A stretch of DNA of 29,206 nucleotides from NCBI RefSeq assembly GCF_026626585.1, contig NZ_JAPNKD010000014.1, positions 1 through 29,206 on the forward strand, written 5' to 3'. Below, in pieces: positions 1-29,206 of the stretch. The DNA is from Nannocystis sp. ILAH1 (GTDB lineage: Bacteria > Myxococcota_A > Polyangia > Nannocystales > Nannocystaceae). The number at the start of each line of letters is the position of its first letter. Within the stretch, counting starts at the first letter, position 1. The translations under genes were made by a program, and so were the position numbers. Under the pieces are notes generated by a model. The model had not been told where the DNA came from. It ran no database searches and was given only the letters and a program-made list of their open reading frames with translations.

Positions 1-61
1 GCACGAGCTCGGCGACGGCGTCGTCCGCGAGTCGGACGATGCCGACCCCCCCGTCGGGCAT
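1..61 (-). CDS. 5' end (about 20 codons, MPDGGVGIVRLADDAVAELV...) of a minus-strand gene that runs out of the window; product unknown
   Basis: ATG on minus strand at 59-61, frame open to the window edge, GC3 about 95% over the 20 visible codons (typical of real genes here, unlike the ORFs at 87-419 and 62-514 which have GC3 of 50-60%). Too short for a functional call. Confidence 0.35.
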   Translation of the reverse strand, partial: MPDGGVGIVRLADDAVAELV

Positions 62-507
62 GTGTCGAGCGATGTCTGCCCCCTGCTCACCGTGGCTCAA
101 GAACCGCCGGAGGTCGGCCGTCCGTGGGTAGAGCTTGCACAGGAGTTCGTGAAGCGGCCGCATCGCAGCCACGTTCGCCGAACCCGTCGAGACGGTCAAC
201 CAGCCAGCTCGCGGCGGTCGCCTCGCCGTGGCGTGCCTGCTCGCCGACACCGACTGCCACGGCTCGCAGCTCAGGCCGCCTCACCAGCACGGGGGCACGC
301 CGACGCATATGTCCCCGGAGCAGGCCCAGGACGAGCGCGTCGATCACCACGCTGGCGATCGAGGCCGAGCGGTAGGCCGCGTAGATGTGGGCGGTGCTGG
401 GTGATGCGGCGTGCCCCACAACGACGATCCTCGGTCACGCGACACACCTGCTCGCTGCCGCGCGGACCTGGAGCGTCTCCACCAGCTCTCCAAAACGCAG
501 GTCGAAG

Positions 508-532
508 CCCGTGAGTCCTGGGGACTCACGGG
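508..532 (-). terminator. Perfect 11-bp stem / 3-nt loop hairpin (CCCGTGAGTCC-TGG-GGACTCACGGG) about 90 nt downstream of the stop of the 620-2545 gene; candidate factor-independent terminator or RNA stability element
   Basis: Read directly: the arms are exact reverse complements. On the minus strand a GCGUUUUGG tract follows about 11 nt after the stem, so it is not a canonical hairpin-plus-U-tract terminator. Confidence 0.4.
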
Positions 533-619
533 CTCTCGAGCACTAGCAGAATTTCTGTGCCAGGACGCGGACTTGGGGCGAAAGGCGAGCGCGATCGAGT
601 GGTTGTCGAAGTCCGGGTC

Positions 620-2545
620 CTACTGCATGAAGCAGTAGATCGGCTTCTTCCAGGCGCACGATTGCTGGCAGACGAATTGCGTCCACAGGCCGTCGGCCTT
701 GTTCCACTGGCCGCCGCCGGTGAAGCCGGGGGCGTTGCTGGTCCAGTTCTGGCAATCGGTGAAGTCCGTGAACATGGTGCCGTTGGTGATCGTGTTGGTG
801 AAGGTGAGCTGGGAGACGCCGCCGCAGACGTTGGCGTCGGAGCCGGGCGGGGTCTTGAGCTCGGAGAGGTTGATGGCGGCGGCGATGTTGCCGTCGATGA
901 GGTCGGCCCAGTTGTTGGCGACGAGGACGCCGTCGCGGCGGGCGTAGGGGATGGCCGACTTGGTGAAGCGGGTGACGGGGGTGCCGGTGTCGTCGCTCAG
1001 CCAGGCGCGGTAGGTGCCGGGGAGGCCGGCGGCCTGGGCGGCGGCCTGGCACTTCATGTCGGCGCCGGCGAGGCCGCCGAGGTTGCCGTCGAAGCCCTGG
1101 CTGGTGGCGAACACGACCTTGTGCGCCTTGCACTTCGAGCTGCAGCCGTCACCCTCGGCGAGGTTGCCGTCCTCGCAGTTCTCGCCGGCGGCGCTGTTGA
1201 TGACGCCGTCGTTGCAGGCGGCGAAGGTGCAGTCGAGGTCGCAGGTGGAGGTCTGGCTGCCGTGATCGCAGGCCTCGCCGGCGCTCTCGTTGAGGACCTC
1301 GTCGCCGCAGACGACGGCGGTGCAGTCGTCGTCGCAGGTGGCGGTCTCGGTGCCGGCGTCGCAGGTCTCGCCGGCGGCGCCGTTGACGGTCTTGTCGCCG
1401 CACACCGCGAGGGTGCAGTCGCTGTCGCACGTGGGGCTGTCGCCGCCGGTGTCGCACGCCTCGCCGCTGGCCGGGTTGTGGTGGGCGTCGCCGCACTGCG
1501 GGAGGGTGCAGTCGCTGTCGCAGGCGGGGCTGTTGCCGGCGTCGTCGCAGGCCTCGGTGCCGGCGAGGACGAAGCCGTCGCCGCACACCGCGAGCTTGCA
1601 CAGGGTGGTGCAGGCGTCGTCGTCGAGGGCGTTGCCGTCGTCGCACTCCTCGTCCATCTGCAAGATGCCGTCGCCGCAGGTGGCGAGGGCGCACTCGTTG
1701 GTGCAGGTGTCGTCGTTGACGTCGTTGCCGTCGTCGCAGGCCTCGAGCAGGTCGTGGACGATGCCGTCGCCGCACTCGGCGAGGATGCAGCCGACCAGAC
1801 AGTCGTCGTTGTCGAGGTCGTTGCCGTCGTCGCACGGCTCGACGCCGACCTGGACGACGCCGTCGCCGCACACGGCGGTGGTGCAGGCGTTGGTGCAATC
1901 GTCGCCGTCGTCGAGGTTGCCGTCGTCGCACTCCTCGGTGATCTGGACGATGCTGTCGCCGCAGACGGGGAGGCGACAGCCGGTCGAACAGCCGTCGCCC
2001 TCGATGTCGTTGCCGTCGTCGCACTCCTCGCCCACGAGCTCCTGGACGATGCCGTCGCCGCACACGGCGGCGATGCAGGCGTTGGAGCAGGCGTTGAGGT
2101 CGACGAGGTCGCCGTCGTCGCACTCCTCGCCCGGATCGACCTGACCGTCGCCGCAGATCGGCGGCGGGCCGGTGGTGCTGTCGGTCTCGCCGGTGGTGGT
2201 GGTGGTCGAGGTCGAAGTCGTGGTCGAGGTGGTGGTGCCGTCGGTGATGGTGCCGTCGGTGACCGTGCCGTCGGTGCTCGTGATCGCGGTGTCGGTGGCA
2301 GGCCCGGTGGTCGGCTCGAGGGTGGTGCCGGTCTCGGTGCCGCCGATCGTGCCGGTCTCGGTAGTCGGCGCGGTGGTGGTCGGCAAGTCGGGGCCGGTGG
2401 TGCTGCCTGCAGTGGTGGTGCCGTCAGTGTCGGTGGTGCCGGTGCCGGTGTCCGTGAGCACTGCAGTGTCGGTGCGACCACAGGCGAGGGCCGAGGCGAG
2501 CATCACGAGACCCAGCGAACGACAAGCGAAGCTGTAAGCGAGCAT
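620..2545 (-). CDS. Secreted 641-aa protein: signal peptide (MLAYSFACRSLGLVMLASALAC), Thr/Gly-rich low-complexity linker, 11 tandem Myxococcus cysteine-rich repeats (CGDGxVxxxEECDDGNxxxxDxCxxxCxxA, TIGR02232-like), C-terminal DUF1554-like globular domain
   Basis: Long ORF with high GC3. Internal ATG at 2545 preceding a hydrophobic signal sequence (the track's 620-2635 ORF adds 30 non-signal residues). Repeat consensus read directly, 11 copies. The C-terminal ~180 aa (KVVFATSQGFDGNLGG...CQAAAQAAGLPGTYRAWLSD...) resembles DUF1554, which commonly follows these repeats in myxobacteria (from memory, not searched). Confidence 0.85.
   Translation of the reverse strand: MLAYSFACRSLGLVMLASALACGRTDTAVLTDTGTGTTDTDGTTTAGSTTGPDLPTTTAPTTETGTIGGTETGTTLEPTTGPATDTAITSTDGTVTDGTITDGTTTSTTTSTSTTTTTGETDSTTGPPPICGDGQVDPGEECDDGDLVDLNACSNACIAAVCGDGIVQELVGEECDDGNDIEGDGCSTGCRLPVCGDSIVQITEECDDGNLDDGDDCTNACTTAVCGDGVVQVGVEPCDDGNDLDNDDCLVGCILAECGDGIVHDLLEACDDGNDVNDDTCTNECALATCGDGILQMDEECDDGNALDDDACTTLCKLAVCGDGFVLAGTEACDDAGNSPACDSDCTLPQCGDAHHNPASGEACDTGGDSPTCDSDCTLAVCGDKTVNGAAGETCDAGTETATCDDDCTAVVCGDEVLNESAGEACDHGSQTSTCDLDCTFAACNDGVINSAAGENCEDGNLAEGDGCSSKCKAHKVVFATSQGFDGNLGGLAGADMKCQAAAQAAGLPGTYRAWLSDDTGTPVTRFTKSAIPYARRDGVLVANNWADLIDGNIAAAINLSELKTPPGSDANVCGGVSQLTFTNTITNGTMFTDFTDCQNWTSNAPGFTGGGQWNKADGLWTQFVCQQSCAWKKPIYCFMQ
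1174..2149 (-). repeat. Intragenic tandem array: 11 copies of a ~105-120 nt unit encoding the CGDG..ECDDGN cysteine repeat
   Basis: The peptide repeats are near-identical in the Cys/Gly/Asp positions; the DNA units (..tcgtcgcactcctcg.., ..gccgtcgccgcagac..) recur with the same period. Confidence 0.8.
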
Positions 2546-2879
2546 GCTCGCCAGGGTACGAGAGTCGAGCGAAGGCCGGCAACTCGCGCCGCCGCAGGCG
2601 ACGTCCGCGGGCAGGTGCGCCCTGAGCCCACCCATCCGGCCGAAGCCGCGCCCGCGGAGCAGCGTCGGAGGAAAGATGCAGCGCGTCCGTGCGCGGACCG
2701 TTACGCGGCCGTCAGGTCGGAGCAGTCCGCCGCGCGATCGCGACGTGAAGACGGCAGGCGCGGCGGGTCCTCACGCGGGCGAGGCGAGGACCACGAAGGT
2801 GGAGCGCAGCGATCGCTTCCGTGGCGAGGACGGGTCGAGAGGAGGCGCGCCGTGGGAAGACTCGGCGCCGATGCCGGCG

Positions 2880-3059
2880 AAGGGGATGCGTCCGGACCCG
2901 GGTCACGCCGGCGGGTCGCGCCACCCGAAGTCGATGCGCTCGCCCTCCTCAGGGCAGCTCTGCGAGCAGCTCGGGGCCGGGTCACGCCGGCGGGTCGGGC
3001 CGCTCGAAGTCGATGCTCGCGTCGCCTCGGGCAGCGAGAGCATCGACAATGCGAAGAGC
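2880..3059 (-). repeat. Two degenerate, frameshifted tandem copies (period about 90 nt) of the last ~25 codons plus stop of the adjacent small gene 3060-3305
   Basis: Minus-strand translation of 2881-2960 gives ..PELLAELP, then after a +1 shift EEGERIDFGWRDPPA-stop. 2971-3050 gives ..ARGDASIDFERPDPPA-stop. Compare the true gene end AELLALLRKHVPEEGEGIDIEWRDEPA-stop. Each copy ends in ccggcgtgacccgg. Confidence 0.6.
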
Positions 3060-3305
3060 TCAGGCGGGCTCGTCGCGCCACTCGATGTCGATGCCCTCGC
3101 CCTCCTCGGGCACGTGCTTGCGCAGGAGGGCGAGCAGCTCGGCGTCGACCTGGTTCTCCTCGAGGTAATCGAGGGTGTCGCGGTCGATGTAGTAGTCGCG
3201 GTCGTCGGCGCTCTCCTCGACGAGGAGATCGATGAGGTCGCGCAGCTGGTCGTCGGTGATAGGTCCGATCAGGGCGCCGGTCTGCTTGTTGTAGAGGCGA
3301 GTCAC
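3060..3305 (-). CDS. Small acidic protein, about 81 aa (VTRLYNKQTGALIGPITDDQLRDLIDLLVEESADDRDYYIDRDTLDYLEENQVDAELLALLRKHVPEEGEGIDIEWRDEPA), function unknown
   Basis: Excellent GC-rich codon usage (GC3 above 90%) and non-low-complexity sequence. There is no ATG in frame. GTG at 3305 is the nearest start. The track's longer version (GTG at 3461, 133 aa) adds an Arg/Pro-rich N-terminus and would run through hairpin repeat 1, so I treat it as the less likely alternative. Confidence 0.6.
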   Translation of the reverse strand: MTRLYNKQTGALIGPITDDQLRDLIDLLVEESADDRDYYIDRDTLDYLEENQVDAELLALLRKHVPEEGEGIDIEWRDEPA

Positions 3306-3430
3306 GCGGGGATGGTAGCCGGTCCGGGGCGGCGGCGCGACGCTGGTCGGACGGCGGGCGAACGGGCCGCCGGGAGCCGCGCGAGGGCGGCTCTGCTCGC
3401 TCGCGGCGCGGTCGTCCGGCCGGTCCGGCC

Positions 3431-3564
3431 GGACCTGGCCGATGGGGCAGGTTCTGGCCACGGAGCCGTTCGCGCGTCCGCCCGGGCGGCCGGACCTGGC
3501 CGGTGGGACAGGTCCGGCCCGCGGTGGCGGTCGCGCGGGCGGACCTGGTCTGTGGGACAGGTCA
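3431..3564. repeat. Three direct copies (3431-3454, 3492-3515, 3541-3564) of GGACCTGG-N8-GGGACAGGTCC, each an inverted repeat GGACCTG-N10-CAGGTCC giving a 6-7 bp hairpin; the array starts on the stop codon of gene 3562-4428
   Basis: Read directly. The third copy overlaps the stop triplet at 3562-3564. A 14-bp perfect palindrome GGTCCGGCCGGACC precedes copy 1 at 3422-3435. Candidate U-less intrinsic terminators, REP-like stabilisers or operator array upstream of the small acidic gene. Confidence 0.6.
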
Positions 3565-4428
3565 GACGGGGCAGCCGGGCTCGCCCATGTCGCAGCAGAG
3601 GCAGACGGAGGTGCCCATGTCGTCGCCGCAGAAGCCGTGGTCGTACAGGGCCATCATGGCGTCGCCGACCTCGGTACACTGGACGAAGCAGTCGAACTGC
3701 GACAGCTTGCCGTAGATGCAGGTGTTGAGGTTGGTGTCGTCCTCGCAGCTGGCGGGGTCGCTGTTCTCGCAGGCGGTGCCGGGGCCGTCGCCGCAGATGA
3801 ACTCGACGGTCTTGCCGGTGTCGACGCAGCCGTAGGCGAAGTCGTAGCCGTCGAAGCTGCAGCTGTCCTTGGCGAGGTTGGGCTCGAGCACCCAGGTGGC
3901 GCCGTCGCAGCGGTAGACCTGGCTGCCCTCGGGGCCGCAGGCCTCGGTCATCGTGCACCAGAACTGGCCGTTCTGGCAGTTCTCGGGCGGCGGCTGCTCG
4001 CCCTGGCACTCGACGCCGCCGGTGGTGGTGCCCTCGCTGGTGTCAGTGGTCTCGGTGGTGCTCGCGGTCGCCTCGGTGGTGGTCGTGGTCGAGCTGGTCT
4101 CCGGCAGCGTGGTCGACTCGGTGGTCGGGCCGGTGGTGGTGGTCGGCTCGCTGGTCGAGGTCGGCTCGACGGTGGTGGTGCCGACGCTCGAGACCGTGGT
4201 GGTGTCCTCGACCGGACAGCAGGACAGGTCGTTCGGGTCGTCGGTGCAGTACTCGAAGCCGTCGTTGCAGTAGCAGGTCTCGCCGTCGAGGTACGAGTTG
4301 GGGTCGTCGCACACGAACTCGCCGGTGTCGGAGTCGGAGGTGTTCGTGGTGTTGCCGCCGCCGATGATGCAGGCCGACGCGAGCCCCAGGAGGGCCAGGA
4401 GCGCGATTTTGCGAGGTAAGCGAGCCAT
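3562..4428 (-). CDS. Cys-rich putative lipoprotein (288 aa): signal peptide with lipobox-like LASAC, Thr-rich linker, two Cys-rich modules; no recognisable domain
   Basis: ATG start, high GC3, N-terminal MARLPRKIALLALLGLASAC. Only 32 nt separate it from the upstream gene 4461-5669. A T6 run lies immediately 5' of the ATG. Confidence 0.8.
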   Translation of the reverse strand: MARLPRKIALLALLGLASACIIGGGNTTNTSDSDTGEFVCDDPNSYLDGETCYCNDGFEYCTDDPNDLSCCPVEDTTTVSSVGTTTVEPTSTSEPTTTTGPTTESTTLPETSSTTTTTEATASTTETTDTSEGTTTGGVECQGEQPPPENCQNGQFWCTMTEACGPEGSQVYRCDGATWVLEPNLAKDSCSFDGYDFAYGCVDTGKTVEFICGDGPGTACENSDPASCEDDTNLNTCIYGKLSQFDCFVQCTEVGDAMMALYDHGFCGDDMGTSVCLCCDMGEPGCPV

Positions 4429-4460
4429 GGCGAAAAAATGACATAAACCCGCGGGGCGCG

Positions 4461-5669
4461 TCAGGGCAATTTATCGCCCGTGTCGCACAGGAAGCGGAAG
4501 CTGTAGCCGCCCGGCTGGGGCAGGGCCTTGTAGCTCTTCACGCTGCCGTCCTGGTTCCACTGGTAGAGCATCGAACAGCCCTCGCACGCCCCGAGCTCGT
4601 CGGGCTCGCCGCTGCCGACGGCGACGTCGCTGACGAACCACGCCTGGTCGTCGCCGGCGCGCCACTCGGGACAGTCGAGCCCGTTGAGCGGCGCGTCGAC
4701 GCAGCTCTCGCCCGCGGTGACTGGATAGATCCCCAAAATCTGCAGGTAATCGGCGCCGCTCTTCACCGTGCCGCCCCCGACCGGCTCGAGATTGTCGCCG
4801 GTGGCGACCTCGTAGGCGACGCCGAGGTGCGCCGGGCTGCGCGGGACGAACAGCTGCATGCCCCAGTCGGCGCAGGCGGCCTCGGCGGTGGCGGCGGTGG
4901 CCGGGTTGGGGTTCATGCCGCCGGCGACGTCGACCTTGAGGAAGGTGTAACCGCCGCCGTCGACGGCCGGATCGAGGGCGCACCAGACGTCGATCGGGTC
5001 CATGATGCCTTCGCGGCGGACGCTGAAGACGCCGCTGACGGCCTCGGGGGTGGCCTCCAGCCACTCGAGGCAGCTGTGGGCGTACCGGCAGGTGGGCAGG
5101 CAGTCGGGGCCGTCCTCGCAGTCCTCGTTCTCGGGATCGACCTGGCCGTCGCCGCAGCCGGGGGCGGCGGCGCTGCAGTCGGCGAGGCAGCTGCCGTAGG
5201 TGCCGTCGTTGGTGCCGTCGTCGCAGACCTCGTCGCCGTTGAGGACGCCGTCACCGCAGGCGGGCAGGAGGCAGGCGGTGGTACAGGCGCCGTCGTCGGC
5301 GTTGTCGGGGCCGAGGTCGCACTCCTCGGCGTCCTTGGCGACGAGGCCGTCACCGCACGTGGCGTTGCGACAGTCGGAGGTGCAGGCGCCGTCGTCGGCG
5401 TTGTCGGGGCCGAGGTCGCACTGCTCGTCGGCGTCGACGAAGCCGTCGCCGCACACGGGCTCGGCGGTGGTGGCGGGCTCGCTCGTGGTCGGTTCGCCCG
5501 TGGTCGGGTCGCTCGGGGAGACGCCGGTGGTGTCGACGGCGGTGGTGGTGCCCGGGCCGGTGGCGGTCGACTCGGTCTCGGTGTTGGCGTTGGGGTCGAG
5601 GCAGGCCTGCAGGGCCAGGGCCGTGACGCTCAGTTGCAGCGAGATCCGGAGACGCGGCGCGGTGGGCAT
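4461..5669 (-). CDS. Putative lipoprotein (402 aa): signal peptide/lipobox (ALALQAC), Thr-rich linker, 4-5 Myxococcus cysteine-rich repeats (CGDGxV..EECDxG), C-terminal ~200-aa globular domain (possibly C-type-lectin-like)
   Basis: ATG at 5667-5669 and high GC3. Repeats read directly (CGDGFVDADEQCDLGPDNADDGACTSDCRNAT; CGDGLVAKDAEECDLGPDNADDGACTTACLLPA; CGDGVLNGDEVCDDGTNDGTYGSCLADCSAAAPG; CGDGQVDPENEDCEDGPDCLPTC). The C-terminal segment AEAACADWGMQLFVPRSPAHL is CTLD-like, from memory only. Confidence 0.85.
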   Translation of the reverse strand: MPTAPRLRISLQLSVTALALQACLDPNANTETESTATGPGTTTAVDTTGVSPSDPTTGEPTTSEPATTAEPVCGDGFVDADEQCDLGPDNADDGACTSDCRNATCGDGLVAKDAEECDLGPDNADDGACTTACLLPACGDGVLNGDEVCDDGTNDGTYGSCLADCSAAAPGCGDGQVDPENEDCEDGPDCLPTCRYAHSCLEWLEATPEAVSGVFSVRREGIMDPIDVWCALDPAVDGGGYTFLKVDVAGGMNPNPATAATAEAACADWGMQLFVPRSPAHLGVAYEVATGDNLEPVGGGTVKSGADYLQILGIYPVTAGESCVDAPLNGLDCPEWRAGDDQAWFVSDVAVGSGEPDELGACEGCSMLYQWNQDGSVKSYKALPQPGGYSFRFLCDTGDKLP

Positions 5670-5763
5670 GTTCGAGGGATTTGTCCACGATTCAGCCGGG
5701 GCCGCAAGAGGCGCGAGGCGAGGCGAGCTGAATCAAAAGACAGGGGCGTGGGAATGCGACGAG

Positions 5764-5790
5764 GCCGCGAGCCCCTGGCGGGCTCGCGGC
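5764..5790 (-). terminator. Perfect 11-bp stem / 5-nt loop hairpin (GCCGCGAGCCC-CTGGC-GGGCTCGCGGC) 25 nt downstream of the giant TPR gene stop and ~95 nt upstream of the next gene (start 5669); attenuator/terminator or processing site
   Basis: Arms are exact reverse complements. On the minus strand a U-richer tract CUGUCUUUUGAUU follows about 28 nt later. Same family as the hairpin at 508-532 (CCGYGAGYCC...GGRCTCRCGG). Confidence 0.4.
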
Positions 5791-5814
5791 CTCGAGGACG
5801 GCCTCAGGGGCGCG

Positions 5815-8800
5815 TCAGCGCGACTTGACCTCGAAGCCGAGGGCGCGGCGGGCCCCGACGTAGGCGGGGCTGACTGCGAAGACCAGGAGGTCGCGCAGGT
5901 CGGCGTCGAAGGCCGCGCGGGCCTTGAGGGCGGCGCTGCGTTCGCCTGGCTCTTGGGGCAGGCCGAGGATGTCGAGGGCGGCGCCGAGGTTGCGCGACAG
6001 GCACAGGCCGACGCGGTCGCCGGAGCGCTGGACCCATGCGCGCCAGTCGCGGCTGTCGAAGCCCTCCTGCTCGCGCTCCTTGAAGCCGGTGCTGAGCTGG
6101 CGGGCCAGGCGGATCGGCAGCTTGCGCGCGAGGGTCTGGCCGAGCCGCGTGGCCAGGTCGGCCTCGTCGCGGGCGCGCACGCGCCGGGTGTGGCGCGGGT
6201 GGAAGGCCTGCAGGGCGGCCGCGAGGACGCCGGCGAACAGCGGCTTCGGCAGGCCGGAGACGAGGATCGCGGCGGGGCGGGTGAAGAACATCGCGCGCCC
6301 GAGGGCGAAGCGCAGCCGCGGGGCGGTGGTCTCGGCGCGGGCGGCCGGGCCGACGAGGATCACCGGCGGGTGCACGCACGAGACGCTGGTCCAGCCGCCC
6401 TCGACGCGCATGTCGGGGAGCAGCTCGACGTCGGCGAGGCGCACGCCCTGGGCCGGCATCTGCGTGCCGAGCTCGGTCCAGACCTTCCACAGGAGGGTGT
6501 CCTTGTCGGTCTCGGCCTCGATCCAGGCGGCCTCGCTGAACTGCGGGCGCGGCAGCTCTTCGGCGAGCAGCTCGGCGGCGCCCTCCCACAGCGCGGTGAG
6601 AGCCGGGACGACGCCGGCGTCGGCGGGGGCCGGGTCGATGACCGTGGCGGGGTCGAGCTTGCCGCTGCGCACCGACAGCAGCTCGTGGCTGGTGAGGAAG
6701 GCGCCGGCCTCGGCGTGGCCGGGGCTGACGATCCGCAAGAGCTGGTGGATGGCGTGGGCGCGGCCCTCCTCGCCGTTCTCGGCGCAGTGGCGGGCGAGCG
6801 CGGCCAGGCTGGCCTCGTCGAGCGGGTCGAGGTGGAGCAGGGCGTCGGAGTTGCTGCGCACCTGCGGGCCCTGGATCTTCTCGTCGGCGTAGAGCCGGGC
6901 GAGCTGGCGCCGCGGGGCCAGGCCGAGGCCGGTCGGGTCGAGCTCGGCGGCCCGCTCGAGCAGCCGGATCGCCTGCGCGGGTCGGCTGTCCTTCGGGTCA
7001 GGCGAGGGCTCGGCCTGGACCACGAGGTCGGCCAGGCGGACCAGCAGGCGCTGGCGATCGCGGGCCTCGCGTGGGTCACCAGGCGGCTTCTGGACGCTGT
7101 CCTTGGCCAGGTAGGCGCGCACCGCCGGCTCGATCTCGTCGACGGCGCCGGCGGCCCGCAGGGCGTCGACGAGGCCGTGGATCGGGGCGGCGGCGTCGGG
7201 CAGCAGCTCGACCGCGGCGCGGGCGTAGCCGAGCGCGCGCTCGGGGTCGCCGGGTTCGCCGCGCTGGAGGGCGATCTTGACGCCCTCGAGCAGGAAGCCG
7301 GCCCGCTTGGCGTCGCGCAGGTCGGGGTGGTGCAGCAGGCGGTCGAGGCAGCCGAGGGCGATGCCGGCGTTGCGCGAGACGGCGGTCCAGAAGGCGGCCT
7401 CGAGCTGGCGGCGGTCGAGGACCGGGTGCGGGATGTGCTGGATCAGGGCGAGGCCGGCCTGGACGGCGTCGAAGGCGGCGCCGAGGATCTTCTGCGCGGA
7501 GACGCTGACGACGGTCTCCTCGCCGGTCTCGGCGGCGGCCCCTGCGGCCTCGTGGAACAGCATGCCGGCGGCGAGCAGGGCCCGGCCGCGGGCCTCGGGG
7601 TCCTGCTCGAGGTCGGCGAGGGCGAGGGTGTGCTCGGCGGCGTCGACCAGCCTGCCTGACTCTTGGGCCAGCTGGGCCAGGGCCGCGCGGGCCTTGCGGT
7701 GGCGCGGGGCCAGCTCGAGGGCGCGGGCGTAGCGAGCGGCGAGGCGCTCGGCGGGGGCGTTCTGCTTGGCGTCGCACTCGGCGGCGAGGATCAGCAGGTC
7801 GGCGACCACGGGGGCGCGCTCGGGCGGGACCGGGGTGCCGGCGGCGAGGCGCTGCTCGACCGGCTCGAGCGCGGCGACTGCGTCGCGGTGGCGGCCGGCG
7901 GCGGCGCGGTTGTGGGCCATGGCGGCGCGGATCTCGAGGTCGTCGGGGACGTGGCGCAGGGCCATCGAGAGGCGGCGGTAGGCCTCGTTGGCGCGGTCTG
8001 TCTGTTCGAACAGGTGCGCCAGCATCAGCAGGCCCTCGACCAGGCGCGGCTGATCGCGGGTGAGGCCGAACGCCTCGACCGCGGCCTCGAGGATGGCCTC
8101 GGCCTCGGCGTGCAGGCCGGCGTCGATGAGGGCCGCGCCGAGGGCCAGGCGCGCGGGCGCGTAGTCGGGGTCGGCGGCGAGGGCGGCCTCGAAGCGCTGG
8201 CGGGCGCGCGCGAGCTCCTGGCCGCCGCGCAGCAGGGCGCGGCCGCTCTCGGTGAGGATCCGGGCGCGGATCTCGGGGTCGTCGATCTGGGCCAGCTGGG
8301 CGTCGAGCAGGGCGTCGGCGCCGTCGAGGTCGCCGGCGGCCAGGCGCAGGCCGACCAGGCCCTCGATCGCCTGCGACAGCCGGCGGCTGCGCTGCGGGGC
8401 GCCGGGGGCCAGCTCGGCGAGGACGCGGGTGAACAGCTGGGCAGCCAGCTCGGGCTCGCGCAGGCGGTCGCGGGCGATCGCGGCGGCCTCGAGGATGCCG
8501 TCGGGCTCGGCGACGGCGGCGAGGCTGACGGTGAGGGCCCGGTCGTCGCCGAGGGTCCGCGCGAGGGCGACGCGGCGCTGCTGCAGGCCGAGCGCGGCCT
8601 CCGGCGGGGCGGCGGCGAGCGCCTCGTCGAGGGTCTCGAGCGCGCCGCGGGGGTCACCTGCCTCTTCGGCCAGGGCGGTCGCCAGGGCCTCGGCGATGCG
8701 CACGCGGCGGGCCGCCAGCGCCGGCGAGACCGGCTCGGGGATGTCGAACGGCAGCGGCTCCTCGTCGAGCGGCTCGGCGCGGACCTCCATGTCGCTGACG

Positions 8801-11800
8801 ATCTCGGCCAGGCGCCGGCGCAGCATCTCGACGCCGTCGTCCATGCGCCCGCCCTTGCGGTAGAGGCGGGACAGGCCGAGCACGACGTCGTCGTTCTCGG
8901 GGGCCTCGGCGGCGAGGGTCTCGAGGGTCCCTTGCGCGGCGGCCTCGTCGCCCTGGCCCTCTTGCAGGGCGCGGGCCTTGACGACGAGGAGGGCGATGCG
9001 GGCGTCGCGGTCGCCGGGCGCGACCTGGGTCAGGCGGCGGTCGAGGATCGGCAGCAGCTTGGCGTACTGCTCGGTGCGCAGGTAGAGGCTCTGCAGGCGC
9101 ACCAGGGCGTCGGGGTCGCCGGGGTTGTGGTCGAGGACCTCGGACCAGCCGGCGATCGCGGCGGCCGGCTGGCCGAGGCGCTCCTCGGTGAGGGTGGCGG
9201 CGCGGGCCAGGCAGCGCACGCGCGCGTCGGGGTTGGGCACGACCTCGGCGGCGGAGCGCAGGGCCTCGACGGCGCGGACCCACAGGCCCTCGCGCTGGAG
9301 GATCTCGATCAGCTCGGCGTGGACGTCGGCGGTCTCGGGGGTCTCCTTGACCAGCGCCTCGAGGCGGCGGATGGCCTCGAGCGAGCGGTCGGCGCGGTAG
9401 GCGAGGTCGCGCGCGAGCTGCAGGACGCGGGGGATCCGCTCGTCCAGCGGGAGGCCGTCGGCCTCGACGTCGTAGAGGCGCGCCGAGGCCTCGGCGGCCT
9501 CGCGCTCGCGGCCGGTCTTGGCGTGCAGCGCGGCCAGGCTGCGCAGCGCGCCCAGGTGCTTCGCCGAGACGGCGAGCACGCCGCGGTACTGCTCCTCGGC
9601 GCGCTCGGGCTGACCTGTCTGTTCGTACAGGTCGGCGAGGCGCAGGTGATAGGCGACGATGTGCTCGGGCAGGGTGAGGTCGGACAGCAGGCGCGACAGC
9701 GCGGCGATCAGGCGCTCCGGGTCGGCTGTCCTTTCGGCCATGTGGACGAGGCCCGAGAGCGCGACCGCGTCGTCGGGCACCAGCGCGAGGGCCTCCTCGT
9801 AGCGCTCGAGCGCGGCGTCGGGCATGCCGGCGCCCTCGTCCCACAGGCGAGCGAGCAGGCGCTGCAGGCCGGCGCGCTCGGACTTGCTGGCGGGGACGAC
9901 CGAGGCGTAGGCGTGGGCCAGCTCGTGCCAGGCGGAGCTGGCGGACGGGCGGCCGGGCAGGACCGGGGCGTCGAGCTCGGGCAGGGCCGGCAGGCCGGCG
10001 GTGACGGCGTCGATCAGCTCGCGGCTGGCGACCGGGGGCGGCGGCGGCAAGCTGGCCGCAGGGACAGGCTCAGGCGGGCGCGAGGGCGGCGGCGGGGCGG
10101 CGGGGCGGCGGGCCGGCGGCGGGGCCTTGGCGACCGGCTTGCCGCCCGGCGGGCGCGGCGGGGTCGGCTTGAGCGGCTTGGCGGCGGGCCGCGGCAGCGA
10201 GCGCTTGTGGGCGACCGGGCGCGGGGCGTCGTCGTCGAGCTCGAGCATCTCGTCGAGGTCGAGCACGCCCGAGACCTCGGCGCTCGGGCGCTTCGGCGCC
10301 GGGCCGACCAGGCTGTCCTCGATCGGCTCGAGGTCGGCGAGGTCGAACACGCCGCTCTCCTGGCGCGGCAGGCCGGCCGCGCGCACGCTGACCGAGCCGG
10401 ACGCCTCGACGGCCTCGAGGTCGGCGATGTCGACGATGTCGGTCTCGCCGCGGGCCGGCCGCGGGGCGCGGATCTTGACCGCGGTGGCCGACAGCTCGAC
10501 GGGCTCGAGGTCGGCGAGGTCGACGATGTTGGTGTGCGTCTCGCTGCGGACGGTCTTGCCCGGGCGGGCGACGACCTCCTTGCCACCGCCGCGCCGCAGC
10601 TCCTCGAGCGGCTCGAGCTCGGACAGCTGGATCTCGGCGGTCGGGCGCGACACCTCCTCGAGGTCGTCGAGCTCCATCACGCTCGACTCCTCTTTCTTGC
10701 GGGCCTTGACGGCCATGCGCGGGGCGAGCGTGTCGGGGTCGAGGCCGAGCTTGCGCCACTGGTCGCGGTCGGCCAGCTCGGGCGGGACGATCTGCGGCCA
10801 CAGCAGCGGGTCGCGGGCCGGCGGCGGGGCGGTGTAGGTGCCGGTCAGGCTGGCGAGGTGCCACATCTTGCTGTGGACGGGCCCGAGCTCACCTGTCTCG
10901 GGGGGCAGGTCGCCCTGCAGCTTCCAGGCGGCGATCCGGGCCCTGAGCGCGTACTCGGGCCGGCCGAGGCAGTTCTCGTAGAGCTCGGCGATCTGGGTCA
11001 GGAGCTTGCCCTGCTGGGCCCTGCCTGTCCCGAAGGCCAGCTCGCTCGCGGGCGCGAGCAGGAGCAGGTGCCACAGGTTGTCGCGCTCGGCCAGGCGGTC
11101 GAGCTCGAAGCGGGCCTCCTCGCTGCCGGGGTGGAGCGAGAGGGCGCGCAGCCACTCGGCGATGGCGCCGGCGGTGTCGCCGAGGCCGGCGCGCAGCTCG
11201 GCGCGGCGCTTGAGCAGCGACAGCTTGAGCGCGGGGTCGACGGTCTGGCCGATGATCTGCTGGGTGACCGACAGCAGGGTGAGCGCGCCGGTCGGCGGGG
11301 TGTCGGGGCTGCGCTTCTCGTCGACCTTGGCGGCCATCGCCTCGATCGCGGGCATCAGCGCGGTGCCGTCGCGGTCGTAGGCGACGCCGAGCCGCAGGGT
11401 GCGCAGGGCCGCGAGCGGGTCCTGGCGCTTCTCGTAGTCGATGCGCGCCGAGTCCTTGAGCTGGTTGAGGCCGCCGCGTTCGTTGCGCTGCAGCTTGGCG
11501 AGCGCGAGGCCGCGGTGGTGATCGGCGAGCTCGGGCCAGAGCTGGTGGCGCTGGGCCAGCTCGGTCATCAGGCCGGCGGCCTCCTCGGCGAGCGAGGGAT
11601 CGGCGGGGCGCAGGTCGGTCTCGGCCCGCCGCAGCCACTGGAACGCGCGCTTGTGATCGTTGAGGTGGCGCTCGTAGATCTTGGCGATGGCGACGCAGGC
11701 GTCGAAGCGGCCGAGGCCGGTCTTGGCGCGGCCGAGCTTGAGCTCCTGCAGGTCGATCAGCGCCTGCCACATCTGGTGGGCCTCGCCGAGGGCCTCGATC

Positions 11801-14800
11801 TGGCGCCCGAGGTCGTCGTCGTCGGGGCGCAGCTTGTAGGCGCGCTGCAGGTAGCCGATCGCGCGCGCGGGGTCGCCGAGGCGCTCGCGCGCGATCTCGG
11901 CGGCCGACATCAACAGGGCGATGGTGCCGTAGTCGCCGTAGTTGGGGGTCTTCTCCTGGAAGGCCAGCTCCTGCTCGCTGACGTCGAGCATCTGCGGCCA
12001 CAGGCCGTGGGCCTGGGCCAGGCCCTCGAGGCGGTCGAGCACGGTGCCGGCGTCGAGGCCGGCGCGCAGGGCCACGAAGTAGGCCTTGCGGGCCCAGGCG
12101 AAGGCGAGGTCGGGGTCGCCGATCTTCTTCTCGGCGGTGGCCGAGGCGCCGAGGCACAGGTCGATCTGGCCGCGGCTCTCCGCGCGGCCGCTCATCTCGG
12201 TGAAGCGCTCGCCGTAGACGACGAGCAGGTCCTTGTACATGCCGTGGCGCTCGGCGAACGCCTCGATCTTCTGCTTGAGGTCGCGGCTGCCGGGGGCGAT
12301 GCCGAGGGCCCGCCCGAGCAGCGCGAGCGCCCGCTTGGCGTGGCCGAGCCCGAACTCGCACACCTCGGCCATCTGCTCGAGGGTGACGACCTGCTGGGCG
12401 GCGTCGGTGAGGCTCTCGAGGCGCTTGCCGAGAGTGTCGAGGGTGGCCTGGTGGTCGCCGGCCAGCGCCTGCAGCTCGCCGAGGATCTTGAGGCCCTCGC
12501 CGTCGTCGGGCTCCTCGCGCATGAACCGCTGGAAGGCGGCGATGGCCTTGTGCGGGGCGTTGAGGTTGACGACGTAGGTGCGGGCGACCAGCGAGAACAG
12601 CTCGCGCCGCTCGTCGGTCTCGAGCGCCGAGAGCAGGAGGATCTCGGCGTGGCGGATCAGGCGGTCGAACTGGCCGGCGCGCTCGTACAGCTCGAGCAGC
12701 TTGAGGGCGACGTCGCGGTTGCCGACGGCGGCGTTCGAGCTGAGCTGCTCGAGCACGCGGATGGCGGCGGCCGGGTTGTCGAGCCGGTCGGCCAGGACCT
12801 CGGCGCGCTCCCAGCCGATGCCGAGCGCCTCCTCGTCGCTGTCGGCCATGTCCTGCAGGGTGCCGAGCGAGGCGGCCAGGCCGTGCCAGCTGCCGAGGTT
12901 GCGGTAGAGGCGGGTCAGCGCCTCGGTGGCGCCGCGGTGGTCGCGGTGGATCCGCAGCGCGCGCTCGAAGGCCGAGCAGGCCAGGTCGGCGTCGCCGAGC
13001 GACGACTCGGCGACGTGGCCCAGGCGCATGAGATAGTCGAGCTGGCGGATCGGCGGGGTGCGGGCCGAGCTGGCGGCCTTGCCGAGCAGGTTGGCGAGCT
13101 CCTCGCGGTTGCCGAGCGCCTCGTAGGCGGCGATCAGCTTGTCGGTGACCTCGAGGTTGTGCGGGTCGCCGGCCTGCAGCTGCGTCCACGCCTGGGCCGA
13201 GCGCTGCGGGTCCTGCAGCTTGCGGTCGGCGACGTCGGCCATGCGCCGGATGATGCGGGTGCGCTGGGCCGGGTCTCCGACGAGGCCGAGCTCGCGCGAC
13301 AGCGCCTCGTACTCGCCGCCGGCGTCGCCGAGCTCGGCGCACAAGCCCTGCATGCGGTGGACCGCGTCCATGTCCGACGGGCTGTAGCCGAGGATCTGCT
13401 CGCAGGCCCACAGCGCCTCGCGCGGGCTGTGCAGCTCGTGCTGCCACAGCTCGGCCATGCGCCGCAGCAGGACCACGCGCTGCGAGATGCTGCGGGTGAC
13501 GTCGTGCTGGCGCCGCAGCAGGTCGATGACCTGGTCGTAGGCACCTGTCCGTTCGTACATCTCGGCGAGCGCGCGCAGGGCCCCCTCGTGGCCGGGCGCG
13601 AGCGCCAGCATCTCCTGCAGCAGGACGATGGTGCGCTGGGGGTCGGTCATGCGCTCGCGGTGGGCCTGCGACAGCCGGCGCAACACCTCGAAGCGGCGCT
13701 GCGGATCGACGGTGCGCTGCAGCTCGGCCTCGAGGGTGGCGAGGTTGGCGTCGAGCATGCGCGCGCGCTTGTCGATGCGGGCGATCTGGTCGCGCGGGCG
13801 CCAGTCGTTGGGGTAGGCGAGGGCGAGCCGGTTCCAGGCGTCGAGGGCGCCGGCGAGGTCGCCGAGGCGGCGCTCGTAGATCTCGGCCAGCTCGACGAAG
13901 TGCTCGGCGAACTCGGAGCGAGCGAGCGGGCTGTCCGGGCCGCCGCCCATCTGCAGGGCCTGGTCGCCCTGGTAGAGGATGAGGCCGGCGAGGTGCGACC
14001 AGTTGTTCTTGCGCCGCCAGTGCTCCTTGTAGCCCTCGAAGGCCTCGTGATTGAAGGGCTCGCGCTCGAGCACGCGGTAGAAGCTGACCGCGGCCCGCTC
14101 CTCGTCGCCGAGGTCCTCGCGGGCGACGCGGGCGGCCCACAGCAGCTTGTCGGTCGGCAGACCGCCGGGGTCCTGCTCGGACCAGCGCTCGTACAGGCTG
14201 ACGAGACCGTGGTTGTCGCCGAGCTCGACCAGCAAGGCCTCGAGGCGCAGCCAGGCGTCGCCGCCGGGCCGCTCGAGCCGCGAGGCCTGCTCGTAGCAGG
14301 CGCGGGCCTCCTCGCGGCGGGCGAGGCGAGTCTCGAGCAGCTCGCCGCGCGACAGCCACAGGCCGTAGCTGTCGGCCTCGGTGACATAGCCGATCCACGC
14401 CCCGTAGAGGTCGTCGAGCTCCATCCACTTCTCCTGCGCCATCAACAGCTCGGCGAGGGCGTTGCCGGCCTCGTGATGGTCGGGACGCAGGCTCATGGCC
14501 CGGCGCAGCAGGCTGTAGGCGATCTTGTCGTCGCCCTGGCTGCGCGCGAGCTTGGCGGCGCGGAAGAACACGTCGGCGGCCTTCTGCAGGCCCTCGTCGC
14601 TGGCCTTGCCGCTGCCGAGGTAGAGGGCGCCGAAGGCCCGCAGGGCGGCGACGTCGTCCGGGTTGGCCTTGAGCGCGGCCTGCAGGTGGAGCGCGGCGGA
14701 GGGGATGTTCTCGAGCTGCTCGGCCTCGATCCGCGCGAGGCGGAGGTGAAGGGCGGCGAAGCGGTCGCGCTCGCGGACGTTGTCGGTGCGCGCGAGCTCG

Positions 14801-15432
14801 GCGTTGATCAGATCGATGACGCGCAGCCAGGCGCCAGCCTGGAGATGAAGCCGGATGAGCTGATCGCTGGCGTCGCGCTCCTGGGGGTTGATCTCGAGCG
14901 CGGCCCTGTAGCAAGCGATGGCCTCGTCGACCTGACAGCGCTGCTCGTCGACCTTGCCGAGCTCGACGAGCGCGCCAGGGACCGCGCCCCGATCGTGCCG
15001 CCGCAGGTGGTCGAGGCGGAACTTGAGCAAGGTGGCAAGCTCGTCGAGGCTGCCGAGCTCGCCGTAGACCTTGCGCAGTTGCTCGTAGGCGCGGCTGTTG
15101 TGCGGCTCGGCCTGGAGGGCGCGCACGAGGGCGTAGGCGGCCTGGGGCTTGTCCTTGACGCGGTCGTACCAGAGCTCGTAGGCCTGGACGCACAGCTCGG
15201 CGACCTTCGGCGGGCCACTGATCGCTGCAGCGTGCACGACGAGCAAGGTGGCGAGGGCGCTCCAGTTCTCGGCCTCGCGGAAGGCCCGTCGCAGCTTCAA
15301 GAAGGCGTCGTCGCTGGGCTTGGCGCGAAACGCCCCGAGCTCGGGCGGCTCTCCATGAGCCACGGGCGGCAGCGGGCAAGGCAGATCGTGAGGCGAGGGC
15401 TGGCGCTTGGGCGCGACGGCGGTTTCGGGCAT
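5815..15432 (-). CDS. Giant cytoplasmic TPR-repeat protein (about 3,200 aa). Two long TPR super-helical regions are separated by an acidic repeat array ([IV]xDLADLEPxE x5-6) and a polyproline segment; ~330-aa C-terminal domain of unknown function
   Basis: Uninterrupted 9.7-kb ORF with high GC3. Dozens of TPR signatures (LAxLYExxGxxxxA..Y). No signal peptide. Start ambiguous between ATG at 15432 (preferred) and TTG at 15516 (track). Resembles the giant TPR proteins of myxobacteria (an AgmK/GltE-like size class), but no motility-gene neighbours are present, so no symbol is assigned. Confidence 0.9.
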   Translation of the reverse strand: MPETAVAPKRQPSPHDLPCPLPPVAHGEPPELGAFRAKPSDDAFLKLRRAFREAENWSALATLLVVHAAAISGPPKVAELCVQAYELWYDRVKDKPQAAYALVRALQAEPHNSRAYEQLRKVYGELGSLDELATLLKFRLDHLRRHDRGAVPGALVELGKVDEQRCQVDEAIACYRAALEINPQERDASDQLIRLHLQAGAWLRVIDLINAELARTDNVRERDRFAALHLRLARIEAEQLENIPSAALHLQAALKANPDDVAALRAFGALYLGSGKASDEGLQKAADVFFRAAKLARSQGDDKIAYSLLRRAMSLRPDHHEAGNALAELLMAQEKWMELDDLYGAWIGYVTEADSYGLWLSRGELLETRLARREEARACYEQASRLERPGGDAWLRLEALLVELGDNHGLVSLYERWSEQDPGGLPTDKLLWAARVAREDLGDEERAAVSFYRVLEREPFNHEAFEGYKEHWRRKNNWSHLAGLILYQGDQALQMGGGPDSPLARSEFAEHFVELAEIYERRLGDLAGALDAWNRLALAYPNDWRPRDQIARIDKRARMLDANLATLEAELQRTVDPQRRFEVLRRLSQAHRERMTDPQRTIVLLQEMLALAPGHEGALRALAEMYERTGAYDQVIDLLRRQHDVTRSISQRVVLLRRMAELWQHELHSPREALWACEQILGYSPSDMDAVHRMQGLCAELGDAGGEYEALSRELGLVGDPAQRTRIIRRMADVADRKLQDPQRSAQAWTQLQAGDPHNLEVTDKLIAAYEALGNREELANLLGKAASSARTPPIRQLDYLMRLGHVAESSLGDADLACSAFERALRIHRDHRGATEALTRLYRNLGSWHGLAASLGTLQDMADSDEEALGIGWERAEVLADRLDNPAAAIRVLEQLSSNAAVGNRDVALKLLELYERAGQFDRLIRHAEILLLSALETDERRELFSLVARTYVVNLNAPHKAIAAFQRFMREEPDDGEGLKILGELQALAGDHQATLDTLGKRLESLTDAAQQVVTLEQMAEVCEFGLGHAKRALALLGRALGIAPGSRDLKQKIEAFAERHGMYKDLLVVYGERFTEMSGRAESRGQIDLCLGASATAEKKIGDPDLAFAWARKAYFVALRAGLDAGTVLDRLEGLAQAHGLWPQMLDVSEQELAFQEKTPNYGDYGTIALLMSAAEIARERLGDPARAIGYLQRAYKLRPDDDDLGRQIEALGEAHQMWQALIDLQELKLGRAKTGLGRFDACVAIAKIYERHLNDHKRAFQWLRRAETDLRPADPSLAEEAAGLMTELAQRHQLWPELADHHRGLALAKLQRNERGGLNQLKDSARIDYEKRQDPLAALRTLRLGVAYDRDGTALMPAIEAMAAKVDEKRSPDTPPTGALTLLSVTQQIIGQTVDPALKLSLLKRRAELRAGLGDTAGAIAEWLRALSLHPGSEEARFELDRLAERDNLWHLLLLAPASELAFGTGRAQQGKLLTQIAELYENCLGRPEYALRARIAAWKLQGDLPPETGELGPVHSKMWHLASLTGTYTAPPPARDPLLWPQIVPPELADRDQWRKLGLDPDTLAPRMAVKARKKEESSVMELDDLEEVSRPTAEIQLSELEPLEELRRGGGKEVVARPGKTVRSETHTNIVDLADLEPVELSATAVKIRAPRPARGETDIVDIADLEAVEASGSVSVRAAGLPRQESGVFDLADLEPIEDSLVGPAPKRPSAEVSGVLDLDEMLELDDDAPRPVAHKRSLPRPAAKPLKPTPPRPPGGKPVAKAPPPARRPAAPPPPSRPPEPVPAASLPPPPPVASRELIDAVTAGLPALPELDAPVLPGRPSASSAWHELAHAYASVVPASKSERAGLQRLLARLWDEGAGMPDAALERYEEALALVPDDAVALSGLVHMAERTADPERLIAALSRLLSDLTLPEHIVAYHLRLADLYEQTGQPERAEEQYRGVLAVSAKHLGALRSLAALHAKTGREREAAEASARLYDVEADGLPLDERIPRVLQLARDLAYRADRSLEAIRRLEALVKETPETADVHAELIEILQREGLWVRAVEALRSAAEVVPNPDARVRCLARAATLTEERLGQPAAAIAGWSEVLDHNPGDPDALVRLQSLYLRTEQYAKLLPILDRRLTQVAPGDRDARIALLVVKARALQEGQGDEAAAQGTLETLAAEAPENDDVVLGLSRLYRKGGRMDDGVEMLRRRLAEIVSDMEVRAEPLDEEPLPFDIPEPVSPALAARRVRIAEALATALAEEAGDPRGALETLDEALAAAPPEAALGLQQRRVALARTLGDDRALTVSLAAVAEPDGILEAAAIARDRLREPELAAQLFTRVLAELAPGAPQRSRRLSQAIEGLVGLRLAAGDLDGADALLDAQLAQIDDPEIRARILTESGRALLRGGQELARARQRFEAALAADPDYAPARLALGAALIDAGLHAEAEAILEAAVEAFGLTRDQPRLVEGLLMLAHLFEQTDRANEAYRRLSMALRHVPDDLEIRAAMAHNRAAAGRHRDAVAALEPVEQRLAAGTPVPPERAPVVADLLILAAECDAKQNAPAERLAARYARALELAPRHRKARAALAQLAQESGRLVDAAEHTLALADLEQDPEARGRALLAAGMLFHEAAGAAAETGEETVVSVSAQKILGAAFDAVQAGLALIQHIPHPVLDRRQLEAAFWTAVSRNAGIALGCLDRLLHHPDLRDAKRAGFLLEGVKIALQRGEPGDPERALGYARAAVELLPDAAAPIHGLVDALRAAGAVDEIEPAVRAYLAKDSVQKPPGDPREARDRQRLLVRLADLVVQAEPSPDPKDSRPAQAIRLLERAAELDPTGLGLAPRRQLARLYADEKIQGPQVRSNSDALLHLDPLDEASLAALARHCAENGEEGRAHAIHQLLRIVSPGHAEAGAFLTSHELLSVRSGKLDPATVIDPAPADAGVVPALTALWEGAAELLAEELPRPQFSEAAWIEAETDKDTLLWKVWTELGTQMPAQGVRLADVELLPDMRVEGGWTSVSCVHPPVILVGPAARAETTAPRLRFALGRAMFFTRPAAILVSGLPKPLFAGVLAAALQAFHPRHTRRVRARDEADLATRLGQTLARKLPIRLARQLSTGFKEREQEGFDSRDWRAWVQRSGDRVGLCLSRNLGAALDILGLPQEPGERSAALKARAAFDADLRDLLVFAVSPAYVGARRALGFEVKSR

Positions 15433-15658
15433 GGGCGTGGGCCGCGAGCGGGGCCGCCCAAGGTACCACGGCCGCCCTGGCGTGTGGTTTGCGGGCGGAC
15501 AGGTGACCGTGGGCAAGATCGCGCGCGTGGCGGGACACGGAGGGTCGGCGATTGGGGGCGGGAGGCCCGATCGTCGGGGCGCTGTCGCGCTCGTGAATGG
15601 GTGAGGGATTCTGCGCGGGGGGCTCGGCGCTCAGCATATTGCCGACTGCGCCTCGCGG

Positions 15659-15760
15659 GGGGTCCGGGGAAGCGGCGGCCGCGAGTTAACCGGCGGGATG
15701 GACACTCGTTCCTCGCGCCCATCTCGCCTCTAATTCGCGGCCGCCGCTTCCCCGGACCCC
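15659..15760. promoter_or_regulatory. Perfect 26-bp inverted repeat (GGGGTCCGGGGAAGCGGCGGCCGCGA ... TCGCGGCCGCCGCTTCCCCGGACCCC) flanking a 50-bp AT-richer spacer (contains TTAACC, CTCTAATT); lies 140-240 bp upstream of the giant TPR gene
   Basis: Arms at 15659-15684 and 15735-15760 are exact reverse complements. The spacer is conspicuously AT-rich for this genome. No convincing target-site duplication, so a MITE is not supported. Candidate large operator or cruciform element in the TPR-operon promoter region. Confidence 0.5.
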
Positions 15761-15835
15761 TGGCACGGCTGCAGCCGTGAGAGGCCCGCACGCCGTCGTG
15801 GGCTTCGATGCAGAGGCTGCCCCGGCGGAGAGCGC

Positions 15836-15928
15836 GAGGCGTCTGTTCGACGGCCAGGGCTGGCCGCCGAACAGACGCCATTTCACGAACCGGGCGGCGT
15901 GCGTCTGTCGGAGACGATTGGTGTGAGG
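15836..15928 (+). repeat. Copy 1 of a duplicated ~95-nt structured element: 19-bp-stem hairpin GCGTCTGTTCGACGGCCAG-GG-CTGGCCGCCGAACAGACGC followed by CATTTCACG.., a second small stem CGTCTGTCGGAGACG, then GTGTGAGG
   Basis: About 85-90% identical over ~95 nt to 16400-16490 in the same orientation. An additional shared GACGATGATG lies 25-35 nt further downstream in both. A sigma-54-like TGGCACG at 15762-15768 lies ~70 nt upstream on the same strand (GG/GC spacing fits only with a poor -12 element). Confidence 0.55.
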
Positions 15929-16348
15929 ACTCGGGGAACTCGGGTGGCGAGAGATGACGATGATGTTTTCGGGGACGGTGCTCGGCTTCGGTGCCGTGAT
16001 TGTCGTGATGGGGGATCGGGGCGATCGTGCTCGCGGGATGCCCGATGCGCCGATATTCTGGTGGGCGCCGACGAGAGCTGACGCGATGCTGCATGCAATG
16101 GGCCTCGGCAAGCGCAGAATGACGAATGGCGATAGCGGGCAGGGCGATTCGTCGCTCGTGCTCGATGAGGATGACGGGGTTCCGGCAGGTCAGGCAGCGA
16201 GGTGCAGGTGTATCGCTCGATGCAGTCGACGGCCGCGCAGGCTCGCGACGTGGCGCAGGCGGAGGCCGCGGTCGAGCACGACGCTGGCGTGATCCGGCCT
16301 CCTGCGGGCATGACAGGCGGACGGATCCGTTGTCGCAGCGCGCGGTCG

Positions 16349-16375
16349 AAAAAAAATCGCTCGCGCATGGGCGCG
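16349..16375 (-). terminator. T8 run (A8 on the plus strand, 16349-16356) preceded on the minus strand by a short GC stem (CGCGC-CCAT-GCGCG); candidate intrinsic terminator for the ferritin-like gene / copy-2 element transcript
   Basis: Homopolymer 8-mers are very rare in a 70% GC genome. The stem is only 5 bp and sits 5 nt from the U-run, hence low confidence. Confidence 0.3.
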
Positions 16376-16399
16376 CGGGTCCGGGGCGTGACGACGACA

Positions 16400-16490
16400 G
16401 GAGCGTCTATTCGACGGTCAGGGCTGGCCCGCCGACAGACGCGATTCACGATTCGGGCTGCGTGCGTCTTCCGGAGACGATCGTGTGAGG
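16400..16490 (+). repeat. Copy 2 of the duplicated structured element (GAGCGTCTATTCGACGGTCAGGGCTGGCCCGCCGACAGACGCGATTCACG...GTGTGAGG), ~107 nt beyond the stop of the ferritin-like gene
   Basis: Aligned by eye to copy 1. The hairpin arms are retained with a few compensatory or mismatched positions. A translated frame is not conserved between copies (the copy-2 frame hits a stop), so the similarity is at RNA/DNA level. Confidence 0.55.
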
Positions 16491-16596
16491 CCTCATCGCG
16501 CGCGGAGGCAGGGCGACGACGATGATGATTCCGGCGACGGAGGCTCGCGTGGGCGGTGCCATGATTCGGTGATTGGAGCTCGGTGGCGTGCCGGGT

Positions 16597-17643
16597 TCAG
16601 GCGGCCGCGGACCAGAGTTCGCGGTCGAGGGTTTTCCAGAGGCGGCGCGCGAGGTCGGGTGCGGGCAGGCCGGCGCGCCGTTCGAGGGCTTCGTCGCGGG
16701 GTGGCGGATCGCGGAGGGCGCGGGCGGCCTGCGAGCGGGCTGTGAGAAGGCGGGTCCGTTCGTCGGCGGTCAGGAGGGGGGCGATCCAGGCGTCGATGGC
16801 CCAGGCGAGGTCGGCGTGGGCGGCCTCGTCGGCGGCGACTTCGATCATGCAGGCGCGGATCTCGGGGTCCTCGGCGGCTCGCGCCTGATGGGCGGCGAGC
16901 AGGGCGGCCCAGGTCTCGCCGACGCAGCCCTCGACTGCGTTCTCGATCGCCAGCTCGACGAGCGAACGGCTGTGCGTGGGCGCGAGCTCGACGGGGCTGG
17001 GGCGACCGCCGAGGCGGATGGCGATCGCGCCGAGGTGGTCAGCGTGGCGGGCCTCGTCGACCGCTGCGCGGAGGGCCGCGGCGATCAGATCGGCGGGGGC
17101 GTCGTGCTCGCGGAGTTCGGCCGCGAGGCGCTCGAAGGCGGGGACGCTGGCGGCCTCGAGGTGCGCGACCTCGGCGAACCACCGCGCGATGGGATCGTCG
17201 CCGCCGCTGCGACCCTCGGAGCAGAGGCCGGCGGGGCGCCGACCGCCCTTGCAGGAGGTCTCGTACTGGCAGCGGATGTCGCTCTTGCTGGCGGGAATGG
17301 CGGCGCAACCGAGCACGGTGGACGTGCGCGGGGCGTTGTCGTCGTCGACGGCGCCGGTGGTCGAGGTGGGGTCGCTGGTGGTGTCGCCGGTGGTCGAGGT
17401 GCTCGAGCTCGTGCTGCTCGGCTCGTCAGGGACAGCGGAAGGCGGCGGCGCAGGATTCATGGGGCACAGGACCTGGCACTCGGCGAGGGTGAGGTTGCCG
17501 TCCTCGATGTAGGGCGCGAGCCGGTTGGCGCCAATCGCAGTGACTTGTTCGTAAGTACAGGGGTCGTCGGCTCCGCACCCGCTCGCAGTGACCTCGGCGA
17601 GGAGCGAGGCGAACAAGAGGGAGAGTCGACGGTCGCCGAGCAT
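16597..17643 (-). CDS. Secreted/lipoprotein ferritin-like (di-iron, rubrerythrin/ferritin-like superfamily) protein: signal peptide with Cys (LLAEVTASGC), Ser/Thr-rich linker, ferritin-like four-helix region with two EXXH motifs (DEARHADH, DEAAHADL)
   Basis: ATG at 17643 (the track start at 17661 is GTG). High GC3. EXXH pairs read directly. Pattern matches the ferritin-like domain-containing protein family, from memory. Confidence 0.75.
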   Translation of the reverse strand: MLGDRRLSLLFASLLAEVTASGCGADDPCTYEQVTAIGANRLAPYIEDGNLTLAECQVLCPMNPAPPPSAVPDEPSSTSSSTSTTGDTTSDPTSTTGAVDDDNAPRTSTVLGCAAIPASKSDIRCQYETSCKGGRRPAGLCSEGRSGGDDPIARWFAEVAHLEAASVPAFERLAAELREHDAPADLIAAALRAAVDEARHADHLGAIAIRLGGRPSPVELAPTHSRSLVELAIENAVEGCVGETWAALLAAHQARAAEDPEIRACMIEVAADEAAHADLAWAIDAWIAPLLTADERTRLLTARSQAARALRDPPPRDEALERRAGLPAPDLARRLWKTLDRELWSAAA

Positions 17644-17743
17644 GCGCGAGGAGCTTAGCACGCGGCCGATGCCCCCACCGCGCGTGCGAATGCGGCCAGT
17701 CGATCGCGCAGTGTTGTGATTGCGACGGCAGAGGCCGCTGCTG

Positions 17744-19051
17744 TCAGAAGCGGCCGGTGAGGCTGACGAGGGCGCCGCGCGGGGTGGGGCTCATGCCGGC
17801 GGAGAAGCGGCGGCCGCGATCGTTGCGGTGGAGCAGCGGGACGAGGACGCCGATGGCGGTGCCGGCGACGGAGCCGAACAGGACGTCGGTCCAGAAGTGC
17901 TTGCCGGCCTCGACGCGCAGGACGCCGGTGGTGGCGGCGAGGCCGACTGCGACCAGCCAGGCCGGGACGGCGGCGCGGGCCCGCGGGTGACGCAGGGTGA
18001 AGAGGGTGGCCCAGGCGCTCATCATGGCGAAGGCGGTCGAGGTGTGACCTGAATAAAAGGACAGGCGCGCCTCCTCGGCCTGGACGTCTCCGAGGTCGCT
18101 CTCGGGCTCGTAGCTGTAGGGCCGCGGGCGGCGCACGGCGTACTTGACGAGGTTGTTGAGGCCGACGTTGACGGCGAGGACCTCGAACAGGACGACCACG
18201 TCGCGGGCCCAGCCGCCGGCGGCGTGGCGGTAGGAGCCGGGGGCGCGGCGGCCGGCGACGAGGGTGTCGGCGAGGTCGGCGACGATCGGGGCGGCGATCG
18301 CGGTGTAGAGGAGGGCGTCGGAGGCGTGGGCGGCCGCGAGGCTCTCGTTGCCGAGGACGCGCCGATCGAGGCCGTTGATGTGGCTGCGGTCGCAGGTCTG
18401 ACAGCCGGACCAGCGCATGTCGCGAGCCGCGAGATCGGTGCCGAGCCACATGACGAGGCCGAGGGCGATGACGGGGACGTCGACGGCCGGCCGCAGGCGC
18501 ATGAGGTGCGGCGGGAGGGCCGGCGGCGCGGGCGGGAGCGGGGGATCGGCGGCGGGGGTGGTGGGGACGGGCGGCGGAGATGTCCCGGAGGACATGTCTT
18601 CCGGGGCATTTGGGGAGGGATCGAGCGGGGCGGGGGCGGCTGTCCCGGGGGACATGTCGCCGGGGGCGGCCGGATTGGCTGTCCCCGAGGACGTGTCTTC
18701 GAGGGGCGGGGCGGGCGATGGCGTGACGGCTGTCCGTAGGGCCAGGTTGGCGGGTGGGATCGTGGTCAGGAGGCCTGTCTCTGGGGACAGGTGCGCAGAG
18801 GCGGGCGGCGGGACGGTCGGGGCCGCGGCCAGGGCGGATATCCCTGGGGACAGGTGGGTGGCGGCGGAGGACGGAGCGGCCGCCGACGGGAGGGCCAGCG
18901 AGGGTGTCCTCTCGGGCATGTCATCCGAGACATGTCCCGAGGGCCCGGCGGGCTGCCAGGCGCCCGGGCCGGGGGGGCGCGCCAGCGGGTGGGCGGCCGC
19001 AGGCGGGGCGGCGAGGGCGAGGACCAGGGCCAGGGACAGGCAGCGCGACAT
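17744..19051 (-). CDS. PAP2-family (acid phosphatase / phosphatidic-acid-phosphatase type 2) membrane-associated phosphatase with signal peptide and a ~200-aa Pro/Ser-rich repeat linker
   Basis: All three PAP2 motifs are present in the C-terminal part: KYAVRRPRP (KX6RP), YSGHTS (PSGH), RVEAGKHFWTD (SRX5HX3D). ATG at about 19051 begins MSRCLSLALVLALAAPPAAA. The track's TTG start at 19132 adds 27 non-signal residues. Confidence 0.8.
   Translation of the reverse strand: MSRCLSLALVLALAAPPAAAHPLARPPGPGAWQPAGPSGHVSDDMPERTPSLALPSAAAPSSAATHLSPGISALAAAPTVPPPASAHLSPETGLLTTIPPANLALRTAVTPSPAPPLEDTSSGTANPAAPGDMSPGTAAPAPLDPSPNAPEDMSSGTSPPPVPTTPAADPPLPPAPPALPPHLMRLRPAVDVPVIALGLVMWLGTDLAARDMRWSGCQTCDRSHINGLDRRVLGNESLAAAHASDALLYTAIAAPIVADLADTLVAGRRAPGSYRHAAGGWARDVVVLFEVLAVNVGLNNLVKYAVRRPRPYSYEPESDLGDVQAEEARLSFYSGHTSTAFAMMSAWATLFTLRHPRARAAVPAWLVAVGLAATTGVLRVEAGKHFWTDVLFGSVAGTAIGVLVPLLHRNDRGRRFSAGMSPTPRGALVSLTGRF
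18585..18960. repeat. Intragenic minisatellite-like array: 6-7 imperfect tandem units of about 60-66 nt, each beginning TGTCC(C/G)NGG(A/G)GGACA(T/G)GTC (palindromic GGACATGTCC / GGGGACAGGTG cores), encoding the PEDMSSGT / PGDMSPGT / HLSPE repeats of the PAP2 linker
   Basis: Read directly on both strands. Units at about 18581, 18641, 18686, 18771, 18838 and 18906. Another GGGGACAGGTG is at about 19106. Confidence 0.7.
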
Positions 19052-19195
19052 GCTCGGTCGGACGAGTATGCCCAATCGCGGCCCGGCGGCGCCGAGGGAG
19101 ATGGCTTTGGGGACAGGTGATTGCGGGCTCAAAGGCGCGTCGATCGCGCTGCGCTGGCTGAGGACGGCCGGGTCGGGCTACATTGGCGTCCAGCG

Positions 19196-20515
19196 ATGCA
19201 GACCGGGACGTACGCGGAGCTCGAGGCGCGATTGACGGGGTTGGCGACGGCGGCCGCGGGCGGGGACGCGGCGGCGTCTGGATCGCTGACGCGCGAGCTG
19301 GAGGCGCTGGCCGCGGCGCCGGCGTGCCGCGAGGGCTGGCCGCGGCCCGGCAGCGTGGCGTTCAAGGCGTTCGACGTGTTCCTCGAGGTCGAGGGGGCCG
19401 ATCGATCGTCGACGCTGGAGGGGCTCGCGGGGCCGTTCCTGCGGGCGATCGCGGCCCATCCGGAGACCCTCGGGGTGCCGCACGGCTTCCGGCCGGCGGC
19501 GACGCTCGGGTTGTCGGCGATCCCGCTGCTGGTGGCGCTGCTGGACAGCGGGCTGCGGCGGACGACGCGAGCGGCGATCGAAGCGCTCGGCGAGTACAAC
19601 CCGAACAACGAGGTCGGGTTCAAGCTGGCGGGCGAGGCGGTGAGCCGCTTGCTGGCGTACGCGGACGGCGAGGCGGTCGCGGACGGGTTGATGAAGATCG
19701 AGTGGAACGACGAGCGGCTGTGGCTGCTGTTCCGCGTGCTGGCGGACGGGAACTCGCTGCTCCCGGCGAACCGCGGGCCGGCGGCCCCGGTGGCCCTGGC
19801 GCGGCTGGTGGCGGCGACTGCCACGATCACGGGTTCGGGGGCGGACAGGCTGCGAGCGCTGCTGCTGCGGGCGAAGCTCATCCCGAAGGCGATGGCGCCG
19901 GGGATCGTGCTGGCGAGGCTGCCGAAGCAGCTGCCGCACACGGTGGCGGAGGCGCTGGCGCTGATGACCGCGTGGGAGCTGACGCCGGCCGAGGTGGCGG
20001 CGAAGGGACCGGCGCGGGCGCGCGAGATCGAGGCGCTGGCGAATCACGTGAGCGCCCGGCTGCCGCAGGAATTGAGGCAATTGCTGGCGACGCACGCGGC
20101 GCTCGGATCGCGCGACTTCGGGCCGCCGGCGCGCATGCGCCAGCTGTTCCGCGAAATGAGGGGGACGATCGAGGACGACGAGGAGGAGGCAGACGACCCG
20201 CCGAGCGGCCGCGGGCGCTACGACGTGCGCGGCTTCGATCCGGCGAAGAAGGCCATCCCGCTCGGCAGCGATCCGTCCGGCGACCTGTTCTTCCTGGCGA
20301 CGGGGGCGAAGTCGGAGGCGAACGCGGCGCCGGTGATCCGCTTCCGCCACGATCAGGCGCTGGTGGCCACGATCGCGGCCGACTCGCTCGGCGAGTACGT
20401 GGCGCTGATTTTGGCCCGCGCGTACGCCCGCCGCGAGGGGCTCGAGGCGCAGCTCGACAAGCTCGAGGGGCGCAAGCGGACGATCGTGTCGGGGTACAGG
20501 CCGCCGAAGCGATGA
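19196..20515 (+). CDS. Hypothetical protein (about 440 aa) with a C-terminal SMI1/KNR4-like (SUKH superfamily) domain; N-terminal alpha-helical region unknown
   Basis: High GC3. The C-terminal KKAIPLGSDPSGDLFFLATG....APVIRFRHDQALVATIAADSLGEYVALILA matches the SMI1/KNR4 pattern (IPhG.D..Gn.hCLD...... V..hDHD....l..IA.SF.EFL), from memory. Start could instead be the TTG at 19121 (track). Confidence 0.65.
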   Translation: MQTGTYAELEARLTGLATAAAGGDAAASGSLTRELEALAAAPACREGWPRPGSVAFKAFDVFLEVEGADRSSTLEGLAGPFLRAIAAHPETLGVPHGFRPAATLGLSAIPLLVALLDSGLRRTTRAAIEALGEYNPNNEVGFKLAGEAVSRLLAYADGEAVADGLMKIEWNDERLWLLFRVLADGNSLLPANRGPAAPVALARLVAATATITGSGADRLRALLLRAKLIPKAMAPGIVLARLPKQLPHTVAEALALMTAWELTPAEVAAKGPARAREIEALANHVSARLPQELRQLLATHAALGSRDFGPPARMRQLFREMRGTIEDDEEEADDPPSGRGRYDVRGFDPAKKAIPLGSDPSGDLFFLATGAKSEANAAPVIRFRHDQALVATIAADSLGEYVALILARAYARREGLEAQLDKLEGRKRTIVSGYRPPKR

Positions 20516-20564
20516 GCGGCTGACCGGCTGCGAGGGCTACTTCCCGCCACCAGCTACGATCCAT

Positions 20565-20604
20565 CCCTGGCAAAGTGGCCGGTTCTGGCAAAGCCCTGGC
20601 AAAG
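20565..20604. repeat. Three direct repeats of (C)CTGGCAAAG (20565, 20583, 20594) in the 160-bp convergent intergenic region between 19196-20515 (+) and the MFS gene (-)
   Basis: Read directly in a locally AT-richer stretch. Possible protein-binding array or bidirectional terminator region; no strong hairpin seen. Confidence 0.4.
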
Positions 20605-20674
20605 GGTGACGGCACTGGGGCGCGGGCGGCACGAGGAAGCGCGCCCACGGTGTCGTGCTGCGGCCGCCTGGCCT

Positions 20675-21901
20675 TCATCGCGGCGATGAGCGAGGGTGAC
20701 CTGGACGGTCCACGGTAGCCACGAGCGTCTCGTGCAGGAGCGCGAGCGCCACGGCGGTGCCCACCAGGAACCACGGGATCGCGCCGAGCCCGAGCCGTTG
20801 GCCGAGCAGGCCCGCGAGGCTGGGCATGGCGGCGATGCCCGCGGTCGCGGCGCTCACCTGAAAACCCACGGCGTGGGCCGCGTGCGACCCCATGCGGCGC
20901 GGCGTCTCGGCCATCAGAACCGGGTACATGGGGGCCAGGGCGAAGCCGAGGAGCGCGAGGCCGGTGAATGCCGCCACCGGCGGCAGGCCGGGGAGAGCGA
21001 ACACGGCCGCGCTGAGCACGGCGAGCGCGGTGGCGAGGCGCACGAGGAGCACCGGGCCCACGCGTTCGACGACGAAGCCGAGGACGATGCGGCCCGCCAA
21101 CAGGCTCGCCCAGTAGAGGCTGACCTGGGTACCGGCCTGAGATTCGTCGAGACCCCGCGCCTCGGTGAGCACGGTGAAGGCCCATTGACCCGCAGACATC
21201 TCGAGGCCCGTGTACAGGAAGAAGAACCCGAGCTGCAGCCACACGCGAGGGCGGCGCAGCACGTGAGGCCCGGCGTCTTGCTCGGCGCTCGCGGTGGAGG
21301 TCGCGGCGTCCGGGGCAGTGGCGGCGGCGCCTTCGTCCCAGCGCCGGCGGGTGAGGATGAAGGCGACCGCGAGCACACCGAGCGCCCCGGCGAGGACCGC
21401 GTATCCCGTGCGCCACCCCGCCTCGCGCGCGAGGACTGCCGTCATGAGGGCGGGCCCGAGCGCCGCGCCCAAGCTGTAGGCCGCGTGAAGCCAGGTCATG
21501 TGGCGCGCGCCGAAGTTGTGCGCGACGTAAGCGTTGAGCGCGGCATCGATGGCGCCGGAGCCGAAGCCTCCGATGCACGCCGCGGCGAGGAAGACGCCGA
21601 AGCTCGGCGCCGAAGCGAACCCCGCGACCGCCAGCGTGACGATCGCGGTGCTGCCTGCCAGGAGCGCGCCGATCCCCGCGCGGCGCATGAGGCTGCCGGC
21701 CGCCAGCCCCGAGAGGAAGTACGAGACCGCCAGAGCGGCCAGCGGCGCGCCGAGTGCCGCCTGAGGCAGCGAGAAGGCGGCGCGCAGCGACGGCCAGGCC
21801 ACTCCGAGCACCGCGTCGGGCAGCCCGAGGCTGACAAAGCCGAGGTAGGCGAGCACGAGGAGCGTGGTCAGATGACGCGAGGAGGCGGTGGGCTCGGGCA
21901 T
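20675..21901 (-). CDS. MFS (major facilitator superfamily) transporter, 408 aa, 12 predicted TM segments
   Basis: ATG at 21901 (MPEPTASSRHLTTLLVLAYLGFVSLGLPDAVLG...). The track ORF (to 22270) adds 123 Arg/Gly-rich non-membrane residues, which I exclude. Typical MFS_1 hydrophobicity pattern and a cytoplasmic loop around residues 190-220. Confidence 0.85.
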   Translation of the reverse strand: MPEPTASSRHLTTLLVLAYLGFVSLGLPDAVLGVAWPSLRAAFSLPQAALGAPLAALAVSYFLSGLAAGSLMRRAGIGALLAGSTAIVTLAVAGFASAPSFGVFLAAACIGGFGSGAIDAALNAYVAHNFGARHMTWLHAAYSLGAALGPALMTAVLAREAGWRTGYAVLAGALGVLAVAFILTRRRWDEGAAATAPDAATSTASAEQDAGPHVLRRPRVWLQLGFFFLYTGLEMSAGQWAFTVLTEARGLDESQAGTQVSLYWASLLAGRIVLGFVVERVGPVLLVRLATALAVLSAAVFALPGLPPVAAFTGLALLGFALAPMYPVLMAETPRRMGSHAAHAVGFQVSAATAGIAAMPSLAGLLGQRLGLGAIPWFLVGTAVALALLHETLVATVDRPGHPRSSPR

Positions 21902-22296
21902 GAAGGCGAGGCTGCGCGCGGCTGCAGGGGGCTTTGGCGCCCGCGCTTTTAATATGGGGCGGGGCGCACCTGCACCGGAGCGAGGTGCTCGAGGGCGCCT
22001 GCGCGCTCTCAGCGAGGGACCGCCTCTCCGTCCGCGGCGGGGGCGCAGATCCCGAAGTCGCCAGCGCTGGTGCCCGCTCGCCTCGGCTCCCTCGAAGATG
22101 TGCGCCCGCGATTCGACCCGCTCGGCCGCGATGCTGGCCGACGCCCGCCGGCCGTCGCTGGCGTGGCTCGCCCCGGCGAGAGCGCACGACACTCCCGTCA
22201 GACCAGGACGCCGGTGGGCTCCAGCCTCGTCGCAGGGGCTTCTCCGACCCGCGCTGCAAACGGCGTCCACGTCGCCTGCACGTCCCCTGGGCGGCT

Positions 22297-22312
22297 TGGC
22301 ACGGCCCCTGCT
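22297..22312 (+). promoter_or_regulatory. Sigma-54 (RpoN) type promoter TGGCACGGCCCCTGCT: -24 GG and -12 GC with exact 10-nt spacing and good flanks (TGGCAC..N..TGCT), ending ~15 nt before the ATG of 22327-23433
   Basis: Matches the consensus TGGCACG-N4-TTGCW at 11 of 12 defined positions. The implied TSS at about 22322 would make the mRNA nearly leaderless. Sigma-54 promoters with EBP activators are abundant in myxobacteria (established knowledge). Confidence 0.45.
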
Positions 22313-22326
22313 AAGGCGACATCCGC

Positions 22327-23433
22327 ATGACGACCACGACCCGCCTCCTCACCTTGTCCTCGCTCTTCCTCGCATTGCCGGCCTGTGATTCGAAGGTCGA
22401 GGGTCACCACGCGAACGACGGCGACTCCACGGCCGGCGAGGCCGACAGCGAGGGCGCCGAAGAAGGCGAGGGCGACAGCGAGGGCGAGATCAAGAGTGAG
22501 GACGAAGGCGAGCCCGAGCCCGAGCCCAAGGCGGACTTCGGCCGTGCGGGCGAGATCTGCGACCAGTCCCAGCTGTCTGGCGAGTGTCAGATCGGCGGCG
22601 TCGCCGGCCTCGAGTTCTGCGTCTGGTCGCTCGATCAGTACAGCCACATCTGGACCGCCTGTCTGACGGAGACGTGCGCCAAGGAGGGCGACTCGCGTGC
22701 CTGTGACGGCGGCACCCAGCACTGCGTCGCTTACGAGGCGACCCCCGACACCGGCGAGACGCGCTGGGGCGAGTGCGGCGAGGCCGACGAGTGCAAGCCG
22801 GGCGACAGCCAGTCGTGCGGCTTCGGCGAGGAAGAATTCGACATCGACATGGGCTGCATGGTCGACGAGGAGACCGGCCGCCACGTGTGGAACTGGGAAG
22901 ACTGCAACACCCCGCTGGTGCTGAGCTTCGGCGACGCCATCGAGTTCGCACCGACCTCCGCCTCGGCGGCCGACTTCGACATCCACGGCGGCGCGGGCAG
23001 CTGCGCCCGCGCCGACTGGCCGACCGCCGCCACCCCGTGGCTCGCGCTCGACCGCGACGGCAACGGCAGCATCGACGGCGGCCAGGAGCTGTTCGGCGCC
23101 GCCACACGCCTGTCCTTCGGGTCAGGTGTGCATAACGGCTTCCAGGCCCTCGCCGAGCTCGACAGCGACCGCGACGGCAAGATCACCGCCGCGGACGCGC
23201 GCTGGGGCGAGCTGATGCTGTGGGCCGACCACGACGCCGACCGTCGCTCGAGCGGGTGGGAGATGCTGCCGCTCGCGAGCTTCGAGATCGTCGAGATCGA
23301 CCTCGGCTTCACCACTCGCCGCGAGTGCGATGCGCGCGGCAACTGCGGCCTCGAGCGCGCCAGCTTCGTCTACCGCACCGCCGGCCAGCAGCGCTCCGGC
23401 GAGGTCGTCGACGTGCGCGTCGCCTGCGAATAA
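22327..23433 (+). CDS. Secreted acidic lipoprotein (368 aa) with Glu/Asp-rich linker, Cys-rich module and two EF-hand-like Ca-binding loops (DRDGNGSIDGGQE; DSDRDGKITAADA)
   Basis: ATG and high GC3. N-terminal MTTTTRLLTLSSLFLALPAC (lipobox-like LPAC). DxDxNG/DxDxDG loops read directly. Confidence 0.8.
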   Translation: MTTTTRLLTLSSLFLALPACDSKVEGHHANDGDSTAGEADSEGAEEGEGDSEGEIKSEDEGEPEPEPKADFGRAGEICDQSQLSGECQIGGVAGLEFCVWSLDQYSHIWTACLTETCAKEGDSRACDGGTQHCVAYEATPDTGETRWGECGEADECKPGDSQSCGFGEEEFDIDMGCMVDEETGRHVWNWEDCNTPLVLSFGDAIEFAPTSASAADFDIHGGAGSCARADWPTAATPWLALDRDGNGSIDGGQELFGAATRLSFGSGVHNGFQALAELDSDRDGKITAADARWGELMLWADHDADRRSSGWEMLPLASFEIVEIDLGFTTRRECDARGNCGLERASFVYRTAGQQRSGEVVDVRVACE

Positions 23434-23519
23434 TAAGACATGTCCACGGGGCGGCACGCTGGACATCACCTCACCTCGGCCCGGGCGCCGCAGCGACGAG
23501 GTTTGGCTGTGCGTGCTGC

Positions 23520-24080
23520 TCACCCGTCGACGACGACGCGTAGATCCGGGGTAGCGACCGCAGCAGAGGCTCCCTGGGGTGACCGTGAGCTCCGCGCGTC
23601 GAGCAGGCGGCGTAGACCGAGCCTCGTGGCGGCTGCACCGCCTTTCCCGATGGTCAGGAGCACGGGGGCAGCGAGACCGCCAGTGAGGGCGACCGCGCAG
23701 GCCGCGAGGAGTACGCCAGCCGAGGTCGATACGACGCGGGTGCCGGCTTCGACGGCCGCGTGCGCACACGCTTGTTCGCCGGTCATCTCTCCGCGCTGGT
23801 AGGCGAGCAGACCCTTGACCGCGCCGACGGTGGCGTCGACGGCAAGCCCAATTGCACCGATCCGGATCGTGGCTCGCAGGAGATGGGACATTGTGGCCCG
23901 GGTCGCCGTCGCTCGGGCGGCGTCGCCGGTCCAATGATGGGCACATTGCAGGCCGATGGACGCCGCCGCGCGCGAAGCCTCGACGGAGCGCGAGGGGATG
24001 GCCGTCGCGGCTACGCCGGTGGCGCCGGTGATGATGTTGGCCATGACCATGGGGCGCTGATGACGGAGCATGTCGTCCAT
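23520..24080 (-). CDS. Hypothetical small membrane protein (186 aa), 3 hydrophobic Gly/Ala-rich segments (glycine-zipper-like)
   Basis: ATG at 24080. GC3 about 85-90% in the checked codons. Non-Arg-rich composition, unlike the overlapping 23122-24321 shadow ORF. Confidence 0.5.
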   Translation of the reverse strand: MDDMLRHQRPMVMANIITGATGVAATAIPSRSVEASRAAASIGLQCAHHWTGDAARATATRATMSHLLRATIRIGAIGLAVDATVGAVKGLLAYQRGEMTGEQACAHAAVEAGTRVVSTSAGVLLAACAVALTGGLAAPVLLTIGKGGAAATRLGLRRLLDARSSRSPQGASAAVATPDLRVVVDG

Positions 24081-24226
24081 GGTCGTGAAATCTACTGAGC
24101 CGCTGCGCGCGGGCTCGCGTCTGGCTCGTGTGGCTGCGAGGCGGTTCGCGCGCTCGCCGGGGGAGCGTCGTCACCGCCTGAGAGAAGGCGGACTCTGGCG
24201 GACAACGAACGACCCTGTGCGGTCCG

Positions 24227-24430
24227 CTACTCCCATTCGGGGTACGCCGGTTTCCTCGACTCGACCGGGCCGCCGTACCGAACCGTGAACGAGGCGCCCC
24301 CTGCGGCGGCGCAGCGCACACCCCCGGAGTCGCCCCACCAGGAGTCTTCGGGAGGCGCCTGGGCTTGCAGGCGCCGCCTCGGCGCCCAGGTCGCGGTCGC
24401 TGCGAGCGCCTCGCGGATGGTCTTGCTCAT
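24227..24430 (-). CDS. Possible small protein (67 aa, MSKTIREALAATATWAPRRRLQAQAPPEDSWWGDSGGVRC...), unknown function
   Basis: ATG start and GC3 about 87%, but short, no SD, and in a locally low-GC intergenic stretch; weak. Confidence 0.25.
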   Translation of the reverse strand: MSKTIREALAATATWAPRRRLQAQAPPEDSWWGDSGGVRCAAAGGASFTVRYGGPVESRKPAYPEWE

Positions 24431-24454
24431 GCTGTCACAGCAGGTCCATGACGT

Positions 24455-24479
24455 CTTGATCCTCTGCGACTGGATCAAG
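24455..24479. promoter_or_regulatory. 8-bp inverted repeat CTTGATCC-N9-GGATCAAG in a low-GC island 25-50 bp upstream of the possible small ORF; operator-like
   Basis: Read directly. The surrounding 24420-24540 is markedly less GC-rich than its flanks. Confidence 0.3.
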
Positions 24480-24703
24480 GCCCCTCGGGACACGGCTGAG
24501 CCAGCTTGCGCGAAAGCGCCCATATGGTCTTGGAGGGGCATGCCCAGGCCAGTCCAGGCGGACGTCGCCCGCTCCCGAGCGACGTCCGACGACGTCCTCG
24601 CGGCGTGCGCGGACGACTCGAACGCGCCGCCCGGGGCCCGGGTCGTTCGACGCGTCCCCGGGCGAGGTCCGACGATTTGCTCGGCAGCCGGTGCTCGCCT
24701 CGA

Positions 24704-27700
24704 TCACGGCTTATCACGGCCGACGGAGACCGGCAGCTCGACGATGAACGTGGCCCCGGCGCCTGGGGGGCTGACGCATCGGATCGACCCGCCGTGGGCC
24801 TCGACGAGCCTGCGGCTGATGTACAGCCCGAGGCCCAGGCCCCCGTAGTGCTTCTCCGACACCGCACGCTCGAAGCGCCCGAAGATCCGGTCGCGCTGCT
24901 CCGGGGCGATGCCGATGCCGTGGTCCCGGACCGCGAGCCGCGCCACGCCGCCCTCCGCGCCGACGAAGAGCTCGATGGGCTCGCCGGCCCCGAACTTGAT
25001 GGCATTGGAGAGCAGGTTGGTCACGACCCGGTCGATACGGGAGCGATCCCATCTCCCCACGACCGGAGCGCCGCTATCGATCGACACCGGGCAGCGGGCG
25101 CGCGTAAGATCCATCTCGAAGCGCTCGGCCACCTCGCGGACGAGGGCGACGAGGTCGACGTCGGTGAGCTCCAGCGGCAATGGCCCCGCCTCCATCCGCG
25201 AGACGTCGAGCAGATCGTTGGTGAGCCTGGTCAGTCGGGCTCCCTGCCGCCCGGCGAGCTCGACCAGCCTGTCGACGGTTTGCGGATCCATGGGCCGCCC
25301 CAAGAGCGTCGCCCGGCGCAAGGACTCGAGCGCGAGCATGAGCGAGGTCACCGGGGTGTTCAGCTCGTGGGAAGCGACGGTGAGGAACTCGCTCCGTGCG
25401 CGGACGGCCTCCTGAGAGGCGCGGTAGAGACGTGCGTTGTCGATCGCGGTCGCGGCGCGGCACGCTGCTTCCTGCGCCAGCTCGAGATCGGCGCGCCCGT
25501 AGCGGCCCGGCACGGCCGAGACGATGCTCAGCACCCCGAGCGTCTGCCCGCGCGCCACGAGCGGCACCATCATGGAGCTCTGTGCCCCGAGCTCGCGGAG
25601 CAACCTCTTGTGCTCGTCGTCCACGGTGATCGTTCGCATGTGCTCGTCGGGGAGCCGAGGGAACAGGAGCGGCGCACCCGTCCTGAGGACCACGGCCGCC
25701 GGGTGGGGCGAGTCCCAGTGAGGGGGATACCGCCGCTGGAGCTCCTCGATCAATCGCTCCTTCGCGGGATCCTTGTGTGCCCCGGAGACGCGCTGGATCC
25801 CCCCGGCCTCCACGACGTCGATCAGGCAAAAGTCGCAGATCGATCGCACGCACAGCCGTCCGAGGCGGTCCAGCGTCTGCTCGTAATCGAGGGACGCGGA
25901 CAGGATCTTCCCGGCCTCGGCCAGAAAGGCCGCGCGCTGGAGGAGCAACGCGTTCTCGAGCGAGATGGCCGCCTGCGTGGCGCAGAGCGAGAGGGCGACG
26001 AGCCGATCGGGCGTGAAGGCGCCGGCGAGGAGGTTGTTCTCGAGGTAGAGCAGCCCGACCACCTCGGCCTGCCGCAGGATCGGCATACAGAGGACCGACT
26101 TGGGCCGGTGCCGGGCGAAGTAGTCGTCGCCGCCGAGCTTATCGGCGTCGGCGGCGGCGTCGCTCAAAATGACGCGTTCCTTCGTCCGGTGCGCATAGTG
26201 GACGACGGACGCAGGGAGGCGCTGGGAACCATCCACGGGCGCGGGCTCGAGGACGGTCGTCACCAACCCCTTGTGTTCGAGGGTCGCCTCCGCCTCGATC
26301 GAGAGGCTCTCGTCGCGACACAGGACGAGGCAAGCCCTCTGCGCGCCGCCCTGCTCGAGCACGATAGCGAGCAGCGTGCGCACCAGCTTGTCGAGGACGA
26401 TCTCGCTCGAGATGGTCTGCGAGGCCTTGGTCACCGAGTAGAGGTCGAGCTCGACGGGCCGAACCGCGACGGTGGCGGTGGGCGCGAAGGTCCTGGGCTC
26501 GAAGAGCCGGGGATGTTGCCGATCGAGCTGCTTCACTTTGCCGTCGGCCCCCCACAGGGCATAACAGGCGCGCGCGTCGCGGAGATGGGCAAAGCCGTTC
26601 TTGTCGAGGCCGCGGTCGAGATAGAACCGGCCGGCCAGCTCGTTGGCCAGCGCCTCGTTCTGCACGAAGCCGTTGTCGTGGGCCGAGCGGATGGCCCGCT
26701 CGTAGAGGCGCATGGCATCGAGGTCGCGGCCCGAAACGCGCGCGAGCTCGGCGTCCACCAACGCAGCGCGGTTCTCGAAATTCTCCGGGCAATCCCGAGC
26801 CCATCTCGCGAGCGCTTCGCGGTGGGCGGCCAGAGCTTCGACATGCTGCTGCCGTTGGCTGGCCGCGGTGGCATCGCAGGAGGCGGCGTGAGACAGCGCG
26901 CCGTAAAAGTGATAGTCTGCCGTCTCGATGAATGATGGCAATGTCCAGAGCAACTGCTGCGCCCTCGATGCTGCCGCGACGGCGGCCCCATGATCGCCGG
27001 CGAAGAAGCGCGCCTGCAGCTTCTCGATCCAGTAGCGGCACTCGGCCTGCGCCAGCACCGGATTGTTCGCCAAATGGCGCTCGAACCGCCGCTCGTCGAA
27101 CTGCCCGTCGTCGAAGGAGCCGAATGTCGGCGTCGCGCCGCGCAGCGTCCGGACGAGCTGGAGCTGCGCGGTGATGATGTCCGCGGCGAAGCCGAACCGC
27201 GCCTTCTGGGCGAACTCCAGGCCATCCTCGGCTTCGCGTTGCACCTCGACGAGCGGATCTCCTGCCGTGAGCCTGATGCTGTTCAGCTGGAAACAGCTGC
27301 ATGCGGCGAACGTGAGGTCACCGGTCTCATTCGCCGCCTCGAAGGCGCGACGCGCCAGGTCACGGCCAGCCCGCACAGGCCTCATCCACGGCATGACCAT
27401 GGTTCCGAAGACCATGTAAGTCCTGCCCTGGAAGCGCTTCAACCCGCGTCGTTCGACCAGTTCGTAGCCGAGCTGACCGAACCGGAATCCAGCCTCGGAG
27501 TGACTGAAGAGCGGCCCGGCGACCATGCCGACGTTGGGATATGCGAGGCACGAACCATCGCTGTTGCCGTGCTCGAGGCTCAAATTCACGGCCCTGCAGG
27601 CGACCAGGGCGAACAGCCTCACATCCGTGAGGACCGCAGGCGACGCGACTTTGGTCAGGACATCCAGAGTAGCGAGGGATGCCGGGTCGGTCATCAAGGG

Positions 27701-29206
27701 CAGGTCGATGAGCTCCTCGATCGTGCGCTCCCCGAGCTGGGACCAGATCCGCTCGTATTCGCGTCGCGCTTCCTCTTCTGTCGGATGCGGCGACCAGTCG
27801 ACGCCCATATGTCGGAGGTAATCGAGAGCGACGGCGACGGCGCGGTCGCTCCGGTCGAGGTTCATATACACATCCAGGCGCAGGCAGGTGACGGCCGCCT
27901 GGTCGACGACGCTTTCGGCCCGACCCCAGAGCATCGCCAGCCGCTGCTCCGCCGCCTCCAGCGCGCCGGTCAGGAACTCGCATTCCGCCCGGTGGAGCTC
28001 CAGCGCGAAGGTGAGCCCGTACAGGCGCTCCCAGCGGTCCTCGGTGAGCAGCGCCGCGCCGGCGGCGAGGTAGGTCAAGGCCGACGCATAGGCTGTCGCC
28101 CTCCTGGCGCGTTTGCCGGCCATCAGATTGAGCTCGGCGATCCGCTCCCGCTCCTCTTGCGACCCGACCAGCTCGCTGCCGCGATTGAGCTGATTGACGA
28201 CATCGAAGATCTGTTCGGCGATCTCGTCAGGCGTCAGCTTCGAAGCCAGGATTCGGCCGATGCGCAGCTGGGTCCCGGCGCGCAGCTCTTCAGGGATCAG
28301 CGAATAGGCCGCCTCCTGAACTCGGTCGTGGAGAAAGATGTAGCCTTCGTCTTGCCGGAAGACGAGGCCCGCCCGCACGGCCGCCCAGAAGGCGGCGTGG
28401 ATCGCCTCCGCCGGTCGCTCGAGCACGAGGCCGAGTGTCCCGAAGCCCACGATGTTTCCGAGACAGGCGAACTGTTTCAGGGCCTCCTGCGTGTCCCCCG
28501 GCAGGCGGGCGAGCTTGCCCAGCATCAGGTCCACCACGTTGTCCGTGTAGCCCTTGGCGTGGATGCGCGGCAGATCCCAGGTCCAGGTCCCGCTACCGGG
28601 GTCGAAGCGCAATAGCTTCTCCTCGGCCAGGGTCGTCAGGAACTGGATGGTGAAGAACGGATTGCCGCCGGTCTTCTCGAACACCAGTTGCGAGAGCGGC
28701 CGGGCCCGCTCGGGCGGACCATGGAGCGCATCGGCGATGAGCCGCTCCACGTCTTCCCGCGCCAGCGGGGCCAGGACGATCTCCCGCACCATGCCGCCCG
28801 CCTCGCGGATCGCCTCCAGGCTGCGCATCAGCGGGTGGCTGCGGTCGACCTCGTTGTCGCGGTAGGCCCCGACCAGGAGGAGGTGATGCACGTCCGGGTG
28901 GGTCGCCAGATCGGCGAGCAGGGCCAGCGTCCCCGCGTCCAGCCACTGCAGGTCGTCGAGGAAGAGCACCAGCGGATGCGCGGCCCGGGCGAAGACGCCA
29001 ATGAGCCGCCGGAACACCATCTGAAAGCGGTGCTGCGCCTCCTGGGGCGGCAGCTCCTCGACCTCCGGCTGTGGCCCGATGACGAGCTCGAGCTCGGGGA
29101 CGAGGTTCACCATGAGCTGACCGCTCGGGCCCAGCGCCTCGCGCAGAGCGTCCCGCCACTGCCCGATCCTCGCTTCGCTCTCGCCCAGGATCTGGCGGAT
29201 CAGACC
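24704..29206 (-). CDS. 5'-truncated giant multidomain sensor. Within the window: AAA+ (AAA_16/STAND-like) ATPase from the Walker B region (LVLFLDDLQWLD) onward, long TPR-like helical region, two GAF domains, HisKA (H-box SHELNTP) and HATPase_c (N box NLLSNAIKF, G1 DHGIGI, G2 GGLGLGL). The frame stays open to the window edge, so the N-terminus (probably a Ser/Thr kinase domain plus Walker A) lies outside
   Basis: 4.5-kb ORF with high GC3. Motifs read directly. Minus-strand translation of 29114-29206 (..GLIRQILGESEARIGQWRDALREALGPSGQLMVNLV) has no stop, so the track's Met at 29113 is internal. Architecture (STK)-AAA-GAF-HK is common in myxobacteria and cyanobacteria (established knowledge). The HK module is at about 24707-25500. 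Confidence 0.9.
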   Translation of the reverse strand, partial: GLIRQILGESEARIGQWRDALREALGPSGQLMVNLVPELELVIGPQPEVEELPPQEAQHRFQMVFRRLIGVFARAAHPLVLFLDDLQWLDAGTLALLADLATHPDVHHLLLVGAYRDNEVDRSHPLMRSLEAIREAGGMVREIVLAPLAREDVERLIADALHGPPERARPLSQLVFEKTGGNPFFTIQFLTTLAEEKLLRFDPGSGTWTWDLPRIHAKGYTDNVVDLMLGKLARLPGDTQEALKQFACLGNIVGFGTLGLVLERPAEAIHAAFWAAVRAGLVFRQDEGYIFLHDRVQEAAYSLIPEELRAGTQLRIGRILASKLTPDEIAEQIFDVVNQLNRGSELVGSQEERERIAELNLMAGKRARRATAYASALTYLAAGAALLTEDRWERLYGLTFALELHRAECEFLTGALEAAEQRLAMLWGRAESVVDQAAVTCLRLDVYMNLDRSDRAVAVALDYLRHMGVDWSPHPTEEEARREYERIWSQLGERTIEELIDLPLMTDPASLATLDVLTKVASPAVLTDVRLFALVACRAVNLSLEHGNSDGSCLAYPNVGMVAGPLFSHSEAGFRFGQLGYELVERRGLKRFQGRTYMVFGTMVMPWMRPVRAGRDLARRAFEAANETGDLTFAACSCFQLNSIRLTAGDPLVEVQREAEDGLEFAQKARFGFAADIITAQLQLVRTLRGATPTFGSFDDGQFDERRFERHLANNPVLAQAECRYWIEKLQARFFAGDHGAAVAAASRAQQLLWTLPSFIETADYHFYGALSHAASCDATAASQRQQHVEALAAHREALARWARDCPENFENRAALVDAELARVSGRDLDAMRLYERAIRSAHDNGFVQNEALANELAGRFYLDRGLDKNGFAHLRDARACYALWGADGKVKQLDRQHPRLFEPRTFAPTATVAVRPVELDLYSVTKASQTISSEIVLDKLVRTLLAIVLEQGGAQRACLVLCRDESLSIEAEATLEHKGLVTTVLEPAPVDGSQRLPASVVHYAHRTKERVILSDAAADADKLGGDDYFARHRPKSVLCMPILRQAEVVGLLYLENNLLAGAFTPDRLVALSLCATQAAISLENALLLQRAAFLAEAGKILSASLDYEQTLDRLGRLCVRSICDFCLIDVVEAGGIQRVSGAHKDPAKERLIEELQRRYPPHWDSPHPAAVVLRTGAPLLFPRLPDEHMRTITVDDEHKRLLRELGAQSSMMVPLVARGQTLGVLSIVSAVPGRYGRADLELAQEAACRAATAIDNARLYRASQEAVRARSEFLTVASHELNTPVTSLMLALESLRRATLLGRPMDPQTVDRLVELAGRQGARLTRLTNDLLDVSRMEAGPLPLELTDVDLVALVREVAERFEMDLTRARCPVSIDSGAPVVGRWDRSRIDRVVTNLLSNAIKFGAGEPIELFVGAEGGVARLAVRDHGIGIAPEQRDRIFGRFERAVSEKHYGGLGLGLYISRRLVEAHGGSIRCVSPPGAGATFIVELPVSVGRDKP

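Follow-up and report, generated by a model that had tools for sequence, protein, structure and literature searches.

Genes and repeat units at the locus

The window, by which we mean the whole stretch of 29,206 nucleotides analyzed here, derives from a Nannocystis pusilla/exedens-like myxobacterium and has an overall G+C content of 72%. An array of short palindromic repeats lies between a lipoprotein-like gene and a small acidic gene, and the genes around it are on the minus strand. The features of this locus, in window coordinates, are as follows.

3060..3305, minus strand: downstream gene, encoding an 81-aa acidic protein with a GTG start
3306..3561 (256 bp), minus strand: non-coding gap carrying the array, with flat codon-position G+C and whole-unit insertions and deletions
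3312..3317, minus strand: TACCAT, a -10-like hexamer 6 nt before the GTG, read from the sequence
3422-3435, no strand: 14-bp perfect palindrome GGTCCGGCCGGACC, formed by the 3' flank of unit C (gene strand)
3431..3454, minus strand: repeat unit C, GAACCTGCCCCATCGGCCAGGTCC; -17.8 kcal/mol, z -1.6
3492..3515, minus strand: repeat unit B, GGACCTGTCCCACCGGCCAGGTCC, the best hairpin; -28.9 kcal/mol, z -4.1
3541..3564, minus strand: repeat unit A, reading TGACCTGTCCCACAGACCAGGTCC on the gene strand; 7 of 10 possible pairs; -9.0 kcal/mol, z -1.6
3562..4428, minus strand: upstream gene, encoding a Cys-rich and Thr-rich protein of 288 aa with a lipoprotein-type signal sequence

The protein encoded at 3562-4428 has 52 homologues, and those that are named are all from Nannocystis or the Nannocystaceae. 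The acidic protein shares 98% identity with one from Nannocystis exedens, and its 81-aa GTG start is supported by the length of its homologues, 21 of 22 of which measure 76-91 aa; one N. exedens record annotates the protein at 123 aa. Neither flanking protein matched a family in Pfam or NCBIfam, scans with the same two databases showed no DNA-binding regulator gene adjoining the array, and those ORFs of the window that were scanned with Pfam included no transposase family. The 3' end of the acidic gene (its last 50 nt) is itself triplicated in tandem, which suggests that the locus duplicates readily.

The initial annotation had placed the array inside an operon. This is doubtful, because TACCAT is kept in all six orthologous loci (6/6), even where the acidic gene lies behind a different upstream gene, suggesting that the acidic gene has its own promoter. 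The hexamer is not detected by a sigma-70 consensus scan; we infer that it is a candidate promoter of a leaderless acidic-gene mRNA.

The same annotation had described three direct copies of a hairpin, GGACCTG-N10-CAGGTCC, at 49-61 bp spacing, and as direct copies they were confirmed by pattern matching, shuffling and a repeat search. The pattern matched at 3431-3454, 3492-3515 and 3541-3564 with 1, 0 and 1 mismatches, respectively, and an unrelated match with 2 mismatches was found at 9611 within a CDS. Dinucleotide shuffling gave an expectation of 0.23 matches, with four reached in none of 100 shuffles, and the repeat search returned three 32-nt copies of 81-100% identity, 61 and 49 bp apart. 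The array does begin on a stop codon, since the first three gene-strand bases of the copy at 3541-3564 are the TGA of gene 3562-4428 ('tca' at 3562-3564). The small acidic gene (3060-3305, minus strand) does lie downstream of it, and the reported 14-bp palindrome is present, overlapping the flank of the leftmost copy. Position 3306, given as the start of the array, is simply the start of the intergenic gap; the repeats themselves span 3422-3564. As hairpins the copies were less uniform than described, the RNA fold clearly beating shuffles for the middle copy but not for the two others. Unit B forms a 7-bp stem, a T.C mismatch, 2 further bp and a 4-nt loop, and GGCC/GGCC flanks lengthen its stem. 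Folded alone, the palindrome GGTCCGGCCGGACC reached -19.6 kcal/mol (z -2.1), and the entire gap folded at z -2.1 (-2.13) against shuffles.

The gap is 81% G+C. The base composition of its transcript strand is C 48%, G 33%, A 11% and U 7% (C/G ratio 1.45), and nowhere in the 256 nt do three U stand together. Codon-position G+C lies at 0.80-0.84 in all frames, compared to 0.52/0.56/0.98 in the upstream gene, and this flat profile, combined with unit periods (36-83 bp) that are not multiples of 3, indicates that the gap is non-coding. N. pusilla, and in part N. exedens, conserve the promoter-proximal portion of the gap (3306-3421). Rfam gave no match in the whole window at the gathering score, and an E-value scan of 2800-3700 gave a sole match at chance level (E 0.77). 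A promoter and terminator consensus scan of 2800-4700 found no sigma-70-like promoter and no stem-plus-U-tract terminator.

Unit number and conservation in orthologous loci

We scanned one genome per species for the full motif, GGACCTGGNCNNTGGGNCAGGT, a near-equivalent form of the genome-wide search that the initial annotation had proposed. It was found in 35 stretches, six of which came from Nannocystis or the Nannocystaceae, the others being at about chance level. The full 22-nt motif is therefore rare and not a high-copy repeat, an 11.9-Mb N. pusilla contig having just two stretches, of which one is the orthologous locus; a shorter core, described below, is common. In this locus of N. pusilla Na p29 (L012), the flanking proteins are 95-100% identical to those of the window, and five units are spaced 36, 70, 69 and 72 bp apart, the first of which also reads TGACCTGTCC on the stop codon. 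Other orthologous loci were fetched using both flanking proteins. In a second N. pusilla assembly there are seven units, which recur every 38-73 bp. The six units of N. exedens recur every 61-83 bp; a further, degenerate unit overlies the stop codon there, and an extra 367-aa gene separates the array from the acidic gene.

The array thus sits after the stop codon of the lipoprotein-like gene in four genomes, and alignment of the four array-bearing gaps showed that close relatives differ by the gain and loss of whole units of about 50-80 bp. The overlap of the first unit with the stop codon goes back to the common ancestor of the pusilla/exedens group. Because this position is shared by descent, it represents one evolutionary event and not repeated evidence of function. 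In other Nannocystis species the array is absent or cut down to a palindrome or two: a pair of divergent hairpins (CCTGTCTCTTC(G/A)G type) occurs in N. bainbridge, N. punicea shows a single perfect palindrome, ACCTGTCCGATGGGACAG, 28 nt past the stop codon, and Nannocystis sp. SCPEA4 has no units, its array site being occupied by an IS110-family transposase gene just downstream. Where the acidic gene lies behind other genes (N. bainbridge L038 and metagenome locus L040) no array was found upstream of it, which argues that the array goes with the lipoprotein gene's 3' end rather than with the 5' side of the acidic gene.

We then compared pairing and sequence within the units. All 15 units of the window and N. 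pusilla share an internal mismatch at pair 8, where C faces T or C, pair at 7-9 of 10 positions and have GGCCA instead of GGACA as their second half-site. In N. exedens every unit retains GGACCTGTCCCATCGGCC, the 3' arm CAGGTCC is lost, and 4-7 of 10 positions pair. Compared with shuffles, the N. pusilla arrays folded at z -4.06 and -2.64; the N. exedens array (z -1.3) folded no better. Given the loss of this arm and the unremarkable fold in N. exedens, what is conserved is an 18-nt sequence and not a hairpin. Across 22 units of the orthologous arrays, covariation was nil, with 79.8% of cells paired against a shuffled mean of 79.8%, and mismatches showed no preference that would assign a functional RNA to one strand (7 G.U versus 11 A.C). 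Pairing in this array reflects shared sequence from recent duplication, without evidence of selection on the stem.

Two possible origins of the unit were considered. A copying of the last lipoprotein codons into each unit is suggestive in N. exedens, where GGCTGCCCCcTC stands before the cores, but weak in the window and N. pusilla, and is no more than a lead. A derivation of the repeat from the coding motif C-P-M-G-Q-V of the extra N. exedens gene is unlikely, this motif probably being a coincidental palindrome within a CDS.

A wider palindrome family

Judged by its sequence, the inner palindrome of the array belongs to a wider Nannocystis family with the core CCTGTCC-N4-GGACAGG, of which the variant at this locus reads GGACCTGYCC-N4-GGCCAGGTCC and has a fixed internal mismatch. 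The N. punicea palindrome pointed to the core TGTCC-N4-GGACA, which we therefore sought elsewhere. The strict pattern TGTC-N6-GACA occurred 16 times in 106 kb of non-redundant Nannocystis DNA, compared to 0-4 times at other spacings, and at that spacing was absent from other high-GC loci totalling 157 kb. Three more were present in 21 kb of Nannocystis sp. SCPEA4 sampled without bias, giving 19 in about 127 kb of sampled Nannocystis DNA, or roughly 1 per 7 kb; strain ST9, a more distant member of the Nannocystaceae, had none in the 21 kb sampled. Among 19 gene-annotated copies, 15 are intergenic, where intergenic DNA makes up 6-35% of each locus, and 10 of the 15 lie downstream of a stop codon, four of them at 1, 2, 28 and 34 nt. 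The pattern CCTGNC-N6-GNCAGG likewise gave 0-1 matches for other spacings and 19 for this one, a count that includes ascertained sites and one TPR-gene site counted in four orthologues. A relaxed pattern, CTGTCC-N4-GGNCAG with one mismatch and both arrays masked, proved noisy (8 at N4 versus at most 5 at N9) and was set aside, so that the family counts rest on the strict TGTC-N6-GACA.

Position counts over 237 family members showed invariant half-sites, TGTCC and GGACA, around a free 4-nt centre. These counts show no GTAG head; TGTCC is preceded by GGAC/GACC or CA/CC flanks. Among 143 distinct members the positions flanking the core covary, with a score of 0.150 versus 0.105 and none of 500 shuffles as high. 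This result beats both shuffle and slide controls, though kinship of the copies may inflate the score. In an 8-mer over-representation test ACCTGTCC alone stood out (17 observed versus 3.6 expected); the family signal lies in the spacing of the dyad and not in single words.

The window itself contains a second array of the family.

18560..19130 (copies at about 18580-19120), no strand: second array, same palindrome family, between a PAP2 core gene and a SUKH-family gene

All four TGTC-N6-GACA matches in the window fall within this array, at 18581, 18641, 18776 and 18919, against an expectation of 0.18. Degenerate copies lie at about 18680, 18730, 18843, 18900, 18935 and 19108, one of them of the GGCCA type seen in the first array. 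The second array lies upstream of genes rather than downstream, in a divergent upstream region. The Pfam PAP2 domain begins at residue 313 of a long ORF for which ATG 18502 is a plausible start, and codon-position G+C at the array is weak (0.74/0.71/0.84 versus 0.72/0.54/0.95 in the PAP2 core); this stretch may be non-coding or a low-complexity N-terminal extension.

Related arrays were also found in metagenomes, in a scan for two canonical palindromes 25-55 nt apart. It gave at least 120 stretches, including many unrelated low-GC tandem repeats, and we used the 50 loci with G+C of at least 0.66. Among the matches listed, locus L117 packs 29 palindromes into 9 kb. Neighbour distances are divisible by three in 103 of 142 cases, many arrays lie within long ORFs with high third-position G+C, and none of the loci is a close orthologue of the window. 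One array lies in frame in the linker between WH2 and WH3 of an Lhr helicase, and a second is appended to a TadA-like deaminase ORF as its C-terminal tail, each on a metagenome contig. Such in-frame arrays inside genes point to an expansion at the DNA level that is independent of any RNA role. Loci L114 and L150, by comparison, are plainly intergenic arrays with 17-bp periods that begin right after TGA. Two metagenome loci carry the Cys-rich DUF4215 repeat (the 'myxo' repeat of NCBIfam), as do genes of the window.

Full-text searches of the literature on Nannocystis and myxobacteria found no description of such a palindromic repeat family, and a 2025 survey of REP elements does not mention Myxococcota. 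We tentatively propose, at somewhat less than even odds, that CCTGTCC-N4-GGACAGG is an undescribed and highly iterated palindrome of Nannocystis and related uncultured high-GC bacteria, with the array at the lipoprotein gene as its visible tip. By extrapolation, it would number on the order of a thousand or more per 12-Mb genome. It may spread as head-to-tail arrays with periods of 17 to about 90 bp, both between genes, often from directly behind stop codons, and in frame within conserved genes. If this is true, a dedicated propagation mechanism or a binding protein is implied, along with a new source of variation in protein linkers and 3' UTRs of very large genomes. We rate the palindrome family as a more interesting lead than the array itself. 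Should a census confirm it, the family would provide VNTR markers for strain typing, explain some spurious long ORF calls in 72% G+C genomes (the 123-aa and 462-aa annotations), and offer a system for the study of hairpin-prone repeats and of their spread into the protein linkers and 3' UTRs of very large bacterial genomes.

Possible function and relation to known repeats

The array at the lipoprotein gene is a lineage-specific, non-coding tandem array, variable in unit number, of a palindrome found across the genus. It changes fast and is not a conserved regulatory switch. The reading we favour, with a probability of about 0.55, is that of a variable repeat resembling both REP elements and MIRUs, whose stem-loops incidentally cap the upstream mRNA. 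Units would multiply and vanish by replication slippage or unequal recombination, with hairpins helping. RNA polymerase reading out of the lipoprotein gene would turn each unit into a G+C-rich stem-loop without a U-tract, and these stem-loops may block 3'-to-5' exonucleases, as do those of E. coli REPs and of Rho-dependent 3' ends. The upstream mRNA would thereby acquire a stable 3' end and the downstream gene would be shielded from read-through. Termination itself would take place beyond the stem-loops, typically through Rho acting on RNA rich in C and poor in G, and the hairpin that holds the stop codon would be melted by the terminating ribosome. REP elements are clustered between convergent genes and shield the 3' ends of mRNAs (PMC3184786; PMC6061677), and RNA beyond Rho-dependent 3' ends is usually rich in C (Dar and Sorek 2018, PMC6061677). 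A REP-like RNA model accords with the siting of the units behind stop codons, a transcript poor in U and its C/G ratio of 1.45. The initial annotation had listed REP-like mRNA stabilisers among its options, and the REP-like part of this holds, the family being dispersed, mostly intergenic and found after stop codons; stabilisation is plausible by analogy, and the case for it is weakened by the lost 3' arm in N. exedens and the lack of covariation. The stem loss in N. exedens, the lack of covariation and the range of 0-7 copies together argue against a selected function. The two weak hairpins among the three of the window, and the position of its second array upstream of genes, also speak against the capping model. 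Any effect on mRNA is probably dispensable and incidental and not that of a tuned regulatory device.

In a rival account, the array is neutral or selfish repeat DNA, a hairpin-prone palindrome that slips wherever it is tolerated and has no effect on the expression of its neighbours. Copy numbers from 0 to 7 among close relatives, a hairpin gone in N. exedens, orthologous arrays without covariation, in-frame arrays in the Lhr linker and the TadA-like ORF tail, and the duplication-prone locus with its tandemly triplicated acidic-gene 3' end are all as this account would have it. However, the family is strongly concentrated in intergenic DNA and just past stop codons, the flank covariation in 143 members makes a structural constraint or a templated origin likely, and any transcribed stem of -18 to -29 kcal/mol will physically affect exonucleases to some extent. 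We consider pure neutrality rather unlikely, though it is the most serious competitor to the capping model. Termination by the hairpins themselves is far less probable. The initial annotation had suggested U-less intrinsic terminators, which would free RNA polymerase past the lipoprotein gene independently of Rho, and a G+C-rich stem-loop does stand directly after the stop codon, as family members often do at 1-34 nt from stops. A U-tract is, however, a required module of intrinsic terminators (PMC6061677), and the tract of about 7-8 nt expected directly after the stem is absent from a gap that is 81% G+C and 7% U without a UUU; the terminator scan was empty and the hairpin is not conserved in N. 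exedens. We consider this reading very improbable.

The annotation's third suggestion, a repeated operator, is also disfavoured. Here the units would be operator or architectural sites for a dimeric protein that recognizes xTGT-N8-ACAx dyads and controls the acidic gene or the local DNA. Such a dyad resembles the geometry of CRP, PadR or LexA sites, its spacing is strict (enrichment at N4/N6 only), its half-sites TGTCC and GGACA are invariant around a free 4-nt centre, the second array of the window lies in a divergent upstream region, and N. exedens keeps the core sequence without the potential to form a hairpin. Against this, the second half-site reads GGCCA in 15/15 units of the window and N. 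pusilla and is wholly absent in N. exedens. Copy number ranges from 0 to 7, the acidic gene occurs without an array in N. bainbridge and one metagenome relative, and no cognate regulator gene is adjacent. One strict site per 7 kb or so, 17-bp-period arrays and arrays inside coding sequences are also unlike a regulon, and a role as protein sites is improbable. Least credible of all is that the repeats are translated, either as an N-terminal extension of the acidic protein or as small MIRU-like ORFs. An open frame does run from GTG 3461 into the acidic gene (ORF 3060-3461, 133 aa), the 123-aa form in the one N. exedens record is of this kind, and one frame of each unit reads T-C-P-x-G-Q-V. But 21 of 22 homologues have the short form, the upstream region is unconserved in loci with a different neighbouring gene, unit periods that are not multiples of 3 place the units in different frames, and codon-position G+C is flat; we give this almost no weight. 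Other classes of element were tried and rejected. CRISPR was set aside because the spacers are homologous to one another and vary in length, the whole 50-80-bp unit being repeated. For CRISPR, retrons, riboswitches and sRNAs alike, the ORFs scanned include no RT or cas gene, Rfam gave no match, and the element is unconserved beyond the pusilla/exedens group. Without transcript data, the triple hairpin on the stop codon should not be annotated as a terminator or operator; the result points to a genus-specific Nannocystis palindromic repeat family.

Returning to the favoured REP- and MIRU-like reading, the array acts like a REP and looks like a MIRU-type VNTR, and is a member of neither. Like the REPs and BIMEs of Enterobacteria, Pseudomonas and Stenotrophomonas, the Nannocystis elements are short, G+C-rich, imperfect palindromes in many copies, sometimes clustered, mostly intergenic and often just past stop codons or between convergent genes, and on transcription would give U-less stem-loops able to protect mRNA 3' ends (PMC3184786; PMC6061677). 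The 24-nt units, with 7-9 of 10 pairs and -9 to -28.9 kcal/mol, are palindromes in the REP sense, and the IS110-family transposase at the array site in SCPEA4, a single case, recalls REPs as IS targets. Unlike REPs, the Nannocystis units lack a GTAG/CGTC head, the family also occurs in frame inside genes, and the host phylum is Myxococcota. BIMEs alternate in orientation, whereas these units are head-to-tail direct repeats with a homologous spacer. Strict-sense REPs number in the hundreds per genome, are extragenic and are associated with a RAYT (Y1 transposase) gene. In the Nannocystis sample of 127 kb the core occurs about once per 7 kb and most of its annotated copies are intergenic, the full 22-nt motif is rare, and some copies and arrays are in ORFs.

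With MIRU-type VNTRs the array shares tandem units of 40-100 bp in an intergenic position between co-oriented genes of a high-GC genome (PMC3184786). It likewise shares a G+C-rich composition, internal inverted repeats, an array end that overlaps the upstream stop codon, and a variable number of units (3, 5, 7 and 6; periods of 49 and 61 bp in the window, 36-73 bp in N. pusilla and 61-83 bp in N. exedens). MIRU units contain small ORFs that are in phase with the neighbouring genes, whereas the Nannocystis array maintains none; it also stops about 115 nt before the next start codon instead of overlapping it, and MIRUs belong to a different, mycobacterial genus. The stem-loops of Rho-dependent 3' ends are similarly stable, U-less and followed by C-rich, G-poor sequence (PMC6061677), but they are single and form no repeated sequence family, whereas the Nannocystis units are arrayed. 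In-frame fusions of repeats to genes have been reviewed (PMC3184786), and the Rickettsia palindromic elements resemble the present family in that related palindromes lie in frame inside real genes (the Lhr linker and the TadA-like tail). Those elements are single insertions of 100-150 bp, compared to palindromes of 14-18 bp arrayed here with periods of 17-90 bp, and the array at the lipoprotein stop codon differs from them in being non-coding.

A second palindrome array and single copies in the window

A further array of the family built on the core CCTGTCC-N4-GGACAGG was found in the window, together with isolated family-like elements:

18560-19130, second array, flanked by the PAP2 core gene and the SUKH-family gene
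23438-23468, hairpin GACATGTCCA-N13-TGGACATC, directly 3' of the EF-hand-like gene (22327-23433) and its TAATAA stop
6986-7001, 10052-10067, 10893-10908, 11025-11040 and 23110-23125, single near-palindromes of the CTGTCC-N4-GGNCAG type, within coding sequences

Perfect matches to TGTC-N6-GACA are located at 18581, 18641, 18776 and 18919 in the second array, which also contains some six degenerate copies at intervals of 40-67 bp. A naive ORF call reaching 19132 takes in the whole array, and this stretch may be either non-coding or a low-complexity N-terminal extension. The hairpin beyond the EF-hand-like gene has family-like arms and a long loop. The near-palindromes within coding sequences are hosted by the gene for the 3233-aa TPR protein and by the EF-hand-like gene; with both window arrays masked, their spacing was in modest excess compared to other spacings.

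The array region in other Nannocystis species

The array region downstream of the lipoprotein gene differs in content among species. N. exedens has an additional gene for a 367-aa Cys-rich secreted protein (L036 2815-3967) between the array and the acidic gene, preceded by an unusually AT-rich stretch and missing from both the window and N. pusilla. This gene contains an in-frame CCTGTCCGATGGGACAGG, which reads C-P-M-G-Q-V, and a similar 362-aa gene with an equivalent of the site is present in N. bainbridge (L042 4932-6020). In Nannocystis sp. SCPEA4 (L044 4352-5870), the place that the array takes in other species, shortly past the lipoprotein gene, is occupied by an IS110-family transposase gene. 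Three family palindromes come after it, at 5401, 5638 and 5855, an arrangement reminiscent of IS110-type elements that target REP sequences. The same intergenic region of N. punicea (L043) holds an unrelated minisatellite at ~3960-4140, with a period of ~34 bp and units like cgacgagcgtcgcaccccatcgatgca, and more family palindromes at 4208 and 4418.

Repeats and a conserved hexamer at the acidic gene

The last ~50 nt of the acidic gene, stop codon included, are tandemly triplicated in the window (2893-3099) at a period of 78-79, with copies 70-86% identical to the reference:

3050-3099, acidic-gene-end copy
2972-3021, acidic-gene-end copy
2893-2942, acidic-gene-end copy

An inverted repeat (3034-3048 / 3086-3100) brackets the stop codon. 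The triplication is likewise present in N. pusilla (L012 ~6060-6260), where the acidic gene itself has a different C-terminus and the gene end of the window is matched by the second copy. On the minus strand, TACCAT (3312-3317) precedes the GTG start of the acidic gene by 6 nt. It was conserved in all six orthologous loci regardless of the upstream gene and, judged from sequence, may serve as the -10 element of a leaderless acidic-gene mRNA.

Arrays in metagenome contigs and over-long gene calls

High-GC metagenome contigs carried palindrome arrays both in frame within genes (L054, L164, L117) and between genes (L114, L150):

L054 4434-4735, Lhr helicase, WH2-WH3 linker, aa ~1052-1152
L164 8182-8400, TadA-like deaminase ORF, C-terminal tail, aa 219-291
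L117 1978-4380, ORF of 2205 aa without a Pfam match, containing 28 copies
L114 9737-9870 and L150 8892-8996, intergenic, 17-bp period, TGTCCCATCGGACAgcc repeated 6-9 times

The Lhr array examined, that of L054, is read as CTG TCC nnn nGG ACA GGn, giving L-S-x-x-T-G. Both intergenic arrays begin a few bases past a TGA, and their adjacent arms are able to pair in more than one register.

In this 72% G+C DNA, repeat arrays hold frames open and favour over-long ORF calls, as in the 133-aa (3060-3461) and 462-aa (17744-19132) ORFs of the window and in the N. exedens acidic protein, annotated as 123 aa (L036 4001-4372). In UniRef this 81-aa acidic protein goes under the name 'galactosyldiacylglycerol synthase', apparently a carried-over misnomer given its small size.

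Follow-up and report, generated by a model that had tools for sequence, protein, structure and literature searches.

The clustered rare codons of the giant TPR protein gene in the window (the whole 29,206-nt stretch analysed, which is Nannocystis DNA) are probably collateral to a lineage-specific, short iterated palindrome of REP-, terminator- or HIP1-like character that is kept in open reading frames by nucleotide-level pressure. The shared unit is an imperfect palindrome of 16-18 nt, (C)CTG-N-CC-N4-GG-N-CAG(G), whose ideal form is (T)GACCTGTCC-N4-GGACAGGTC(A) and which is hereafter called the word. Comparisons with shuffled sequences, with other genes and with orthologues showed that the word is spacing-specific, independent of frame and gene, enriched over codon-aware nulls and persistent among species.

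Definition and enrichment of the palindromic word

In every rare-codon cluster, a CTG (or ATG) codon precedes the NCA codon by exactly four codons. Among 43 NCA-G sites, 12 have CTG at this distance and three more have ATG, against a background of 4.8%. The unit is therefore CTG-N10-CAG and not E-x-T-G. The palindrome is found at all eight places that a sequence-only reading of the window had listed as E-x-T-G sites, and at several more; each of the eight exists, with part of the described pattern, on the minus (coding) strand, but the unit had been mis-defined. The minimal genic form is CTG-N-CC-N4-GG-N-CAG, with a centre enriched in A/T.

A dinucleotide shuffle of the window gave an expectation of 0.74 for CCTG-N10-CAGG (null maximum 4), compared with 10 observed. 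The spacing of CCTG-Nk-CAGG peaks at k=10 alone, with 10 sites versus 0-2 at the other same-phase values of k, and the shorter CTG-N10-CAG has 29 sites versus about 9. The relaxed word CTGNCY-N4-RGNCAG occurs 10 times versus 0.13 expected, a count reached in none of 1000 synonymous-codon shuffles of the window genes, and control words with N7 and N13 spacings equal their nulls in the codon-aware shuffle. The codon-shuffle comparison had been named beforehand as a check, and the resulting excess of about 75-fold bears out the proposal of a nucleotide-level constraint on the coding sequence.

The window holds 18-20 copies in 29 kb, of which 15 of about 18 are genic. The word is carried at 10 of the 34 peptide-compatible places in the window; two window genes of lower GC3 offer nine compatible places and have zero copies. 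Copies occupy two frames of the giant gene (6986 and 10052 in the second frame) and are also found in non-TPR genes, on both strands and in intergenic DNA. At the sites, the NCA codon is always chosen and never NCT, GGT is taken over GGA, and the word also requires that a common CTG and a codon ending in G stand at set distances. The genic copies depart from the word exactly where a match would be non-synonymous and agree with it where the change is synonymous. An upstream CTG accompanies ACA-G in the coding sense at 10/14 sites. Half-sites in the costly orientation are nearly always paired, and unpaired ones in that orientation are not enriched. A strand or orientation asymmetry of the centre and half-sites was considered and rejected, as codon usage accounts for the 13:3 bias of the half-sites, CTG TCC being common codons.

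Copies inside the giant TPR gene

The giant gene (5815-15432, minus strand) encodes 3205 aa counted from the ATG shared with its orthologues and hosts 11 copies of the word. Its product has TPR matches in Pfam and orthologues at full length in five Nannocystis genomes. The GC contents of the three codon positions are 0.79/0.48/0.97, giving a GC3 of 97% rather than the 90% stated earlier. Rare codons cluster in this gene, with six four-codon windows containing at least three rare codons versus 0.24 expected, and SAA-x-NCA was observed seven times versus 0.07 expected from 5000 synonymous shuffles. Across the window genes the G-NCA-G codon context shows a mild bias only (0.32 vs. 0.17), which arises because the CTG-N10-CAG word itself produces it.

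The best genic copy (9614-9631; this and the following copies are on the minus strand) reads GAC CTG TAC GAA CAG ACA GGT C and has 7-bp arms, GACCTGT/ACAGGTC. The copy at 7997-8014, CTG TTC GAA CAG ACA G, has the form CTGT-N8-ACAG. Rare CAA is combined with rare CCA at 5945-5962 (CTG CCC CAA GAG CCA GG, aa 3186-3191 counted from the TTG at 15516) and with rare TCA at 7655-7672 (CTG GCC CAA GAG TCA GG). Further copies lie at 8657-8674 (CTG GCC GAA GAG GCA GGT), at 10892-10909 (CTG CCC CCC GAG ACA GGT) and at 11024-11041 (CTG GCC TTC GGG ACA GG, with a UUCG centre), and degenerate ones at 9725-9742 (ATG GCC GAA AGG ACA G) and 13544-13561 (ATG TAC GAA CGG ACA GGT). The second-frame copies read CCT GAC CCG AAG GAC AGC, with a rare CCT, at 6985-7002 and CCT GTC CCT GCG GCC AGC, with two rare CCT, in a Pro-rich linker at 10051-10068. 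The plus-strand 16-mer of the former, CTGTCCTTCGGGTCAG at 6986, is identical to that at 23110, which lies in a different gene, frame and strand.

The string GAA-(CAG/CGG)-ACA-GGT, which the sequence-only reading had placed at eight or more positions, is literal at 13543-13554 (with CGG) and 9613-9624 (with CAG) and at those two only. Partial codon matches are found at 7999-8007 (GAA CAG ACA GAC), 9727-9735 (GAA AGG ACA GCC), 8656-8667 (GAA GAG GCA GGT), 7657-7665 (CAA GAG TCA GGC), 10891-10896 ((GAG) ACA GGT) and 11026-11028 ((GGG) ACA GGC), and a ninth place beyond the listed eight reads CAA GAG CCA GGC (5947-5955). A 15-mer thought to be shared by three copies is present at 7998 and 9615, but 13545 has one mismatch. 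Six sites are located at [LM]-x-E-x-[TAS]-[GDA] turns of the TPR-like repeats. Turn peptides identical to those of motif sites, for example at aa 945, are written elsewhere in the gene with common codons. The giant gene has accumulated copies because the TPR turn peptide D-L-x-E-x-T/A-G is nearly cognate to the word, and the supposed tie to TPR signature positions is thus incidental.

Other origins of the codon pattern were considered and rejected. Shared ancestry of the TPR repeats does not apply: the sequences around the copies are unrelated, and copies are also found in other frames, other genes and intergenic DNA. Avoidance of internal Shine-Dalgarno-like GAGGAG/CAGGAG as the cause of GAA-GAG/CAA-GAG is contradicted by the same gene, which uses GAG-GAG 16 times and CAG-GAG nine times. 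Similarly, avoidance of CCGG/RCCGGY as the cause of NCA-GG is contradicted by the use of GCC-GGC 29 times.

Copies elsewhere in the window

An intergenic array of three hairpins contains copy 1 at 3434-3451 (CCTGGCCGATGGGGCAGG), copy 2 at 3495-3512 (GGACCTGGCCGGTGGGACAGGTCC, with 9/10 arm pairs) and copy 3 at 3544-3561. The first three nucleotides of the copy 3 arm, TGACCTGTCC, are the TGA stop of the minus-strand gene 3562-4428. The PAP2 gene carries CTG TCC TTT TAT TCA GGT at 18048-18065, encoding the peptide LSFYSG, and the PAP2 ORF has further copies at 18729-18746 (CTG GCC CTA CGG ACA G, with rare CTA and ACA) and at 18774-18791 (C CTG TCC CCA GAG ACA GG, with arms CCTGTC/GACAGG), all on the minus strand. 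The copy at 23109-23126 (plus strand, CTG TCC TTC GGG TCA GGT) is in the plus-strand gene 22327-23433.

The earlier suggestion that the array (3431-3564) and the PAP2 repeats share the core of the giant gene holds for both, the array being made of the same word. For the start codon region of the TPR gene it holds in part: a half-site, GGACAGGT, is present at 15497-15504 (plus strand), 65 nt upstream of the ATG of the giant gene, but it is unpaired and a half only. Further unpaired half-sites of this kind are at 4222, 18848 and 19111. The duplicated intergenic element TCTGTTCGACGG at 15842, which had been assigned to the same core, is a different hairpin and not the word. An Rfam scan of the whole window matched no family.

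Persistence and turnover of the sites

The motif spans occupy 2% of the giant gene and contain 20 of its 77 rare third positions. Among six Nannocystis sequences, 50% of the rare third positions are variable in the motif vs. 89.5% outside it (Fisher p = 5e-4). Comparison of the orthologues, the other check proposed at the outset, showed that GAA, NCA and GGT are mostly kept at these places. CAA and CCA of the copy at 5945-5962, GAA and GCA of that at 8657-8674, and ACA and GGT of that at 13544-13561 are each conserved in 6/6 Nannocystis sequences; at the first of these CAA is also kept in the relative L007, and at the last ACA is kept in L006. The central A of GAA/CAA is conserved in spite of a nearly free consensus centre. 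At 9614-9631, the 54%-identical orthologue L008 retains all three rare codons, GAA..ACA GGT.

Sites arise and disappear as complete units. L001 and L002 have lost both rare codons together at 7655-7672, and at 7997-8014 they show a joint loss of GAA and ACA. At site 9726, five codons are altered in L005, producing CTG TCC GAA AAG GCA GGT, a full CCTG-N10-CAGG. L008 has CTG GCC CAA AAG CCA GGT, encoding a different peptide, at the place of the 11024 copy. At 54-60% amino-acid identity, 2-3 of about ten sites are kept in place; most sites lack positional conservation at 55-60% identity, and L007 and L008 have new sites elsewhere. This turnover at 55-60% identity fits density-type pressure or neutral drive as well as selection.

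Hairpin folding

On folding, the window array 3434-3561 forms three hairpins (z = -4.15), and the copy at 23110 folds well (z = -4.2). The sequence-only reading had described several mRNA hairpins in the giant gene. The one at 9606-9639 (site 9615) is real (z = -3.7), but for most of the other genic copies the fold is not better than that of shuffled sequences (z from -1.3 to +1.1). C·A mismatches occur at positions 6/11 of genic copies on the sense strand. Stable tetraloops make up some of the centres, namely UUCG (11025, 23110) and GAAA/GGAA (W, L008). No covariation was found between positions 4 and 13 of the word (T-A 42 vs. 35.5 expected, G-C 7 vs. 8.4). With these poor folds and no covariation at 4/13, a hairpin role of the genic copies is hypothetical.

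Location of the word in related genomes

Nannocystis and the relatives L007 and L008 have the word, which is absent from the Sorangium and Archangium loci examined. An excess of CTG-N13-CAG in Sorangium (11 sites, L009) was taken as noise, its sites having no common inner pattern. A metagenome scan with the perfect 22-mer returned, among the matches listed, about half chance matches in low-GC contigs. Perfect copies served as seeds for the sample of related high-GC contigs (126 copies in 240 kb), which is biased for that reason; in this seeded sample the density is 0.99/kb in intergenic DNA vs. 0.41/kb in genes. The genes flanking the intergenic copies of the relatives are mostly convergent (19 sites) or tandem (20), with 3 divergent pairs; copies between divergent genes account for 3/45, and 25 of 41 intergenic copies are located no more than 51 nt from the 3' end of a gene. 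Perfect intergenic copies are single or form short arrays, and as a rule they begin at a stop codon or directly behind one. Flanking A and T runs, resembling those of bidirectional terminators, accompany the copies in L063, L097, L122 and L127; the window's own array is without a T run. The genic copies of the relatives are distributed over the three frames as 42/24/12.

Comparison with known systems

The word resembles REP/BIME elements in being a short (about 22 nt), sequence-defined imperfect palindrome with many copies and small arrays, which lies 3' of genes or between convergent genes and is rare in divergent promoter regions. However, many copies of the word are inside ORFs, in all three frames, and are made by codon choice rather than by insertion, so that the extragenic location of REPs is not shared. 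The word also lacks the conserved 5' GTAG-type tetranucleotide, and it is so symmetric that the orientation within arrays is unreadable. A tblastn search with E. coli TnpA-REP (verified against PDB 4ER8) found no RAYT match in 0.9 Mb, in which a single-copy gene of a 12-Mb genome would probably escape. We found nothing relevant in the literature on the word or on REPs in myxobacteria.

HIP1 (GCGATCGC) of cyanobacteria is a palindrome over-represented 15-300-fold within and between ORFs and conserved at orthologous places, and its function has gone without an answer for decades (PMC5861425, PMC4390886). The word is similar in its excess over the codon-aware null, in its genic and intergenic occurrence and in the conservation of individual sites. 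HIP1 is a contiguous 8-mer tied to orphan methyltransferases, whereas the word is an interrupted palindrome of 16-22 nt with a free 4-nt centre, also acts as a gene-end hairpin and, as far as sampled, is limited to Nannocystis and close relatives. The DUS of Neisseria and the USS of Pasteurellaceae are lineage-specific words as well, whose inverted pairs are the stems of terminators after genes and which distort codon and peptide usage inside ORFs. The word likewise occurs in gene-end stems and in ORFs; however, DUS and USS are single oriented 9-12-mers, and here the paired half-sites are the unit. Intrinsic terminators likewise have a GC-rich stem-loop that lies at the stop codon or directly follows it, and A and T runs flank the copies of some relatives. 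In contrast to intrinsic terminators, the stem sequence of the word is conserved across unrelated genes and organisms; a T run is missing from the window array, and the genic copies lack both this run and a stable stem.

Discussion

The favoured explanation would work as follows. At gene ends, the perfect palindromes would form REP- or terminator-like hairpins at 3' ends. Within ORFs, the word would be written wherever the peptide permits, at the cost of CTG for Leu, a G-ending codon and the otherwise avoided GAA/CAA, NCA and GGT (CCT in the second frame). The pressure may come from a sequence-specific factor that recognises two CTGKCC half-sites, either on duplex DNA or on a stem, and the genic copies may serve as weak binding, pause or termination sites. 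Selection would not be for ribosome pausing. An RNA or DNA hairpin and a DNA-binding palindrome are the mechanisms that remain as live options.

Slowing of the ribosome for co-translational folding by rare-codon clusters at TPR helix-turns, which the sequence-only reading had put forward, is highly improbable and already contradicted. The clustering of rare codons, the six sites at repeat turns and the conservation of the rare codons among orthologues speak for it, and clusters conserved at homologous positions of a repeat protein are shared with those proposed to tune co-translational folding. However, what counts here is a word of nucleotides, to which common codons (CTG, NNG) belong at set distances and in which NCA is preferred to NCT and GGT to GGA. 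It recurs in the other frame (6986, 10052), including the Pro-rich linker, in non-TPR genes, on both strands and in intergenic arrays; one 16-mer is shared with another gene in another frame on the opposite strand, and identical turn peptides are written with common codons elsewhere. That the hairpins in the sense-strand mRNA of the ORF are themselves the selected trait, for example in RNA polymerase pausing or in 3'-end protection after cleavage of a 9.7-kb transcript, is unlikely. The palindromic nature of the word, the good folds at 9615 and 23110, the stable tetraloops and the folding of the intergenic copies as hairpins at transcript ends would agree with such a role. The shuffle-level folds of most genic copies, the C·A mismatches on the sense strand and the missing covariation would not, and common codons could build stable GC stems, yet the CTG/CAG ends are retained despite their rare-codon cost.

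The symmetric half-sites without covariation and the A/T-enriched centre would suit a dimer on duplex DNA, and sites 7998, 9615 and 18775 are literally CTGT-N8-ACAG, as in the E. coli LexA box. An operator of a classical regulator such as LexA, or a methyltransferase or restriction site, is nevertheless very improbable. The LexA architecture is matched at a few sites only, and the word, at about 0.5/kb (0.4-1 per kb), lies mainly in ORFs and 3' of genes, with few copies between divergent genes; the published M. xanthus LexA box, CTRHAMRYBYGTTCAGS, has a different spacer. A 10-nt spacer is not known from any restriction or methylation site. As a rule, genomes avoid restriction sites and are not enriched in them (PMC8410138). 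Molecular drive without function is a serious though rather doubtful alternative. Intergenic copies would template short-patch gene conversion or repair of near-cognate coding sequence, and protein selection would pass only synonymous or conservative changes, so that degenerate copies are continually replenished. Drive would account for genic copies that are degenerate only where non-synonymous, for the joint change or reversion of several bases, for the turnover at deeper divergence with new sites elsewhere in L007 and L008, for the hairpin stability missing in most genic copies, and for the nine copy-free compatible places in the lower-GC3 genes, which are possibly newer arrivals. The conserved central A in a nearly free centre and the retention of site 9615 in a 54%-identical orthologue argue against drive, conversion tracts are not seen directly, and the positional conservation of HIP1 has been read as selection over biased repair (PMC5861425).

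Under the favoured explanation of a palindrome kept by nucleotide-level pressure, a striking and conserved pattern of rare codons within a repeat protein can be the footprint of a dispersed DNA or RNA word rather than a translation signal, which bears on the inference of folding pauses from codons and on the recoding of myxobacterial genes for expression. The word may mark native genes, the two lower-GC3 genes of the window being without copies. Beside HIP1, it provides another, independent case in which to ask why a palindrome is kept hyper-abundant in some bacterial lineages. If genome-wide, the word would give new access to the 3' ends of transcripts and to the organisation of the nucleoid in very large genomes of 72% GC. 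We tentatively suggest that GACCTGTCC-N4-GGACAGGTC could be such a genome-wide iterated palindrome, previously undescribed, of Nannocystis and close relatives, at once a gene-end hairpin stem and a selected ORF word, and read by a dedicated factor for chromosome structuring, self-marking, or termination or pausing. In that case, myxobacteria would have an equivalent of HIP1 or DUS that overrides a 97% GC3 bias and even influences which amino acids are replaced, an example being site 9726 of L005.

Rare-codon clusters in the giant gene

GC by codon position shows a 9.7-kb ORF on the minus strand of the window (5815-15516), which has an overall GC content of 72%. The giant gene has a GC3 of 0.97 with just 91 A/T-ending codons, and its product consists of TPRs throughout. 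Full-length orthologues of the protein in five Nannocystis species (91-98% identity) begin at the ATG at 15432 and place the source of the window in Nannocystis (Myxococcota). The gene is broken in the two N. pusilla assemblies L003 (3001-12636; 19 stops when translated straight) and L011 (7626-15071; called as three or four ORFs), which could be assembly frameshift errors or genuine pseudogenisation.

A subset of the A/T-ending codons is arrayed as SAA-NNG-NCA-GGY on the minus strand. Numbered from the TTG at 15516, the clusters are GAA CGG ACA GGT (aa 655), GAA AGG ACA GCC (aa 1928), GAA CAG ACA GGT (aa 1965), GAA GAG GCA GGT (aa 2284), GAA CAG ACA GAC (aa 2504), CAA GAG TCA GGC (aa 2618) and CAA GAG CCA GGC (aa 3188), with GAG ACA GGT at aa 1541 and GGG ACA GGC at aa 1497. 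These clusters account for all six of the gene's ACA codons. When synonymous codons were swapped within each amino acid, SAA-x-NCA was expected 0.07 times, compared with seven observed (0/5000 shuffles). At other places, such as aa 945 (TAC GAG CGC GCC GGC), common codons write the same peptide motif. The clusters are not explained by avoidance of CCGG or of Shine-Dalgarno-like strings. The eight places listed in the sequence-only reading as GAA-(CAG/CGG)-ACA-GGT all exist, with that literal string at only two.

A palindromic word with fixed spacing

Every cluster has CTG (ATG twice) exactly four codons ahead of NCA. In all window genes, CTG stands four codons before 12 of the 43 NCA-G codon pairs and ATG before three more, compared with a background CTG frequency of 4.8%. 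Thus, the unit is the 16-nt word CTG NNC NNA NNG NCA G, or CTG-N10-CAG, commonly lengthened to CCTG...CAGG, in many cases as far as GACCTG...CAGGTC. The window contains 10 copies of CCTG-N10-CAGG against 0.74 expected (dinucleotide-shuffle maximum, 4). A scan of all spacings of CCTG-Nk-CAGG showed a sole peak at k=10, with 0-2 sites at other k values in that codon phase; for CTG-N10-CAG the scan gave 29 against about 9. In coding DNA, CTGNCY-N4-RGNCAG occurs 10 times against 0.13 expected (0/1000 per-gene synonymous shuffles), and the N7 and N13 controls match their nulls under the same shuffle; the proposed nucleotide-level constraint over coding sequence is thereby borne out. Half-sites without a partner show no enrichment in the orientation for which rare codons are the price, indicating that the pair is the unit.

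Of the ten CCTG-N10-CAGG sites, three are intergenic hairpins (3434, 3495 and 3544); the giant gene holds four, the PAP2 gene has two, and a plus-strand gene of unknown function has one. Relaxing the pattern brings in 6986, 7656, 10052, 11025 and 18730. At 6986 and 10052 the word is written in another reading frame and uses rare CCT codons (CCT G.. ... ..C AGC). An identical copy of the 6986 16-mer, CTGTCCTTCGGGTCAG, lies at 23110, in another gene and on the opposite strand. Synonymous choice would permit the word at 34 places in window genes and it is realised at 10: 10 of 22 in the giant, PAP2 and 22327-23433 genes versus 0 of 12 in the remaining genes (p about 0.005, hypergeometric, calculated from these counts). 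Nine of the 12 empty places are in the MFS and histidine-kinase genes (GC3 0.85-0.88; 20675-22348 and 24704-29206), which may be later arrivals or under another regime.

Six sites coincide with TPR turns, where the peptide is [LM]-x-E-x-[TAS]-[GDA], and the rest lie in a Pro-rich linker or non-TPR sequence. With copies in that linker, in non-TPR genes and in intergenic DNA, a specific tie to TPR signature positions is not supported; the turn peptide D-L-x-E-x-T-G would simply be near-cognate to GAC CTG KCC NNN NGG ACA GGT. The duplicated intergenic element, which had been suggested to share the core, is a long hairpin (GCGTCTGTTCGACGGCCAG / CTGGCCGCCGAACAGACGC, 15839-15880); all that two genic copies have in common with it is TCTGTTCG, and it seems to be an element of its own.

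Other repeats were also observed. A 39-nt inverted repeat upstream of the giant gene (15650-15769, 87% complementary, 42 nt between arms) is outside the CTG-N10-CAG family. Cys-rich repeats with a 93-nt period in two DUF4215 proteins (620-2635 and 4461-5669) make up the bulk of the window's direct-repeat output. AGAACTGGCCGTTCTGGCAGTTCT at 3960-3983, a palindrome with 7-bp arms containing CTG-N10-CAG, is also found in L011, and its codons (AAC TGC CAG AAC GGC CAG, the third possible frame) are all common ones; it may be another copy of the word or chance. The 5' third of the PAP2 ORF (18785-19118) has many rare codons and three TGGGGACAGGTG half-sites, read as a repeated H-L-S-P. The PAP2 domain begins near aa 313, and the true start codon may be further downstream.

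Conservation among relatives

Six Nannocystis sequences were compared at 77 rare third positions of the giant gene, excluding the first 50 codons. Motif spans, 2% of the gene, hold 20 of these positions, of which 50% are variable, compared with 89.5% elsewhere (Fisher p = 5e-4). Over all third positions, variability is equal (21% inside and 24% outside the spans). Thus, the word outlasts other rare codons. The rare codons of sites 7998 and 7656 are jointly lost in two Nannocystis loci (L001 and L002). In a third, L005, five codons of site 9726 are altered, four with amino-acid changes, to CTG TCC GAA AAG GCA GGT, a closer match to the word. In metagenome orthologues of 82%, 62% and 54% amino-acid identity (L006, L007 and L008), site 9615 retains GAA, ACA and GGT in L008 with the middle codon changed to AGG, and site 11025 of L008 retains the word with a changed peptide (CAA AAG CCA GGT). 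Further sites have disappeared, and the word turns up at new places, such as CTG CCC GGA AGG ACA GGT. Overall, orthologues mostly keep the rare codons at these places, and positional conservation is gone from most sites at 55-60% identity. No N10 peak was found in Sorangium and Archangium loci.

The word at gene ends in related contigs

The perfect 22-mer matched at least 120 metagenome contigs; the low-GC matches look like chance. High-GC contigs among the matches listed contain 45 additional N10 sites, versus about 9 per control spacing. A motif-rich set (28 sources, 240 kb, 126 sites), biased because it was seeded with perfect copies, gives the symmetrised half-site G-A-C-C-T-G-T-C-C-c with a nearly free, A/T-enriched centre. 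In this seeded set, the density is 0.99/kb in intergenic and 0.41/kb in genic DNA; intergenic copies lie between convergent (19), tandem (20) or divergent (3) genes, 25 of 41 are no farther than 51 nt from the 3' end of a gene, and several have flanking A and T runs as in bidirectional intrinsic terminators. The stop TGA is often the first three bases of the arm TGACCTGTCC, so that the hairpin starts within the stop codon (window gene 3562-4428, at 3559-3564; contigs L031, 1107-1166; L039, 5049-5070; L054, 6408). Convergent pairs can have both stop codons embedded in elements. In L126, a metagenome contig of 80% GC, six ATCGACCTGTCCCTGCGGACAGGTCGGC copies (404-608, period 36-39 nt) lie in one long ORF (GC3 0.94), which is either spurious or runs through an array of the element, giving a repeat of 12-13 aa.

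Possible basis of the word

The genic word belongs to the same family as the gene-end hairpins. The three hairpins of the window's intergenic array (z = -4.15) and genic sites 9615 (z = -3.7) and 23110 (z = -4.2) fold well, whereas for most genic copies the fold is no more stable than that of shuffles. Covariation is absent at positions 4/13 (T-A 42 versus 35.5 expected; G-C 7 versus 8.4 expected), so the arms are conserved as sequence, beyond pairing alone. Instead of selection for generic RNA stability, this suggests that two half-sites, or a fixed-sequence stem, are recognised, or that the word is copied from perfect elements. Ribosome pausing, proposed earlier, is contradicted because the word is independent of frame and strand and requires common codons too. 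With a LexA-type operator the word has just the CTGT-N8-ACAG outline in common; its location and density are wrong for an operator, and in our comparison the published M. xanthus box is unlike it.

Among known systems, REP/BIME and terminator palindromes are the closest working likeness for the gene-end copies. DUS/USS occur as terminator pairs and resemble the word in this, but in the word the unit is the pair, not the single arm. For the conserved, hyper-abundant copies embedded in ORFs, the closest working likeness is HIP1 of cyanobacteria, argued to be under selection and of unknown function to date (PMC5861425, PMC4390886). However, the word is not confined to extragenic DNA as REPs are, and it is not a contiguous 8-mer as is HIP1, which is linked to orphan methyltransferases; thus, it is best placed in neither family. 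No Rfam family matched, a literature search for the word or for REPs in myxobacteria found nothing relevant, and no RAYT (TnpA-REP transposase) was found in the 0.9 Mb of DNA searched, from which a single-copy gene of a 12-Mb genome would probably be absent.

The word is palindromic, spacing-specific, independent of frame and gene, and above codon-aware expectation. It may be held in ORFs by a sequence-specific factor, or by conversion drive from the many perfect copies, and the rare codons would then be collateral of keeping it. The pattern, both strong and clean, appears to be undescribed so far for Myxococcota.

Follow-up and report, generated by a model that had tools for sequence, protein, structure and literature searches.

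The intergenic region upstream of the giant TPR gene

The DNA analysed (the window) is a stretch of 29,206 nt from the myxobacterium Nannocystis sp. ILAH1, with a GC content of 72%. A gene for a giant TPR protein lies on its minus strand, and the next gene upstream, in the same direction, encodes a ferritin-like lipoprotein. The interval between them, 15433–16596, was non-coding as judged by GC3 analysis and the ORF listing, and contains a long hairpin built around a perfect inverted repeat. Syntenic loci (PAP2 gene, ferritin-like gene, variable segment and giant TPR gene) were collected through orthologues of the ferritin-like gene. Three N. pusilla strains carry the hairpin in the same position: Na p29 (locus L009), GCA_049060185 (L011), which is a long-read assembly with obvious indel errors, and CP185339 (L025). 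The hairpin was missing from an equally close strain (locus L014), where the 5′ end of the TPR gene is 95.6% identical to the window, and from N. exedens (L012 and L013). The features of the locus are as follows.

5815–15432, minus strand: giant TPR protein gene, 3,205 aa, with its ATG at 15432; orthologues are called at 3,206 aa
15433–15560, minus strand: TPR leader, or promoter-proximal region, nearly invariant across Nannocystis, hairpin-less strains included
15632–15925, minus strand: conserved non-coding block of ~300 nt (module A, hairpin B and the big hairpin), common to ILAH1, Na p29, L011 and L025
15838–15879, no strand assigned: hairpin A, a 20-bp stem with one mismatch, within a ~140-bp module (module A, 15839–15978) that is duplicated at 16403–16540
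16352–16377, minus strand: classical intrinsic terminator past the end of the ferritin-like gene (terminator scan), with a GC stem of 6 bp and then a run of T; kept in L025
16597–17643, minus strand: ferritin-like lipoprotein gene, the next gene upstream of the TPR gene; its product is 100% identical to a protein of Nannocystis sp. ILAH1

The flanking genes, and the cassette genes that lie between them in other strains, all run in the minus direction of the window. Between the cassette and TPR genes the terminator scan called no canonical terminator. The window has no tRNA, and the ORFs scanned in it include no transposase, integrase or reverse transcriptase; no regulator gene adjoins the hairpin. 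A coding function for the hairpin region was rejected on the grounds that there was no GC3 signal over 15450–16570, no Pfam match for the overlapping ORFs, and 1-nt indels between strains. Other genes nearby encode a SUKH/SMI1-KNR4 protein (19121–20515, plus strand), two DUF4215 Cys-rich repeat proteins (620–2635 and 4461–5669, both minus strand) and a 1,469-aa AAA-GAF-histidine kinase (24704–29113, minus strand); none of these has an evident tie to the hairpin.

The ~125 nt next to the TPR start codon were near-identical among Nannocystis species, including N. exedens (L012, 9464–9551), and carried 1-nt indels, which marks them as non-coding. They can be folded into an imperfect hairpin of ~30 pairs (CGCGCGATCTTGCCCACGGTCACC...GGCCGTGGTACCTTGGGCGG...GCTCGCG). 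We take 15433–15560 as a candidate for a conserved leader, or for a regulatory element, that serves the TPR gene. A sigma-54 promoter in this leader (TGGTAC...GGGC) was considered and discarded on inspection, as its spacing is wrong. At the other end of the gene, a 13-bp GC-rich hairpin lacking a U tract begins 21 nt past the TPR stop codon (5760–5794, minus strand; GAGGCCGCGAGCC-CGCCAGG-GGCTCGCGGCCTC) and is likely to be a 3′-end structure of the giant TPR gene. Gene calls for the TPR protein were split or shortened in Na p29 (289 aa and at least 2,511 aa; L009, 9867–13041) and in L011 (9027–12840). Small indels in the coding sequence of L011 relative to the other strains are consistent with long-read assembly errors and not with biology.

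The inverted repeat and its fold

An earlier note on this DNA had described a perfect 26-bp inverted repeat at 15659–15760, upstream of the giant TPR gene, and had called it exceptional. Both points hold. Positions 15659–15684 pair without mismatch with 15735–15760, giving 26-nt arms and a length of 102 nt end to end; the plus-strand sequence of the first arm is GGGGTCCGGGGAAGCGGCGGCCGCGA, and its reverse complement forms the second. The nearer arm lies 226 nt upstream of the TPR start codon, and the symmetric site as a whole spans 226–330 nt upstream of it. The number of perfect 26-nt inverted repeats expected in the window with a spacer of up to 300 nt, calculated analytically, is 1.6 × 10−7. 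No further copy of the 26-mer was found within the window with up to three mismatches allowed, and none of 100 shuffles gave any match. When 14001–17500 was shuffled 20 times, the longest perfect inverted repeat reached only 9–14 nt. The parts of the structure, with the arms named as they would be read in TPR-sense RNA, are listed below.

15643–15777, minus strand: extended imperfect helix with 57 predicted pairs in total, including weaker flank pairing beyond the 102-nt core
15659–15684, minus strand: 3′ arm of the perfect 26-nt repeat; three other strains have T at a paired position, giving G·T or G·U (alignment columns 47:116)
15685–15734, minus strand: spacer, with a self-complementary inner stem and a 9-nt loop; the compensatory changes of L025 fall in the inner stem
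15735–15760, minus strand: 5′ arm of the perfect 26-nt repeat, invariant in four strains bar a likely sequencing indel in L011
15764–15779, no strand assigned: hairpin B, a small perfect palindrome of 16 bp (CACGGCTGCAGCCGTG) adjoining the big hairpin, invariant in four strains

The spacer proved different from its first description as an AT-rich core and the most AT-rich stretch of the area. At 60% GC, compared with 72% for the window, its 50 nt are among the lowest 4% of 50-mers, but 15917–15970 is more AT-rich still, at 56% GC. The spacer is, moreover, self-complementary. The arms run on inward to 30 nt with one mismatch (limits at 15688 and 15731), and 15692–15701 then pairs with 15719–15728 in an inner stem, the length of which was put at 10–14 bp. 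The whole 102 nt thus form one almost unbroken stem of ~45 bp closed by a 9-nt terminal loop (minus strand). The extended helix has arms of 39 nt that are 87% complementary, and hairpin B is an alternative to this outer extension of the big stem.

Folding of 151 nt gave −116 kcal/mol for the minus strand (z = −10.0) and −113 kcal/mol for the plus strand (z = −9.7). The repeat is real and statistically exceptional, and it is the core of a single long hairpin.

Copy number and the strain-variable slot

The earlier note had offered, among its explanations, a tiny MITE-like insertion, with a search for genomic copies as the check. Scans were made with the exact 22-mer of the arm, later with R at the known variable site; exact-word scans of this kind mostly miss copies less than ~90% identical. 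Multiple copies were not found. Across 185,579 species genomes (GTDB, one each), N. pusilla Na p29 alone gave a match beyond chance, its orthologous copy, in a locus 96.3% identical to the window over 7.5 kb; four more single-arm matches, in Streptomyces and unrelated MAGs, were due to chance. JGI metagenomes returned seven single-arm chance matches only. The arm 22-mer had no match in IMG/VR, blastn of plasmid and phage collections returned nothing, and the Na p29 genome held no second copy sharing the 22-mer. A covariance model built from the four orthologues was run over 156 kb of sequence from Nannocystis and related loci and recovered these copies and nothing else.

As had been noted before, there is no clear target-site duplication: none of 3 nt or more was present at the hairpin ends (flanks ...CCTCGCGG and TGGCACGG...) or at offsets of 1–3 nt. 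The hairpin does possess one MITE trait, terminal inverted repeats bounding a short non-coding element. With a single orthologue as the only match, no duplication and no transposase, these searches do not support a young or abundant MITE, though they are compatible with an old family whose copies are less than ~90% identical. A Tn3-family terminal inverted repeat, considered as the arm begins GGGGTC, was ruled out by eye: the Tn3 pattern GAAAA...ACGYTAAG did not occur at the expected spacing, and there was no 5-bp duplication.

MITEs and palindromic repeats such as Correia/NEMIS, ERIC and REP/BIME resemble the hairpin in being intergenic and ~100 nt long, with terminal inverted repeats of 26–30 bp that form a long hairpin if transcribed, and REP-type elements stabilise upstream mRNA. 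Correia/NEMIS, ERIC and REP/BIME are multi-copy, however, and MITEs carry a target-site duplication, whereas the Nannocystis hairpin is single-copy at the sensitivity of the scans and has no duplication. Its complementarity leaks weakly into the flanks beyond the arms and fades gradually there, unlike the sharp termini of MITE-type families.

Comparison of the syntenic loci indicates that the DNA from the ferritin-like stop codon to ~15610 is a strain-variable cassette slot. Its range and content in each locus were as follows.

Window (ILAH1), 15610–16596: no gene
L009 (Na p29), 7041–9650: gene for a 259-aa protein and a low-GC gene for a 202-aa protein
L011, 6840–8700: gene for the 259-aa protein, which is Cys-rich
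L025, 7038–8870: gene for the 259-aa Cys-rich protein
L014, 2496–4822: unrelated genes for proteins of 84 aa and 285 aa
L012 (N. exedens), 7075–9400: unrelated gene for a 502-aa DUF8385 protein

The 259-aa gene is also present in N. pusilla GCA_049337375 (L010), the contig of which stops 57 nt short of the hairpin (locus position 9312, equivalent to 15817 in the window); the strong hairpin, or else a repeat, may have broken the assembly there. ILAH1 has kept the upstream region of the 259-aa gene and lost the coding part. In N. bainbridge, the 259-aa gene and ~190 nt upstream of it occur at an unrelated locus (L026, 7820–8766), with no hairpin block.

Within the slot, the two copies of module A (15839–15978 and 16403–16540) are in direct orientation and 71–86% identical, and in other strains copies of the module flank the inserted cassette genes. 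This is the pattern that Campbell-type integration or an old duplication would leave. Hairpin A is preceded by CCGACAGACGC, which could pair instead with the 5′ half of that hairpin. Right after the ferritin-like gene, Na p29 carries four to five tandem 52-bp repeats (L009, 7043–7291), of which ILAH1 has about one unit (16532–16588).

Comparison of the intergenic region in relatives had been suggested in the earlier note as a way to look for an empty site. The hairpin was indeed absent from L014 and N. exedens, which carry other cassettes, but a clean empty site was not found: homology to the window starts only at ~15570–15610 in these loci, and the entire segment has been swapped. What they do retain is the conserved leader, ~125–180 nt upstream of the ATG. 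The hairpin was also missing from the short upstream regions of distant partial homologues identified through the N-terminal 400 aa of the TPR protein. Since the leader is almost invariant even where there is no hairpin, the hairpin lies outside the conserved TPR control region, which weighs against a role as an operator and against a core role in the 5′-UTR.

A large operator or cruciform, also put forward in the earlier note, is weakened by this comparison. On such an account a dimeric protein that regulates the TPR gene would bind the repeat at the DNA level, as a large operator, a cruciform or a looping site. The symmetric sequence of the repeat 226–330 nt upstream of the start codon and the near-invariance of its outer arms among the four carriers would fit. 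A TPR operator would, however, be kept alongside the promoter it serves, and L014 and N. exedens have the TPR gene and its conserved leader and lack the site. Arms of 26–30 bp that run on into an inner stem are unlike operator half-sites, the changes in the inner stem keep pairing and not sequence, and, as noted above, a regulator gene does not adjoin. We regard a protein-binding site of this kind as improbable.

The hairpin is thus a lineage-restricted, single-copy structure in a variable slot of the N. pusilla group, and is a further example of a familiar kind of feature, a stem-loop or palindrome between genes. It represents no new mobile-element family, no known RNA family and no conserved TPR regulator site. 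With regard to RNA families, no Rfam family reached its gathering threshold, and only generic microRNA-precursor hairpins were returned, at 25–47 bits compared with thresholds of 70–100.

Pairing, strand asymmetry and possible roles

Conservation around the hairpin was confined to the ~300-nt block. Differences per 100 nt numbered 3–11 inside the block (~90–95% conserved) and 24–37 in the indel-rich flanks, and the hairpin showed no extra conservation over the rest of the block (Fisher p = 0.84). The perfect 26-mer occurs in ILAH1 alone; the three other carriers have T opposite G, which would be G·U in minus-strand RNA. In L025, two pairs of the inner stem are altered on both sides, from C-G to G-C and from A-U to G-C, and a further G·U has become G-C. 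ILAH1 has the A·C intermediate of the A-U to G-C change. Across the four carriers 98.7% of cells were paired, compared with 39–46% when the partners were slid. The covariation was not statistically significant (69 of 500 shuffles reached it), the sample being four close sequences with both double changes in one strain.

These data have to be weighed against a functionless origin, which is the main rival to any functional reading. The hairpin would then be a neutral DNA palindrome, a relic of an old inverted duplication or a dead single-copy MITE-like insertion, held near-perfect by hairpin-templated (quasi-palindrome) correction and not by selection. It occurs in one clade only, within a hypervariable segment where insertions and deletions are common, and is still present in ILAH1 despite the deletion of the neighbouring cassette gene. 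The changes observed tend to perfect the palindrome: ILAH1 alone has gone from G·T to G-C, giving the 26-mer, and in L025 five to six clustered substitutions have made the inner stem perfect over 12 bp. Conservation no higher than that of the surrounding block, and covariation short of significance, would also be expected. Nevertheless, a second copy, a target-site duplication and a transposase are all missing, and the host block is far better conserved than the adjacent spacers. The leftover mismatches, in addition, lean to G·U on one strand, which a symmetric double-stranded process does not predict. We consider a neutral palindrome possible, though rather unlikely.

The strand asymmetry was apparent both in the mismatches and in the predicted energies. 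At consensus positions that are not Watson–Crick pairs, a minus-strand reading gave ~6 G·U and ~1 A·C, and this G·U bias on the minus strand makes the sense RNA stabler than the antisense. The core folded more stably as TPR-sense RNA in all four strains, by 2.8, 18.0, 9.8 and 3.4 kcal/mol. This favours an RNA read in the TPR-sense direction, but is suggestive only, as the strains are related.

Of the explanations in the earlier note, the riboregulatory stem in the 5′-UTR fared best, and in part. A stem acting as RNA is the best-supported option, given the kept pairing, the two double changes and the G·U pairs that favour the sense strand. Its assignment to the 5′-UTR is less likely, since the hairpin sits in a variable segment upstream of the conserved leader. 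For the same reason, it is more likely to be a 3′ end or insulator of upstream transcription than a conserved part of the TPR 5′-UTR. Our preferred reading, which we hold tentatively, is of a sense-strand RNA hairpin that serves as a 3′-end, insulator or RNase III element before the giant TPR gene.

The mechanism we infer, from transcription of the hairpin and its strand to termination or cleavage, would run as follows. The hairpin lies at the downstream end of the cassette-bearing variable segment, ~50 nt ahead of the conserved TPR promoter or leader. Transcripts from the upstream ferritin-like or cassette units would enter it, and the stem would fold. The stem could then set or stabilise a 3′ end by stopping 3′→5′ exonucleases. 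It would also be a likely substrate for RNase III, being a perfect duplex longer than 22 bp; RNase III acts on duplexes of more than 22 bp. By either route, read-through RNA would be uncoupled from the TPR unit, and the hairpin would act as an insulator.

Several observations are consistent with the sense-strand RNA hairpin. The fold is extreme and non-random, pairing is kept in four of four carriers, the genes on either side are co-directional, and the sense strand is the stabler. The sole canonical terminator lies right after the ferritin-like gene, and the hairpin is inside the conserved block of ~300 nt. Since the 13-bp hairpin past the TPR stop codon also lacks a U tract, such hairpins do occur at gene ends in the ILAH1 genome.

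Other observations argue against it. The stem is GC-rich, as in an intrinsic terminator, but is followed by no U tract on either strand (the tail reads CCGCGAGG in the minus direction and TGGCACGG in the plus direction), and the terminator scan made no call there; at 45 bp it also far exceeds normal terminator size. The non-significant covariation, and conservation no better than that of the block, count here as well. The upstream cassette gene has been deleted in ILAH1, which leaves the hairpin without an obvious gene to serve there, and the 259-aa cassette gene of N. bainbridge occurs without the hairpin block. Finally, a hairpin in single-stranded DNA would fit the strand asymmetry equally.

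Two known kinds of RNA hairpin are comparable. U-less ('I-shaped') GC-rich hairpins of high-GC bacteria, proposed as terminators or 3′-end stabilisers, likewise have a GC stem without a U tract and an intergenic position between co-directional genes, and the smaller hairpin past the TPR stop codon is of this form. They have stems of 6–15 bp, however, whereas the Nannocystis stem is ~45 bp, is separated by several hundred nt from the closest stop codon upstream, and is only a putative terminator. RNase III hairpins (phage T7 early mRNA sites, the rnc and pnp leaders) are similar in being long, near-perfect double-stranded RNA of more than 22 bp between transcription units. Known RNase III sites tend to be shorter and have internal loops, which direct the enzyme to cut once, and the Nannocystis stem is by comparison a predicted substrate.

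The alternative in which the structure works as single-stranded DNA takes two forms, an orphan retro-copy resembling msDNA (retron msd) or a recombination site for the variable cassettes. A lead comes from the literature: Lampson & Rice (1997) and Lampson et al. (2002), as cited in PMC6868368, reported repeats resembling msDNA in N. exedens, along with a partial msDNA copy that had been retrotransposed. Like those repeats, the present hairpin comes from Nannocystis and is long, hairpin-forming and non-coding, with no adjacent reverse transcriptase; unlike them, it is unrepeated, and it is missing from the N. exedens locus examined. A hairpin of ~100–135 nt is msd-sized, it borders a cassette-variable slot that has the direct repeats of module A on either side, and the G·T asymmetry would suit a single-stranded form.

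On the other side, 15000–17000 matched no retron-like RNA family in Rfam and showed no msr RNA, the ORFs of the window that were scanned encode neither a reverse transcriptase nor an integrase, and the Na p29 genome lacks a second (source) copy sharing the 22-mer. With regard to integron attC sites, the hairpin ends read GGGGTCC...GGACCCC, and GTTRRRY / RYYYAAC core sites were not visible by eye; an integron integrase was not found in the window, and the cassette junctions examined lie off the stem. A single-stranded DNA hairpin of either form therefore seems to us quite improbable. The more specific proposal is of an orphan integrated msDNA-like copy, or other single-stranded DNA hairpin, that marks one edge of a slot for cassette exchange, with the duplicated module A forming the bounds of the slot; this appears very improbable. 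If true, the hairpin would be a fossil of retro-transposition or of hairpin-mediated recombination in Nannocystis, as was suggested in the 1990s for N. exedens.

If the sense-strand RNA hairpin is indeed an insulator or RNase III site, it would shield a conserved giant gene from read-through of its variable, cassette-swapping neighbours. Otherwise, it would be an ordinary lineage-restricted intergenic palindrome. The carriers in any case provide a natural strain series in which an imperfect palindrome drifts and is perfected again, through the change from G·T to G-C in ILAH1 and the perfected inner stem in L025.
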